This document shows, piece after piece, positions 1-60,340 of a stretch of 60,340 bases of DNA. Position numbers and translations under genes: made by a program. The stretch lies in the IMG/VR virus record IMGVR_UViG_3300021599_001640; one strand, 5' to 3'. The number at the start of each line of letters is the position of its first letter. Positions within the stretch are counted from its first letter, which is position 1. Below the pieces are notes generated by a model, which had not been told where the DNA came from, searched no databases, and worked only from the letters and a program-made list of their open reading frames with translations. This DNA comes from an uncultured virus (IMG/VR IMGVR_UViG_3300021599_001640). Taxonomy: Duplodnaviria; Heunggongvirae; Uroviricota; Caudoviricetes.

Positions 1-1827
1 ACACAAATTAAAGATTACCTTAGATCCAACAGTGATTTTACTGATTTTGATTTTGAAGGGTCTAATTTTTCTACGCTGATTGATTTACTCGCATATAATA
101 GCTACGTTACCGCCTTTAATACAAACATGGCGGTTAATGAAGTATTTTTGGACAGTGCAACACTAAGAGAAAATATTGTTTCTCTTGCACGTAACATTGG
201 ATATACACCAAGATCGAGAAGATCTGCAAAAGCTAGAATAAGTTTTAATGTTGACTTAACTACATCAAGTGCGGCTAGAACTTTAAAGATTCAAGCAGGT
301 CAAGTAGCACTTGGAGCTGTAAGAGATGGTAATTATATTTTTTCTATTCCAGAGGATGTAACAACTCCAGTTGATAATAACGGTATTGCTACATTTGAGA
401 ACCTAGAAATCTATGAAGGGGTTTATTTAACAAGTACTTTTACAGTAGATTCATCCCAGAAAAATCAAAGATTTATTTTACCTAATGTAAATATTGATAC
501 TACAACAATTAGGGTATCAGTAAGAAACTCAGTAACAGAACAATATACTCTTTATACTGATATTCTGAATGTTGGTCCAGATACAAGAATGTTTCTTATT
601 GAAGAAGTAGCTGACCAAAAATATGAAATTCGTTTTGGTGACGGTATCTTAGGAAAAAAACCTGCATCCGGTAGTGACATTATAGTGACCTACATTGTGA
701 CTAATGGTAGTTTAGGTAACAGTGCTTCTAATTTTACTTTTGCAGGGGTTCTAAGGGATAATAACCAGGCTGCAGTATCAACTGGCATCTCCCTACTCAG
801 AACACTTTCTGCGTCCCAAAACGGCGATGAAATAGAAAGTGTAGACTCTATCAAGTACCTAGCGCCAAGAGTTTATGCATCCCAGTTCCGTGCAGTTACT
901 GCAAATGATTTCAAAGGATTAGTTCCTTATGTATACAGTAATGTGGAATCTGTTACTGCATATGGTGGTGAAGAATTAGATCCTCCAGAATATGGAAAAG
1001 TTTTTATTTCTATTAAACCTAGAAATGGTACTTTTCTATCGCAAATTACAAAAGAAGATATTTTAAGAAATTTAAAACAATATTCTATTGCAGGAATCAG
1101 ACCAGAAATAATAGACCTTTCATATCTGTATATTGAACTTGATACTACAGTTTATTACAATGTAAACCAAGTATCAAGTGCAGATGGATTACGCACTAAA
1201 GTATTAAATACTCTTACATCATATGCTAGATCTAGTGATGTAAATAGTTTTGGTGGAAGATTTAAATTCAGTAAAATCAATACTTTGATTGATGGAACTG
1301 ATCAAGCAATCACTTCCAACATTACTAAAGTTAGAATGAGGAGAGATTTTACTCCTGCTTATAATACTTTTGCAACGTATGAAGTTTGTTTTGGTAATAG
1401 AGTTCACATCAAACGAGGCGGTTATTCAGTAAAATCTACTGGATTTACTATAAGTGGAGTTGATGAAACTCTATATATGGGGGATACCCAGATTGATGAT
1501 ATTAGTGGAAGAATTTTCTTCTTTAAAGTGGAAAATAATGTTCCTGTAATAATTAAAGCCAATGCTGGAACAATAAATTATAAGAGTGGAGAAATATTAT
1601 TGGACGTTGTAAATATAACTGGATCTTCTCTTCAAAATGGATTTATTGAGGTTCAGGCAGTTCCAGAATCAAATGATATTATTGGATTAAAAGATCTTTA
1701 CTTACAAATTGATGTTCAAAATTCTGTGGTAAATACTATAGAAGATATTATTACATCAGGTGAAAATACAGCAGCTACATTGTTTACACCGACTTCAAGT
1801 TATTTAAACGGAAAGTACACTAGATAA
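1..1827 (+). CDS. gp6: Baseplate wedge subunit, T4 gp6-like (5'-truncated at window edge)
   Basis: Frame is open from base 1 (TQIKDYLRSNSDFTDFDFEGSNFSTLIDLLAYN...), so the true start lies upstream of the track's 127. Carries gp6 motifs NEVFLDSATLRENIVSLARNIGYTPRS, FGDGILG, RAVTANDF and YGKVFISIKP. Confidence 0.95.
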   Translation, partial: TQIKDYLRSNSDFTDFDFEGSNFSTLIDLLAYNSYVTAFNTNMAVNEVFLDSATLRENIVSLARNIGYTPRSRRSAKARISFNVDLTTSSAARTLKIQAGQVALGAVRDGNYIFSIPEDVTTPVDNNGIATFENLEIYEGVYLTSTFTVDSSQKNQRFILPNVNIDTTTIRVSVRNSVTEQYTLYTDILNVGPDTRMFLIEEVADQKYEIRFGDGILGKKPASGSDIIVTYIVTNGSLGNSASNFTFAGVLRDNNQAAVSTGISLLRTLSASQNGDEIESVDSIKYLAPRVYASQFRAVTANDFKGLVPYVYSNVESVTAYGGEELDPPEYGKVFISIKPRNGTFLSQITKEDILRNLKQYSIAGIRPEIIDLSYLYIELDTTVYYNVNQVSSADGLRTKVLNTLTSYARSSDVNSFGGRFKFSKINTLIDGTDQAITSNITKVRMRRDFTPAYNTFATYEVCFGNRVHIKRGGYSVKSTGFTISGVDETLYMGDTQIDDISGRIFFFKVENNVPVIIKANAGTINYKSGEILLDVVNITGSSLQNGFIEVQAVPESNDIIGLKDLYLQIDVQNSVVNTIEDIITSGENTAATLFTPTSSYLNGKYTR

Positions 1828-1828
1828 A

Positions 1829-4800
1829 ATGACAGATATCAAGAGAGTTAGAATCAACGACATCGTGGAATCTCAGATTCCAGAGTTTTTAAATGAGGAA
1901 TCTCCTTTATTTAAAGTTTTTTTGAAGTCTTACTATAATTCTTTAGATCATAAGTCTGGTGCTATAGATTTAGTTGATAACATAAAGTTTTATAAAAGTG
2001 TAGAGGCTTTTAATAATAATGATTTAGTTCAGTCAACGACTTTAAATGGGTACATTTATGCGTCAGATAGTACCATTAATGTCGATAGTACTGATTCTTG
2101 GCCAGAAAAATATGGACTATTAAAGATAGATGATGAAATTATAACTTATACTGAAAAAACTGCCACATCTTTTATCGGATGTATAAGAGGATTTAGTGGA
2201 ATAGATCAAATAAAATCCACACAAAATTCAGAGTTTTTACAATTTCAGAAAACAGAAGCAGAAGAACACGAAGATAACTCTATTGTATATAATTTAAGTA
2301 ATTTATTTTTAGTAGAATTCTTTGAAAAGTTTAAATATGAATTTGTACCTGGATTTGAATCAAGATCTTTTTCTGAAGGAATTTCCTCAGAAAATATTTT
2401 AACAAGAATTAAAGATTTTTATAGATCCAAAGGAACAAATTCATCATATGAAATTTTATTCAAAATTTTATATGGTAAAGATATTCAAATAATTAAACCA
2501 CAAGATTATACACTAGTACCTTCATCTAATAGCTATTTTGTAACAAAAAATATTTTAGTAGAAAAAATTTCTGGAGGAGATCCAACAGAAACAAAAGGAA
2601 ATTTTTTATACCAAAATCTTCCTGGTATAGGTACAGTTAGTGCTTCGATTTATAACGTAGAATATAGACCTATAGGAAATAAACTATTTTATGAAATATC
2701 TTTAGACTCTACTTCTTTTAGTGGAGTATTTCAAGTTTCTGGTAAAACTAAAGTATTAGAATATACTCCTGCAGGTTCAAATAGTATTCTTGTAGACTCT
2801 ACTATTGGATTTTCTAAATCTGGAAAACTTTTAGTAAAACCAAAAGATTCTAATTATATAGAAATTACTTACTCTGATAAGAGTAGCAATCAATTTTTAG
2901 GAGTTAGTGGAGTTACTAAGCCTCTTGACTTTTCTTTGGATATTGTAGAAGAGAAATTTGCTTACAGTTACATTGGTGTTGGTAATACATCTAAAGTAGA
3001 TTTTAGAGTTATCAATGTAATTGATTCTATAGATTTCTCAGAAACTTCCAATTTAAAAGTAGGTGATAAGATAAGACTATCAGGTTTTGGTAAGGATATG
3101 TCTTCTAGCTATCAATTTAGTAGCTGGATATACAATGTTCCAACAAATCACAATATAAAAAATGTATCTCAGGTAGATTCCGATAAGTATAGGATAATAT
3201 TATATGATGAGGTTTCTTTTTATAAAGAACAGACTATAAAACTGGAAGATATCTTAGGAAATATTTCTGATGCTACCATTCTAGATGTAGAGTATCCAGC
3301 TGGAGATACAATTAAAAAGTATACTAATAGAATTCTAGTTCAAGTTACTGGGTCTACTTTTAATGTTTTGGATTCTAAAATATTAAAAACTTTAATCATA
3401 AAATCTAGTCATTTTTCCAATGATTATTCATATATTAATATTATCCCATCCGGAGTACAAAATACCTATATTGATTTTAAAGAACAAAATTTTTATGTAA
3501 CTTCTACTGGTTTACCAAATTATACTATTGAGGCTTCTGATACTAAAAAAACAATCTCGGTAGTAGGAGCTTCTTCCACAAGTTTAATTTATTGTCCAAG
3601 ACATAATATACAAACTGGAGAATCTGTTTATTATGATCCAGGTACTAATTCCACTTCAGGGTTATCTACTGGATTTTATTTTGTAACTAGAGTAGATTTA
3701 GATAACATAAAATTATCTTTCAGTAAAAATGATATTTTCTCCAAGAAGTATATTACACTGAATCCATTAACTGGTAATTTAGATTTTATCTATAAATCTG
3801 GATATCAAAATAAAATCATAAAAAATCAAAAGATATTTAAAAAGTTTGATCTTACTGGTAGAAAGAAAATTTTTGATGATAAGAATAAAAGATCTACCAA
3901 TAATAAACAAATAGGACTTTTATCAAATGGAGTTGAGATACTATCTCCAACATTATTTGACGAAAATATTTACTATGGAAAGTTGAGTTCAATTGAGGTA
4001 ACTAATTCTGGAAAAGATTATGATGTTGTAAATGTTCCACAAATAATAATTCAAGATGAACAAGGATCTAATGCAAAAGCTCACTTAAATTTAAGTGGTG
4101 AAGTAAAATCTATTAAAGTTATTAATCCAGGAATTGGATATCAAACAAAACCAAAAATTACTATAACTGGCGGAAATGGTAGTGGATGCGTATTAGAATC
4201 AAATTTAGTAAAGTCAAGGATTACTGTTGGTTTTAGACCAAGTATATCTGTAGATGTTGGATCAAACTCTATTACCTTTATTAATAATCATAATCTCGTA
4301 GACGGCGAAGAAATAATTTACAATTCAAATGGAAACGCTAACATAATTGGATTAGTAGATAAATCTCATTATTTTGTTGGGGTTTCTTCTGAAAAAATTA
4401 TTAAGCTATATAATACCTTCACAGATGCAGTTGATAAAACAAATGAAATAAACATAACTGGTATTAGTTCTGGTTCTCATTCTTTAGAAACACTAAAAAA
4501 TAAAAATACTATTACTAGGGTTTATGTAAAGGATCCCGGTAAAGGTTATTCTAACAGAGCAGTAAGAATTCCATCGCAATTTACAACAGGAGAAACTGTA
4601 GGTATCAACACTTTTGATTCTTACATTTTTGCGACTAAACATGGATTTAATGATGGTGAATTAGTAACATATAATCATACTGGAACTCCAATTTCAGGAT
4701 TATCGACATCAATTAATTATTATGTAAAAGTTTTAGATGCAAATAGATTTAAGTTATCTGTAGCTGGTATTGGAACTACTCTTTCCAAAGAAGATTTTTC

Positions 4801-7800
4801 AAATAAAAAATATGTTAAGTTTTCTAGTGTAGGCCTTGGTACACATATAATTGCATATCCGCCAATTACAATTAATGTAGAAACTATTTCCGAAATTGGT
4901 GAAAGTAGTATAGTGACTCCCATTCTACAACCTGTGGTTTTGGGATCAATATCTGATGTTTATCTTGAAGATGGTGGCATTGGATATGGTTGCACAGATA
5001 TTTTAAATTTCCATAGAAGACCTTTGGTTACAGTTCAGACCGTAACTTCTGAGTGTGTATTAAAACCTATTATTCTTGGTGGTTCTATTATAGATGTAAA
5101 GATAATAAACAGTGGAAATGGATATAGAGCTGACTCAGATATTGTAATAAGTGGAGATGGATCTTTTGCTGAAATTGACCCAATAGTTACGAATGGTAGA
5201 GTAACTGGTGTCAATGTATTACGTGGAGGTGTTGGATATGCATCTTCTAATACCGTATTAACTGTTGTTAATAGAGGTAAAGATGCTAAGTTCCTAGCAA
5301 ATGTTAATGAATGGAAAATTAATCAGGTAATTAAACTTTCTGGACAAATTTCCAATGAAGATGATGGAGTATTGTTCCCCAGTAAAAATGAAGATCTTGG
5401 ATTACAATTTATAAATTTCTATGCACCTAAAAAGTTAAGATATCAATTAGATGATAACTTTACCGAAACAAATAAAGAAAGTCCAAATAATAAAGTACAC
5501 TCTCCAATACTAGGATTTTCTTATGATGGATATCCTATTTACGGACCATATGGCTATGATCCATTAGTTGGTGGTACTATAAGACTATTAAAAACAAGTT
5601 ATGAACTTCAACCTGATTTAACGCCAGGAATTAGACCTCCAGGGTTTATTGCAGGGTATTTCATTGATGACTATATTTTTACCGGATCCGGAGATTTAGA
5701 TCAATATAATGGAAGATGGTGTAAAACTCCACAGTATCCTAATGGAACTTATGCTTACTTTAGTTCAATAACTGTTGATCCTACTGGCAAATCCTCTCCA
5801 ACATATCCATATATTATTGGAAAATATTTTAGAGGTACTCCAATAGAGGACAATTTCTTACAAAAAATAAATCAAGATACGGATCTATCTTCATATAGAA
5901 TAACAAGAAATATTGGCCCATATTATATTAATAGTAATAATTCTGGATATGATTTGATTGATAAAATTTCTGATACTTATAAACAAGAATTTAGAGTTAA
6001 GGAAGTTCAGGATTCCGGTATTGAGAGTGCAGTTATATTTTCTCCTGGGGACAATTATAGAATAAATGATAGACTTTTAATTAATAATAAGAATACATCT
6101 GGAACTGGAGCAAATATTGTAGTAGATTCTTTAAAAGGAAAAGAAATAGAATCTTTTATGATCGAGGATGTAAAAATAGAAAATGTTACATTCTTATTTA
6201 AAAATGATGTAGTAGTCGTCCAAACAACAGAACCACATGAACTTTCTAATGGTGAAGTGATAACGATAACTGGTGTTTCTACCATAACTGCTTCTGAATT
6301 GGAAGGTAACTGGAAAGTATCAGTAGAAAATAAAACAGTTCAATTATCTGAAAATATTACAGTTGCTGCTTCTGGTGTTACCACTTTTATTGGTGTTAAG
6401 GACATAAACGGATTTAATGTTAATGATGTTATTGGCATAGGAACAGAAATTTTAAGGATAGTTGACATATCTGCTCCTAGATCTGGATTTTATGTTAATA
6501 GGTTAGCAAATCCAGGAATTCATACTATACCAAATCATAGATTTTACACTGGTGAACCTCTTTTATATGGTCCAGGTTTAGGTGGAACTAGTTTATATTT
6601 TAATAATGTGGGTAGTGGAGTAAGTATTCCACTTTTAGATGGTCAAATAGTTTATGCCGTTAATTTGGGTAAAGATCATATTGGATTATCGACACTTGGA
6701 TTTACCACAACTAGTGGTATAGGAACTAATTTAAATTCAGTAGAATTTGTTAATTTTGATTACTCATTTAGTATAATTGGTTCAGCACACTCACTGACAA
6801 CATTATATCCAGAAATAAAAGGATCTATTTCCAAACATAATGGTATAGTAACTACTACTAGTAGTCATGGATTAAGTAATAATGATATAGTTAATCTCAG
6901 TATTAATAATAGAGAACTAGATGAAGTAAAGATTCTTTATAATCCTGAAATAAGAAAATTAACAACTGCAAAAATACCTTTCGCTAATACTGATGTTTCT
7001 ATTGCTGATAATACAATAGGTATTGGGTCAGCTATTTTAAAAACTGGAGATAAAGTAGTTTATCATACTGAGGGAAGTACTGTTGGTGGATTGCAAAATA
7101 ATAGTACTTATTATATTTTAAGACTAAATCTGAATAGAATTCAACTTTGTGAATATGAATCTGATATTAAGAACTCCAATGTAATAGATCTTACATCAAC
7201 TGGACATGTATCGCATGGTTTTTATCTAATAAACCCTCCATTGAATTTTGTCGAAGGTAGTATTATAAAATTTGATTTGTCTGATCCAAGTCTTCTTGAA
7301 ATGGATCTACAATTCTATGAAGATCCCGATTTCCAAAATACTGTAGAGGTTATTGGAAATGATATTGATAACTTTGTTATTTCTAGAACTTTGGAATCAC
7401 CAGGAACTTTTGGATCTTACGTTACTTTAGATTCATCTAATAAACAATACCCTAAATTACTGTATTATAATTTAATCGCTAAAAATCCACTAGATCTTAG
7501 AAAAAAAGAAATAACATCCGATAGAGAAGTAAAAGGAAATAATAAATTAACGGTAACTAAACACTCTTTAGATAAGAGTTATATAGTTTCAGTGCCAAAT
7601 GATACTACATTTACTTTCAATCTAAGTCAAAAATTAACTAAGCTTGAAGAACAGGCATATATTTCTTCTAATGAAAATGTTACTTATACTACAAAATCTA
7701 AAACGGCTTTAGGTCCAATAAATTCTCTTAAAATTAATTTCCCAGGAAGAGGTTATAAAAAATTACCTTTTGTTGAAGGAATTGACACGCAATTTGGTGA

Positions 7801-10800
7801 AAATGCTATTATTAAACTCAAATCTTCCAAAATAGGTAGAGTCGAAGATTATGAGAGAATCAAAGATGGATTTGATTATCCAACAGATCCAACTTTAACT
7901 CCTTCTTTAAGTGTACCAACAGTTATTGGAATAAGAGATATTTTAACTATAGATTCTGTTGGTATTTTAACTGGAGGTAGAGGATATAATACTGCTCCGA
8001 CTTTATTTGTAAAGGATAACCCATCAATAAAATTAAAAGCTGATATAACTGGAGGTTCAGTAACAAAAGTCACTATAGTTAACAACTCAACTTCTTTGAG
8101 TTCACCACTACAAATTTCCTCAATTTATAATTCTAATGGATATGATATTGATAATGTTTCTGTTTCTGGAAATGATGTAACTTTAGAATTATTAGATACT
8201 AATTTTATTAATGTTGGTTTTGGGAATACACAAATTGATTTTCCTTTCGCAGTTGGAGATGAAATTTTTATTGAAGGTTGCCGACTGACTAATTCCACTT
8301 CATCCAAGGCAAACTTTAATTCTAAATCATATGGATATAGATTCTTTAAAATTACTTCCACTAGCGTAGAAAATAAAACCATTACTTATAGTATGTCTGG
8401 TATTTCTACGGGAGATTTTGGTACTTATGATGATACCATTACTTTGGGATATGTAGTTAATAAAAAATCTATGCCATCATTTGAGATGATCTTAAATGAT
8501 AATGTTAACTATCTGTCTGGAGAAAGAGTAACTTCTAGAGTCTTCTCTGGAAATGTAATGGAGGGTGGATGGGATAATGAACTAAACCAGTTGAGAATAA
8601 ATGATTCTGCTGGAAGTTTGATAGTTGGAGACAGAATATTTGGAGAAAATTCCAAAATAAATGGAGTAGTTGAATATTTTGATACTTTTAATCTAAACTC
8701 TACTTTAGGAGTTTCCAGAGATAAAGTTGGAGTGATAGACAATGCTGTTGGAATATTAAATGATTTCCAACAAAGAATTTCAGATAATTTCTATTATCAA
8801 AAGTTTTCTTATGCTATTAAGAGCGAAATACCTTATGATTCTTGGAGAGAATCTGTAAGATCCTTGGTGCATCCATCCGGATTTAAAGAATTTTCAGACT
8901 TAGAAATCGTTACCGAGGCTACTCAACCCGAAGTTCAAATTGGTATATCAAAATCTACAGATCTAAGACCAACAGTTTTAGAATCAGCATCATCATTCCT
9001 AGTTAATGTTGATAATAAAATTTCTATTGGTGAAAGAAGTAATTTTAATTTAGTTTATGAGGAAGATTTTCTTGATGATGGTTCTGTAGAGAAGGTATTC
9101 TTTAATGAAGGTATTGCTTTAAGAAATTATATTTTAAATAAAACAAATAAAGTTGTAACAATAGATGACATTAGTAGTCAATTTGATGGATCATCAATTC
9201 AAACTCTTGATGGAACTTATGCTGATGCTTCTGATCTATTAGATGGAAACAAAGCTTTTATTCAGCAAGAAGTAGTTGGATTTATCACTGCAACTTATCC
9301 TGGAATAGTTACCAGTGTTGGATGGAGTAAAACCAGTTTTACTGAAGAAATAGGAAATGTTGTAGATGCTATATCTCATGACATTAAGTACAATTCTAAC
9401 AATAAATCAGTAGGCCAGGGACTGGATTATTGGTCTGGTATTGGAACAAGTTATATTTCTGGCATCACCACTGAAAGATTATCTGCTTATAATTACATAA
9501 CAGATATATCAAAATACATTATTAATAATGTTGGAGTTAAAACTTCATATCAACTTGGAACTCCATTTGCAATAACAACTTCATCTTATAATAATGTTAC
9601 TGGAATTCAGACTATTAGATTAACTCCCGCAAATATAGTTAATTTAAATGCCTCTGTTGGTGATTACGTTGTAGTTAAAAATCTAGTTTTTTCTTGCAAC
9701 TCTGGTGGAGGAATAAGTACTGCAATATTCCCAAATCTTGGTGCAGGTTTGGATGGAAACGGCCCATTATCACCAAAAGGATTTGTATATGAAATTATTG
9801 GAATAGGTTTGAGTACGATAGAAATAAATCCAGGAATATCTACTATTGATCACACATATGTTGGTGGCGGCACGGTAGAAAAAGCATTTATATCTACCAG
9901 TCAGTACTATAATTTTTCAATTTTAGCAGATTCGGATTGTAGTGTATCTTATAGTTCTAGTTGTTGTGCTAATGTTCAATCTTCAATTGTGAATTATGTT
10001 GGAATTATTACTACAATAATAGGATTAGGAACAGCCTCTAGTCCAGAAATAACCTATCCATCCATAACAAGAGGTGGAGTTATAGTAGGTTTAACCACAT
10101 TTAAATTAACATCAAATGGAAATCCACTATTTAAGAGAGAGTTTAGTGGATCTGATTCAAATGTAATTAAGATTGACACTGATACTTTTATTTTCAATAA
10201 TCACAATTTCCAAAGTGGTCAAGAACTGATTTATACCTATTCTGGAACTCCAATTGGAATAGCAACTACTTCATATACCACTGAAATTAAAGATATTTTA
10301 ATGCAGGTTGGTAATTATAATGGAACATCAATTTATGAAAATGGGTATGGTGCTGCTATTACAACATCAATAACTGGAATTTCTACGGTATTAGTTCCAG
10401 CAGGTCCAACAACGCAATTATTTAATGATGTAGTAGGAACCAGTACTTCTGGTGGAATTAATGCTGTGTTCGATGTAGTAGTTTCGTATTCTGCAACAAC
10501 AGGACAACCATTATCAACATCAATTTCTCTGGTTTCAGGTGGAAAAGGATTTGCCGTTGGACAAACAGTATCTATAGCTGGTACTTATTTTAAAGGATCT
10601 AATCCAACAAATAATCTCTCATTTGTAGTAAGTTCAACTGGACCAACAGTAATTCAAGCGGCAGCAAATCAAACCTATTCAAATGTTCCCTCTTTGGATG
10701 TAAATGGAGCTACATTTAGTGTTTCTAGAAACAATGATGGAGAAATAAGTTCAATACAAGTTACCAATGGCGGATCTGGATATGCATCTACCTCCGTAAT

Positions 10801-13800
10801 TTCTATTGCAGGCACTTACATAGGTGGTTCTAATTCTAACGATAATGTTTCATTTACACCTATTGTTCTTGGATCGAATAAACTTCCAAAATCTGTATTT
10901 GTCACTAAATTGGATGATAGTAAGTTTAAATTATCAGGATTATCTACTGCAACTATACTCAATATAGTTGGTTTTGGTACTGGAATCCATTCATTTGAGT
11001 ACAAAGAACCCAATACAAGTTCTATTATCACCATAGATGGAGTTATTCAGACTCCAATTAGAAGTAAATCATTATCCATAACTTTAGGTTCCCCTGTTTC
11101 TTCAGCTTCTACAACTTTAATACAAGTTTTAACTGGAATATCTTCTCTTTATACTGGTGACATCATTAATATGAATTCCGAATATGTTGTTGTTAAGAAT
11201 ATCGGTGTCGCAGGAACTGATATTATTAAAGTAGAAAGGGGATATTTGGGAACTTCTGCAGGAGTCCATACTGTTGGAGTAGCTTGTACCGTATTAACTG
11301 GTGATTATAATATTGTAGGAGATGTAATTTACTTCACTACAGCACCATATGGAAAAATTGGTCCAGTAGGATTAAAAACTGGATCTATATTTGGTGGAAG
11401 AGTTTTCTCTAGACAATTTGATCCTGGTGAACCTGAAGATAAGAATATTATTTTGGATGATATATCTTTATCATTTACTGGAATAGCCGCTACAGAGTTT
11501 ACTGCAAAAACTAAAGGATCTACAACAACTGCTCTATTCAATAATACTAATTCATCAACAAATATCAATAATAATCCTATAATTTTAATTAATAATGTTT
11601 TCCAACGTCCTAGAACGGATTATGATATAGACGGTACTTCCGAAAATGTAATTAAGTTTTTAACTGGAACTCCTAGTGCGGGTAAAATAGTTAAAGTCGG
11701 TGTGACTACTGGATATGGATATTATCCTTTATTGGGCGCGAGTGCAGTGGCTAATGTTTCTGCAGCTGGAACTATTTCTTCTTTAACTCTTACTGGAAGT
11801 GGATCTGGATATAGATTACCTCCAACTGTAGGCATTTATTCTACTGTTGGTTCTGGAGCAAGTATAACTGCATCAGTTAGTGCAGCCGGTACAATAACCG
11901 GGTTCACAATTGTTAACGCTGGATCTGGTTACACTACAACCTCCATCCCAGAAGTTGTAATAGGAATACCTACTGCCTATAGTAATTTGGGAGTAGCATA
12001 TACTGGCGGTTCTTCTGGAGTAGGCCAGGGTGCAAAAATTTCAGTTACTGTTGGTCAAGGATCTAGTATTATTGATTATAAAATAGATAACCCTGGAATT
12101 GGATATAAAGTAGGTGATATATTAAAAGTACCAAATTTACTGATAAATTCTGGATTATCTACTGTTTTCCAAGAATTTAGACTAACTGTTAGAGAAGTTC
12201 AAACCGATAAGTTTTCTGGTTTTTATCCTGGACAGTTTATATTATTCGATGATTTTTCTGATAGATTCAATGGATTCCGTAAAAAGTTTACACTATCCGT
12301 TACTAATAACAATGTTAGAGAAATTCTGAGTTTAAAAACTCTCGCTGGAACTGATTTAAACTTAGAAAATAATCTTTTCATCTATATTAATGATATTTTA
12401 CAAATTCCTGGAGTTTCTTATACGTTCTCTGGATCTAGAGTTTTATTTACTGAAGCTCCAAAACAAAATTCCACCTGCACAGTTTTATATTACAGAGGAT
12501 CTTCTATAGATGTAGAGGAGGTAACTCCACCACCTACCCTTAAAGAAGGTGACACTATTATTATTAAAGAAAATGAGTTTGATCTTTTTGATACTGATCA
12601 ATTGGAAAGAATTGTCAAAAAAATATCTGCTTCAGATCAAATAGACACTTTTACTTATAATAGTGTTGGAATAATTACTGATCCAAATAAAAATAGACCT
12701 CTAACTTGGATTAAACAGGAATATGATAGAATCATTAGCGGACAACTTTATTCTAAGTCAAGATTAAGTTTAAAGAGTAGTATTAGACCTGTTGCTAAAC
12801 TAATTAAGTCTGTAACTGAAACCGATTCTGTAATTTACGTTGATAATGCGTTCCCAATTTTTAGTGATGTTGACTTATTAAGTGAAGATAAGAGAAATGT
12901 TGTTATAAGTGAAGTTAAAAATATATCAGCAGCAATCTGTACATCTATAGTTTCAAGTTCTTCAACAATTTCTTCTATTAGTGTTGTTGATGGTGGAGTT
13001 GGTTATGCCTATACTCAAAACCCTGTCATCAGTATTTCTAAGTCATTGATTTCTAGAAAAGATCCAATTAAAGACTGGAAACCTTCTACAGGAATTACCA
13101 CAGGATATGAATTAAACTCATTAATTTATGGAAATACTTTGGTTGCTGTTGGATCCTCTTCTCTATATGCCACAAGTATTGATGCTGAAAGTTGGTCTAC
13201 AGGATCTATCGGATTTGGTGGAACAATAAACTTTACTTCCGTATCTTGTGGTGGAACAAATGTTTATATGGCTGTTGGTGAATATGGTATAGTTTCTAAA
13301 TCACTTGGATATGGAAGTACAGTTGGTCCATGGACTTTAATAAACCTTCTGGAGGAAAGTGTAGTTCCTGGTTTAGGACTTATAACTAGATTCCCAACAA
13401 CTTACACGGGAACTCTAAATGACATAGTTTATTCTCCAAATTTAGATTCATGGACTGCTGTTGGAGCTGCAGGATCAATATTTGGTGGAGTTGGTATAGG
13501 ATCTACAATGTTAATTAGTAGATTCTCAGGAACACTTCAAAATATTAATAGTATAACTTATTCTCCAAGTGGACTTGTTGCAGTAGGTGACAATGGCGTA
13601 ATATTATCTTCCGCTAATAATGTAATTTGGGATTCAAATAGTAGTCCAACATCCTTTAATTTAAATAAAGTCATTTATGTAAATGGTAATTATGTAGTCG
13701 TAGGAGACTTTGGAGTAGTATTAAAGGGTATGAATCCTAGTTCTCTGCAATTAATGCCTGTTAATATTTCTGAAAATCTAGTAGATGTTTATTATAATGA

Positions 13801-14740
13801 TTTTTACGTTGCTATCACTTCTAATGGCGACTTGTATTACTCTTTTGATCTATCTACATGGATTTATAGAGATACCAATCAACCTAATAATTTAAAGGAC
13901 ATTTTACAGGTTCCAACATTAGGTTTAGAGGGAAGATATATTTCTGTAGGATCTGCAGGAACCGCAATTTATAGTGATCCTATTTTCAATAGAGCCACTG
14001 CTATTGGTTATGTTTCTTCAGGAATATTAACTTCCGTCGAAGTTACAAATGGTGGATTTGGTTATCAACAAGATAATGAGCCTCCAGTTTTAGTTGAACC
14101 AGACATTGTTAAGATAGAAACTATTAAATCATTTAAAGTTATCGGTGATTTCGGAACTATTATCGGAATTAATACTTTTGTTGCAGGTACTCCAGGAATA
14201 GGAACAACTTCTCCAAAAATAGAATTTATACTGAAGTCTGAGACTTATGATAATAGTACATTAGGTATTGGGTATTCATCTCTTAATAATTTTGGAGTCG
14301 ATTCCAGTCAACTTTCTAAGGGAGATTATTTCATTATTACTGATAGTAATGTAACTGTTGGACATGCATTAACGGGCATTACTACAAGTTTGGGTGGTAT
14401 GTCTAACTATCCAAACTCCAGAGTTGGTACTGCATATACCTACTTGGATGGAGTTTACAGGGTAGAGTCCGTAACTACCGCTAGTGTTGGAATTGTAACT
14501 GTAAGTTGCAATTTTGCTCCATTAGAATCTCCTGCAGGAAATTACATAGAAGTTTATAAGAGAGGTGAAGATGTAAGTGGTGTTAATACAAATGGATTCT
14601 ACGGAAGATATAGTTGGAGTAAAATATATGATTATCAAAATAGGGCATTAGGAACTCCAGAAGCTTTTGATATTAATACAAATAATGGTTTGACCGGACT
14701 TTCCACAGCACCACAAGTTACTAGAACGATATCAGTCTAA
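1829..14740 (+). CDS. gp7: Giant baseplate wedge initiator, gp7-like multidomain virion protein (4303 aa)
   Basis: Lies between gp6 and gp8. Motifs SQIPEFL, IKDFYRSKGT..SY..LFKILYG and D..YYQ.FSYAIKS...HPSG. Contains a YHYH-like domain (~5497-5830), repeated H.F..G..V.Y domains, G.GY repeats and a C-terminal BNR/beta-propeller-like region (~13070-13980). Confidence 0.85.
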   Translation: MTDIKRVRINDIVESQIPEFLNEESPLFKVFLKSYYNSLDHKSGAIDLVDNIKFYKSVEAFNNNDLVQSTTLNGYIYASDSTINVDSTDSWPEKYGLLKIDDEIITYTEKTATSFIGCIRGFSGIDQIKSTQNSEFLQFQKTEAEEHEDNSIVYNLSNLFLVEFFEKFKYEFVPGFESRSFSEGISSENILTRIKDFYRSKGTNSSYEILFKILYGKDIQIIKPQDYTLVPSSNSYFVTKNILVEKISGGDPTETKGNFLYQNLPGIGTVSASIYNVEYRPIGNKLFYEISLDSTSFSGVFQVSGKTKVLEYTPAGSNSILVDSTIGFSKSGKLLVKPKDSNYIEITYSDKSSNQFLGVSGVTKPLDFSLDIVEEKFAYSYIGVGNTSKVDFRVINVIDSIDFSETSNLKVGDKIRLSGFGKDMSSSYQFSSWIYNVPTNHNIKNVSQVDSDKYRIILYDEVSFYKEQTIKLEDILGNISDATILDVEYPAGDTIKKYTNRILVQVTGSTFNVLDSKILKTLIIKSSHFSNDYSYINIIPSGVQNTYIDFKEQNFYVTSTGLPNYTIEASDTKKTISVVGASSTSLIYCPRHNIQTGESVYYDPGTNSTSGLSTGFYFVTRVDLDNIKLSFSKNDIFSKKYITLNPLTGNLDFIYKSGYQNKIIKNQKIFKKFDLTGRKKIFDDKNKRSTNNKQIGLLSNGVEILSPTLFDENIYYGKLSSIEVTNSGKDYDVVNVPQIIIQDEQGSNAKAHLNLSGEVKSIKVINPGIGYQTKPKITITGGNGSGCVLESNLVKSRITVGFRPSISVDVGSNSITFINNHNLVDGEEIIYNSNGNANIIGLVDKSHYFVGVSSEKIIKLYNTFTDAVDKTNEINITGISSGSHSLETLKNKNTITRVYVKDPGKGYSNRAVRIPSQFTTGETVGINTFDSYIFATKHGFNDGELVTYNHTGTPISGLSTSINYYVKVLDANRFKLSVAGIGTTLSKEDFSNKKYVKFSSVGLGTHIIAYPPITINVETISEIGESSIVTPILQPVVLGSISDVYLEDGGIGYGCTDILNFHRRPLVTVQTVTSECVLKPIILGGSIIDVKIINSGNGYRADSDIVISGDGSFAEIDPIVTNGRVTGVNVLRGGVGYASSNTVLTVVNRGKDAKFLANVNEWKINQVIKLSGQISNEDDGVLFPSKNEDLGLQFINFYAPKKLRYQLDDNFTETNKESPNNKVHSPILGFSYDGYPIYGPYGYDPLVGGTIRLLKTSYELQPDLTPGIRPPGFIAGYFIDDYIFTGSGDLDQYNGRWCKTPQYPNGTYAYFSSITVDPTGKSSPTYPYIIGKYFRGTPIEDNFLQKINQDTDLSSYRITRNIGPYYINSNNSGYDLIDKISDTYKQEFRVKEVQDSGIESAVIFSPGDNYRINDRLLINNKNTSGTGANIVVDSLKGKEIESFMIEDVKIENVTFLFKNDVVVVQTTEPHELSNGEVITITGVSTITASELEGNWKVSVENKTVQLSENITVAASGVTTFIGVKDINGFNVNDVIGIGTEILRIVDISAPRSGFYVNRLANPGIHTIPNHRFYTGEPLLYGPGLGGTSLYFNNVGSGVSIPLLDGQIVYAVNLGKDHIGLSTLGFTTTSGIGTNLNSVEFVNFDYSFSIIGSAHSLTTLYPEIKGSISKHNGIVTTTSSHGLSNNDIVNLSINNRELDEVKILYNPEIRKLTTAKIPFANTDVSIADNTIGIGSAILKTGDKVVYHTEGSTVGGLQNNSTYYILRLNLNRIQLCEYESDIKNSNVIDLTSTGHVSHGFYLINPPLNFVEGSIIKFDLSDPSLLEMDLQFYEDPDFQNTVEVIGNDIDNFVISRTLESPGTFGSYVTLDSSNKQYPKLLYYNLIAKNPLDLRKKEITSDREVKGNNKLTVTKHSLDKSYIVSVPNDTTFTFNLSQKLTKLEEQAYISSNENVTYTTKSKTALGPINSLKINFPGRGYKKLPFVEGIDTQFGENAIIKLKSSKIGRVEDYERIKDGFDYPTDPTLTPSLSVPTVIGIRDILTIDSVGILTGGRGYNTAPTLFVKDNPSIKLKADITGGSVTKVTIVNNSTSLSSPLQISSIYNSNGYDIDNVSVSGNDVTLELLDTNFINVGFGNTQIDFPFAVGDEIFIEGCRLTNSTSSKANFNSKSYGYRFFKITSTSVENKTITYSMSGISTGDFGTYDDTITLGYVVNKKSMPSFEMILNDNVNYLSGERVTSRVFSGNVMEGGWDNELNQLRINDSAGSLIVGDRIFGENSKINGVVEYFDTFNLNSTLGVSRDKVGVIDNAVGILNDFQQRISDNFYYQKFSYAIKSEIPYDSWRESVRSLVHPSGFKEFSDLEIVTEATQPEVQIGISKSTDLRPTVLESASSFLVNVDNKISIGERSNFNLVYEEDFLDDGSVEKVFFNEGIALRNYILNKTNKVVTIDDISSQFDGSSIQTLDGTYADASDLLDGNKAFIQQEVVGFITATYPGIVTSVGWSKTSFTEEIGNVVDAISHDIKYNSNNKSVGQGLDYWSGIGTSYISGITTERLSAYNYITDISKYIINNVGVKTSYQLGTPFAITTSSYNNVTGIQTIRLTPANIVNLNASVGDYVVVKNLVFSCNSGGGISTAIFPNLGAGLDGNGPLSPKGFVYEIIGIGLSTIEINPGISTIDHTYVGGGTVEKAFISTSQYYNFSILADSDCSVSYSSSCCANVQSSIVNYVGIITTIIGLGTASSPEITYPSITRGGVIVGLTTFKLTSNGNPLFKREFSGSDSNVIKIDTDTFIFNNHNFQSGQELIYTYSGTPIGIATTSYTTEIKDILMQVGNYNGTSIYENGYGAAITTSITGISTVLVPAGPTTQLFNDVVGTSTSGGINAVFDVVVSYSATTGQPLSTSISLVSGGKGFAVGQTVSIAGTYFKGSNPTNNLSFVVSSTGPTVIQAAANQTYSNVPSLDVNGATFSVSRNNDGEISSIQVTNGGSGYASTSVISIAGTYIGGSNSNDNVSFTPIVLGSNKLPKSVFVTKLDDSKFKLSGLSTATILNIVGFGTGIHSFEYKEPNTSSIITIDGVIQTPIRSKSLSITLGSPVSSASTTLIQVLTGISSLYTGDIINMNSEYVVVKNIGVAGTDIIKVERGYLGTSAGVHTVGVACTVLTGDYNIVGDVIYFTTAPYGKIGPVGLKTGSIFGGRVFSRQFDPGEPEDKNIILDDISLSFTGIAATEFTAKTKGSTTTALFNNTNSSTNINNNPIILINNVFQRPRTDYDIDGTSENVIKFLTGTPSAGKIVKVGVTTGYGYYPLLGASAVANVSAAGTISSLTLTGSGSGYRLPPTVGIYSTVGSGASITASVSAAGTITGFTIVNAGSGYTTTSIPEVVIGIPTAYSNLGVAYTGGSSGVGQGAKISVTVGQGSSIIDYKIDNPGIGYKVGDILKVPNLLINSGLSTVFQEFRLTVREVQTDKFSGFYPGQFILFDDFSDRFNGFRKKFTLSVTNNNVREILSLKTLAGTDLNLENNLFIYINDILQIPGVSYTFSGSRVLFTEAPKQNSTCTVLYYRGSSIDVEEVTPPPTLKEGDTIIIKENEFDLFDTDQLERIVKKISASDQIDTFTYNSVGIITDPNKNRPLTWIKQEYDRIISGQLYSKSRLSLKSSIRPVAKLIKSVTETDSVIYVDNAFPIFSDVDLLSEDKRNVVISEVKNISAAICTSIVSSSSTISSISVVDGGVGYAYTQNPVISISKSLISRKDPIKDWKPSTGITTGYELNSLIYGNTLVAVGSSSLYATSIDAESWSTGSIGFGGTINFTSVSCGGTNVYMAVGEYGIVSKSLGYGSTVGPWTLINLLEESVVPGLGLITRFPTTYTGTLNDIVYSPNLDSWTAVGAAGSIFGGVGIGSTMLISRFSGTLQNINSITYSPSGLVAVGDNGVILSSANNVIWDSNSSPTSFNLNKVIYVNGNYVVVGDFGVVLKGMNPSSLQLMPVNISENLVDVYYNDFYVAITSNGDLYYSFDLSTWIYRDTNQPNNLKDILQVPTLGLEGRYISVGSAGTAIYSDPIFNRATAIGYVSSGILTSVEVTNGGFGYQQDNEPPVLVEPDIVKIETIKSFKVIGDFGTIIGINTFVAGTPGIGTTSPKIEFILKSETYDNSTLGIGYSSLNNFGVDSSQLSKGDYFIITDSNVTVGHALTGITTSLGGMSNYPNSRVGTAYTYLDGVYRVESVTTASVGIVTVSCNFAPLESPAGNYIEVYKRGEDVSGVNTNGFYGRYSWSKIYDYQNRALGTPEAFDINTNNGLTGLSTAPQVTRTISV

Positions 14741-14747
14741 TTTACAA

Positions 14748-14758
14748 ATAAATAAATA
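14748..14758 (+). promoter_or_regulatory. T4-type late promoter(s), two overlapping ATAAATA, before gp8
   Basis: Intergenic ATAAATAAATA; matches the gp55-type late -10 box. Confidence 0.7.
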
Positions 14759-14775
14759 AAAACCAGTTATTTAAA

Positions 14776-16371
14776 ATGCCTGCTATTATATCAGATCAAT
14801 TTAGAATATTGAATGCTGAAAATTTTGTAAAGAATCTTACTGGTGCAGCTAGTACTACTGATAAGTATTATACATTTATCGGTATGCCTAATGCACTCAA
14901 TCCTCTTGCAGGAGGTAGTCCAACTTGGAATACCAATGTTCCATCTCCTTTGGATGGATTTAAAGAAGAGGCTCAAATAAAAGAATCTATTATAGCAATG
15001 AAACAAATTACATCTCAGGATGTAAGAAGATTGGTTAGAAAAATAGAATGGGTTGCAGGAAATAGTTATGAAATGTATAGACATGATTATAATGTTTATA
15101 ATTTAACTCCTGTAACTAATTCATCTTCTCTTTACCAATCAAATTATTATGTCGTAAATGAAGATCTGAGAGTTTATATCTGTTTACAGAATGGAACTGA
15201 TCCTGAGAACCCTAAAGGAAGACCTTCTTACGATCAACCATCCTTTATTGACTTAGAACCAAGAGCTGCAGGAACTTCTGGAGATGGATATATTTGGAAA
15301 TATCTTTATACAATTAAACCATCCGAAATAGTTAAATTTGATTCTGTTGAATATATTCCAGTTCCAGAAGAATGGGGTCAGTCTGGAGAAAGCATAGCGA
15401 CAAAAAATAATGCTATTGACGGAAAAATTGAAGTAATATTAATCAATAATAGAGGTTCTAATTATCAACCAATTTCCACATCTTTCTCTAATGTCCCTAT
15501 TTTAGGAGATGGTAGTGGAGGAAAAGCTACGATAACTATAGACTCTTTTGGTAAAGTTTCTGAAGTTTTTGTTACTGATGGTGGAAAAGATTATACTTAT
15601 GGTACTATTCAATTTTATCCAGGAGCTCCTGGTTCTCAAGTTGGAGGACCAATTAATAATTTAAGTAATACCGGTATAGGTACGACATCTGTAGCTTCAT
15701 TTAATGTTATTATTCCACCAAAAGGTGGTCATGGATATGATGTTTATCGTGAACTTGGTGCTTATCGAGTTTTATTGTATTCTAGATTTGAAACTTTAGA
15801 AACAAATCCAGACGTAATTCTTGGTAATGATTTTGCTAGAGTTGGAATATTAAAAAATCCAACTATTCCAAATAGTAATGTGGAAGTTCTTAATACTTCA
15901 ATGGTTAGTGGTTTACAATCATTAAAATTATCTGGAGTTACTACAAATACGACCTATGCTGTCGATTCTATAATTAAACAAACAGTAGGTCTTGGATCTA
16001 CTGCTATTGGTTTTGTTGCTTCTTGGGACAATGTAACTGGTGTTTTAAAATATTATCAACCAACTGGATTGGCATCCAGTGAAACTGGATTTAAGATTTT
16101 GAAATTTACTTCAAATCCTGACGCTGGATATGGTACAACAATTAATTGTTCTTCTATTGTAGGTCCTGCTTTATCTATAGATACAAATTTCAACGGTATT
16201 ACTACTACAATAAATAATAAAATATACCAATTAGGGATAGATTTTGTTTCTGGTATAGGTTCTGCCGAATTCAATAAAAAGTCTGGTGAAGTTATCTACA
16301 TAGATAATAGGCAACCAATTCCTAGATCTGCTAGCCAAAAAGAAGATATCAAAGTTGTACTGGAGTTCTAA
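14776..16371 (+). CDS. gp8: Baseplate wedge subunit, T4 gp8-like
   Basis: MPAIISDQFRILNA start; YYVVNEDLRVYICLQNG; DGYIWKYLYTI; C-terminal SGEVIYIDNR..I.R...QKEDIKVVLEF. Confidence 0.92.
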   Translation: MPAIISDQFRILNAENFVKNLTGAASTTDKYYTFIGMPNALNPLAGGSPTWNTNVPSPLDGFKEEAQIKESIIAMKQITSQDVRRLVRKIEWVAGNSYEMYRHDYNVYNLTPVTNSSSLYQSNYYVVNEDLRVYICLQNGTDPENPKGRPSYDQPSFIDLEPRAAGTSGDGYIWKYLYTIKPSEIVKFDSVEYIPVPEEWGQSGESIATKNNAIDGKIEVILINNRGSNYQPISTSFSNVPILGDGSGGKATITIDSFGKVSEVFVTDGGKDYTYGTIQFYPGAPGSQVGGPINNLSNTGIGTTSVASFNVIIPPKGGHGYDVYRELGAYRVLLYSRFETLETNPDVILGNDFARVGILKNPTIPNSNVEVLNTSMVSGLQSLKLSGVTTNTTYAVDSIIKQTVGLGSTAIGFVASWDNVTGVLKYYQPTGLASSETGFKILKFTSNPDAGYGTTINCSSIVGPALSIDTNFNGITTTINNKIYQLGIDFVSGIGSAEFNKKSGEVIYIDNRQPIPRSASQKEDIKVVLEF

Positions 16372-16377
16372 GTTAAC

Positions 16378-19300
16378 ATGGCACAAAATACCAACCTAAA
16401 TGCATCTCCATATTTTGATGATTTTGATGCTACTAAAAATTATCAAAGGGTACTGTTTAAACCAGGAACTCCAATACAGGCTAGAGAACTAACAACTCTA
16501 CAATCTATTCTACAGAGCCAAATAGAAAAGTTTGGTAAGCACTTTTTTAAAGAAGGATCTGTAGTTATTCCTGGACAAATTGCTTACGACCCCGATTATT
16601 TTTACGTTCAAATTGACCCCAGCCACTTAGGTATACCAGTATCTCTTTATATTTCCGAATTAGTAGGAAAATATATAAAAGGCGAGACTAGTGGAGTTAG
16701 AGCTTTAGTACAAGGATATATTACTGATCAAGAGTCTACTAACGGTAACTATACTCTTTATGTAAAATATCAAAGTAGTAGTGAAATAGATTTTTCGACC
16801 AACTCCTTTGTTAATGGTGAAAATTTAATCTTATTGCAAGATCTAGAATACTCTCTTTCTACAATTAGATCGGATTCCACTTTTGCTACAACTATCGTAA
16901 CAGATGCTGTTGGATCTGCTTCTGCTGCTAAAATTGAAAATGGTGTTTATTTTATAAGAGGATTTTTTGTAGATGTTAGTGCTCAATCAATAATTTTAGA
17001 TCAATATTCTAGTTTTCCATCATATAGAGTTGGATTATTAATAAATGAGTCTATTGTTGTAGCTTCTCAACAAAATCCTGATCTATTTGATAATGCTAGG
17101 GGATTCTCTAATTTTGCGGCTCCTGGAGCTGATAGATTTAAGATAACAGCAACTCTAATTAAAAAATCTTTGAATGATTTAAATGATGAAGATTTTATTG
17201 AGTTAATGCGACTTGAAGATGGAATCATTCAAAAGTTCGTTAAAGAAACTAACTCAACATTGATTAGGGATGAATTAGCTAGAAGAACTTATGATGAATC
17301 TGGGGATTATTATATAAATCCGTTTACAGTAAACATAAAAGAATCCCTAAACGACAATATGGGGAATGGTGGAGTATTCGGTGAAGGTCAAATTACGAAA
17401 TCGGGGAATCTTCCATCTGAAGATTTGATGTCTATTCAAATATCCCCAGGTAAAGCTTATGTAAGGGGATATGAAATAGAAACCATCAATACAATTTCGG
17501 TTGATTTAGAAAAAACTAGAACAACTGAAAAAGTACAAAACTCTTCAGTACCCTTTACTTTAGGTAGACAATTAGAACTTAACAATGTTCATGGGTCTGT
17601 GCCAATAGGATTTGATTCTACTTCTACTGTCAAATTTTATTCAAATAGAACAGTTTCGGGTGGAAGTGCATCTGGACTAGAAATTGGTGTTGGTAGAGTA
17701 TATGATTTTAAATTAAAAAGTTCAGAATATGTCAATAATTCAACTGTATATGAAACTTCACTATATGATATTCAGACATATGTTTATTTAAATTTAAATG
17801 CAACTATCACACTTCAAGCACCTGCATTTATTGAAGGCAAAAACAGCAATGCATCTGGATACTTAGTACAAAATGCCACAGAAACGAATCAGTTAATACT
17901 TTATCAAGTTTCTGGTACATTTGCTCAAAATGAAGAAATAAAAATTAATGGTATAGATGCATCTAGAACTATTAAATCCGTAAGAGATTATAGTATTTCC
18001 GATATCAAACAAGTAGTTGGTAACGGTGTTACTTTTAGTGCAGATACTGTTCTTTCCAGGGGAATAGATCTTTCTCCACAAGGTTCTACTTTTACAATTA
18101 CCGGCAGTTCTGGAGGAGTTAGTACAGTAACTACATCAAGTTCAACATTTTATGTTGGTGTTAGTACTGGTGATATAATCTCATACAGTTCTTCAGGAAA
18201 CACTGTACCTACTTATAATAGAGTAAAAGAAGTTGTAGCAACTTCAAATTCTATTATTATTGAGCCTACCACCGATGTTGTGGGAGTTTCTTCTGGATCT
18301 TTACCAGGAAGTACAATAAACACCACTAATCTGATAAAAGTTACTCCTCAGATTTTAAATACAAATCAGGCATACTTATATACAGAATTGGAGTATGACA
18401 ACGTTGCTGAAACTGATCTTACTGGATCTTCTATTGTAATTAGAAAGTCATATTCAGTCACAGTTTCTTCTGGTGGACTAAATCAAGTATTAGAAACTGA
18501 TACTTCTTTAACTTTAGAACCATACGATGAAGAATATTACAACCTTTCTTTTGCGAATGGGGATGTTGAACAACTTAACAATCAAAAACTAACTGTATCG
18601 GGAAGAACTGTAAGTCTGCAAAATATAAGTCAAGACGGACCTGCAAGATTGACCGTCACATTTTTAAAAGAAGATTTAAAACCAAAAAATAAAGTTTATA
18701 ATAGATGTAGTGAACTTATAGTAAGTGGATCATCAAACACTTCTTCTGGTGTAGCCGGAACATCACTAGCTGATGGTTTGACATATAATTCCTTATATGG
18801 AACTAGAGTTCAAGATAAAAATATATGTTTAAATGTACCTGATGTAGAAGAGCTACTGGCTGTTTATGAATCTTCGGATTCTAATGATCCAGATCTGCCA
18901 AGACTTGTTCTAACAAATTTAAATGCAAATATACTTAATTCAATAAAAGGTGAATTAGTTTTTGGACAAGCAAGTAGAGCAGCAGCTAGATTAGTATCCA
19001 ATAATAGTACAAATGAGGTTGAGGTTGTCTTTTTAAATGAAAAAACTTTTGTAACCGGAGAAAGAGTTACATTTAAAGAATCTCAAATAACAGCTATTGT
19101 CTCTTCCTTTGTTCAAGGTGATAGAGATATAACTTCTAGTTTTGTTTTAAATCCAAATCAAAAGCCGGAGTATTCTGATTATTCGTATGTAACAAGAAGA
19201 TCTGATGATTCTCCTCCAACTAAAAAGTTAAAAATAATTTTCAATAATTATACCATTGATTCTAATGATAATGGTCACTTCGTTACTGTAGATTCATACG

Positions 19301-22300
19301 CTAAGGATAGATATACTTCAGATTTACCAATTATTTCAAATATTGCCGCTAGTGATATTATTGATGTAAGACCAAGAGTAGTTCCATTTAACGTTTCTAC
19401 TGCAACTAAATCTCCATTTGAATTTGGATCAAGAGTCTTCACCACCGGTTCAAATTCCAGTCCCTATAATTTTGCAAAAGGTAGATCGATAAATCTAGGT
19501 TATTCATATTATTTGGGAAGAATTGACAAATTGTATTTGAGTAAAGATGGAAAGTTCTTTGTAAATGCTGGAGTACCTTCATTAGAACCAAAAGAACCAA
19601 ATCCTGTAGATAATTGTCTTGAAATATCAACTATAGTCATACCTCCATATGTCTATGATGTTTCAGATGTTAAAAATATTTTATCATCTCATAAGAGATA
19701 TAGAATGAAAGATATTTCCAATTTGGAAGATAGATTGAAAAATGTAGAGTATTATACTTCACTCTCTCTATTGGAAACGGATACCAAAAATTTAACTCTA
19801 CGAGATGAACAAACTCAGTTAGATAGATTTAAATGTGGATTTTTTGTAGACAACTTTAAATCTATTTTTGGTGGTGGGTTAGGAAACCCTGCCTATAAAT
19901 GTAGTATAGACACAGCGAATGGATATTTAAGACCACAACATTATACTACTTCATTAGATCTTCTTTTAGGTTCTGAAGCAGTAATTGGTGTAGGAAATAC
20001 ATCTAATCCTGACGCAGATCTTAGATTTGTAACTGATCTTGGATCCCCAAATACAAAAAAAGTAGGTGATGTAGTTTGTCTGAACTATACAGATGTTGTT
20101 TATTTTAGAAATAATTTTGCAACTAGATCTGAAAATGTAAATCCTTTTGCTGTTGTTAACTGGATTGGATCAATTGATTTGAGTCCAGCTTCCGATACTT
20201 GGGTAGAAACAAGAGTCACCGAAAAAGTTGAAGATCGTGACGGCAACTATCAATCAACTATTGATCAGTTAGGTATAGACAGTAATACTGGACTTTCTCC
20301 AGTCAATTGGGGTGCATGGGAAACAAACTGGACGGGTTCTCGTGAAGCCGGTAGACAAACAGTAGAAACCATAAAAACTGGTAGTACAGTTCTGTCTACA
20401 GATGTTTCTAAAATTCCAAAAAAGAAAAAAAATAACAATAAAAATAAAAACAATAAAGCTAAGAAAAAAGGTAAAGGTAAGTCACTAGTTACCACTACTA
20501 TTGAAGAAGAATTTACAACGTTTGAGAATGTCTCTACAATAACAACTACTAATCAATCTAGAAGTGGTATACAGTATAAAGTTAATGAAAGATGGGACAG
20601 TGTTAATGTAGGAGACAGAGTAGTTTCTACTGACATAATTCATACGATGAGAAGTAGAAACATTGAATTTGTTGCAAGAAGAATGAAACCAAATGGATTA
20701 GTATATCCATTTTTTGATAACGTTGACATGTCATCGTATATAATTCCAAAACTTCTTGAAGTTACCATGGCTTCTGGAACATTCTCTGTAGGAGAAACTG
20801 TAACTGGAGTTTCTGGATCTGTAAGTGTTAGATTTAGATTAGCAAGTCCTAATCACAAATATGGTCCATATAACAGTCCAACACAAACTTATTCGCAAAA
20901 CCCTTATAATACAACTGAAGTAGTACCAACTTCATATTCTACTACATCTACTATTTTGAATGTAGATACCGCTAGTTTAGAGTTACAGTCAAATTCTGCT
21001 TTCTATGGCAATATTATTGTTGGAATGACTCTTACTGGAGCTTCTAGTGGAGCTGTAGCTAATATTACAAATATTAGACTTATTGCTGATAATACTGGCG
21101 CAATAATAGGATCTCTCTTTATTCCAGATCCAACATTACCATCAACTCCTAAGTTCGAAACTGGAACTAAAACCTTTACACTTACATCAAGTAAGACTAA
21201 CGCCACAATAATTGGAACAACAGATAGCACTGCAGAAACAAACTTCTCTTCTTCTGGAACATTAGCTAATGTAGAAAATCTTACAATAAGAACAAGAAAT
21301 GCAGATGTAGAAAGACTTACTCAATCTGATGAAAGAGAAGAATCTGAAACTACTACTGAATTGCAAGCCGCAACTTCTACAGAAGTAGTGACTTCAGAAG
21401 AAGTAGTTAGAACCAGATCAATACAAACTCCTGCAAATCAAAAACCACAAAAGAAACAACCAAAAGCAAATCAAAAACCAGAAAAGAAACAAAAACAACA
21501 ACAAGCTAAGTGTAAAGAGTTAAAAAATAGAGGAAAAAATCAAAAGAGATTTGTTGATCCTTTAGCACAATCTTTTGAAGTAGTAGAAACTAACGGTGTT
21601 TATATCACAAAAGTTGAAGTTTTCTTTAGATCTAAAGATACTACTGGACTCCCTGTTACGATGCAAATTCGTACAATGCAAACTGGTTTACCAACACAAA
21701 CCATAGTACCTTTTGGTGAAATTGTTTTAGATCCGGAACAGGTTAATGTTTCCGATGATGCAAGTGTACCAACAGCTTTTACTTTCCCATCCCCAGTTTA
21801 TTTAGCTCCAGATAGTCAATATTCCGTTGTCTTACTATCAGCATCTAATTCCTACAATGTTTGGATTTCTAGAATGGGTGAAAAAGACATTTCAACCATT
21901 AATAGATCTGAGTCTGAACAGATTATTGTTTCTCAACAACCATTATTAGGATCCCTATTTAAGTCCCAAAACGGAGCAACGTGGGATCCAAGTCAATTGG
22001 AAGATTTAAAACTGGTTGTATATAGAGCGGAATTTTTCAATGGAACTTCTACAGTACGATTCTATAATCCAGATTTGAATATTGGTAATAATCAAATTGC
22101 ATCATTACAAGTCAATCCAATTGAAACAATATCTAAGACTGTTTTAGTTGGTATTGGTAGAAGTCTAACCAATTCTGAAGTTACTACACTGACTCCTGGA
22201 TTAACAATTTTACAGTATGGTAACTCCGGATTTAGTGGAAAACTACGGAATGTTATTGGAGCAATAGGAATTTCTAGTACGTTAACTTTAACTTCTCCTG

Positions 22301-24060
22301 GAACTGGTTTTACATCAAATTATACAGTATATTCAAATGTTAATTTACTACCTATTACTGGTAGAGGTAGTGGAGGAAAAGTTAATATTGCTGTTTCTGG
22401 TGGAGTAGCTATAGCCGCAACTGTTTCTGTTGGTGGAACTGGATATTCTTATGGAGATACTCTGACAGTAGATTACTCTCAGACGGGTGGATTTGGAAAA
22501 AATCTTCTACTATCAATACCAAATAATGTTGGAATCATATCATCATTCAACACCTTATTATTGGATAATGTTCAAGGTAATGTAGTCGTAGATAGCTCAT
22601 CGAATTTAATTTTTGTTGGTTCTGGTGGAACAAGTTTACTGGCCGGTGCTAATGTCAGTTATTCTGAAGTTGTCACTGATGGATTACATTTTAAAGTAAA
22701 ACATTCCAATCATGGAATGTATGCCACAAATAATTTTGTAACTCTTTCTTCTATACAATCTGACCAAAGACCACAAACCATAAATTCTAGTTATACTTCA
22801 ACTTCTACATCGGACATTGTTCTGAGTTCTGTAGGAATATTCACTAGTTTTGAAAACGTTCCAGTTTCTAACACCAATCCTGGATATATTCTTATTGGAG
22901 ATGAGATTATAAGATATACTGGAGTGACTACATCTACAAATGTACTTAGTGGCATTACTAGAGGTATAGATTCAACAGTACCTTCAAATTATGCTGCATT
23001 AGAACAAGTATTTAAATATGAACTTAATGGAGTTTCTTTAAGAAGAATAAACAAAACACATGGTTTTGCTGATACTAATTTTTCCAAGTATCCAATAGAT
23101 TTAGATCATTATTACTTAAAAGTAGGTGTAAGTACCAATGGTCCAGATAGATCTGAAGGTAATGGTAATGGATTCCCAGCTTTAGCATTTAATGAAACAA
23201 AATCTTGCGGTTCTTATGATGCTTTACAACTAATAAATTCTTATAAGACTCCAAAAGCTACGCAAAATATACCATTTAGCGTAATTACTCCAAACATTGC
23301 TATAGCTACTCCACAAGGTACAACTGTATCTGCAAGAATAAGAACATTTTCTGGAGGTTCACCAAATAATAATAGTATTACCCCATTCGTTGACCAGGGA
23401 TTTGAGGACATAGCACTAGACACAACAAATTATCTTTCCAGTCCAAGGATAATATGTTCAGAGGTAAATGAAAATAATTATTTGCAAGATTATCCAGGTA
23501 AAAAATCTTTCACAATGGAAGTTAGTTTAATTACCAGCGATTCTAGAGTTTCTCCTCTTATTGATTTGGATAGAGTTAATATAATTACTACTGGAAATAG
23601 AATGAATTCTACAGTTTCAAATTATGCTACAAATCCATTAGTAAATTCTCTCTTAAATGACCCTTCTGCAGCTAGTTACGTTACTAAAGTTGTTAGATTG
23701 GAAAGGGGATCTGATAATTTGAAAGTCTTCTTTGATGCATATAGACATAGTACTAATGATATACGAGTAATGTATAGACTCTTCAGATCAGATTCAGATC
23801 CTACTACTCAGTTATATGAATTATTCCCAGGATATGATAACTTAGATGAAAATAAAAATGTTATAAATCCATATGATAATAATGGAAAACCAGATATTGA
23901 AGTAGTACCATCATCCACATTGGCTGATTTTAGATCACATGAATTTACTGCAAAGAATCTACCATTGTTTAATGGATTCCAAATTAAAATTATTATGACA
24001 GGAACAAATCTTGCATATGTTCCTCTGATTAGAGATTTACGAGTAATTGCTTCAGTATAA
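16378..24060 (+). CDS. VrlC-like (DUF4815-type) large virion structural protein (2560 aa)
   Basis: N-terminal NLN.SPYFDDFD...QRVLFKPG.PIQARELTTLQSILQ; APGADRFKI; LARRTYDESGDY; DPLAQSF; follows gp8 as in T4-like cyanophages. Confidence 0.85.
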   Translation: MAQNTNLNASPYFDDFDATKNYQRVLFKPGTPIQARELTTLQSILQSQIEKFGKHFFKEGSVVIPGQIAYDPDYFYVQIDPSHLGIPVSLYISELVGKYIKGETSGVRALVQGYITDQESTNGNYTLYVKYQSSSEIDFSTNSFVNGENLILLQDLEYSLSTIRSDSTFATTIVTDAVGSASAAKIENGVYFIRGFFVDVSAQSIILDQYSSFPSYRVGLLINESIVVASQQNPDLFDNARGFSNFAAPGADRFKITATLIKKSLNDLNDEDFIELMRLEDGIIQKFVKETNSTLIRDELARRTYDESGDYYINPFTVNIKESLNDNMGNGGVFGEGQITKSGNLPSEDLMSIQISPGKAYVRGYEIETINTISVDLEKTRTTEKVQNSSVPFTLGRQLELNNVHGSVPIGFDSTSTVKFYSNRTVSGGSASGLEIGVGRVYDFKLKSSEYVNNSTVYETSLYDIQTYVYLNLNATITLQAPAFIEGKNSNASGYLVQNATETNQLILYQVSGTFAQNEEIKINGIDASRTIKSVRDYSISDIKQVVGNGVTFSADTVLSRGIDLSPQGSTFTITGSSGGVSTVTTSSSTFYVGVSTGDIISYSSSGNTVPTYNRVKEVVATSNSIIIEPTTDVVGVSSGSLPGSTINTTNLIKVTPQILNTNQAYLYTELEYDNVAETDLTGSSIVIRKSYSVTVSSGGLNQVLETDTSLTLEPYDEEYYNLSFANGDVEQLNNQKLTVSGRTVSLQNISQDGPARLTVTFLKEDLKPKNKVYNRCSELIVSGSSNTSSGVAGTSLADGLTYNSLYGTRVQDKNICLNVPDVEELLAVYESSDSNDPDLPRLVLTNLNANILNSIKGELVFGQASRAAARLVSNNSTNEVEVVFLNEKTFVTGERVTFKESQITAIVSSFVQGDRDITSSFVLNPNQKPEYSDYSYVTRRSDDSPPTKKLKIIFNNYTIDSNDNGHFVTVDSYAKDRYTSDLPIISNIAASDIIDVRPRVVPFNVSTATKSPFEFGSRVFTTGSNSSPYNFAKGRSINLGYSYYLGRIDKLYLSKDGKFFVNAGVPSLEPKEPNPVDNCLEISTIVIPPYVYDVSDVKNILSSHKRYRMKDISNLEDRLKNVEYYTSLSLLETDTKNLTLRDEQTQLDRFKCGFFVDNFKSIFGGGLGNPAYKCSIDTANGYLRPQHYTTSLDLLLGSEAVIGVGNTSNPDADLRFVTDLGSPNTKKVGDVVCLNYTDVVYFRNNFATRSENVNPFAVVNWIGSIDLSPASDTWVETRVTEKVEDRDGNYQSTIDQLGIDSNTGLSPVNWGAWETNWTGSREAGRQTVETIKTGSTVLSTDVSKIPKKKKNNNKNKNNKAKKKGKGKSLVTTTIEEEFTTFENVSTITTTNQSRSGIQYKVNERWDSVNVGDRVVSTDIIHTMRSRNIEFVARRMKPNGLVYPFFDNVDMSSYIIPKLLEVTMASGTFSVGETVTGVSGSVSVRFRLASPNHKYGPYNSPTQTYSQNPYNTTEVVPTSYSTTSTILNVDTASLELQSNSAFYGNIIVGMTLTGASSGAVANITNIRLIADNTGAIIGSLFIPDPTLPSTPKFETGTKTFTLTSSKTNATIIGTTDSTAETNFSSSGTLANVENLTIRTRNADVERLTQSDEREESETTTELQAATSTEVVTSEEVVRTRSIQTPANQKPQKKQPKANQKPEKKQKQQQAKCKELKNRGKNQKRFVDPLAQSFEVVETNGVYITKVEVFFRSKDTTGLPVTMQIRTMQTGLPTQTIVPFGEIVLDPEQVNVSDDASVPTAFTFPSPVYLAPDSQYSVVLLSASNSYNVWISRMGEKDISTINRSESEQIIVSQQPLLGSLFKSQNGATWDPSQLEDLKLVVYRAEFFNGTSTVRFYNPDLNIGNNQIASLQVNPIETISKTVLVGIGRSLTNSEVTTLTPGLTILQYGNSGFSGKLRNVIGAIGISSTLTLTSPGTGFTSNYTVYSNVNLLPITGRGSGGKVNIAVSGGVAIAATVSVGGTGYSYGDTLTVDYSQTGGFGKNLLLSIPNNVGIISSFNTLLLDNVQGNVVVDSSSNLIFVGSGGTSLLAGANVSYSEVVTDGLHFKVKHSNHGMYATNNFVTLSSIQSDQRPQTINSSYTSTSTSDIVLSSVGIFTSFENVPVSNTNPGYILIGDEIIRYTGVTTSTNVLSGITRGIDSTVPSNYAALEQVFKYELNGVSLRRINKTHGFADTNFSKYPIDLDHYYLKVGVSTNGPDRSEGNGNGFPALAFNETKSCGSYDALQLINSYKTPKATQNIPFSVITPNIAIATPQGTTVSARIRTFSGGSPNNNSITPFVDQGFEDIALDTTNYLSSPRIICSEVNENNYLQDYPGKKSFTMEVSLITSDSRVSPLIDLDRVNIITTGNRMNSTVSNYATNPLVNSLLNDPSAASYVTKVVRLERGSDNLKVFFDAYRHSTNDIRVMYRLFRSDSDPTTQLYELFPGYDNLDENKNVINPYDNNGKPDIEVVPSSTLADFRSHEFTAKNLPLFNGFQIKIIMTGTNLAYVPLIRDLRVIASV

Positions 24061-24062
24061 CT

Positions 24063-24302
24063 ATGAGAATTCCAGTAGAAGGTAATCCAGGGTTTTATCG
24101 TGATCAATCTAGTGGAGCAATTCTAAATTGCTCCGATTCTGAATACAATTCTTATGTTCAATTGAAACAACTTAAGTTAAAGGAAAAAGAAGAAATCAAT
24201 CAACTAAAGGAAAATGTTAGTAAGGTTGATTTACTTCAAAAAGAAATAGATGAAATTAAGGACATGATGAAAATGATTTTGAAAAAAATGGATTCTAACT
24301 GA
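24063..24302 (+). CDS. Conserved small hypothetical protein with C-terminal coiled coil
   Basis: MRIPVEGNPGFYRD..SGAILN motif followed by a heptad-like tail; starts 2 nt after the VrlC-like stop. Confidence 0.8.
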   Translation: MRIPVEGNPGFYRDQSSGAILNCSDSEYNSYVQLKQLKLKEKEEINQLKENVSKVDLLQKEIDEIKDMMKMILKKMDSN

Positions 24303-24308
24303 TAAATA
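24302..24308 (+). promoter_or_regulatory. Late promoter ATAAATA
   Basis: 20 nt upstream of the ATG at 24329. Confidence 0.7.
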
Positions 24309-24328
24309 ATTAAAAATACAGTAGAATA

Positions 24329-24661
24329 ATGGCGGCAAGAAATGTAAATCTAGTTCTTGAACAGGGGGTTGACTTTCAAGCCACCTTTACAATCAGGAAT
24401 ACTAATAATGCACCATTAAACCTAACTGGATACACTGGTATTTCTTCAATCAGGAAACATCCATCATCTTCAACTTCTTATCCTTTAACTCTTAGTTTTG
24501 TAGATAGACTAAACGGTAAAATTGCAGTATCTATGGGATATACTGCAACCGATTCTATAGAAGGTGGTCGATATGTTTATGATGTAGTTCTTATTTCTCC
24601 AAATTCATATAGAACAAGAGCTATTCAAGGAAATGTTCTAGTAACTCCAGGAGTTTCATAA
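24329..24661 (+). CDS. Small virion structural protein (Ig/BppU-like adaptor)
   Basis: NLVLEQGVDFQATFTI...NLTGY...GRYVYDV...G...VTPGV pattern; late promoter upstream. Confidence 0.75.
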   Translation: MAARNVNLVLEQGVDFQATFTIRNTNNAPLNLTGYTGISSIRKHPSSSTSYPLTLSFVDRLNGKIAVSMGYTATDSIEGGRYVYDVVLISPNSYRTRAIQGNVLVTPGVS

Positions 24662-25338
24662 TGACCGATTATATAGTAACTTTAAATGAACCAGGTCCGT
24701 ATAGGATTGGAGTTGATTATGAAATTCCAACAAAATCAATACAGTATGGGAATATTATTTTAGATAATATAAATTCCCAATTTACTGGCGTTGCCCATAC
24801 TTTTGGACTTTATTCATCATCTACATCATATGTTCCAATTAATGATCAACAGTTAATTGTTGTCAAAAATAATTTGGTGATGGAACCAAATGAAGATTAT
24901 ACCACTTCAAGTAATAATATAATTTTCACTTCTGCTCCAAATCCTGGTGATGATGTTTTTATTATAGCTTTAGCAACAACTGCAGATTTGACAAGAACCA
25001 TTAATTATGTGGTTGATAGTGGATCAATATCAATGGTATCTGGTAATAAGGGATCTGTAACTTTAGATGTTAGTGGTGTATTGGAATCTTTAACTATTTT
25101 ATCTGATCAACAGGGAGATTTAACACTAGACATTAAAAAATCGAACTATTCTACATTTCCAACATTTACTTCTATTGTTGGTGGAACTTATCCACAAATG
25201 ACAAACTCTAGAAAAGTTCGTGATGATGTTCTTACAGGTTGGACGAAAACTATAATTGCTGGAGACATTTTGACTTTCGATGTGATATCAGTCAATAACA
25301 TTAATAGGTTTCTAATCTCTCTGAAATTAAAATTATAA
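24661..25338 (+). CDS. Putative virion structural protein (225 aa)
   Basis: Overlaps the previous stop (TAATG coupling). Its beta-rich FTG...F.L...QLIV..N....EP..DY....IIFTSAP domain resembles repeats in gp7. Confidence 0.7.
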   Translation: MTDYIVTLNEPGPYRIGVDYEIPTKSIQYGNIILDNINSQFTGVAHTFGLYSSSTSYVPINDQQLIVVKNNLVMEPNEDYTTSSNNIIFTSAPNPGDDVFIIALATTADLTRTINYVVDSGSISMVSGNKGSVTLDVSGVLESLTILSDQQGDLTLDIKKSNYSTFPTFTSIVGGTYPQMTNSRKVRDDVLTGWTKTIIAGDILTFDVISVNNINRFLISLKLKL

Positions 25339-25341
25339 ATA
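25334..25341 (+). promoter_or_regulatory. Late promoter TATAAATA
   Basis: Perfect T4 late consensus overlapping the upstream stop codon. Confidence 0.8.
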
Positions 25342-25386
25342 AAGATAGTTATTACAAAATCGTAGCCTGTAGGGGAGTTATTTCGA

Positions 25387-26394
25387 ATGGCACTATTAGT
25401 CCCAAATATAGGAGAACTTGAGTCGCTTAGGTATCTAGTTGCACAAAACAATCACACTGCAAGTCTTGCTGACCAGTCTCCCAGAAACTTAGTTTTAAAA
25501 CTTTTTACCAGTAATACTACTCCAGCAGAGAGTGATGTTCCTTCAGCTTCTGCGTATTTTGAGCCATATGGTATAGGTAACACGAATGCTTATGGGTTTG
25601 CTCCTACTACAGGCTATCCATATTGTGTAAATAATAGATCTGATCAGACATATACTTCACAGACAGGTATTCTTTTGAATGGTTCTCGTTGGAGAATCAA
25701 TCAGGTTGGTTCTGGAACAACTGCAACATATCCAGAACAAACATTTACCTTCACTGGAGCAGCCGGGGATGTTTATGGTTATTATGTAACCAGAGCAAAC
25801 AACATGCCTGTTTCCGTACAAGGTGTAGTCCATTATGCATCTGTAGGTATTGGAACAACTATAACCAAAGGTGATAATACCGACCCAGTTATTGGAGTTG
25901 TTGGTAACTCTTATATCACTGTTGATCCAGATCAAAACGTTGATGATTTAACTCTTGGAATGAGAGTTGCAGGAAACGCTGGTATTCAAACTGGTACAAT
26001 TGTTATTGGAATCGACAGAGCATTAAAAGTTGTTTATTTGGATAAACCACTTATTGACAACATTCAGCTTGCAACAGATCCAAGTGTAACTTTCAGTTTT
26101 GGAAAAATTGTTGCAACTGGACACCAATTGGTTGCTGGAGATATCCTATATGTTGCAGCAGGAACTGGTAATACTACTTTGACATCTGGAACATATACCG
26201 TATTCTCTGTTCCTAATGCAAATGAGTTTACTACTACACCAGCACTCACAGCTACTCCAAACGCATCTGCTGGATTGAGTACCGCAACTCTTTATAGTTC
26301 AATTATGTATGCAGAAAGATTTACTAACGGACCATACACAATTGCTAACAACGGAGACCAAATCAAAATTACTCTAAACGTTGCTCTAGATTGA
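25387..26394 (+). CDS. Putative virion structural/fibre-subunit protein (335 aa)
   Basis: Strong SD (AGGGGAG), its own TATAAATA promoter and a downstream terminator; LKLFTSNTTP...YPEQTFTF...YGYYV...YAERF...GDQIKIT pattern. Confidence 0.75.
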   Translation: MALLVPNIGELESLRYLVAQNNHTASLADQSPRNLVLKLFTSNTTPAESDVPSASAYFEPYGIGNTNAYGFAPTTGYPYCVNNRSDQTYTSQTGILLNGSRWRINQVGSGTTATYPEQTFTFTGAAGDVYGYYVTRANNMPVSVQGVVHYASVGIGTTITKGDNTDPVIGVVGNSYITVDPDQNVDDLTLGMRVAGNAGIQTGTIVIGIDRALKVVYLDKPLIDNIQLATDPSVTFSFGKIVATGHQLVAGDILYVAAGTGNTTLTSGTYTVFSVPNANEFTTTPALTATPNASAGLSTATLYSSIMYAERFTNGPYTIANNGDQIKITLNVALD

Positions 26395-26427
26395 TTTTAT
26401 ATTAAAAATTTAATATTTTTTGATGGT

Positions 26428-26467
26428 GAGAGGATTGCATTTTTATGGCGATCCTCTCTTTTTCTTT
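26428..26467 (+). terminator. Rho-independent terminator
   Basis: Stem GAGAGGATTGC-N9-GCGATCCTCTC followed by TTTTTCTTT. Confidence 0.85.
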
Positions 26468-26490
26468 AAAAATTCTGTTGGGCTATCTCT

Positions 26491-28758
26491 ATGACAGTCT
26501 ATGTTTACAATGAATCCACTGGAATTAACTCATTTTCTACTGAGGATTATGGGTTAATTTCAGCTGCGACGACAGTATCAGTAGACAATGGACTAATAAC
26601 AGAACCAAATCCAGTATACACTCCAGCTCCAAGTCCTGAAGATGATTGGTATCTCATATCAGTTGGAGAAACTCTCTATCCATATGGATCGTTATTTACC
26701 TTATCTTCAGGTAGAGAGTCTATTACATATGCTACATATGTTGCTTCTGGAAATATATCCTTTATAGCTAAGACCGCGACAGAGAAAGTAACCTTTACTT
26801 GGGTTGGTAATGGTACTTTATTCGAAATAGGTAGCGGATTAGAAAGAACACTAAGACCTTACGTATCTTCCGGAACCTTACGACTTGGTGAAAATAATTC
26901 TGCGGAATCCTCACTAACTGTACAAACCGCAGATACAACAAATACTCAACTCTTCAGCATTTCTGGATTTGCTGTAGAAAAAGACGTAGACGCATATAAC
27001 GGCACTGGACTACTAAGTATTGATGGTTCATCTATCATTACGCAAACCGGATCCATATTTGGTTCCGGTTCATTAATTCTTTCAGATTCTGCAAATACTT
27101 CTCGTTTAACACCTTACGTAGGTTTTGGTACATTAAACCTCTCATCGAATGTTATTGAGAGTGAAACCGAGACCTATATTGGATTTGGAACGTTACCTAG
27201 CCTTTACAATTCTGATACTGTACATCCTTTTGTTGATTATACTCCACATTATGGTATAGATCAAAACATTGGTGTCGGTACTTTTGGAATTAGATTTGTA
27301 CCTGGAGCTGGATTTACACCAGACGGAGATGGAAATCCTCGTGATGCCAAGACATATTCCAACAGATATGGAAATGTTAATGGCGATACGAACTCCGGTT
27401 CTGGTATAGGTACATTTAGATTTGATCAAGTAAGAAACCTTGCTGTTTATTCTCCACTAACTCCTTACTTCGGAGTAGGTCTTTTTGTAATTAATGGAAG
27501 TGTTTCCGAATCATTTACAAGATCAAGTTATTTTGGATTAGGTGAGATCGGTATTTCCAGTGGAGCTACTGGATTTGGTAAGTTTGGAACATATACTTAT
27601 GCTGGTCTTGGAACAGTTGTATATGACCAGGAAAATGCCGAAGAAAGAATTTCTAATTCATATGTTGGTGAAGGACTGGTAGTTATTGATGCATTTGCAT
27701 CAGATATTAAGAAAACAAAATCTTATGTAGGAATTGGTGTATTAGGTTATTTCTCCGGTGCTTCCGAATCTTCAACAATATCTCAAGTTGGAGATTCGGT
27801 CTTATTTAATATTTCCGGAACTTCTGTACAAAGTCTCACTATCAATCCGACAGAAGATACTATTCTATATCAGATTTCTGGGGAGTCTAATGCAAGTCGC
27901 ACTTATGTATATGAAGGTGATGGAAATCTAAGTATAGTTGGATATTCCGATATTAGTATCACTCGAAATGACGGATCAACTGTCTTGTTCCACTTCGAGA
28001 CTCATATTTCGGATAGTGAATATGACACTTGCGATTCCACAGAAGTTACTTGTGATTATCAAGATGCAGCACTTGTAAGTTTCGTAAGTAATCCACCTGA
28101 AAATACAGTTCTATTTAATTTAAGTGGATTAGCTGATACTAGAGAAATTGATCTATTTGTTTATAGTGGAATAGGTTCAGTTCAGTTTGTTGGAGGATTT
28201 ACTGATCTTAAGCTAACGAATTCTTATTCTGGAATAGGAACTCTATCTATAAGTTCTAACCTAATTGAAAAAGAATCTGAGATTTATATTGGAATTGGTA
28301 CAATACTTAAGTTGTCCGGAGGTTCGGAATCTAGGGTAACTAATGTTCCACAGAACACAATTCTTTTTGAAATTACTGGATCTGCTCAAACAAGAATTGA
28401 ACTTGAATATTCTAATGTTGGAGTTGGAAACATCACAATTTCTGGTGATGCGTCTACAAGACAAACCGATCTGTTTGAAAAATCTGGTACTGGTTTAGTA
28501 ACGATATATGGTGATACTTCATATCGATTCGTACCATCACCGGAAGGTTCTGGAATAGTCTCAATTGGTGGATTTGCGGACAACTCACTATCGAAGACCT
28601 ACAATGCGTTAGGAAGTCTATTTGCAGTCTCTTCCGGAAGAGAGTCTTATATAAGGTCAACGTACACAGGACTAGGAACAATTTATATTCTACAGAATGT
28701 TGGAATAACTACAATAAATCCTTTCCAAATACCAAGAACTTATGTATGTATTATTTAA
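26491..28758 (+). CDS. Putative fibre/stalk structural protein with Y-x-G-x-G beta repeats (755 aa)
   Basis: Long ORF, S/G/T-rich, recurring Y.G.G.[LI].[IL].G units; located in the tail-fibre region. Confidence 0.7.
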   Translation: MTVYVYNESTGINSFSTEDYGLISAATTVSVDNGLITEPNPVYTPAPSPEDDWYLISVGETLYPYGSLFTLSSGRESITYATYVASGNISFIAKTATEKVTFTWVGNGTLFEIGSGLERTLRPYVSSGTLRLGENNSAESSLTVQTADTTNTQLFSISGFAVEKDVDAYNGTGLLSIDGSSIITQTGSIFGSGSLILSDSANTSRLTPYVGFGTLNLSSNVIESETETYIGFGTLPSLYNSDTVHPFVDYTPHYGIDQNIGVGTFGIRFVPGAGFTPDGDGNPRDAKTYSNRYGNVNGDTNSGSGIGTFRFDQVRNLAVYSPLTPYFGVGLFVINGSVSESFTRSSYFGLGEIGISSGATGFGKFGTYTYAGLGTVVYDQENAEERISNSYVGEGLVVIDAFASDIKKTKSYVGIGVLGYFSGASESSTISQVGDSVLFNISGTSVQSLTINPTEDTILYQISGESNASRTYVYEGDGNLSIVGYSDISITRNDGSTVLFHFETHISDSEYDTCDSTEVTCDYQDAALVSFVSNPPENTVLFNLSGLADTREIDLFVYSGIGSVQFVGGFTDLKLTNSYSGIGTLSISSNLIEKESEIYIGIGTILKLSGGSESRVTNVPQNTILFEITGSAQTRIELEYSNVGVGNITISGDASTRQTDLFEKSGTGLVTIYGDTSYRFVPSPEGSGIVSIGGFADNSLSKTYNALGSLFAVSSGRESYIRSTYTGLGTIYILQNVGITTINPFQIPRTYVCII

Positions 28759-28765
28759 AATTGCT

Positions 28766-28772
28766 CTAAATA
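28766..28772 (+). promoter_or_regulatory. Probable late promoter CTAAATA before the giant fibre
   Basis: Intergenic TAAATA core 36 nt upstream of the ATG. Confidence 0.55.
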
Positions 28773-28808
28773 TATCAGAGAAAGTAGTAGTTTGAAAGTA
28801 GTCGTACT

Positions 28809-31800
28809 ATGACTAAGCAGGTACAGCTAAGAAGAGGGACAAGTGCAGAACACGCATCATTTACTGGTGCTGTCGGAGAATTAACAATTGATACCACTCT
28901 TGATGTGGGTGTTGTTCATGATGGTAGTACTGTAGGTGGCCACCCTCTAGTTGGAACCAGAGCACCACAAACTATTGTTAATAAAACATCAATAGGAATC
29001 GGAACTACAGTTGCAAATTCTGAATTAGTCGTAGTTGGTAATGCTGATATTAGTGGTTCTGTAAACTCAGAATATTTAAATATAAATGAAAGATTTCTTT
29101 TAACAAAAACTGGAATAATATCCGCTGTTTCCAGTAATAGAATATTAGGAATTGCTACTTTAGGACTCAGAAAAGGCGATACTGTAACAATTGGAGCTGG
29201 TGTAACTTTAGGGACAGGAAGTACATCAATTATTACAGGATTTGGATCTGATATTATATTATTAGCTGATAATTTCGCAAGTCGTCTTGTTAATAAGACT
29301 GGTCGATTTGAATTCCCAAGTTCTTTTAGTATTATTGGAATAAACACTGCAAGTATTAGCGTAGGATATGGAATTACTGGGCAATACTTACGTTCGGATG
29401 AACAAGTATTTTCTGTAGGAATAGATCAAATCCAATTAACCTACGGGGCAACAAATCCTTTCTCTGGCGAAGTAGATATTCTTGGAAATACTACAGCAGG
29501 AAGTAATGTAATTGCTGGTGTAAGCGCTCTCGATACTGCTCAAGTTGAAATTGGAGCGTTTGTTGAAGATTTAGATAGTCCTTCTAATATTTCCGCAGGT
29601 ACTACTGTAGTCTCAAAGACTACAACTACAATAACTATATCCACAAATGCTACACAGACACTCGCTGGAACAACCATAGGACTTACTCGTGATTACAACT
29701 TTGTTCTTACACCTCCTCCTATCACTGATAATAATATTGTAATTGGTAATCCAAAAGCCGGAAGAGCAGATATTCCAAGAGTATACTCCGATTTTATTGA
29801 TACAAGCGATATCAATAGTACTGCGGCAATTGTCAATACACTATTCAGTGATACATCATATACAAATCAAGCTAATATTAATTCGGGTATTATTACTACA
29901 GCCTCAATTAATTCAGCAGTTGTTAGTAATTTAAATGCAACTACCGTATATTCAAATGATGTTAATATCAATACCGGTATTATTACAAGTGTTATAATTT
30001 TAGGTTCCAATATTACTAATTCCAATACTAATACTGCTAGGATTAATATTGGTATCATTACTTCTGCAACCATAACTGGTGCTGGAATTACTAACCTTAA
30101 TGTACAGACATCTACAACTAATCAGGCAAACATCAATATTGGTATCCTCACAACTGCTACAATTGGTGGAGCTACTGTTACTAATATAAACGCTACGAAT
30201 TCTTATACAAATACGGCTAATATTAATAGTGGTATCATTACTACTGCTACAATTACTGGTGCTACCGTAACTAATGCTAATATTAGCACGTCTTACACTA
30301 ATCAAGCTAATATTAACACAGGTATTATTACTAATGCTACCATAGGTAATGTTGGTATAACAACATCATATACAAATCAAGCTAATATTAACATCGGTAT
30401 TGTTACTACAGCTACGATTACTGGTGCCACTATTACCAACGCCAATATTACCACTTCCTACACAAATCAAGCCAATATTAATAGTGGAATTATTACTACA
30501 GCTACTATTTCTAGTGCGACTATTTCTAATGCTGGAATTTCCACCTCTTATACAAACATTGCTAATATTAATACTGGCATTATTACTAGTGCAACTATTA
30601 GTTCGGCAGATATTAATGTTGGAATAACCTCATTTTCATTTGTTGCAACATCTTACTCTAATGAAGCCAATATTAATACTGGAATTATAACATCAGCTAC
30701 GATTAGTCAAGCGGGAATTACAAGTTCTAATACTCAGTTTGCAACTATTGTTAATGCTGGAATCTCCACGTCTTATACTGATGTAGCCAATATTAATAGT
30801 GGAATTATTACTTCGGCTACTATTGCTGGCGCAACTATTACTAATGCCAATATTACCACATCATACACTAATGTAGCTAATATTAATCTTGGCGTTGTAA
30901 CTTCGTTAACTGGCCAGACTAGTATTATTGACAACTCCTTTACTACCACCTCTTATACAAACCAGGCCAATATTAATACTGGTATCATCACTGAAGCCAT
31001 AATAACTAATGCAGGAATCACTACATCATATACTAATGTAGCTAACATTAATAGTGGAATTATTACTTCAGCCACTATTGATTCCGCTACTATTACTAAT
31101 GCAGGAATCTCTACTTCTTATACAAATAGAGCTAATATCAATGTAGGTGTAATTACTGAGGCAGTAGTAACTAATGCAGATATTATAACCTCTTACACAA
31201 ATACAGCTAATATCAATACTGGTATTATCACTGCAGCAACAATAACTAATGGATCAGTTTCAAATCTATATGTCAATTCTGGCAACATTAATACAGGAAT
31301 TATTACTGGTGCTATAATCACTAATGCCAATATTACTACGTCCTATACTAATGTAGCTAACATTAATAGTGGTATTATTACTGCTGCAACTATTGAATAT
31401 GCAACTATTCTTAATGCAGGAATCACCACATCATACACTAATGTAGCTAACATTAATAGTGGAATTATCACTAATGCAACTATAACAAATGAAGTAACGA
31501 CTAATGCCAATATTACTACGTCCTATACTAATGTAGCTAATATTAATGTAGGATTTATAACTGCGGCTACAGTAACTAATGCAAATATCACTACTTCATA
31601 TACAAATCAAGCTAATATCAATAGTGGTATCATCACTGAAGCCATAATAACTAATGCAGGAATCACTACATCATATACTAATGTAGCTAACATTAATAGT
31701 GGTATTATTACTAATGCAACTATAACAAATGCAATAGTAACTAATGCGAATATTAGCACTTCATACACAAATCAAGCTAATATTAACGTAGGTTTAATTA

Positions 31801-34800
31801 CCGCCGCGACGATAACTAATGGATCTGTTTCAACACTATATGTAAACTCTGGCAATATTAACACGGGAATTATTACTGGTGCTATAATCACTAATGCAAA
31901 TATCACTACTTCATATACAAATCAAGCTAATATCAATAGTGGTATTTTAACATCTGCAGTAATAACTAATGCAGGCATCACAAGTTCATACACTAATGTA
32001 GCTAATATTAACGTAGGATTCATAACTGCGGCTACGGTTACTAATATAAATGCCACGAATTCTTATACTAATACTGCTAATATTAATAGTGGCATCATTA
32101 CTAATGCATCTATCGAATATGCAACAATTCAAAATGCAGGAATTTCAACATCTTATACAAATCAAGCCAATATTAATGTTGGTGTGATTACTGCGGCAAT
32201 AATAACTAATGCCAACATCACCACATCATATAGTAATGTGGCTAATATTAATACTGGAATTATTACTTCGGCTATAATAGATTCAGAAGTAGTAACAAAT
32301 TCTAGTATTTCTACATCTTATACAAATCGTGCTAATATTAATGTTGGTGTAATTACTGCGGCAACAATAACAAATGCGAATGTTACCACTTCATATACAA
32401 ATCAAGCTAATATTAATACTGGTATTGTAACAACTGCTCATATAAACACTGCATATATTGGATCAGCAAATATAAACATTGGGTTTGCAACTTATCTCGG
32501 TGTTACAACTAGTTTAACTGATAGAGCAAACATCAATGTTGGTGTAATTACCTCTGCTGGAATAACTACCGCAACTATTGATAGATTAAATGTAAACACT
32601 GGAGTTGCAACTTATTTGGATGTAAGAGTTTCTTATTCAGGAACCTCTTATGTTAATACAGGTATTATTACAAATGTAGGAATTACTTCTGGTTCTGCTA
32701 ACCTGCTTTATCTTAACGCCGGTATTGCAACTTATCTTGGAATTACTAGTAGTGTAACTAATGAAGCAAAAATCAATGCAGGTATTATAACAAATGCAAA
32801 TATAACAACTGCTACTGTCAATACTTTAAATGTAAATAGTGGAATTGCGACTTATCTTGGAATTACAACAGCGGTAGCGACTGCATTTAATATTAATACT
32901 GCATATATTAATTCTGGTATTATAACCAGTGCAAACGCAAGTTCACTAATAGGACAAAATGTTAATATTGTTAATGGTAACGTAGATAATTTAAATGCAA
33001 CTCTTGGATTCGTTACTCACTTAAGTGCAACAAACATCAATGTAAGTGGTATTTCTACACTTGGTAATGTTAGAATTGGTACTGGTAATACAAGTTTAGT
33101 TGTAACTGGTAATGCAAGAATTACTGGAATTTTAACAATTGGATCGTCTTCAGTAACAATAAATGGAAACAATAATAATGTAAGCGGTGTTAACAGTATT
33201 ACCGGTAACGTCGGTGTATTTACGAATGTTCAAGTTTCTGGAATTAATACATTTACTTCTCTTAGAAATAACGTTACATTTAAGACATCACAACTTGGAA
33301 TTGCAACCAATTATGATTTGGTTTTACCACCAACATTAGGTCAGAATGGACAATTACTTGGTTTAAATGCAGATGGAACTCTGGGATTTGCAACTGGTAC
33401 TGGATTGTATGAAAACAGATATTATGTTTCTTCAGTTAATGGTGATGACGCAAATGATGGTAAAACTCTTCCAGTTAAAACCATTAAGAGGGCATCACAA
33501 TTAGCATCTTTTGATAGCTTTATCATTCCTGGTCAAAGATACCTTGATGCTGGTAATTTAATTGAATCCAACAAAGAATTCATTAAAGAAGAAGTAGTAG
33601 CTTATCTTGAATTCAACTATGAGGATATTTCAACTCGTTTGATGGATTATGATCCAGTAATTTGTAAAAGAGATATTGGATATCTTGTAGATGCATTAGC
33701 TTATGATATTAGATTTGGTGGAAATTCCAAGTCTAGAGAAGCTGGATTAGCGTATTGGTCTGGTGCTACTTCATATGTTGCAGGTGAAGAAGAAGAGGCT
33801 ATTTTTGCATATGAGTATATTAAATTCCTTGGTCAATATATTATTAATAACCAGTCGCCACCAACCCTTTATCAGACTGCAGTATCTCAAACTTTTGATT
33901 TTACAATTATTGATGATCCAGAGAATACAAATACAAACTACTTCCATAGATCTAAAGATGCTAGAAATCTGATCATTGGCAACCGTCAAGAAATTATTGA
34001 TAAGTCTCTTGCATCTGTAGCTCTTGCTGCTACAACTGGATTCTACTTCCCAGGTGAACAAGAAACTAATGAAAGATCCAGATATTATGATTCTTATAAG
34101 TTAATCCAGATTAACAAACAAGAAATCGTAGATAAATCAATCGCATCTATTGCTATTGGATTCCCAACAGGATTCTATGTTCCAGGCCCTGGAGTCACAT
34201 CAACTACAGAAGATTCCAGATATTATGATGCTTATAGATTAATCCAAATTAATAAGAGTGAGATTGTTGCTACCGCTTTAACTGCAATATCCGTTCAATA
34301 CCCAACACTTTGGTCTTCTGGAGTTTCTTCAGCTAAGTGTCAGAGAGACTTGGGATACTTTGTTGATGCAGTCTCTACTGATGTCTTTACTGGTGGTAAT
34401 AATTATGCAAGAGCTTTCACAGGATTCTATTTTGTTGGTGTAGGAACTACCAGTTTAGCTGGAGAAGAACAACAAACAATTTACGGATTCCAACAAGCTG
34501 GAACTCAGATGAGAAGAGCTATTACAAATCTTCTCACAAATAAGAATTTGAATGTTTCTAGTGGACCAGAAACATATAACGGAGGTGGAGGTAACGTAGG
34601 TGTTTCCAGTACAACTGCATGTACAGATGTACAAAATACCATTGTTTCTCTCGTTGGAATCGTAACTGCAGCAATAGGAGTTGGAAATACTAGTGGACTC
34701 CCTGCAGTAAATTACGGTGATTTTGATCTCAACGTCATTGGATATGGAATGACAGAGGGTATCTGGAAGTGTGCTAGAGATACCGGATTCTTTATTGATG

Positions 34801-37800
34801 CCGTTTCTACTGATGTGTTTACAGGTGGTAATAATTATGCTCGTGCATTTACTGGATTCTATTTCAGTAATGTAGGTAATCTTCTTGCGGATGGTTTAGC
34901 CGGAGAAACCGCAGAATCTAATTATGTGTTTGAGAGTGCTAGAGATTACATGAAGAAAGCTGTTACCAATCAGCTTAATTCTAGAGATCTTACTATTACT
35001 GCAGATCCAGTAACTGGATTTAACACTGATCCTAATTCTTGTTCTAATGTAAGATCAACTATTGATACGTTGACTGGAATTGTTACAACAGCTGTTGGTT
35101 CTGGTAGTACTGCTGGAATTGGTGCAACAACAAATTATGGATATTTCTTGGTCAACTCTACCTATAATGTAAGTGATTTTGTAGGAATTGGAACCACTAA
35201 TGTTGTTGGTGGACGTAAATGTGCAAGAGATCTTGGATACATTGTCGATGCTGTTGCTCAAGATATCTCTTACGGAACTAACCAACATATTCTTTATGCA
35301 ACTAAAAAGTACTTCGATGGTGCTGGTGCAGCAAGAACAGATGGATTGTTGGGTGAAGAAGTAATCTCAGCTTACGCATTCCAGAGTTTAGGTACTTATG
35401 CAAAGAGAGCTGTAACAAATTGGTTAAATTACCAGGATTTAAGTATCCAAAATGATGTTAGTGTTGGATCCACAAACAAAGATGTAAATGTTTGTGCGAA
35501 CATAAGATCTAATATTGATAACCTTGTTGGAATTCTTACAACTGCAGTCATTAGTGGAAGTATTGTTGGAATTGCAACTACAAACTTAGGTTTAACCGAT
35601 TGTGCGGATGTCAGATCTGCATTAGTTAACTATGTTGGCATCATTACAACTATTGTTGGTCTTGGCACAACTGCAGCCCCAGCATTGGTTGCACCAGGAA
35701 CACAGTCACAACCTGTTTGTATTATCGTTGAGGCTGGAAACTATGTAGAAGATAACCCAATCATTCTTTATGATGATGTTGCAATCGTTGGCGATAACCT
35801 AAGAAATACTATAATTAGACCTGCAAATGCTGGTAAAGATTTATTCCGTGTAAGAAATGGAATCTATCTCACTGGTTTTGCTATGAAGGATGCGATTGAT
35901 CTCGCAGGTGTTCCCCAAAATACATTTGATTACGCTGTAGCTTTTGATGATCCTTCGGATAATCTAACTTCCAGAGCCGGTTATGCTACTAAATTAGACA
36001 AACCAACTATTACTAGATCTCCATATATTCAGAACTGTTCCATTCTATCATTCTTAGGTGGTAATGGAATGTTGGTTGATGGAAATAAAGTACTAACACC
36101 AAACGTACCTCTTATTTCTGAAGAGGTAGAAGTTGGTCCAGATGCTATTCAACCAGAACAAGGTAAGTCCATGGTTGCCGCAGCATTTACGATGGTTTCC
36201 TTCGGTGGTATCGGTTGGCGTGTTATTAACGATGGATATTCACAGGTTGTTTCTTGTTTCCAAATTTTCTGTAGATATGGATCCCTAGCGCAGTCTGGTG
36301 GATACCTATCCATTACAAACTCTGCAACTAACTTCGGTTTATATGCTTTAAGATCTACTGGATATAGTAGAAATTCGTTCATTTTTGATCGTGGTAGAGT
36401 TGCCGCGACTGGCACTTCTGGTGGATTACAAACACTCAAGGCAGTTGGATATGGTAGATCTGATGTTGAAAACTATATTCTCAGATTCTTCGATGGAAAT
36501 GGAGTTGATAGAACTTCACAGTTCAAACCAGCAGTAACAGTAAAAGAATTTAATGGAGCTACTGGAGTTGGTCTAACTGAGAATACTATTACAATTACAA
36601 CTCACGGATTTAATAATGCTGATCCAGTTATTTACAATGGAGACGAACAAGTAATTCCAAATAGAATTGTTGGTGGACTGGTTAACGACAACCAATACTA
36701 TGTTGTTTATATTGATGCTGATAATTTCAAGTTAGCTGAAGATGAGTCATTGAATACCATCGTTGACTTGACTTCACTAAGTACTGGTATTCATACTATT
36801 ACAAAGTCAACTCAAGACTTCTTCGTAAAAGAAATTATTGATTCACATAATTCATATCAAAAACTAACCCTTGCTGGAGTGGGTTCTACAGCATCGTTTG
36901 TTTCTGGTAGATTAATCAGTCAAACTGTAGTTGGAGGAACTGCAACTGGATTTGCGGTAACGTATAACAACACTACTAGAGAACTTATTGTCGCATTAGA
37001 ACTTTCTTCTGGAGTTAGAAGGAATTTCTCAGTTACTAATGGAACAACAGTATTAAACATTAATGATCACAGTCCATCTCCGATTTCTATCGGGGTAAGT
37101 GCTGTTGTCGGATTAACTACTTATTGGACTGTTGAATTTAAGACAGATTCTACAATAGCTGGAACACTCGTTCAGAATATTGGAACTTTACCTGAAGTGT
37201 ATAAACTACACTTCCACAGACCATCTATTGTAAACTCTTCATCACACACTTGGGAATTCTCTGGTTCTGGTATAGATTATAATGCTCTCCCACAAAATGG
37301 AGGTCAAACCGATCCAAGATCTGAACAAGTTTCTGAACTTGGTGGTAGAGTTTATTCATCCGGTACCAATGAACTTGGAGACTTTAAGATTGGTGATTCG
37401 ATTGTTGCCTATAACAGAACTGGTAACATTATCTTCAATAATACTGTTACTATTGGTACTCTTGATTCTATTAGATTATCGCTGTCTGGTGGTAACGTAA
37501 TTGAAGAGTTCTCTACGGATACGGATCTTGGTGATAATGAAATTGGTGGACCTAAGCACTCTAGAGTTCCTACACAACTTTCAACTAGATCATTCTTGAA
37601 TAATAGACTTGGAGATTTTATTGATAAATCAGTTTCTACAAACGCTATTCCTAACGCTGTTGTTCAACTCAATTCAATCGGTCAAATTAATGCTGATCTA
37701 ATTCCACCAAAAACTGTCAATTACTATAAGTCTTCAGTAGATGGTGGAAGAACTCAGTTAGTTAACTATATTCCTGCTACTAGCTTAGTATCCGGAGATA

Positions 37801-40800
37801 CTGTAGTTGAGCCAACAGATTCATTCGTTCTAATTACTGATACTGTAGGTCAATATTTGGTTCTAAACAATTCAACTGTCTACAATTTCCTGAATGGGGA
37901 TGAAGTAGTTAGTGTAACTTCTGGTGGTGGTGCAATTGGTGTTGTAACTGCTCCACCAAGAATTGGAGTTGGTTTAGGTACAACTACATTATCTTTCCCA
38001 AATGTAGGTTATGGAACTACTGGTCTTGTCAGAGGCGTACCTTTAACATTGAATTCTTTAGTTGGTGGTTCTGGATACAATAATCCAGGAATCTATACGG
38101 GTGTTCGTCTTGATACTTCTACTGGTATTGGAACCGGAATTACTGCTACGATTACAGTTGGTGTTAGTGGAACAGTTACTAATGTTGCAATTAATACTGG
38201 TGGATACAAATTTGCTGTAGGTGACGTATTAACTCTTAATAATCCCACTCCAATTGGTGGAAGAACTGGTGGATCTAACTTTACTGTTAACATAGCTACT
38301 GTAGAAACAAGGCTCTATCTTGCCCTTTCTAATGGACAGAAATTCCCAGGAAGTTCTGCACTTTCAGACTTCGTTTCTGATAGAAATGCAGTTGCTATTT
38401 CAACTAATATTGGAATAGGATATACTGTAACCTTCACCCCTACGGATATTAGCGTTGGCGGTAGTGTTGACTTTGCAAATGATAGAATTGTTGTTGGATC
38501 TGGTCATAGTTTTGTTGATGGAGATCCAGTAATTTACCGTAGTGGTGGTGGAACTCCAATAGGTCCACTACTGGACACTACAACATATTATATTAAGACT
38601 GTAGGTTTAACATCTGTTCAACTTTATTCAACCTATGCACTTGTAACTATTAAAGATCTGACAAGTAGTGGTACTTTAACTCATTCATTGAGTCGTGTTG
38701 GGGTCAATACTTTAACTGATCAGATAACATTTAAAAACCATGGATTGAGTCAGGGTGAAGCAGTAAAAGTCACTGGTAATACTCCAACCGGAATTACTAC
38801 TGGTAGTTTCTACTTTGCTGGATCAGTAACTACAAACTCATTTACATTCCATGAAACTAGAGCTGCGGCTTTAGCTTCTATTAATGGTCTACTTCTAAAC
38901 ACTGTAAGTTTGGCAGGAGGCACCATTAATAGTGCTGTAGGAATTATGACTCTTACAGAGCAAAATGTTGAGTATTCTAGAACTGTTAACACTTCATCTT
39001 CAGATACCAATAATTGGTCACTACTTTCTGTAGGAAGTTTAGATGCGTCCAACATTATTACTGGTACATTATCACCATCTAGACTTGGAAGTGGAACTGC
39101 TAATGACCAGACATTCTTGAGAGGTGATTCTTCATATCAGAAAGTAATTACTTCAGTTGGAATTGGAACAACTCAACCAATTGGTGTAACTGCTACTAGT
39201 TCCGAACTAGCCCCAGGTGGAGTTGGAGTTAATACTTACTATGGAAATATCAACATAACTCTGAATAGAGCTCAAACTTCTTCAGATGAATATTCAACTC
39301 TTGGTGTATCTAGATTCAAGTCTTCTACATTTACAGTTGGTACAGATGGTGCTATAAGTATTAAGAATTCTGTGACTGGAGATGTGGATGCTGCCACTCT
39401 AGGTGGTCAGAACAGTGCATATTATCTTGATATTCTCAATAGTACTGGAACTCTACCAGTAACAAGAGGTGGAACTAATCTTACTGCAGCTCCTTCACTT
39501 GGATTTACTTTACTTGGAAATGGAAGTTCTTATACTTTAACTGGAAGTCCAGAATTTGCAGGAGTAGTGGGTGCTGGATTCACTGTTCTAATTGATAAAG
39601 ATATTTCTTTTGCAAATAGTTCAAATTGGACGGGCAATAAAGCTGCGAAGATTCAATACTTCAACGGTTCTCTTTATAATCAGTATACAACGAATTGGAT
39701 TCTTAGAAATTCTGGAGGAACAGATGTTGTAACAGTTAGTGTTGCTGGAACAGGTACATTTACTGGAGCAATACAAGCAACAAGATTCACATCAACTCAG
39801 GCTACAGGAACTGCACCATTCACAGTTTCTTCTACTACATTAGTAACTAATTTGAATGCAGATTTACTTGATGGGAAGAACACTGGAACATCTGGAAATA
39901 CAATTCCACTTTTAGACGGATCAAATACTTGGTCAGGAACACAATTATTCTCAAGTTCATTTGAAGCTGAAGCTAAAACCAAGGACGATATTACTACAAG
40001 AACTAAGAGTGGTTTCTGGCAGACTGACACTGCTACAACTGCAGAAGGTTGGCCACAAACAACAAATACTTGGTATCACCTTCTCAGTTCTACACATAGT
40101 AATACAGCGAATTACTATGCAATGCAGTTTGCTGGAAGTTTTTATAATAGTAATGATATTTACTATCGTTCAACAAATGGTAGTGGAACAACAGCTTGGA
40201 ACAAGTTATGGCATCAAGGTAATGATGGTTCTGGATCTGGACTAGATGCAGATTTACTTGATGGACTCAACTCTTCAACAACTAATACGGTAAGTACTAT
40301 TGTTTCTAGAGATGCTTGGGGTGGATTTAGTGCAGGTATTGTTACGGCTACTTCTTTCGTTGGACCTCTAACCGGTAATGTAACTGGCAATTTAACTGGT
40401 AATGTTACAGGCAACCTAACAGGTAATATCAGTAATACTGTTACAGGAACTGCTACCACAGAACTAGTTCGTGGTAACATGGCTGATAATGATTTCTTCC
40501 GCATCCTTATTGGTGGAACAACTTCTAACGCTGGTTATGTTGAAATTGCAACTGCAGACGATGGAACAGAACCAATTTATGTAAGACAGTACAGTGGTAC
40601 TTTTACATCCTTACAGAGAACTGCAACTCTTCTTGATGGTTCCGGTAATACTACGTTCCCAGGTATTGTTACCGCTACAAGATTTATTTCCAATGTATCA
40701 ACAGGTACAGCTCCATTTACTGTCACTTCTACCACACAGGTAACTAATCTTAATGCATCACTATTGGAAGGTTACTCTACTGATAGTGCAAATACTGCAA

Positions 40801-43541
40801 GTAGAATTGTACTTCGTAACGTTCTTGGTGGATTTGCTGCAGGAATTGTAACTGCAACTTCATTTGTAGGTCCATTAACTGGTAATGTTACTGGCAATGT
40901 AACAGGTAATGTGAGTGGTACAGCAGGAGGTCTCTCAGGAACTCCGAGTATCACCATCAATGCTCTAACTGCTACTTCAGCTGTAGTAGGCACAAACGTA
41001 GTTCTTAATTCCACTGGTATCAATGTAACTGGTATAATAACTGCAACTTCTTTTGTAGGTCCATTGACAGGAAATGTTACTGGAAATGCAACAGGCTTAA
41101 GTGGAACACCAAGTATCACTATCAATGCTTTAACTGCAACTTCAGGTGTAGTGGGTACAAATGTAGTTCTCAATTCTACAGGTATTAACGTAACTGGCGT
41201 AGTAACTGCAACTTCATTCGTAGGACCACTAACTGGCAACGTCACTGGAAATGCAACAGGCTTAAGTGGAACACCAAGTATCACTGTTAATACAATAACA
41301 GCTACATCGGGAATTATTACTTCGATTGAACTTGGAAATCTAACTGACACTACAATTACTAGAGCTTCTGCAGGTAGAATTGCCGTTGAAGGCGTTAATG
41401 TTGTAACTGTATCTTCAACTGATACATTAACTAACAAAACAATCGCTGCAGGATCTAATACTATTTCTGGTCTGACTAATGCAAACTTAAGTGGTTCTGC
41501 TGGAATTACAAATGCAAATCTAGCAAACTCAACCATTTCTGGTGTTTCACTTGGATCAAATTTAAATACATTAACCTTGAATACATCTGGAACTGGTCTT
41601 TCCGGTTCTACAACTTATAATGGTTCTGGTGCTGTTACATTCACAGTTACATCTAATGCAACTTCTGCAAATACTGCAGGTGCGATAGTTTCTCGTGATG
41701 CTTCTGGTAACTTTAGCGCTGGTACAATTAGTGCAACAACATTTAGTGGCGGCGCTGGAACATTCAGTAACAATGTTACCATCAATGATGGTGGTGCTTC
41801 TTCTAATACCACTGCATTTGGAACTTATAAGAGATTAGTATTTGATAATTCCTTTAATGATGCTGCTCGTGGTCCAAATAAAATTACCCTTTATAATGAT
41901 GGCAGTACTTGGGCTGGTGGATTTGGAATTCATAGTGATACGGTTTCTTATTATTCTGGAGGAACTCATAGATGGTATAAAGTAAATAGCCAAACATCAT
42001 TCTCAGAAATATTAACTCTAACTGCTGCAGGAGCTTTAACTGCCGCTTCAACAATTTCTGCTACAAGATTAATTTCAACAGTTGCAACAGGAACTGCTCC
42101 ATTTACAGTTTCTTCAACTACAGAGGTAACTAACTTAAATGCTGCTTTACTCAATGGATTTAGTTCTGCAACCACAAATACAGGAAATACTATTGTAAGA
42201 CGTGATGCTTCTGGTAATATTAATGGAAATACTATTACGGGTACAACAATTGTTGGTGGTACTGGAACAGCGATTGGTGGTGGTGGACTAGTTGTTAACG
42301 GAACAACTGGTGATAATGACTCTCAATTGATCATCAAGAAACCTTCCCAGTCATCATTTGGTGTTCTTACTTGGGATGGAATAGTCTTCTTAAGTTCTAA
42401 TATTTACTATACTGATGGATCTTGGGTACATAGTGCTCCAGCTGGTAACAATAATAACCAATTGTTCTTACTCCAACCTGGAAGTGGCGCAAGATGGTAT
42501 GCATCTAATAATGCAACTGGTTCTTGGAACGTTGCAAGTAATCTAGAATTGTGGAATGACTCTGGTACATGGCAGAGACCTCTTGCGAATACATTAACTA
42601 TGAATACATCTGGAACTGGTATTTCTGGTTCCACCACTTATAATAACTCTGGAGCAGCTACATTTACTGTTACATCAAACGCAACTGCAGCAAATACAGC
42701 AAGCACCATTGTAGCTCGTGATGCTTTTGGTAACTTTAACGCAGGAATAATTACCGCAACATTCTCTGGAACATTTAACGGTAGTATCAATGGTAATGCT
42801 ACTGGATTAACTGGAACCCCAAGTGTTACGGTTAACGCATTAACTGCTACTTCTGCTACTATTGGTACTAATGTAATTGTTAATTCCACTGGCATTAGAG
42901 TTACTGGAGTAACAACTTCAACTGGAGGATTTGTTGGTGCATTGACTGGTAATGTAAGTGGTAATGTGACTGGAAACGTTACTGGTAATGTAACTGGTAA
43001 TTTAACCAATACTGTAACTGGAACAAATACCACTGAACTTGTTCGTGGTAACATGGCGGACAACGACCAGTTCCGCATTTTAATCGGAGGCACTGCTTCT
43101 AACGCTGGTTATGTTGAAATTGCAACTGCAGATGATGGAACCGAACCAATTTACGTTAGACAATATACTGGCGTATTTTCAACTCTAACCAGAACTGCAA
43201 CTCTCCTTGATGGTTCCGGTAATACTACTTTCCCAGGCACAGTAACTGCACAATCTGATATTAAATTAAAGACAAACATCAATACAATTGAAAAGGCTCT
43301 AGAAAAAGTATTGAAGTTGCGTGGAGTTGAATATGATCGTATTGATATGAATGGCGAACATCAAATTGGTGTTGTCGCTCAAGAAGTTGAAGAAGTAATC
43401 CCTGAATTAGTATTTGAAACTGAAGATGGAACTAAGTCTGTTGCTTATGGAAACATGGTAGCAGTTCTAATCGAGGCAATTAAAGAACAACAATCACAAA
43501 TAGAAGACCTGAAAAATCAAATTAATGAACTTAAAAAATAA
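28809..43541 (+). CDS. Giant tail fibre/tailspike (4910 aa): Mtd_N-like N-terminus, pentapeptide-periodic stalk, beta-helix with inserted helical domains, mosaic distal part, C-terminal S74 chaperone
   Basis: N-terminal QVQLRRGT..EH..FTGA.GE..IDT....VVHDG...GG.PL. C-terminal SD.KLK.NI..I..ALEKVLKLRGVEY...IGVVAQEVEEV.PELV plus a coiled coil (peptidase S74 autocleavage chaperone; Ser codon 43254). Confidence 0.92.
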   Translation: MTKQVQLRRGTSAEHASFTGAVGELTIDTTLDVGVVHDGSTVGGHPLVGTRAPQTIVNKTSIGIGTTVANSELVVVGNADISGSVNSEYLNINERFLLTKTGIISAVSSNRILGIATLGLRKGDTVTIGAGVTLGTGSTSIITGFGSDIILLADNFASRLVNKTGRFEFPSSFSIIGINTASISVGYGITGQYLRSDEQVFSVGIDQIQLTYGATNPFSGEVDILGNTTAGSNVIAGVSALDTAQVEIGAFVEDLDSPSNISAGTTVVSKTTTTITISTNATQTLAGTTIGLTRDYNFVLTPPPITDNNIVIGNPKAGRADIPRVYSDFIDTSDINSTAAIVNTLFSDTSYTNQANINSGIITTASINSAVVSNLNATTVYSNDVNINTGIITSVIILGSNITNSNTNTARINIGIITSATITGAGITNLNVQTSTTNQANINIGILTTATIGGATVTNINATNSYTNTANINSGIITTATITGATVTNANISTSYTNQANINTGIITNATIGNVGITTSYTNQANINIGIVTTATITGATITNANITTSYTNQANINSGIITTATISSATISNAGISTSYTNIANINTGIITSATISSADINVGITSFSFVATSYSNEANINTGIITSATISQAGITSSNTQFATIVNAGISTSYTDVANINSGIITSATIAGATITNANITTSYTNVANINLGVVTSLTGQTSIIDNSFTTTSYTNQANINTGIITEAIITNAGITTSYTNVANINSGIITSATIDSATITNAGISTSYTNRANINVGVITEAVVTNADIITSYTNTANINTGIITAATITNGSVSNLYVNSGNINTGIITGAIITNANITTSYTNVANINSGIITAATIEYATILNAGITTSYTNVANINSGIITNATITNEVTTNANITTSYTNVANINVGFITAATVTNANITTSYTNQANINSGIITEAIITNAGITTSYTNVANINSGIITNATITNAIVTNANISTSYTNQANINVGLITAATITNGSVSTLYVNSGNINTGIITGAIITNANITTSYTNQANINSGILTSAVITNAGITSSYTNVANINVGFITAATVTNINATNSYTNTANINSGIITNASIEYATIQNAGISTSYTNQANINVGVITAAIITNANITTSYSNVANINTGIITSAIIDSEVVTNSSISTSYTNRANINVGVITAATITNANVTTSYTNQANINTGIVTTAHINTAYIGSANINIGFATYLGVTTSLTDRANINVGVITSAGITTATIDRLNVNTGVATYLDVRVSYSGTSYVNTGIITNVGITSGSANLLYLNAGIATYLGITSSVTNEAKINAGIITNANITTATVNTLNVNSGIATYLGITTAVATAFNINTAYINSGIITSANASSLIGQNVNIVNGNVDNLNATLGFVTHLSATNINVSGISTLGNVRIGTGNTSLVVTGNARITGILTIGSSSVTINGNNNNVSGVNSITGNVGVFTNVQVSGINTFTSLRNNVTFKTSQLGIATNYDLVLPPTLGQNGQLLGLNADGTLGFATGTGLYENRYYVSSVNGDDANDGKTLPVKTIKRASQLASFDSFIIPGQRYLDAGNLIESNKEFIKEEVVAYLEFNYEDISTRLMDYDPVICKRDIGYLVDALAYDIRFGGNSKSREAGLAYWSGATSYVAGEEEEAIFAYEYIKFLGQYIINNQSPPTLYQTAVSQTFDFTIIDDPENTNTNYFHRSKDARNLIIGNRQEIIDKSLASVALAATTGFYFPGEQETNERSRYYDSYKLIQINKQEIVDKSIASIAIGFPTGFYVPGPGVTSTTEDSRYYDAYRLIQINKSEIVATALTAISVQYPTLWSSGVSSAKCQRDLGYFVDAVSTDVFTGGNNYARAFTGFYFVGVGTTSLAGEEQQTIYGFQQAGTQMRRAITNLLTNKNLNVSSGPETYNGGGGNVGVSSTTACTDVQNTIVSLVGIVTAAIGVGNTSGLPAVNYGDFDLNVIGYGMTEGIWKCARDTGFFIDAVSTDVFTGGNNYARAFTGFYFSNVGNLLADGLAGETAESNYVFESARDYMKKAVTNQLNSRDLTITADPVTGFNTDPNSCSNVRSTIDTLTGIVTTAVGSGSTAGIGATTNYGYFLVNSTYNVSDFVGIGTTNVVGGRKCARDLGYIVDAVAQDISYGTNQHILYATKKYFDGAGAARTDGLLGEEVISAYAFQSLGTYAKRAVTNWLNYQDLSIQNDVSVGSTNKDVNVCANIRSNIDNLVGILTTAVISGSIVGIATTNLGLTDCADVRSALVNYVGIITTIVGLGTTAAPALVAPGTQSQPVCIIVEAGNYVEDNPIILYDDVAIVGDNLRNTIIRPANAGKDLFRVRNGIYLTGFAMKDAIDLAGVPQNTFDYAVAFDDPSDNLTSRAGYATKLDKPTITRSPYIQNCSILSFLGGNGMLVDGNKVLTPNVPLISEEVEVGPDAIQPEQGKSMVAAAFTMVSFGGIGWRVINDGYSQVVSCFQIFCRYGSLAQSGGYLSITNSATNFGLYALRSTGYSRNSFIFDRGRVAATGTSGGLQTLKAVGYGRSDVENYILRFFDGNGVDRTSQFKPAVTVKEFNGATGVGLTENTITITTHGFNNADPVIYNGDEQVIPNRIVGGLVNDNQYYVVYIDADNFKLAEDESLNTIVDLTSLSTGIHTITKSTQDFFVKEIIDSHNSYQKLTLAGVGSTASFVSGRLISQTVVGGTATGFAVTYNNTTRELIVALELSSGVRRNFSVTNGTTVLNINDHSPSPISIGVSAVVGLTTYWTVEFKTDSTIAGTLVQNIGTLPEVYKLHFHRPSIVNSSSHTWEFSGSGIDYNALPQNGGQTDPRSEQVSELGGRVYSSGTNELGDFKIGDSIVAYNRTGNIIFNNTVTIGTLDSIRLSLSGGNVIEEFSTDTDLGDNEIGGPKHSRVPTQLSTRSFLNNRLGDFIDKSVSTNAIPNAVVQLNSIGQINADLIPPKTVNYYKSSVDGGRTQLVNYIPATSLVSGDTVVEPTDSFVLITDTVGQYLVLNNSTVYNFLNGDEVVSVTSGGGAIGVVTAPPRIGVGLGTTTLSFPNVGYGTTGLVRGVPLTLNSLVGGSGYNNPGIYTGVRLDTSTGIGTGITATITVGVSGTVTNVAINTGGYKFAVGDVLTLNNPTPIGGRTGGSNFTVNIATVETRLYLALSNGQKFPGSSALSDFVSDRNAVAISTNIGIGYTVTFTPTDISVGGSVDFANDRIVVGSGHSFVDGDPVIYRSGGGTPIGPLLDTTTYYIKTVGLTSVQLYSTYALVTIKDLTSSGTLTHSLSRVGVNTLTDQITFKNHGLSQGEAVKVTGNTPTGITTGSFYFAGSVTTNSFTFHETRAAALASINGLLLNTVSLAGGTINSAVGIMTLTEQNVEYSRTVNTSSSDTNNWSLLSVGSLDASNIITGTLSPSRLGSGTANDQTFLRGDSSYQKVITSVGIGTTQPIGVTATSSELAPGGVGVNTYYGNINITLNRAQTSSDEYSTLGVSRFKSSTFTVGTDGAISIKNSVTGDVDAATLGGQNSAYYLDILNSTGTLPVTRGGTNLTAAPSLGFTLLGNGSSYTLTGSPEFAGVVGAGFTVLIDKDISFANSSNWTGNKAAKIQYFNGSLYNQYTTNWILRNSGGTDVVTVSVAGTGTFTGAIQATRFTSTQATGTAPFTVSSTTLVTNLNADLLDGKNTGTSGNTIPLLDGSNTWSGTQLFSSSFEAEAKTKDDITTRTKSGFWQTDTATTAEGWPQTTNTWYHLLSSTHSNTANYYAMQFAGSFYNSNDIYYRSTNGSGTTAWNKLWHQGNDGSGSGLDADLLDGLNSSTTNTVSTIVSRDAWGGFSAGIVTATSFVGPLTGNVTGNLTGNVTGNLTGNISNTVTGTATTELVRGNMADNDFFRILIGGTTSNAGYVEIATADDGTEPIYVRQYSGTFTSLQRTATLLDGSGNTTFPGIVTATRFISNVSTGTAPFTVTSTTQVTNLNASLLEGYSTDSANTASRIVLRNVLGGFAAGIVTATSFVGPLTGNVTGNVTGNVSGTAGGLSGTPSITINALTATSAVVGTNVVLNSTGINVTGIITATSFVGPLTGNVTGNATGLSGTPSITINALTATSGVVGTNVVLNSTGINVTGVVTATSFVGPLTGNVTGNATGLSGTPSITVNTITATSGIITSIELGNLTDTTITRASAGRIAVEGVNVVTVSSTDTLTNKTIAAGSNTISGLTNANLSGSAGITNANLANSTISGVSLGSNLNTLTLNTSGTGLSGSTTYNGSGAVTFTVTSNATSANTAGAIVSRDASGNFSAGTISATTFSGGAGTFSNNVTINDGGASSNTTAFGTYKRLVFDNSFNDAARGPNKITLYNDGSTWAGGFGIHSDTVSYYSGGTHRWYKVNSQTSFSEILTLTAAGALTAASTISATRLISTVATGTAPFTVSSTTEVTNLNAALLNGFSSATTNTGNTIVRRDASGNINGNTITGTTIVGGTGTAIGGGGLVVNGTTGDNDSQLIIKKPSQSSFGVLTWDGIVFLSSNIYYTDGSWVHSAPAGNNNNQLFLLQPGSGARWYASNNATGSWNVASNLELWNDSGTWQRPLANTLTMNTSGTGISGSTTYNNSGAATFTVTSNATAANTASTIVARDAFGNFNAGIITATFSGTFNGSINGNATGLTGTPSVTVNALTATSATIGTNVIVNSTGIRVTGVTTSTGGFVGALTGNVSGNVTGNVTGNVTGNLTNTVTGTNTTELVRGNMADNDQFRILIGGTASNAGYVEIATADDGTEPIYVRQYTGVFSTLTRTATLLDGSGNTTFPGTVTAQSDIKLKTNINTIEKALEKVLKLRGVEYDRIDMNGEHQIGVVAQEVEEVIPELVFETEDGTKSVAYGNMVAVLIEAIKEQQSQIEDLKNQINELKK
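29800..33060 (+). repeat. Intragenic tandem array of pentapeptide units (e.g. ANINS-GIITT-ATITG-ATVTN-ANIST-SYTNQ)
   Basis: Read directly from the translation. Exact DNA repeats: 30980-31057 = 31625-31702 and 31321-31360 = 31501-31540. Boundaries approximate. Confidence 0.93.
40840..41310 (+). repeat. About three tandem copies of a 55-aa (165-nt) fibre repeat
   Basis: Unit TATSFVGPLTGNVTGNATGLSGTPSITINALTATS.VVGTNVVLNSTGINVTG..; ACTGCAACTTC at 41040 and 41205. Confidence 0.9.
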
Positions 43542-43551
43542 ATAAAAAAAC

Positions 43552-43585
43552 ATAAATACCTCTAGGAAACTAGGGGTATTTTTTT
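43552..43585 (+). terminator. Terminator hairpin overlapping the late promoter and RBS of gp13
   Basis: AAATACCTCTAG-GAAA-CTAGGGGTATTT-TTTT then ATG; ATAAATA at 43552-43558. Confidence 0.85.
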
Positions 43586-44416
43586 ATGGCGCAACCATCT
43601 AGTAGAGCGGAGTTGAAAGATTATTGCCTCAAACAACTAGGAAAGCCAGTTTTAGAGATAAATGTAGATGATGATCAAATTGATAATCTAATTGATGATG
43701 CAATTCAATATTATCATGAACGTCATTATGATGGTATTGATCGTGTGTTTTTAAAACACAAACTCACTCCTGCAACCAAATCAACATTGGCTCAACCTGG
43801 ACCTATAGGTTCTGCTACTACATCTCCAACTGTTGTTGGAGCTGGTTTGACATCTCTTTCTTATGTTGAAGGAGTAAACTATCTACCCCTTCCAGATTCA
43901 ATTATTGGTGTTAATAGTATTCTTAAGATAAACTCTAGTACAGTTTCGGACGGTCTTTTTAATATTAAATATCAGTTATTTTTAAATGATGTTTATTATT
44001 ATGGTGCATTAGATCTACTTAACTATGCTATGGTTAAAAGATATCTTGAAGATCTAGATTACTTATTAAATCCTCATGCTCAAATTCGTTTTAACAAAAA
44101 GAATCATAAGTTATACTTAGACATAGATTGGCAACAAGTTGGTGAGAATGAGTATGTAATTATTGATTGTTATAGAATCGTTGATCCTTCAGATGCTCCA
44201 AAACTTTACAATGATTGGTGGTTAAAGAAATACCTTACTGCTTTAATTAAAAAACAGTGGGGACAAAACATGATCAAATTTAATGGAGTTTTACTTCCCG
44301 GTGGAGTTCAACTAAATGGAAGACAAATTTATGATGATGGTGTAGCCGAGGTTGAAAAACTAGAACAACAATTAAAAGACGAGTACGAACTACCACCACT
44401 CGATCTCATAGGATAA
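43586..44416 (+). CDS. gp13: Neck protein gp13
   Basis: LKDYCL.QLG.PVLEINVDDDQI; W.KKY.TALIK.QWGQN..KF.GV.LPGGV.LNG. Confidence 0.95.
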   Translation: MAQPSSRAELKDYCLKQLGKPVLEINVDDDQIDNLIDDAIQYYHERHYDGIDRVFLKHKLTPATKSTLAQPGPIGSATTSPTVVGAGLTSLSYVEGVNYLPLPDSIIGVNSILKINSSTVSDGLFNIKYQLFLNDVYYYGALDLLNYAMVKRYLEDLDYLLNPHAQIRFNKKNHKLYLDIDWQQVGENEYVIIDCYRIVDPSDAPKLYNDWWLKKYLTALIKKQWGQNMIKFNGVLLPGGVQLNGRQIYDDGVAEVEKLEQQLKDEYELPPLDLIG

Positions 44417-44417
44417 T

Positions 44418-45848
44418 ATGTCACCATTAAATTCTTATTTCCTCCAAGGATCTCCGAGTGAGCAAAGACTCATTCAAGATTTAATTAATGAACAACTTAA
44501 AATGTATGGACAAGATGTTCTATACATGCCCAGAAAAATAGTTGGTGAAAATACTGTCATCAAAGAAGTTACTGCATCCAAGTTTGATGATAGTTTTCGT
44601 ATAGAAGCTTATTTAATGAATTATGAGGGATTTAGTGGGAATGGAGATATTCTCAGTAAATTTGGTGTTAGAAGTAGCGATGAAATAAATTTAATAATTT
44701 CAAAAGAAAGATATGACGATTTTATATCCCCTTTACTTAAATTATGGCCAGAAACTGAAAGAAAGATAGCATATAGACCACAAGAAGGTGATTTAATCTG
44801 GTTTCCTTTAGATGAGTCTCTATTTGAAATCAAATATGTAGAACATAAAAAACCTTTCTATCAATTAAACAACCTTTATGTATATGAATTAAGATGTGAG
44901 AGATTTGAATATGAGGATGAAATTATTGATGTACCAGAGGTCGATCCAACTGGAATCGAAGTCAATGAATCTATCAAAGATCTTGGAAACATTTATACTA
45001 TTCAAATGGTTGGTACTGGAGCAACTGTTGCAACAGCTACTGTAGGATTTGCAACTACAAATCCAAATTCCAAGTCTGTACAGTATATTGATTTAATCAA
45101 TGATGGATATGGATATAATTCTGCTCCAATTGTTTCAATATCTACAGCACCTACTGGAGGATTGACTGCTACTGCTGTTGCTATAATGACAAGTAGATCT
45201 TCTAATCAGAGATTAGCCATTGACAGAATTTTAATCACAAATCCCGGATTTGGATATACTGAACCACCAACAGTAAGTATTTCTGGTGGTGGAGGTTCTG
45301 GTGGAATCGCAACAGCTGTCATCAATAGTGGAGTTCTAGGAATTATTGGTATTTCTTCTGGTGGTGTTGGTTATACAACTACTCCACAAGTTACGATACA
45401 GAAAATCTTTATTCCATCTGGTTCGGGAATATCATCAAACATTAATAATGCACAGGCTGAAGCAGTTGTTAACTCTAATGGAGTCGTTGTATCAGTAAGA
45501 TATTCGAATGCTGGTGCTGGTTATACATTTACTCCAACAATATCTTTTACAGATCCAACTGCAACTACATTTGGTGATTATGATTATAATGAGGTTGTAA
45601 CTGGAACGAGAACAGGAACGACCGGATATGTTAAGAGTTGGGATTCTACAAATAGAATACTCAAAGTAGCGATCGTTGACGGTACTTTTGCAAGAGGAGA
45701 AGCTATTGTTGGAGTTGCCGCGAGTTACAAAATATCCACTGTACAAACTAATGAGTTTTTGGATGCTTATGCAGAAAACATTCAGATTGAAAATGCCGCT
45801 GATGCAATTGTAGATTTCAGTCAAAGAAATCCTTTTGGTGAATACTAA
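44418..45848 (+). CDS. gp14: Neck protein gp14 with G.GY repeat insertion
   Basis: EQRLIQDLINEQLKMYGQDVLYMPR; RPQEGDLIWFP; terminal DFSQRNPFGEY. Confidence 0.95.
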   Translation: MSPLNSYFLQGSPSEQRLIQDLINEQLKMYGQDVLYMPRKIVGENTVIKEVTASKFDDSFRIEAYLMNYEGFSGNGDILSKFGVRSSDEINLIISKERYDDFISPLLKLWPETERKIAYRPQEGDLIWFPLDESLFEIKYVEHKKPFYQLNNLYVYELRCERFEYEDEIIDVPEVDPTGIEVNESIKDLGNIYTIQMVGTGATVATATVGFATTNPNSKSVQYIDLINDGYGYNSAPIVSISTAPTGGLTATAVAIMTSRSSNQRLAIDRILITNPGFGYTEPPTVSISGGGGSGGIATAVINSGVLGIIGISSGGVGYTTTPQVTIQKIFIPSGSGISSNINNAQAEAVVNSNGVVVSVRYSNAGAGYTFTPTISFTDPTATTFGDYDYNEVVTGTRTGTTGYVKSWDSTNRILKVAIVDGTFARGEAIVGVAASYKISTVQTNEFLDAYAENIQIENAADAIVDFSQRNPFGEY

Positions 45849-45851
45849 ATA
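45845..45851 (+). promoter_or_regulatory. Probable late promoter CTAAATA before gp15
   Basis: Overlaps the gp14 stop; 23 nt before the ATG. Confidence 0.6.
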
Positions 45852-45874
45852 ATTATTACTCCCAATAAATTATA

Positions 45875-46927
45875 ATGATATCAAATTATTTTTATCACGA
45901 AATATTGAGAAAGACCATAGTAGCTTTTGGTACGTTATTTAATGATATAAAAATTAAACATAAAGATAGTGCTGGAGATGATTTTAGTATCATTACGGTC
46001 CCTATAGCTTATGGACCCATACAGAAATTTTTAGCTAGAATTGAACAAGTACCAGATTTAAAAAGAAGAGTTGCTATAACTCTACCGAGAATGTCATTTG
46101 AGATGACTGGTATCTCTTATGATCCATCCAGAAAGTCATCTACAATGCAGACATTTAAAGCATTGGATTCTGATAATAATAATGAAATAACAAAATCTTT
46201 TTTGCCAGTTCCATATAATGTAAACATTAGACTTTCAATAATGGCTAAATTGAATGAAGATGCTTTACAAATAGTAGAACAAATATTGCCCTATTTCCAA
46301 CCACACTTAAATCTAACAGTAGATTTAGCCTCAAGTATTGGTGAAAAAAGAGATATTCCAATGATTTTGGAAAGAATTGGAATAGATGATCAATATGAAG
46401 GAGATTTTACAACAAGAAGAATTTTAATTTATACTCTTGACTTCACAGCTAAAACATATCTATTTGGCCCTACTGGAAATGGTAATGATGCTCTAATTAA
46501 ACAAGTTCAAGTAGATTACTATTCCAATACCAATAGAAACAATTCATCAAGACAATTAAGATATGTAGTAGAACCTAGGGCTCTTAGAGATTATAACAAT
46601 GATGAAATAACGGTAATTTCAGAGGATGTTTCTACAGATATTACAGAATTTACAGTTTCTGATGCTACGTCTTTAGTTGAAAAATCATATATTCAAATTG
46701 ATGACGAATCTATGTACATTCGTAAGATAAGTGGAAATACATTAACGGTTAATAGAAGTCAAGATGGTACGATAGCTTCTTCACATGCTTCTGGAACTGC
46801 AGTCAATGTTATTAATAGTGTAGATGATGATTTAATTGATCTTGACGATGATTTTGGATTTAGTGAATATCGTTATGATTATGGTGATGGTAAAGTTTAT
46901 AGTACTACTAAAGGAACTGATGTATGA
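45875..46927 (+). CDS. gp15: Tail sheath stabiliser/terminator gp15
   Basis: YFYHEILRKTIVAFGTLFN; VPIAYGPIQKFLAR; LPRMSFE; EQILPYFQP. Confidence 0.95.
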   Translation: MISNYFYHEILRKTIVAFGTLFNDIKIKHKDSAGDDFSIITVPIAYGPIQKFLARIEQVPDLKRRVAITLPRMSFEMTGISYDPSRKSSTMQTFKALDSDNNNEITKSFLPVPYNVNIRLSIMAKLNEDALQIVEQILPYFQPHLNLTVDLASSIGEKRDIPMILERIGIDDQYEGDFTTRRILIYTLDFTAKTYLFGPTGNGNDALIKQVQVDYYSNTNRNNSSRQLRYVVEPRALRDYNNDEITVISEDVSTDITEFTVSDATSLVEKSYIQIDDESMYIRKISGNTLTVNRSQDGTIASSHASGTAVNVINSVDDDLIDLDDDFGFSEYRYDYGDGKVYSTTKGTDV

Positions 46928-47355
46928 ACTTTGATGATATTGACAAAGCTTTAGATATAGAACCAACAACGATTAAATCCGAAATAGTTAAAACAGAAGT
47001 AACTGATATTCAAAAACCTACAGAAAATCTTGATCAATTACAAAAGGATTATGAATATTCTAGGGGTCAACTTTACTCAATTATCGAGAAGGGTCAAGAA
47101 GCGATTAATGGAATTCTAGAACTAGCCCAAGAATCAGATTCACCTAGAGCATATGAAGTTGCTGGACAATTAATCAAGAATGTTGGAGATGTTACAGATA
47201 AACTTTTAGATCTTCAAAAGAAAATGAAAGATATTAATAAGGAAGAAAAAGGAGCAACACCGACAAGTGTTACTAACAATGCAGTATTCTTTGGTTCTAC
47301 TGCAGAACTTCAAAAGTTCTTGAAGAGTTCCATGAATCAAGATACATCTAAATAA
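46924..47355 (+). CDS. gp16: Terminase small subunit
   Basis: DYEYSRGQLY..IEKGQEAINGILELAQESDSPRAYEVAGQLIK; GSTAELQK; ATGA overlap with gp15. Confidence 0.95.
   Translation: MNFDDIDKALDIEPTTIKSEIVKTEVTDIQKPTENLDQLQKDYEYSRGQLYSIIEKGQEAINGILELAQESDSPRAYEVAGQLIKNVGDVTDKLLDLQKKMKDINKEEKGATPTSVTNNAVFFGSTAELQKFLKSSMNQDTSK
47348..47354 (+). promoter_or_regulatory. Probable late promoter CTAAATA before the internal-protein cluster
   Basis: At the gp16 3' end; 24 nt before the ATG at 47379. Confidence 0.6.
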
Positions 47356-47378
47356 TAGATAGACCACTAAGTAAAGAA

Positions 47379-47801
47379 ATGAAGACATTCCGAAATTTTT
47401 GTGCCGAGGCTTATTCTATTAGTGAAATGGCAATGAATCCAAATAGTCGTTTCACTACAAGTGCTCAAAGAAATGCCTATGCTTCAAATCAGATTGGATC
47501 AAAGCAATTTTCTGACAGAGGTGGATATGCAGCCCTTAAAGCAGGTGGTGGACAAGCAGCACTAAAAAAAGGAAGTAGTGTGAGTGATGTTCTTTATGCG
47601 GGACAAAAGGCAAAAGCAGCAAAGGCACAACAAGATTTTTCTAACAAAATAAACAGACCTTCTCAACAGCAGTCTACACCAGTCAAAAAACCAATGGATG
47701 ATTTTGCTGCTGGTGGTGGTGCAGCAAAGATGAAAGCAACTGGTATGACAAAAGATCAAGTGATTTCACTTGGAAAGAAAAACTTATCTAATCAAAAGTA
47801 A
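47379..47801 (+). CDS. Putative capsid internal protein with T4 IP-like capsid-targeting sequence
   Basis: N-terminus MKTFRNFCAE|A resembles the T4 IPII/IPIII targeting peptide MKTYQEFIAE. Basic and A/G/K-rich, with two AGGG..(A/K) repeats; late promoter upstream. Confidence 0.65.
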   Translation: MKTFRNFCAEAYSISEMAMNPNSRFTTSAQRNAYASNQIGSKQFSDRGGYAALKAGGGQAALKKGSSVSDVLYAGQKAKAAKAQQDFSNKINRPSQQQSTPVKKPMDDFAAGGGAAKMKATGMTKDQVISLGKKNLSNQK

Positions 47802-47802
47802 T

Positions 47803-49728
47803 ATGGAAAAACTTACCTTTAAAGAGTGGTCTATTCTCTCGGACCTCCAAACAATTGCACCTCTTGGAGAAGACTTTGAGTTCTCAATGGCTCGTGGAGA
47901 ACTTAAGACTGCACAGGCAGCAATTACAAGATTGATGACCAAACTCAAAGGTGAAGGAGATCTAGAAGCGTGGGTACAATCCAAAATCACTAAAGCTGCA
48001 GAGTATCTTGATACAGTAGCTGATCATCTTACTCATGGAGAAGATGATACAGAAAGAAAATCTGATGTTAAAGAAGGGTTCAAAGGACACAAATCCATAG
48101 AAGAAATCGCAAAAAAGCATAAAGTATCTCCATCAGTTATCGAAAAACAACTTGAGATGGGGATGAAAGTTGAAAAGGAACATACTACAGATAATGATCA
48201 AGCAATGGATATTGCATTGCAACATTTAGACGAAATTCCAAATTACTACTCCAAACTTAGAAAAATGGAGAAGGTAAAGGAAGATTGGTCGGAAAAATAT
48301 AAAAAGTCAATTGATTGTGATAATCCAAAAGGATTTTCCCAGAAAGCTCACTGCCAAGGTCGTAAAAAAAGAATGAATGAACATCTAGAGATTCTAGATG
48401 CAGACGGAAATCTTTTTGCAACTATTATTGATATTGTTAAAGGGTCTGATTATAAATTCAAAAGTTTTACTGAGCCTGTGAACGAAAAATGTTGGGATGG
48501 TTACAAACAACTCGGAATGAAAAAGAAAGGAAAGAAGATAGTTCCTAATTGTGTGAAGGAGAATTCCATTGATGAAGCCAACAAGAGTGGTGATAGTTCT
48601 TTGCGTGACTGGTTTACTAAGAGTCGCGCTTCTGATGGCACCCCTGGTTGGGTTCAACTGGGTGGTAAATACGCAGGGAAACCCTGTGCAAAACAACCAG
48701 GACAAACCACAAAACCAAAGTGTGGTTCCAGCAAAATGAAAGCAGAACTCTCCGATAAAGAAGAGGAGAGAGCATTCCGTCGTAAGAACCAGGAAGATCC
48801 AAACCCAGATAGAAAGGGTAAGGCTAAGATGGTTGCCACTGAGGAATTGGATAAAAGATTTGATTCTATGAGAAGTCGTGGTGGAAGAAGTGCCCCTCCA
48901 GAAGAAAGATCTGTTGGTGGTGAAATGAATAGAAAGAATAAAGATTATTGGGCAGACACTTTAGGTAAAAACAGAGATAGAGGAAAAGGAAGTAAAGCAA
49001 AAAGAAGGGCTGCAAAATTAGGTGAAGAAAAGGACGCATGTTATTCAAAGGTAAAATCTCGTTATAAGGTTTGGCCTTCTGCATATGCATCTGGTGCGTT
49101 AGTTAAGTGTCGTAAAGTTGGTGCTGCAAACTGGGGCAATAAAACCAAAAAAGAAGAATTTATTCCAGAAGAAATGAATGGAGTAAGATATTGCCCAAAG
49201 TGCCAAAAAAATGAAACATCTTCCGAATGCAAATACGGCGAAGGTTATTGGAAAATGTTCTCACTACCTTCTTCATTAGCTCCAGAAAAACCATATAGTA
49301 TTGCAAAAGTTCACCCAGCAAATGAAAATGTGAGTTTTGAAATCGGTTCTGGACACAGACATGCACAAAGACAAGCAAAAATTCGCAATCTTGCAACTGG
49401 AACTACTAACAAAGGAGAGAAAGAAGCCGCACTTAGAAAACTAAGTGGCCCCTCTCTTCCTCTTGCAGACTCTGTTATTCAACCAGGACAATTGACAAAC
49501 GAAGATTATCAACGGATACAATCTAGTGGTAATGTTTATACTATACTTTTTTCATGGAGAGGTAGACCAATGACAAATCTTCAACTTTTCTTCTCAAGTA
49601 TGAAGAGGCCATCAAAAGATGAAGTGAAAAAGGAAATTGAAAAGTTTTATCCAGGCGCAGTTATAATGCAGTGGTATCCAAGTCCTACCGACCCAACAAA
49701 ACCAATTGTAGTTATTCAAGGTAATTGA
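47803..49728 (+). CDS. Modular hypothetical protein (641 aa), probable prohead-protease-cleaved polyprotein
   Basis: ATG at 47803 (1 nt after the previous stop) preferred over the track's TTG at 47770. About 11 short modules separated by x-x-E junctions. Confidence 0.75.
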   Translation: MEKLTFKEWSILSDLQTIAPLGEDFEFSMARGELKTAQAAITRLMTKLKGEGDLEAWVQSKITKAAEYLDTVADHLTHGEDDTERKSDVKEGFKGHKSIEEIAKKHKVSPSVIEKQLEMGMKVEKEHTTDNDQAMDIALQHLDEIPNYYSKLRKMEKVKEDWSEKYKKSIDCDNPKGFSQKAHCQGRKKRMNEHLEILDADGNLFATIIDIVKGSDYKFKSFTEPVNEKCWDGYKQLGMKKKGKKIVPNCVKENSIDEANKSGDSSLRDWFTKSRASDGTPGWVQLGGKYAGKPCAKQPGQTTKPKCGSSKMKAELSDKEEERAFRRKNQEDPNPDRKGKAKMVATEELDKRFDSMRSRGGRSAPPEERSVGGEMNRKNKDYWADTLGKNRDRGKGSKAKRRAAKLGEEKDACYSKVKSRYKVWPSAYASGALVKCRKVGAANWGNKTKKEEFIPEEMNGVRYCPKCQKNETSSECKYGEGYWKMFSLPSSLAPEKPYSIAKVHPANENVSFEIGSGHRHAQRQAKIRNLATGTTNKGEKEAALRKLSGPSLPLADSVIQPGQLTNEDYQRIQSSGNVYTILFSWRGRPMTNLQLFFSSMKRPSKDEVKKEIEKFYPGAVIMQWYPSPTDPTKPIVVIQGN

Positions 49729-49729
49729 A

Positions 49730-49906
49730 ATGAACGTAAATCCCTCTGAAATAGTACTTGAAGATATTAATAAGATGTTAATTTATGAACAACAATCGAG
49801 GGTTATAGATAAGTTAGATAGAGATGAAGCAATAGAATTTGCCAAAGCTTATTTTAAACTATATCTCAAACAACAAGAAGTCGTAGCAAGTTTAGCGAAA
49901 TTGTAA
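49730..49906 (+). CDS. NblA-like small helical protein (58 aa), absent from the ORF track
   Basis: MNVNPSEIVLEDINKMLIYEQQSRVIDKLDRDEAIEFAKAYFKLYLKQQEVVASLAKL*. Fills the gap between the flanking genes (1-nt and 9-nt spacers). The ORF is near-certain; NblA identity is inferred. Confidence 0.7.
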   Translation: MNVNPSEIVLEDINKMLIYEQQSRVIDKLDRDEAIEFAKAYFKLYLKQQEVVASLAKL

Positions 49907-49915
49907 TTTTGTCTT

Positions 49916-51565
49916 ATGAGTGATCAGGTATATCTTGGTAATCCCAACCTTAAAAAGGCTAATGTAGCCGTAGAATTTACACAGGAACAAGTTCTTGAGT
50001 TTGTAAAGTGCAAGAACGATCCTGTGTATTTTGCTAAAAATTATATCAAGATTGTTTCACTAGACTATGGTGAAATACCTTTTAGGATGTATCCATTCCA
50101 AGAGAAGTTAATTACAAACTTTCACGAAAATAGATTTAACATTTGTAGAATGCCTCGTCAGACAGGTAAATCTACAACTTGTGTTTCATATTTGTTACAT
50201 TATGCAGTGTTTAATGATAATGTTAACATAGCTATTCTAGCCAACAAGGCATCCACAGCACAAGATCTACTTAGTAGATTACAATTTGCATATGAAAAAC
50301 TGCCAAAATGGATGCAACAAGGTATCGTATCATGGAACAAACGATCTCTAGAACTGGAGAATGGCTCAAAAATTATCGCCGCATCTACTTCTGCATCTGC
50401 TGTCCGAGGCGGATCGTATAATATCATCTTTTTGGACGAATTCGCTTTCATCCCGAATCACATTGCTGATGAATTCTTTGCCTCTGTTTATCCTACTATA
50501 TCGTCTGGACAAAGCACAAAAGTCCTAATTGTTTCTACCCCAAAAGGTATGAATCATTTTTACCGTATGTGGCATGATGCCGAACGCGGTAAAAATGAAT
50601 ACGTTCCCACAGATGTTCATTGGTCCGAAGTTCCAGGAAGAGACGATAAGTGGAAAGCACAAACTATTGCAAACACGTCAGAACAACAATTTAAAGTTGA
50701 GTTTGAGTGCGAATTTTTAGGATCTGTCGATACTCTCATATCTGCAGCAAAACTCAGATCTTTAGTTTACGATGATCCCATAAAAAGAAATGCAGGCCTT
50801 GACATTTATGAAGAACCTCAAAAGGATCATAATTATGTTTTAACGGTTGATGTTGCTAGGGGCGTAGAGAAAGATTATTCAGCATTTACAATTTGTGATA
50901 CAACAAGTTTTCCATATAGACTTGTAGCAAAATACAGAAATAACCAGATTAAACCAATGTTATTTCCGAGTATTATCAAAGATCTTGCAGTCGCTTACAA
51001 TAAAGCATATGTTTTAGTTGAAGTTAATGACGTTGGTGAACAAGTTGGACAGATTCTTCATATGGATTTGGAATATGATAACGTCCTTATGTGTACGATG
51101 AGGGGTCGTGCTGGTCAATTAGTGGGTCAAGGGTTTTCTGGTAAGAAATCTCAAATGGGCGTGAAGATGTCCAAAAATGTCAAAAAGATTGGATGCATGA
51201 ATCTTAAGACTTTAATAGAAGAAGATAAATTAGTCATTAAAGACTATGAAGTGATCAGTGAACTCACAACTTTCATTCAGAAAGCTAATTCTTTTGAGGC
51301 TGAAGATGGTTGTAATGATGATCTTGCAATGTGTCTAGTTATTTTTGCATGGTTAATCATGCAACCATACTTCAAAGAAATGACGGACAATGATGTTCGT
51401 AAAAGGATTTATGAAGAACAAAAAAATCAAATTGAACAAGATATGGCCCCTTTCGGATTCATTTCTGATGGGTTAGATAGTGGAGAAAGCTTTGTTGATG
51501 AAGATGGCGATCGTTGGCATGTTGATGAATATGGAGACATGCAATATATGTGGGATTATAGATAA
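49916..51565 (+). CDS. gp17: Terminase large subunit
   Basis: YLGNPNLK; Walker A PRQTGKST; Walker B IIFLDEFAF; STPKG; nuclease DVARG..KDYS and NDDL. No intein visible. Confidence 0.98.
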   Translation: MSDQVYLGNPNLKKANVAVEFTQEQVLEFVKCKNDPVYFAKNYIKIVSLDYGEIPFRMYPFQEKLITNFHENRFNICRMPRQTGKSTTCVSYLLHYAVFNDNVNIAILANKASTAQDLLSRLQFAYEKLPKWMQQGIVSWNKRSLELENGSKIIAASTSASAVRGGSYNIIFLDEFAFIPNHIADEFFASVYPTISSGQSTKVLIVSTPKGMNHFYRMWHDAERGKNEYVPTDVHWSEVPGRDDKWKAQTIANTSEQQFKVEFECEFLGSVDTLISAAKLRSLVYDDPIKRNAGLDIYEEPQKDHNYVLTVDVARGVEKDYSAFTICDTTSFPYRLVAKYRNNQIKPMLFPSIIKDLAVAYNKAYVLVEVNDVGEQVGQILHMDLEYDNVLMCTMRGRAGQLVGQGFSGKKSQMGVKMSKNVKKIGCMNLKTLIEEDKLVIKDYEVISELTTFIQKANSFEAEDGCNDDLAMCLVIFAWLIMQPYFKEMTDNDVRKRIYEEQKNQIEQDMAPFGFISDGLDSGESFVDEDGDRWHVDEYGDMQYMWDYR

Positions 51566-51795
51566 TGGATTTTGATGATCAATTTGAATTAGAACATTTA
51601 TTTCTTACTGAGAGAAAATGTAGAAAGTGTGGAAAAGTAAAAGATCTTATTGATGGTTTTTATCTTACGAGAAAAGGTAGAGGTGGCATAGCATCAGCAT
51701 ATTCATATGAGTGTAAAAATTGCACTATTCAAAGAATAGTCTCCAGTAGAATGACTAATAGAGTTTTTGATAAATGGGAATATCCTGACTGGTAA
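51565..51795 (+). CDS. Small Zn-ribbon protein (CxxC...CxxC)
   Basis: CRKC...CKNC with terminal WEYPDW; coupled to the gp17 stop (TAATG). Confidence 0.75.
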   Translation: MDFDDQFELEHLFLTERKCRKCGKVKDLIDGFYLTRKGRGGIASAYSYECKNCTIQRIVSSRMTNRVFDKWEYPDW

Positions 51796-51838
51796 TTTTT
51801 GTTCATGTACTGTTTCCCCAATATAAAGTTAGCAAATA

Positions 51839-51845
51839 ATAAATA
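51839..51845 (+). promoter_or_regulatory. Late promoter ATAAATA before gp18
   Basis: Intergenic; SD GAGGG downstream. Confidence 0.75.
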
Positions 51846-51882
51846 TTTGTAGTCAAGTTGAAACTTCTTTAGAGGGAAAGAC

Positions 51883-54291
51883 ATGTCGCTAAACTTAGTA
51901 TCACCAGGCGTAAAGGTCAGAGAAGTTGATCTTACTGTAGGCAGAATCGATGCAGTAAATGATCAAGTTGCAGCAATCGCCGGCCCATTTCTTAGAGGAC
52001 CTATTGGACAACCAGTTCTAGTAGAGACCGAACAGGATCTTTTAAACACATTCGGCAAACCATCTAATACTGATGGTCAGTATGAATATTGGTTAACTGC
52101 ATCCTCATATCTCTCTTATGGAGGAACATTAAGAGTTATTAGATCAGATGATGATGAATTAATCAACGCACATGCAGGTGTTGGTGGAAGTGCCGTAACT
52201 CTAAAAATAAAATCACAAGAAGATTATCAAAATAATTATACAAGTTCAACCGGATGGTTTTTTGCTTCTAAAGAAGCAGGATCTTGGGCTAATGGATTGA
52301 AAGTTTGTGTAATTGATAGTGCTGCAGACCAAAGAGTTTCTATTGGTACTTTTGGTTTAGCTGTAGGTTATGCTATGACTTGCGGAGTCAGCACTTCATA
52401 TGTAACTTCTTCAGGAACTGTAGAAACTTTCAATGGATACATCAAGGGAATTATTACAAAAGTTAATGTTGGTAGTGTGGATGTAAAAATTGTAAGTAGA
52501 CATGATTCAACTACCGGATTAAGTACTTCCGTTTCATATCAAACAAATGGACTCAATAAAATATTTCAACAACCAGAAGGTGAGGGAAGTATTTACTATC
52601 AAGTCTTTAATAATGTAGGAACTGCTACTTCCCTAGAGAAGTTTAGAATTTCTAATGCAGCTACAATCGGAATCGGATCTACTGTAGTAGCAACTACCGC
52701 TTCAATATCAAATAATGTTGAAGTTGGTGATTTAATTCAATCACTGAATAGTACATTTAAAGCAAGAGTGGTTGGACTAGCAACTGGTCAAATCATCGTA
52801 GATACAGTTTCTCCTGTTGCGCTTGCAGCTACAACTTTAGTTGTAACCTATGTCAGAAATTCTATAGATGGAACTTTAAGTAGAGGTGAGGGGTTACTTC
52901 CTAATAGTGATCTTAATTCAGTAGTCGATTGGTATGATCAACAGACTTTAGGATTAACTAATTCTACTGTATTTTGGAAAAACATTGCTCCTAGACCAGG
53001 AACATCTCAGTATACCGACTCAAGAAATGGAAAAAATGATGAGGTACACGTAGTTGTAGTCGATGATAGTGGATCCGTTTCTGGAATATCTGGTAACATT
53101 CTAGAGAAATTTACCAATCTGTCAAAAGCTACAGACGCCAAAATTACTCCAAGTGAAAATATTTACTATAAGACATATATTCAAAATAATTCAGAATATA
53201 TTTACGCTGGCGAAGTAGATGCTTTACTTTCTCCTTCATTCACATCCCTGGATGGTTATGTATTATCCAGTGGAGGGTCAATCGCTTGGGGTCAGGAAGC
53301 AAATTCAACTACTTTTGGACTTTCTGGTGCAAAAACTTATTCATTACAAAATGGCCACAACTATGGAGCTGGTAATGGATATTCTGTGAGTCTGGCAAAT
53401 ATCCTAAGTTCTTATGATATACTATCAAACCCAGCAGAATATAATATAAACTTTATTCTCGGTGGTCCAAGTGGTGGAGAAACAATCTTTGATTCTCAAG
53501 CAAAAGCAAATAAACTTATTTCCATTGCAGAATCAAGAAAAGATTGTGTAGTAACCATATCCCCACACAGAAGTGGTGTTGTAAATGTAACCAATAGTGA
53601 TACCCAAACATCGAACATAATTAATTTCTACGATTCAGTATCTTCAAGTTCTTATGCAGTATTTGATTCTGGATTCAAATACATGTTCGATAGATTTAAT
53701 AATCAGTTTAGATATATCCCATTGAATGGAGATATTGCTGGACTCATGGCAAGAACATCTATTAATAATTATCCATGGTTCTCCCCAGCAGGAGCTGCAA
53801 GAGGAACTATCAACAATGCGGTTAAACTTGCATACAATCCAAGTCAAGGTCAAAGGGATCTTCTTTATCCTAAGAGAATTAATCCAGTTATTTTCTCTCC
53901 TGGATCCGGAATTATTCTTTTTGGTGATAAAACAGGACTTTCTTATTCATCAGCTTTTGATAGAATAAATGTTCGTCGTCTATTCCTAACCATCGAAGAG
54001 ACCATTGAAAGAGCTGCAAGAGCCCAACTATTCGAATTCAATGATGCTGTAACAAGATCAAACTTCTTGAATATTGTTGAACCATATCTCCGTGATGTAA
54101 GGGCAAAGAGAGGTATAACAGACTTCTTAGTTATTTGTGATGAATCCAATAATACTCCAGATATTATTGATTCAAATCAATTTAGGGCTGATATTTTTGT
54201 AAAACCAGCACGATCAATTAACTTTGTTGGTCTAACTTTTGTTGCTAACAGAACTGGAGTTAGCTTCGAAGAGATTGTCGGAACCGTTTAA
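51883..54291 (+). CDS. gp18: Contractile tail sheath protein
   Basis: SPGVKVREVDLT; PWFSPAG..RG; LFGDKT....SAFDRINVRRLF; FEFND; KPARSINF. Confidence 0.98.
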   Translation: MSLNLVSPGVKVREVDLTVGRIDAVNDQVAAIAGPFLRGPIGQPVLVETEQDLLNTFGKPSNTDGQYEYWLTASSYLSYGGTLRVIRSDDDELINAHAGVGGSAVTLKIKSQEDYQNNYTSSTGWFFASKEAGSWANGLKVCVIDSAADQRVSIGTFGLAVGYAMTCGVSTSYVTSSGTVETFNGYIKGIITKVNVGSVDVKIVSRHDSTTGLSTSVSYQTNGLNKIFQQPEGEGSIYYQVFNNVGTATSLEKFRISNAATIGIGSTVVATTASISNNVEVGDLIQSLNSTFKARVVGLATGQIIVDTVSPVALAATTLVVTYVRNSIDGTLSRGEGLLPNSDLNSVVDWYDQQTLGLTNSTVFWKNIAPRPGTSQYTDSRNGKNDEVHVVVVDDSGSVSGISGNILEKFTNLSKATDAKITPSENIYYKTYIQNNSEYIYAGEVDALLSPSFTSLDGYVLSSGGSIAWGQEANSTTFGLSGAKTYSLQNGHNYGAGNGYSVSLANILSSYDILSNPAEYNINFILGGPSGGETIFDSQAKANKLISIAESRKDCVVTISPHRSGVVNVTNSDTQTSNIINFYDSVSSSSYAVFDSGFKYMFDRFNNQFRYIPLNGDIAGLMARTSINNYPWFSPAGAARGTINNAVKLAYNPSQGQRDLLYPKRINPVIFSPGSGIILFGDKTGLSYSSAFDRINVRRLFLTIEETIERAARAQLFEFNDAVTRSNFLNIVEPYLRDVRAKRGITDFLVICDESNNTPDIIDSNQFRADIFVKPARSINFVGLTFVANRTGVSFEEIVGTV

Positions 54292-54332
54292 TTCTTTAAG
54301 ATAAAACATCAATCCCTACCGAGGTAAAAACA

Positions 54333-55004
54333 ATGGCTGCACAATTTTCAAATACATCAACCTTTCAACAAAGAACTCTAGAAGATTTTAAATCAAAACT
54401 AATTGGTGGTGGTGCTAGACCAAATCTATTTGAAGTAGAACTTGGTTTTCCCACATTCGCTACTGGTAATGACACTACTATCTCAGAGTTATCTAGATTT
54501 ATGATCAAGGCAGCTAACTTGCCAGCTTCAAATGTTGGAGTAATTGAAGTTCCTTTTAGAGGAAGAAATTTAAAGATAGCTGGAGATAGAACCTTTGATG
54601 TGTGGACTATTACAATAATTAACGATGTTGATTTTAAATTAAGAACAACATTTGAAAAGTGGATGAATGCAATCAACAAACATGATGATAACTCTGGTTT
54701 AATTAATCCAGCACAGTATCAAAGAGATGCTATAGTAAAGCAGTTTGGAAGAGCTTCTATCCAAAATGCTACTGGAAACGTTGCTGATCCTGCAATTACA
54801 ATTGGAACGACATTACCTGTTCTAAAGGCTTATAAGTTCTACGGAATATTCCCAACTTCAGTAAGTGCGATTGACCTTTCCTATGATTCTGCTGATACAA
54901 TCGAAGAATTTACTGTAGATTTACAAGTTCAGTGGTGGGATGCTCTCGATAATGGTGGAGCTTCACAATTATCTACTACTGAGACCCCAACTGCGGAACT
55001 CTAA
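54333..55004 (+). CDS. gp19: Tail tube protein
   Basis: GGGARPNLFEV; VPFRGR.LKIAGDRTF..WTIT..ND; IEEFTV.LQVQWW; SD GAGGT. Confidence 0.97.
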   Translation: MAAQFSNTSTFQQRTLEDFKSKLIGGGARPNLFEVELGFPTFATGNDTTISELSRFMIKAANLPASNVGVIEVPFRGRNLKIAGDRTFDVWTITIINDVDFKLRTTFEKWMNAINKHDDNSGLINPAQYQRDAIVKQFGRASIQNATGNVADPAITIGTTLPVLKAYKFYGIFPTSVSAIDLSYDSADTIEEFTVDLQVQWWDALDNGGASQLSTTETPTAEL

Positions 55005-55010
55005 TAAATA
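55004..55010 (+). promoter_or_regulatory. Late promoter ATAAATA before gp20
   Basis: Overlaps the gp19 stop. Confidence 0.75.
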
Positions 55011-55035
55011 GTAGAAACTAGTTCACCCTTGAATA

Positions 55036-56739
55036 ATGCCTAAATTATTTGGTTTTAAAATCCAAGATTCGGAGGACGATAGATCTAAAAAGTCTATCGT
55101 CTCTCCTGTTCCGGAGAATCAAGAAGATTCTTCGGACTTTTATGTGTCTAGTGGATTTTATGGACAATATGTTGACATTGAAGGAGTTTATAAATCAGAA
55201 TATGATTTAATTAAAAGATATCGTGAAATGGCTTTACATCCAGAGGTGGATGGAGCTATAGAAGACGTTATAAATGAAGCAATAGTATCTGATCAAAATG
55301 ATTCTCCAGTACAAATAGACTTATCGAATGTACCCGCTTCAGATAAACTCAAAAAAATTATTAGAGATGAGTTTATCTATATTAAAGAAATTTTAGATTT
55401 TGATAAAAGATGTCATGAGATTCTAAGAAATTGGTACGTAGACGGTAGAATTTATTATCATAAAGTTATAGATTTAGAAAAACCACAAGAAGGAATTAAA
55501 GAAGTAAGATATATTGATCCTACAAAAATTAAACTTGTAAGAAAAATTAAAAGAGATGGAAAACATGTTTTGAATCCATCTTTTATGGTTACTGATGGTA
55601 AATCAGGGAACGTTAGTATGAGCACTCCCGAAGTGGAAGAATTTTATGAATATGATCCAAATACTAGGGGTGGTCAAAGAACAAGTACTTTTAAGAGTGG
55701 TGTAGGTGGCGCTGCAAGAATTTCTAAAGATTCAATCACATATGTACATTCCGGTCTTGTAGATAGGAATAAACAAGTTGTTCTTTCATACCTACACAAA
55801 GCAATCAAAGCTCTCAATCAATTAAGAATGATTGAAGACTCTCTTGTTATATACAGATTGTCTCGTGCTCCAGAACGTCGTATCTTTTATATTGATGTTG
55901 GCAATCTACCAAAAATTAAAGCGGAACAATATCTCCGTGATGTCATGACTCGCTATCGCAATAAGTTAGTTTATGACGCCAATACTGGAGAAATTCGTGA
56001 TGATAAAAGAATGATGGCAATGCTAGAAGATTTCTGGCTCCCTCGCCGTGAAGGTGGTAGAGGAACTGAAATCTCTACTCTTCCAGGTGGGCAAAACCTT
56101 GGAGAACTTGCTGATATTGAATATTTCCAGAAGAAACTTTATAGAGCTCTTGGTGTTCCAGAGTCTCGTTTGGGTGGAACAGGTGGATTCAACCTAGGCA
56201 GATCTTCAGAGATTTTAAGAGACGAAATTAAATTTACTAAGTTCGTCGGAAGAATGAGAAAGAGATTTTCTCAACTATTCATGGATATGTTAAAGACTCA
56301 ACTTATCCTCAAAAATATTGTAACTCCAGAAGACTGGAAAATTCTTTCCGATCACATTCAATTCGATTATGTTTATGACAATCACTTTGCAGAACTAAAA
56401 GAAGCAGAATTGATTCAAAACAGACTCAATGTTCTTGCAGTTGCTGAACCATACGTTGGGAAATATTTTTCTGTAGATTATGTCAGAAGAGTTATTCTCA
56501 AACAAACTGATTCTGAAATTGTAGAAATTGATGAACAAATAGTAAAAGAGAAAGAAAAAGGAATTATTCCACCCGATGTAGATCCTACAACTGGACTTCC
56601 TGTTGGGGAACAACCACCTATTGATCAAGGATCTATGGGCGAAGTTCCAGTTTCACCAGAAGCTTCAACTGCTTCTGTTGAGATGCAACCAACAGAAGAA
56701 GCTCCTAAAGCCACTATGCCTAAGGGTGGTAGGATCTAA
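55036..56739 (+). CDS. gp20: Portal vertex protein
   Basis: LHKAIKALNQLRMIEDSLVIYRLSRAPERRIFYIDVGNLPK; EDFWLPRREGGRGTEI.TLPGG. Confidence 0.98.
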   Translation: MPKLFGFKIQDSEDDRSKKSIVSPVPENQEDSSDFYVSSGFYGQYVDIEGVYKSEYDLIKRYREMALHPEVDGAIEDVINEAIVSDQNDSPVQIDLSNVPASDKLKKIIRDEFIYIKEILDFDKRCHEILRNWYVDGRIYYHKVIDLEKPQEGIKEVRYIDPTKIKLVRKIKRDGKHVLNPSFMVTDGKSGNVSMSTPEVEEFYEYDPNTRGGQRTSTFKSGVGGAARISKDSITYVHSGLVDRNKQVVLSYLHKAIKALNQLRMIEDSLVIYRLSRAPERRIFYIDVGNLPKIKAEQYLRDVMTRYRNKLVYDANTGEIRDDKRMMAMLEDFWLPRREGGRGTEISTLPGGQNLGELADIEYFQKKLYRALGVPESRLGGTGGFNLGRSSEILRDEIKFTKFVGRMRKRFSQLFMDMLKTQLILKNIVTPEDWKILSDHIQFDYVYDNHFAELKEAELIQNRLNVLAVAEPYVGKYFSVDYVRRVILKQTDSEIVEIDEQIVKEKEKGIIPPDVDPTTGLPVGEQPPIDQGSMGEVPVSPEASTASVEMQPTEEAPKATMPKGGRI

Positions 56740-56745
56740 TAAATA
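56739..56745 (+). promoter_or_regulatory. Late promoter ATAAATA
   Basis: Overlaps the gp20 stop. Confidence 0.7.
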
Positions 56746-56772
56746 CCTTAAATAAACATTGAATTAAAACAA

Positions 56773-56967
56773 ATGGATGATTTAATTGACATGATTGTTG
56801 CTGACCAATCCCCATCAGATATCAGCGACAGAATTAAAGAGATTTTAATGCAAAAATCAGCAGAAAATATTGATATTATTAGACCTGCGGTTGCTGCATC
56901 AGTTTTCGGAAATGAAGAAAATGTGGAAGAAAGTGATGATGAAGTTGCAGAGGAAGATGCAGAATAA
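56773..56967 (+). CDS. Small acidic prohead core protein (gp67-like position)
   Basis: 64 aa with an acidic tail, directly after the portal gene; late promoter upstream. Confidence 0.65.
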   Translation: MDDLIDMIVADQSPSDISDRIKEILMQKSAENIDIIRPAVAASVFGNEENVEESDDEVAEEDAE

Positions 56968-56973
56968 TAAATA
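56967..56973 (+). promoter_or_regulatory. Late promoter ATAAATA
   Basis: Upstream of the 89-aa gene and gp21. Confidence 0.7.
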
Positions 56974-56998
56974 ACTATTATAGGACTTTATTATAACG

Positions 56999-57268
56999 AT
57001 GCAAAGAACAAAAATAATTGCAACAGAAGTTGCAATGCCAACAACTGCAGGCGCTGCTTCCAGTATTAGTGAAGCAACTTGCGTAAGATTATACAATGGT
57101 TCTGGTGCTGCAGCTACGGTAAGTATTTCAACTGCTGTTGGAGCTGCAACAACCAATTCATTCACAATGGCTACAGGTGATGTTGAATTTCTTCAAAAAG
57201 CTGCAACGGATGTAATTTTTGCATCTTCTGCGTCTGTGAAAGCTGCCAAAGTAGGACTTACCAACTAA
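56999..57268 (+). CDS. Conserved small head-region protein (89 aa), possible capsid-associated beta protein
   Basis: A/T/S-rich with an AT.VRLYN motif; between the gp67-like gene and gp21; late promoter upstream. Confidence 0.7.
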   Translation: MQRTKIIATEVAMPTTAGAASSISEATCVRLYNGSGAAATVSISTAVGAATTNSFTMATGDVEFLQKAATDVIFASSASVKAAKVGLTN

Positions 57269-57273
57269 GAACC

Positions 57274-57924
57274 ATGAAACTAATTACCGAAGAAGTAACG
57301 AATGTAAAAATTATCACTGAAGGAAAAGGTGATAATAAAAAACTTTATATTGAAGGAGTATTTCTCCAAGGAGAAATTAAAAACCGTAATGGGAGAATGT
57401 ATCCCATCACTGTTCTCTCTCGTGAGGTTGATCGTTATAATGAACAGTTTGTATCTAAAGGTCGCGCTTTAGGAGAACTCGGACACCCCGATGGTCCTAC
57501 TGTAAACCTTGATCGTGTTTCACATAAAATCACTTCTCTCACTCAAGAGGGAAATAATTTTATCGGTAAAGCACAAATTTTGAATACTCCAATGGGAAAA
57601 ATTGCATCCTCACTTCTTGATGAAGGTGTAATGCTTGGCGTTTCTTCTCGTGGTGTTGGTTCACTCCAAACAACTAGTGAAGGTCACAAAGTAGTTGGTG
57701 AAGATTTTATGCTTGCTACTGCAGCTGATATCGTCGCTGATCCTTCTGCTCCAGATGCTTTTGTTTCTGGAATCATGGAAGGAAAAGAGTGGGTTTGGGA
57801 AGGTGGAATCCTTCGTGAACAACTCGTTTCAAAAACTCAAAAGAGAATTAATACTCTTGTTGATCAAAGAAGACTTGATGAACAGAAGTTAAATCTGTTT
57901 AATGAGTTTTTATCAAATCTATAA
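57274..57924 (+). CDS. gp21: Prohead core protease
   Basis: MKLITE; NRNGRMYP; ALGELGHP; GVSSRGVGS; DIVADPSAPDAFV. Confidence 0.97.
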   Translation: MKLITEEVTNVKIITEGKGDNKKLYIEGVFLQGEIKNRNGRMYPITVLSREVDRYNEQFVSKGRALGELGHPDGPTVNLDRVSHKITSLTQEGNNFIGKAQILNTPMGKIASSLLDEGVMLGVSSRGVGSLQTTSEGHKVVGEDFMLATAADIVADPSAPDAFVSGIMEGKEWVWEGGILREQLVSKTQKRINTLVDQRRLDEQKLNLFNEFLSNL

Positions 57925-57926
57925 AT

Positions 57927-57934
57927 TATAAATA
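57927..57934 (+). promoter_or_regulatory. Late promoter TATAAATA before gp22/gp23
   Basis: Perfect T4 late consensus, intergenic. Confidence 0.85.
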
Positions 57935-57969
57935 AATACAGATTATACAAAGGTAATCGGAGAGTACAA

Positions 57970-59145
57970 ATGTCCCGTGGTAAGAATTTACAAGAAATGG
58001 AAACCGGCACTTCACAATCCAAAACTGCTGTAAACGCTAATGCAGCTGCAGCAGAAGCACCACACAAGAGTGCAACCCCTGTTGCAACTCCTGGACAAAC
58101 TGGTGCTTGGGAAGATCTTGGCGGTCCAACCCCAGAAAACAGTCGTCCAGATGACAACTCAAATACTTTAAAAACTCCAGGTGCAACCCTGAAGCAAGTT
58201 AAAGATGTTGTCAATGCTAAAGCTGCTGCAGCTGAAGCTCCTCAAACTTCTGCAACTCCTGTTTCAACACCAGGTCAAGGTGGTGGAATGAAGGAAGAAG
58301 TAGAAGAAGATGAGGATCTAGTTGAAGAAGAAGAAACTGAAGCGACTGAAGAAGAAACAGAAGCAACAGAAGAATCTGAAGAGGGTGCTGAAGAAGTGGT
58401 AGAAGAAGATGTAGATTCTATCATTGAAGAGGATGTAAATGCTCTCCTATCTGGCGAAGAAGAACTCTCCGAAGAGTTTAAAGAAAAGGCAAAGCTTGTA
58501 TTTGAAGCTGCCCTTCACGCCAAAACAAAAGAAATTCAATCAGTAATGGAAGAGCACTATGCTACTGCTCTTGCAGAAGAGGTTGAAGAAATTAAACTAG
58601 AACTAACCGAGCGTGTTGATTCATACCTAGAGTATGTTGCATCCGAATGGTTAGAAGAAAATGCTCTCGCAGTTGAAAGTGGTCTCAAAACTGAGATCAC
58701 CGAGTCCTTCATCAATGGTATGAAGGGACTTTTTGAAGCACATTATGTATCAATGCCTGAAGAGAAATATGATGTTCTAGAGAGCATGGTAGAAAAACTT
58801 GATGAAATGGAGACAAAACTCAACGAGCAAATTCAAAGAAATATTGCTCTTAACAAGAAACTTGCAGAATCTGCTGCTGACAGCATTTTCAATCAGGTTT
58901 CCGAGGGTCTCGCTCTTTCCCAAAAGGATAAGCTTGCAAGCCTCGTAGAAAGTGTTGAGTTTGAGAGTGAAGATGACTATTACCAGAAACTGGTAACTCT
59001 TAGGGAGTCTTATTTCCCAAGAAATGCTGGTATTCCAGCAAACGAGACGGAAAATCTATCAGAAGAAGCGAATTTCCAAGAGGTGACTCATTCACCTTCT
59101 ATGGACGCTTATTTGCGTGCGCTTTCCAACGTTGCTAAAAAGTGA
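57970..59145 (+). CDS. gp22: Prohead core scaffold protein
   Basis: EDLGGPTPEN; acidic stretch; LSEEFKEKA..FEAA; VDSYLEYV..EW. Confidence 0.95.
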   Translation: MSRGKNLQEMETGTSQSKTAVNANAAAAEAPHKSATPVATPGQTGAWEDLGGPTPENSRPDDNSNTLKTPGATLKQVKDVVNAKAAAAEAPQTSATPVSTPGQGGGMKEEVEEDEDLVEEEETEATEEETEATEESEEGAEEVVEEDVDSIIEEDVNALLSGEEELSEEFKEKAKLVFEAALHAKTKEIQSVMEEHYATALAEEVEEIKLELTERVDSYLEYVASEWLEENALAVESGLKTEITESFINGMKGLFEAHYVSMPEEKYDVLESMVEKLDEMETKLNEQIQRNIALNKKLAESAADSIFNQVSEGLALSQKDKLASLVESVEFESEDDYYQKLVTLRESYFPRNAGIPANETENLSEEANFQEVTHSPSMDAYLRALSNVAKK

Positions 59146-59211
59146 TTTTTAGATAATACTCAAACCGCAGTTCAACAACACTTTTAACAGAGGTATTAAA
59201 AACAAACACAA

Positions 59212-60340
59212 ATGTTAATGGAGAAGTGGGCTCCAGTTCTAGACTTCGACGGTCTAGGAGAAATCAAAGATTCCCACAGACGTGCAGTAACTGCACAAAT
59301 GCTCGAGAACCAAGAGAGAGAACTCCGTGAGTCTGCTGAGTTCCTCGGCGAAGCTTCCCCAGTTAACTCTGCCGGTACCGGTGGATTTAGTGGTGGTGCT
59401 ACTGCTGGTGGTCCAGTTGCTGGTTTCGATCCAGTTCTAATCAGCCTCATTCGTCGTTCGATGCCTAACCTCATCGCTTATGACATCTGTGGCGTTCAAC
59501 CAATGAGTGGTCCTACTGGACTCATCTTCGCAATGCGTTCCCGCTACGATAACCAGTCTGGTACTGAGACCTTCTTCGATGAAGTAGATACCACCTTCTC
59601 TGGTCAGAACAACAGCCGCAACCTTTCCAGCGGATTCTCCGATGGTCTAGTTGGTTTCGGTACAACCAACCAGGATGGAACCAATCCTAACGTTCTCAAT
59701 CCAGTTGGAACCGCAACAACCAACCCATCTCCATACAACGTTGGTCAGGGTATGGCGACTGGTGAATCAGAAGCTCTTGGAGATGCTGCTGCTAATGCCT
59801 TCAACCAGATGGCATTCAGCATCGAGAAGGTAACCGTAACTGCTAAGTCACGCGCCCTCAAGGCTGAGTATTCACTAGAACTCGCTCAAGACCTCAAGGC
59901 AATTCATGGTCTAAATGCAGAAGCAGAACTTGCTAACATTCTCTCCACTGAGATCCTCGCAGAAATCAACAGAGAAGTTATCAGAACCATCTATAAGGTT
60001 GCTGAGCAAGGTGCTGCTGTTAACACCGCTACTGCTGGTGTATTCGACCTTGACGTTGACTCTAATGGTCGTTGGTCCGTTGAGAAGTTCAAGGGTCTAC
60101 TCTTCCAAATCGAGCGTGATGCTAACGCAATCGCACAAAGAACTCGTAGAGGAAAGGGCAACACCATCATCTGTTCTGCAGACGTTGCTTCCGCACTAAC
60201 CATGGCCGGTGTACTTGATTACACCCCTGCACTCAACGCTAACCTTAACGTTGATGACACTGGTAACACCTTCGCTGGTGTTCTCCAAGGTAAGTATCGT
60301 GTATACATTGACCCATATGCTGCTAACGTTGCTGCTGATC
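59212..60340 (+). CDS. gp23: Major capsid protein (3'-truncated; not in the ORF track)
   Basis: Own translation from ATG 59212: MLMEKWAPVLD...GFDPVLISLIRRSMPNLIAYDICGVQPMSGPTGLIFAMRSRY...FSIEKVTVTAKSRALKAEYSLELAQDLKAIHGL...TRRGKGN; open to the window end. Confidence 0.98.
   Translation, partial: MLMEKWAPVLDFDGLGEIKDSHRRAVTAQMLENQERELRESAEFLGEASPVNSAGTGGFSGGATAGGPVAGFDPVLISLIRRSMPNLIAYDICGVQPMSGPTGLIFAMRSRYDNQSGTETFFDEVDTTFSGQNNSRNLSSGFSDGLVGFGTTNQDGTNPNVLNPVGTATTNPSPYNVGQGMATGESEALGDAAANAFNQMAFSIEKVTVTAKSRALKAEYSLELAQDLKAIHGLNAEAELANILSTEILAEINREVIRTIYKVAEQGAAVNTATAGVFDLDVDSNGRWSVEKFKGLLFQIERDANAIAQRTRRGKGNTIICSADVASALTMAGVLDYTPALNANLNVDDTGNTFAGVLQGKYRVYIDPYAANVAAD

Follow-up and report, generated by a model that had tools for sequence, protein, structure and literature searches.

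Repeated insertion of a domain into its own kind has been described for Si3 of the cyanobacterial RNA polymerase β′ subunit, in which eight SBHM domains reach 150 Å through six levels (PMC10895346, PMC13114784), a depth that a survey of 2.7 million domains offers as its showcase (PMC13114784). As these sources describe it, Si3 is an elongated arm made from one domain type by recursive insertion, with continuous terminal domains and discontinuous middle ones. The nest described here likewise repeats one domain type by recursive insertion and may form a comparable arm; however, Si3 is all-β and sits in a conserved enzyme, whereas our nest has the all-α fold of a pigment protein, is 1 to 10 levels deep, branches and has been moved between proteins. 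Recursive self-insertion has a precedent in Si3.

The domains of the nest share a globin fold and a CxRD motif at the 84 site with CpcB, CpeB and cryptophyte β chains (PF00502) and with ApcE, and share with phycobiliprotein β subunits a Cys before helix H (155 site) and an Asp at the β-39 position. In ApcE, helices B and E are separated by an insertion. CXRD globins are reported to attach bilins without lyases, and BBAG holoproteins to be photoinert and weakly fluorescent (PMC10151467). BBAG-1 and BBAG-3 of that report are, like our domains, distant CXRD globins outside phycobilisomes, and their lyase-free bilin binding provides a precedent for ligation in fibre domains, although they are stand-alone proteins of bacterial HO/FDBR gene clusters and ours lie inside a virion protein. 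The available part of that paper describes no nesting, and what it says of phages concerns PcyX, PcyA, PebS and HO rather than virion globins.

The window, by which we mean the whole 60,340-nucleotide stretch analysed (IMG/VR IMGVR_UViG_3300021599_001640), contains the nest at nucleotides 33417-35830, corresponding to aa 1537-2341 of a single large ORF. This ORF has an Mtd_N domain at aa 5-41 and a Peptidase_S74 chaperone domain at aa 4816-4868 (family scan), is flanked by baseplate genes on one side and gp13/gp14 on the other, the identical gene position being occupied in S-SCSM2R, and is placed in the tail-fibre class by Mtd_N, S74, the tail gene block and tail PHROGs. Its product is a putative virion component, its relatives being recorded as tail fibres or as structural proteins of the virion. 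The giant virion proteins of T4-like cyanophages (PHROG 5342, 4527, 701), among them S-PM2 p091, the S-RSM4 short tail fibre and the orthologues in DSL-LC03 and S-SCSM2R, have families, gene position and modules in common with the window ORF, the orthologues having two inner units where the window has three; the records examined for these giant proteins read tail fibre, structural or hypothetical only, with globin content and nesting unannotated. HO and FDBR families were not found among the 23 window ORFs scanned. The features are as follows:

28809..43541, + strand: tail-fibre-type virion protein ORF of 4910 aa, T4-like cyanomyovirus
33417..33512, + strand: DUF1565-type β-helix cap, half 1 (YYVSS...KTIKRA, aa 1537-1568)
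33534..33908, + strand: outer domain D1, A1 being helices A/B and B1 helices E-G; CxRD Cys at aa 1619
33942..34043, + strand: A2, the helices that open D2, with Ile in profile column 14; partner, the last nested B/C
34074..34175, + strand: A3, N-terminal helices of D3; partner most likely the middle B/C, a swap with A4 being possible
34212..34694, + strand: D4 (A4-B4-C4), innermost and contiguous; Cys at aa 1844 (CxRD) and aa 1938
34749..35114, + strand: B3-C3, C-terminal part of D3; Cys at aa 1988 and 2078
35202..35567, + strand: B2-C2, the C-terminal portion that completes D2, with Ala in column 54; Cys at aa 2138 and 2229
35583..35675, + strand: C1, supplying helix H to the outer domain D1; Cys at aa 2265
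35709..35843, + strand: cap half 2 (IIVEAG...NTIIRP) and start of a putative β-helix
9206..10037, + strand: fifth copy, D1-type, in a gp7-like baseplate protein (ORF 1829-14740)

An earlier note on this DNA had read the motif order as A1 B1 A2 A3 A4 B4 C4 B3 C3 B2 C2 C1 rather than as a tandem array, and profile scans reproduced this order as A B A A A B C B C B C C, with A segments at aa 1576, 1712, 1756 and 1802, CxRD cysteines at aa 1619, 1844, 1988 and 2138, and C-motif cysteines at aa 1938, 2078, 2229 and 2265. The copies are homologous, with identities of 29-53% (A-A), 27-53% (B-B) and 29-61% (C-C), and linker lengths are constant (A-A 43, inner A-B 27, outer A-B 32). Such an order is not due to chance, since balanced A..B..C parsing succeeds for 233 of 300 complete non-redundant relatives and for 0.3% of shuffled balanced strings, the 67 non-parsing strings including divergent tandem proteins with A and C pieces overlooked by the profiles, and strings with single missed motifs. 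The same note had also held that the cap halves flanking the nest are normally adjacent, which proved correct in 28 distinct relatives with a gap of <50 aa (among the examples listed, 9-20 aa, as for the S-PM2 p091 N-terminal cap), and the comparison of homologues by insert number that it proposed showed the gap growing with unit count, from uninterrupted caps to 362, ~541, ~734 and ~1126 aa for nests in which the outer unit encloses 1, 2, 3 and 5 inner ones. In another two relatives, 7-8 divergent units lie between the cap halves. The uninterrupted cap scores above the cut-off for DUF1565 (E 2e-5), which we take to be a β-helix family, while the downstream cap half of the window gave a weak, below-cut-off pectate-lyase-like match (E 0.012). 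For the region downstream of the nest, a PDB sequence search returned no relative and the ESM Atlas only unnamed viral clusters.

Structural alignment of the model identified the A+B+C domain as a phycobiliprotein β-like globin (Z 17.3-15.4, rmsd ~2.1 Å, ~140 residues), the best match having Z 17.3 and rmsd 2.4 Å over 139 aligned residues. All 50 of the fold matches listed were phycobiliproteins or derived proteins, ApcE among the structural matches at Z 13-14, and likewise all 41 sequence matches of the domain profile to the PDB at E<=1 were phycobiliproteins or derivatives. D4 scored 20.3 bits against PF00502, under the Pfam cut-off of 22.2, and many relatives have precomputed PF00502 matches. 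Using D4 as query, the ESM Atlas gave no usable match (best 0.81), and Foldseek with the whole model found nothing in the PDB at E<=0.001 and, in a viral library, nothing but relatives. The dimerising X/Y helices are absent, as sequence and compact structural alignments begin at chain residue ~28-39, and the linker from the previous A precedes the domain in place of the X/Y extension; the domain is therefore a homologue of phycobiliproteins and not an antenna subunit. Unlike phycobiliproteins, which are free α-β antenna subunits, the window domains also have a short B-E loop and invariant D56/N62, fall below the Pfam cut-off, and are discontinuous repeats inside a 4910-aa virion protein.

The parse offered earlier, A1-B1-[A2-[A3-[A4-B4-C4]-B3-C3]-B2-C2]-C1, was evaluated with residue couplings trained on 747 contiguous domains from 119 proteins without nests. 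With these, the nested arrangement outscored the serial one in 193 of the 204 proteins left after filtering and in 251 of 263 unfiltered ones, which backs the recursive insertion that the note had proposed; without the strongest column pair nesting was still preferred in 246 of the unfiltered set, compared with 108-168 in eight shuffled controls. In the window's family the 14/54 residue pair was concordant 74:0 when paired as nested and 18:56 when paired serially, and by architecture 29 of 35 favoured nesting, with three serial and three tied. The competing serial arrangement, with the i-th A joined to the i-th BC to give a closed ring or ladder, is preferred by segment-identity matrices in 84 of 88 pure nests. 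We ascribe this preference to the terminal pieces and, because these were outliers in both runs, rank the segment-identity test below the residue-level one, yet it counts as a result against nesting. Under none of four scorings did serial pairing rank first among the six pairings compared in any of 28 relatives; it would require rings of 2 to 10 units each closed by an identical short linker, and appears to us extremely improbable, whereas that the domains are nested is very likely.

At the outer levels the distant, mirror-ordered completion seen in Si3 was found, joining A1/B1 to C1 and, by couplings that agreed in 28 of 28 relatives, A2 to the last B, so that these parts of the parse are supported. 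For the outer domain, the model range 43-758 aligns as a single globin (ApcE, globins) and sequence class likewise assigns A1/B1 and C1 to one domain, while the B1-C1 coupling score flips sign with the number of pairs used. The inner pair is less clear-cut: with all couplings the nested order was best in 21 of 28 relatives and a partial swap, which leaves the nesting of D1 and D2 intact but gives A3 the first B/C as partner and A4 the middle one, in seven, and with the top 50 couplings the counts were 13 and 15. The swap would also fit the 88% identity of B3 and B4 across the first 32 aa counted from Cys, as well as the AlphaFold result. Prediction from a single sequence (aa 1531-2500) gave pLDDT 31, and with an alignment pLDDT 57.5 and pTM 0.54, with the cap and β-helix flanks below pLDDT 50, i.e. 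unfolded there. The pairing check that the note had suggested was borne out for C1 with A1/B1, but the best domain within the nest spanned 269-567 (A4 to middle C) and not 269-433. As 57 of 66 rows of the input alignment had collapsed to a two-unit frame without A3 and the middle B, this range reflects either a swapped inner pair or a copy of the collapsed alignment, which itself predicts it, and the model cannot decide the inner pairing; a three-chain competition fold of A2 against A4 for the last B/C gave 0.30 against a mark of 0.32 and is given no weight. Against the swap, the spacing from A4 to the first B is that of ordinary contiguous domains, the sole hydrophobic A14 and the sole lost D51 of the ten-deep family sit on mirror partners, and, when 5-unit relatives are compared with 3-unit ones, the most conserved A (90%) and the most conserved B (86%) again form a mirror pair. 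We therefore consider the strict nested order of the inner two domains likely and the swap improbable.

Each of the four window domains has CxRD and a second Cys aligning with β-155, and the earlier suggestion that the arm could hold chromophores gains weight from these residues together with the modelled phycobiliprotein fold. Across 1174 domains, the C, R and D are conserved at 97%, 95% and 99% and Y72 at 100%. Profile alignments (probability 6-33%) equate the CxRD Cys with CpcB C82, the second Cys with C153 in four of four, and D8 with D39, and D8 tracks the second Cys, being present in 400 of 423 domains with it and 75 of 689 without. As the β-84 site (CxRD) and the β-155-like site (Cys, helix-A Asp) are both kept, the fibre is most likely bilin-loaded, and from these sequence features we regard bilin binding by the fibre domains as probable. 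A nested arm without pigment is possible though rather unlikely; in it the globin fold would provide rigid spacing or bind a surface, and CxRD, Asp and Tyr would be retained because folding needs them or because they allow disulfides to form from one domain or chain to its neighbour. Such an arm would suit the invariant N16, D56 and N62, which look structural and have no phycobiliprotein counterpart, and the gp7 copy (9206..10037), where CxRD is gone and reads FTEE. It fits poorly with the CxRD Cys (Cys42) being retained at 97% in domains where the only other motif Cys stands at 1.5%, a pattern that led us to reject the view that Cys42 is kept solely for a disulfide within the domain, and with the joint decay of the motif, R falling to 43% and D to 63% in the 30 domains without C; the match of second Cys and Asp to the β-155 site also speaks against it. 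Furthermore, bilin sites 84 and 155 of β subunits lie far apart, too far for a disulfide within one domain.

The family is confined to phages of bilin-making hosts, a further point against a pigment-free arm. All 342 matched phage records are named Synechococcus, Prochlorococcus or cyanophage except one ('Marine'), and 185,579 species genomes gave five matches, all to phage-type proteins on MAG contigs; a cellular origin of these close relatives was rejected on finding gp23 on one contig, an adjoining portal gene in one and virion-protein PHROGs in the rest scanned. Among 17 cultured genomes, ten had both cpeT and the domain, three the domain only, none cpeT only and four neither (Fisher p 0.015), these genomes being related, with few independent contrasts, and the loose first look liable to miss divergent copies. 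cpeT lies within ~2 kb upstream of the domain-bearing fibre gene in S-PM2, S-RSM4, Syn1 and S-CAM1 and distant from the domain genes in P-HM2, S-SCSM2R and G001, and it was not detected in the domain-bearing genomes B23, DSL-LC03 and G002, which accords with a pigment-free arm. So does a full-text literature search (main texts, few subscription papers), which found no report of pigment on these virions and no description of phycobiliprotein-like domains in cyanophage virion proteins.

Related phages differ in nest depth from 1 to 10, with branching, and have domains shifted between fibre and baseplate proteins, with up to 36 matched stretches per protein; P0173 has gained a contiguous AABCBC cassette relative to P0218. 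Such numbers would suit bulk absorption better than a single switch, and a pigmented arm might protect the free virion from light or act as its antioxidant screen, or the bilin might only rigidify the fold, with light-dependent adsorption residing in the host surface. The photoinert, weakly fluorescent BBAG holoproteins (PMC10151467) are in keeping with this, as is P-SSM2, which lacks the domain and adsorbs in the dark, though less, and so is somewhat light-dependent. However, the domains are located in fibres and baseplate wedge proteins and not in the capsid around the DNA, and P-HM2, which does not adsorb in the dark, has the domain, whose presence goes with strict light dependence across the three phages compared (P-HM2 and S-PM2 versus P-SSM2), a very small sample. 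Photoprotection or stiffening is in our view doubtful.

On balance we favour a length-adjustable, bilin-bearing virion arm of nested globins as the best reading of these sequences. The insert would comprise four phycobiliprotein-derived globin domains without X/Y helices, with D1 in the cap loop of the β-helix, D2 in the G-H loop of D1, and D3 and D4 in the B-E loops of D2 and D3, respectively, in line with the two insertion sites found (G-H in the outer domain, B-E in the inner ones); in the gp7 copy the G-H loop holds an unrelated insert of ~130 aa. The chain would run outward via the A helices and back via the B-C parts, each domain consisting of an outgoing and a returning strand, and because of this out-and-back stitching a unit of ~190 aa could be added with all linkers unchanged. 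New units may arise inside the nest, either when a contiguous ABC cassette is duplicated and inserted or when sibling phages recombine by an offset double crossover. Host bilins would be loaded before assembly, possibly by self-ligation or a host S-type lyase at the first site and by the phage T-type lyase CpeT at the second, and the adsorption apparatus would thereby bear a pigmented arm whose length can be adjusted. This arm might project sideways from a putative receptor-binding β-helix, as the note had proposed. The likeliest use for it, ahead of photoprotection or pigment as a pure stabiliser, may be attachment tied to light, which we propose only tentatively.

These observations suggest that self-insertion is a route to a protein rod of variable length and branching, from one to at least ten levels, exceeding the six presented in the survey (PMC13114784). 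With four copies of a pigment fold bearing attachment residues, whether the particle carries pigment is now testable, and the nested-globin family is a concrete candidate in the cultured phages S-PM2, P-HM2 and Syn9, its named cysteines making it amenable to test; a monomeric phycobiliprotein fold without X/Y helices is also a possible fluorescent-protein scaffold. More speculatively, many T4-like cyanophages may carry a fibre/baseplate antenna, covalently pigmented with bilins of the host, that is the true CpeT substrate and gates attachment by light, a suggestion from sequence comparison that we hold to be unlikely as it stands. If true, it would account for the retention of cpeT, even in Prochlorococcus phages, and for the adsorption of S-PM2 and P-HM2, which requires light but not host photosynthesis.

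The window carries the structural block of a T4-like cyanomyovirus, with the genes for gp6, a 4303-aa gp7-like protein and gp8 followed by those for the neck, terminase, sheath, tube, portal and capsid. The features discussed are:

1829-14740: ORF of the gp7-like protein
9206-10037: fifth copy of the domain, within that ORF, whose G-H loop holds an unrelated insert of ~130 aa
28809-43541: ORF of 4910 aa, with Mtd_N at its start, a Peptidase_S74 chaperone domain at its end, and matches to tail-fibre PHROGs
29796-33248: repeat region rich in Thr, Asn and Ile, ~1150 aa long and preceding the cap; it has 29 [AS]NINxG motifs, mostly spaced by 25 or 30 aa, and matches no Pfam family
33417-35830: nested feature, aa 1537-2341 of ORF 28809-43541
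44418-45848: gp14 neck protein of 476 aa, with an added module common to phrog_701/5342 virion proteins
47770-49725: ORF of 652 aa that separates the small from the large terminase gene, carries DUF5661 and several unknown PHROGs, and lies in an AT-skewed stretch

The closest cultured relatives of ORF 28809-43541 are in Synechococcus phages DSL-LC03 and S-SCSM2R (57-61% identity), the latter at the same gene position, while the record nearest to the window (G001; 90% of sampled words in common) has the same nest and a cpeT gene, encoding a T-type bilin lyase. The repeat region varies greatly in length between close relatives (the G001 ORF is 4113 aa) and is probably a shaft of adjustable length.

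Profile scans returned the motif order A B A A A B C B C B C C, exactly as the earlier note had read it, and the nested-motif feature is real. Among relatives, the architecture A-B-[An(BC)n]-C occurs with n = 1, 2, 3 or 5; also found are free nests An(BC)n, where n ranges from 2 to 6, tandem nests, and the branched arrangement A10(BC)7A2(BC)5. The motifs parse as a balanced string in 233 of 300 complete non-redundant proteins, compared with 0.3% of shuffles (108/113 in a first set); among the 67 that fail are divergent tandem forms, whose A and C pieces escape the profiles, and strings in which one motif was overlooked. The branched nest (loci L061-L076, proteins P0128-P0157) comprises 12 domains, and in ~10 relatives its third returning unit holds another insert, of ~415 aa; in loci L017 and L024 an extra ~141 aa separates B from C in the middle domain (second returning unit), again in the G-H loop.

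The two halves of the cap flanking the nest are contiguous in 28 relatives, and elsewhere their separation grows by ~190 aa per extra unit. The cap is a putative beta-helix: an uninterrupted cap in a relative matches DUF1565 (E 2e-5), a pectate-lyase-like beta-helix family, but the window's downstream half reaches a family of this kind at E 0.012 only and was left unfolded in the AlphaFold2 (AF2) model.

A profile of 34 innermost A-B-C units gave 41 PDB matches at E<=1 (best E 0.001), each of them a phycobiliprotein or a protein derived from one. The AF2 model superposed on beta-phycoerythrin and beta-phycocyanin chains with Z of 15-17 and an rmsd of ~2.1 A over 133-153 residues, and in a wide structure search phycobiliproteins and ApcE took ranks 1-8, above photoglobin and sensor-globin folds. 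In globin helix nomenclature, motif A spans A/B, motif B spans E-G and motif C is H. However, unlike phycobiliproteins the phage domain has no X/Y helices, and it falls below the Pfam cut-off of that family, and for these reasons we do not count it as a member, although we infer that it may work like a beta-phycobiliprotein. The family comprises 1276 clusters at 50% identity, with >30 matched stretches in some proteins. All 342 cultured-phage records matched have cyanophage-type names, one being merely 'Marine', and the five cellular-genome matches are proteins of phage type on MAG contigs. In one MAG labelled Saprospiraceae (L179:3915-10226), a 2104-aa fibre with the domain adjoins a non-T4 type portal gene (phrog_145), and may belong to a cyanophage of another family or be a rare non-cyanophage case. 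Six giant proteins of 4200-6400 aa (P0213, P0216, P0217, P0219, P0244 and P0245) contain 20-37 copies of a divergent, mostly tandem domain in which CxRD is retained and the second Cys is absent.

Balanced motif counts alone cannot separate nested pairing from serial pairing, in which the i-th A joins the i-th BC, because both fit. A first test spoke against nesting: in 84 of the 88 pure nests, identity matrices of A against BC pieces correlate better when paired serially, a preference that stems from two outliers, the last A and the last BC. Residue couplings were then learnt on proteins that lack nests (119 proteins with 747 contiguous domains), where the strongest A-B couplings (17-51, 14-54 and 21-47) correspond to an antiparallel helix contact. 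Among the 204 proteins that passed an alignment-quality filter, these top three pairs favoured nested over serial pairing in 157, with 6 against and 41 tied, and all couplings together favoured it in 193. Unfiltered, the count was 251/263, or 246 when columns 14 and 54 were dropped, compared with 108-168 proteins in eight controls with shuffled A parts. As the scored proteins are kin, architectures were also counted on the 14/54 pair, using residue classes defined after the couplings had been seen, and 29 of 35 favoured nesting, with three favouring serial order and three tied. Concordance in the window's family was 74:0 under nested and 18:56 under serial pairing. In a ten-deep family, the sole hydrophobic A14, in the fifth A, faces the Ala54 in the sixth BC, and the seventh BC, which has lost Asp51, faces the fourth A; both are the partners required by the stack parse. 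Taken together, we regard nesting of the domains as highly likely.

Among six possible pairings in 28 three-unit relatives, A2 joined the last B in all 28, whereas A3/A4 were nested in 21 and swapped in seven with all couplings, but 13 and 15, respectively, with the top 50. The best inner domain of the AF2 model spans residues 269-567, from A4 to the middle C, a range that fits the collapsed alignment behind the model and an inner-pair swap alike. The ordinary length of the A4-to-B4 linker partially supports strict nesting, and we consider this order likely. For the outer domain, AF2 residues 43-758 align as a single globin, and B1-type segments, where the domain is contiguous or carries another insert, are directly followed by a C whose closest match is the final C1 (68-77%); the coupling test of B1 with C1 was unstable. 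Of the four-fold nest originally proposed, the A2-last B and A1/B1-C1 pairings are supported.

When five- and three-unit proteins are compared, the two best-conserved middle segments, an A (90%) and a B (86%), are partners in the mirror order, with the additional units inside them. Relative to P0218, P0173 has gained a contiguous AABCBC cassette within an open nest, and P0211 has one A and one BC more than P0222, both central. These differences would be explained if self-contained cassettes were inserted, or if sibling phages underwent offset double crossover. The whole outer-domain (D1) cassette is mobile, lying between unrelated flanks (11-22% identity) in many relatives, and gp7-size proteins with domain copies occur in P-HM2, S-SCSM2R and the window. 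Recursive self-insertion is already known from Si3 of cyanobacterial RNA polymerase, as described in PMC10895346 and PMC13114784.

In phycobiliproteins the beta-84 and beta-155 sites lie far apart, and Asp39 serves the beta-155 chromophore. A low-probability profile alignment to CpcB of an Acaryochloris plasmid equates Cys42 of the phage domain with Cys82, the C-motif Cys with Cys153 and Asp8 with Asp39. Across 1174 contiguous domains, Cys42 is conserved in 97%, Arg44 in 95%, Asp45 in 99% and Tyr72 in 100%; Cys42 is equally conserved in domains without the second Cys, and where it is lost Arg and Asp decay too. Asp8 is found in 400 of 423 domains with the second Cys and 75 of 689 without, largely a two-clade contrast, and all four window domains have both cysteines and Asp8. 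PMC2327270 assigns T-type lyases to Cys-155 and S-type to Cys-84, and PMC10151467 describes distant CXRD globins that bind bilin without a lyase, yet are photoinert. It seems somewhat likely that the phage domains bind bilin. The fifth copy retains a Cys-Cys ahead of helix H, but its CxRD is lost, and it offers a natural pigment-less control. A second giant protein of P-HM2 (L189; 80000-92000) has CxDD rather than CxRD domains, while the P-HM2 gp7 copies retain CxRD.

Table. Domain and cpeT in 17 cultured genomes
Domain and cpeT (10/17): S-PM2, S-RSM4, P-HM2, S-SCSM2R, P-SSM4, Syn9, Syn33, S-SM1, Syn1, S-CAM1
Domain without cpeT (3/17): B23, DSL-LC03, P-SSM7 (two sub-threshold candidates in P-SSM7)
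cpeT without domain: 0/17
Neither (4/17): P-SSM2, S-SM2, S-SSM7, S-CRM01

Domain and cpeT were associated (Fisher p 0.015 for 17 genomes, seven chosen because domain-bearing; 0.024 for ten picked blind to domain content), with kinship leaving few independent contrasts behind these values. Three of four uncultured domain-bearing records also have cpeT. The gene lies just upstream of a domain-bearing fibre gene in four genera, which synteny alone may explain, as P-HM2 cpeT has a similar genome position and no domain-bearing neighbour. PMC3037559 terms the role of phage cpeT unresolved. Light-dependent adsorption is attributed in PMC6628666 to host receptors and/or tail fibres, and described as independent of host photosynthesis in S-PM2; in the dark P-HM2 does not adsorb, while P-SSM2 does at a reduced level. 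The domain is present in S-PM2 and P-HM2 and absent in P-SSM2, a pattern that, with three phages, is a lead rather than a test.

Full-text searches of openly accessible main texts, among them PMC2984593, PMC10452541, PMC10665884 and PMC7824862, revealed no description of cyanophage virion proteins with phycobiliprotein-like domains. What the present analysis adds is the coupling test and its controls, the limit that this test reaches at the inner pair, and the cross-tabulation of domain and cpeT. A light-gated virion antenna loaded by CpeT appears unlikely, and as the best combined reading we narrowly favour a nested, bilin-bearing arm on the cyanophage virion.
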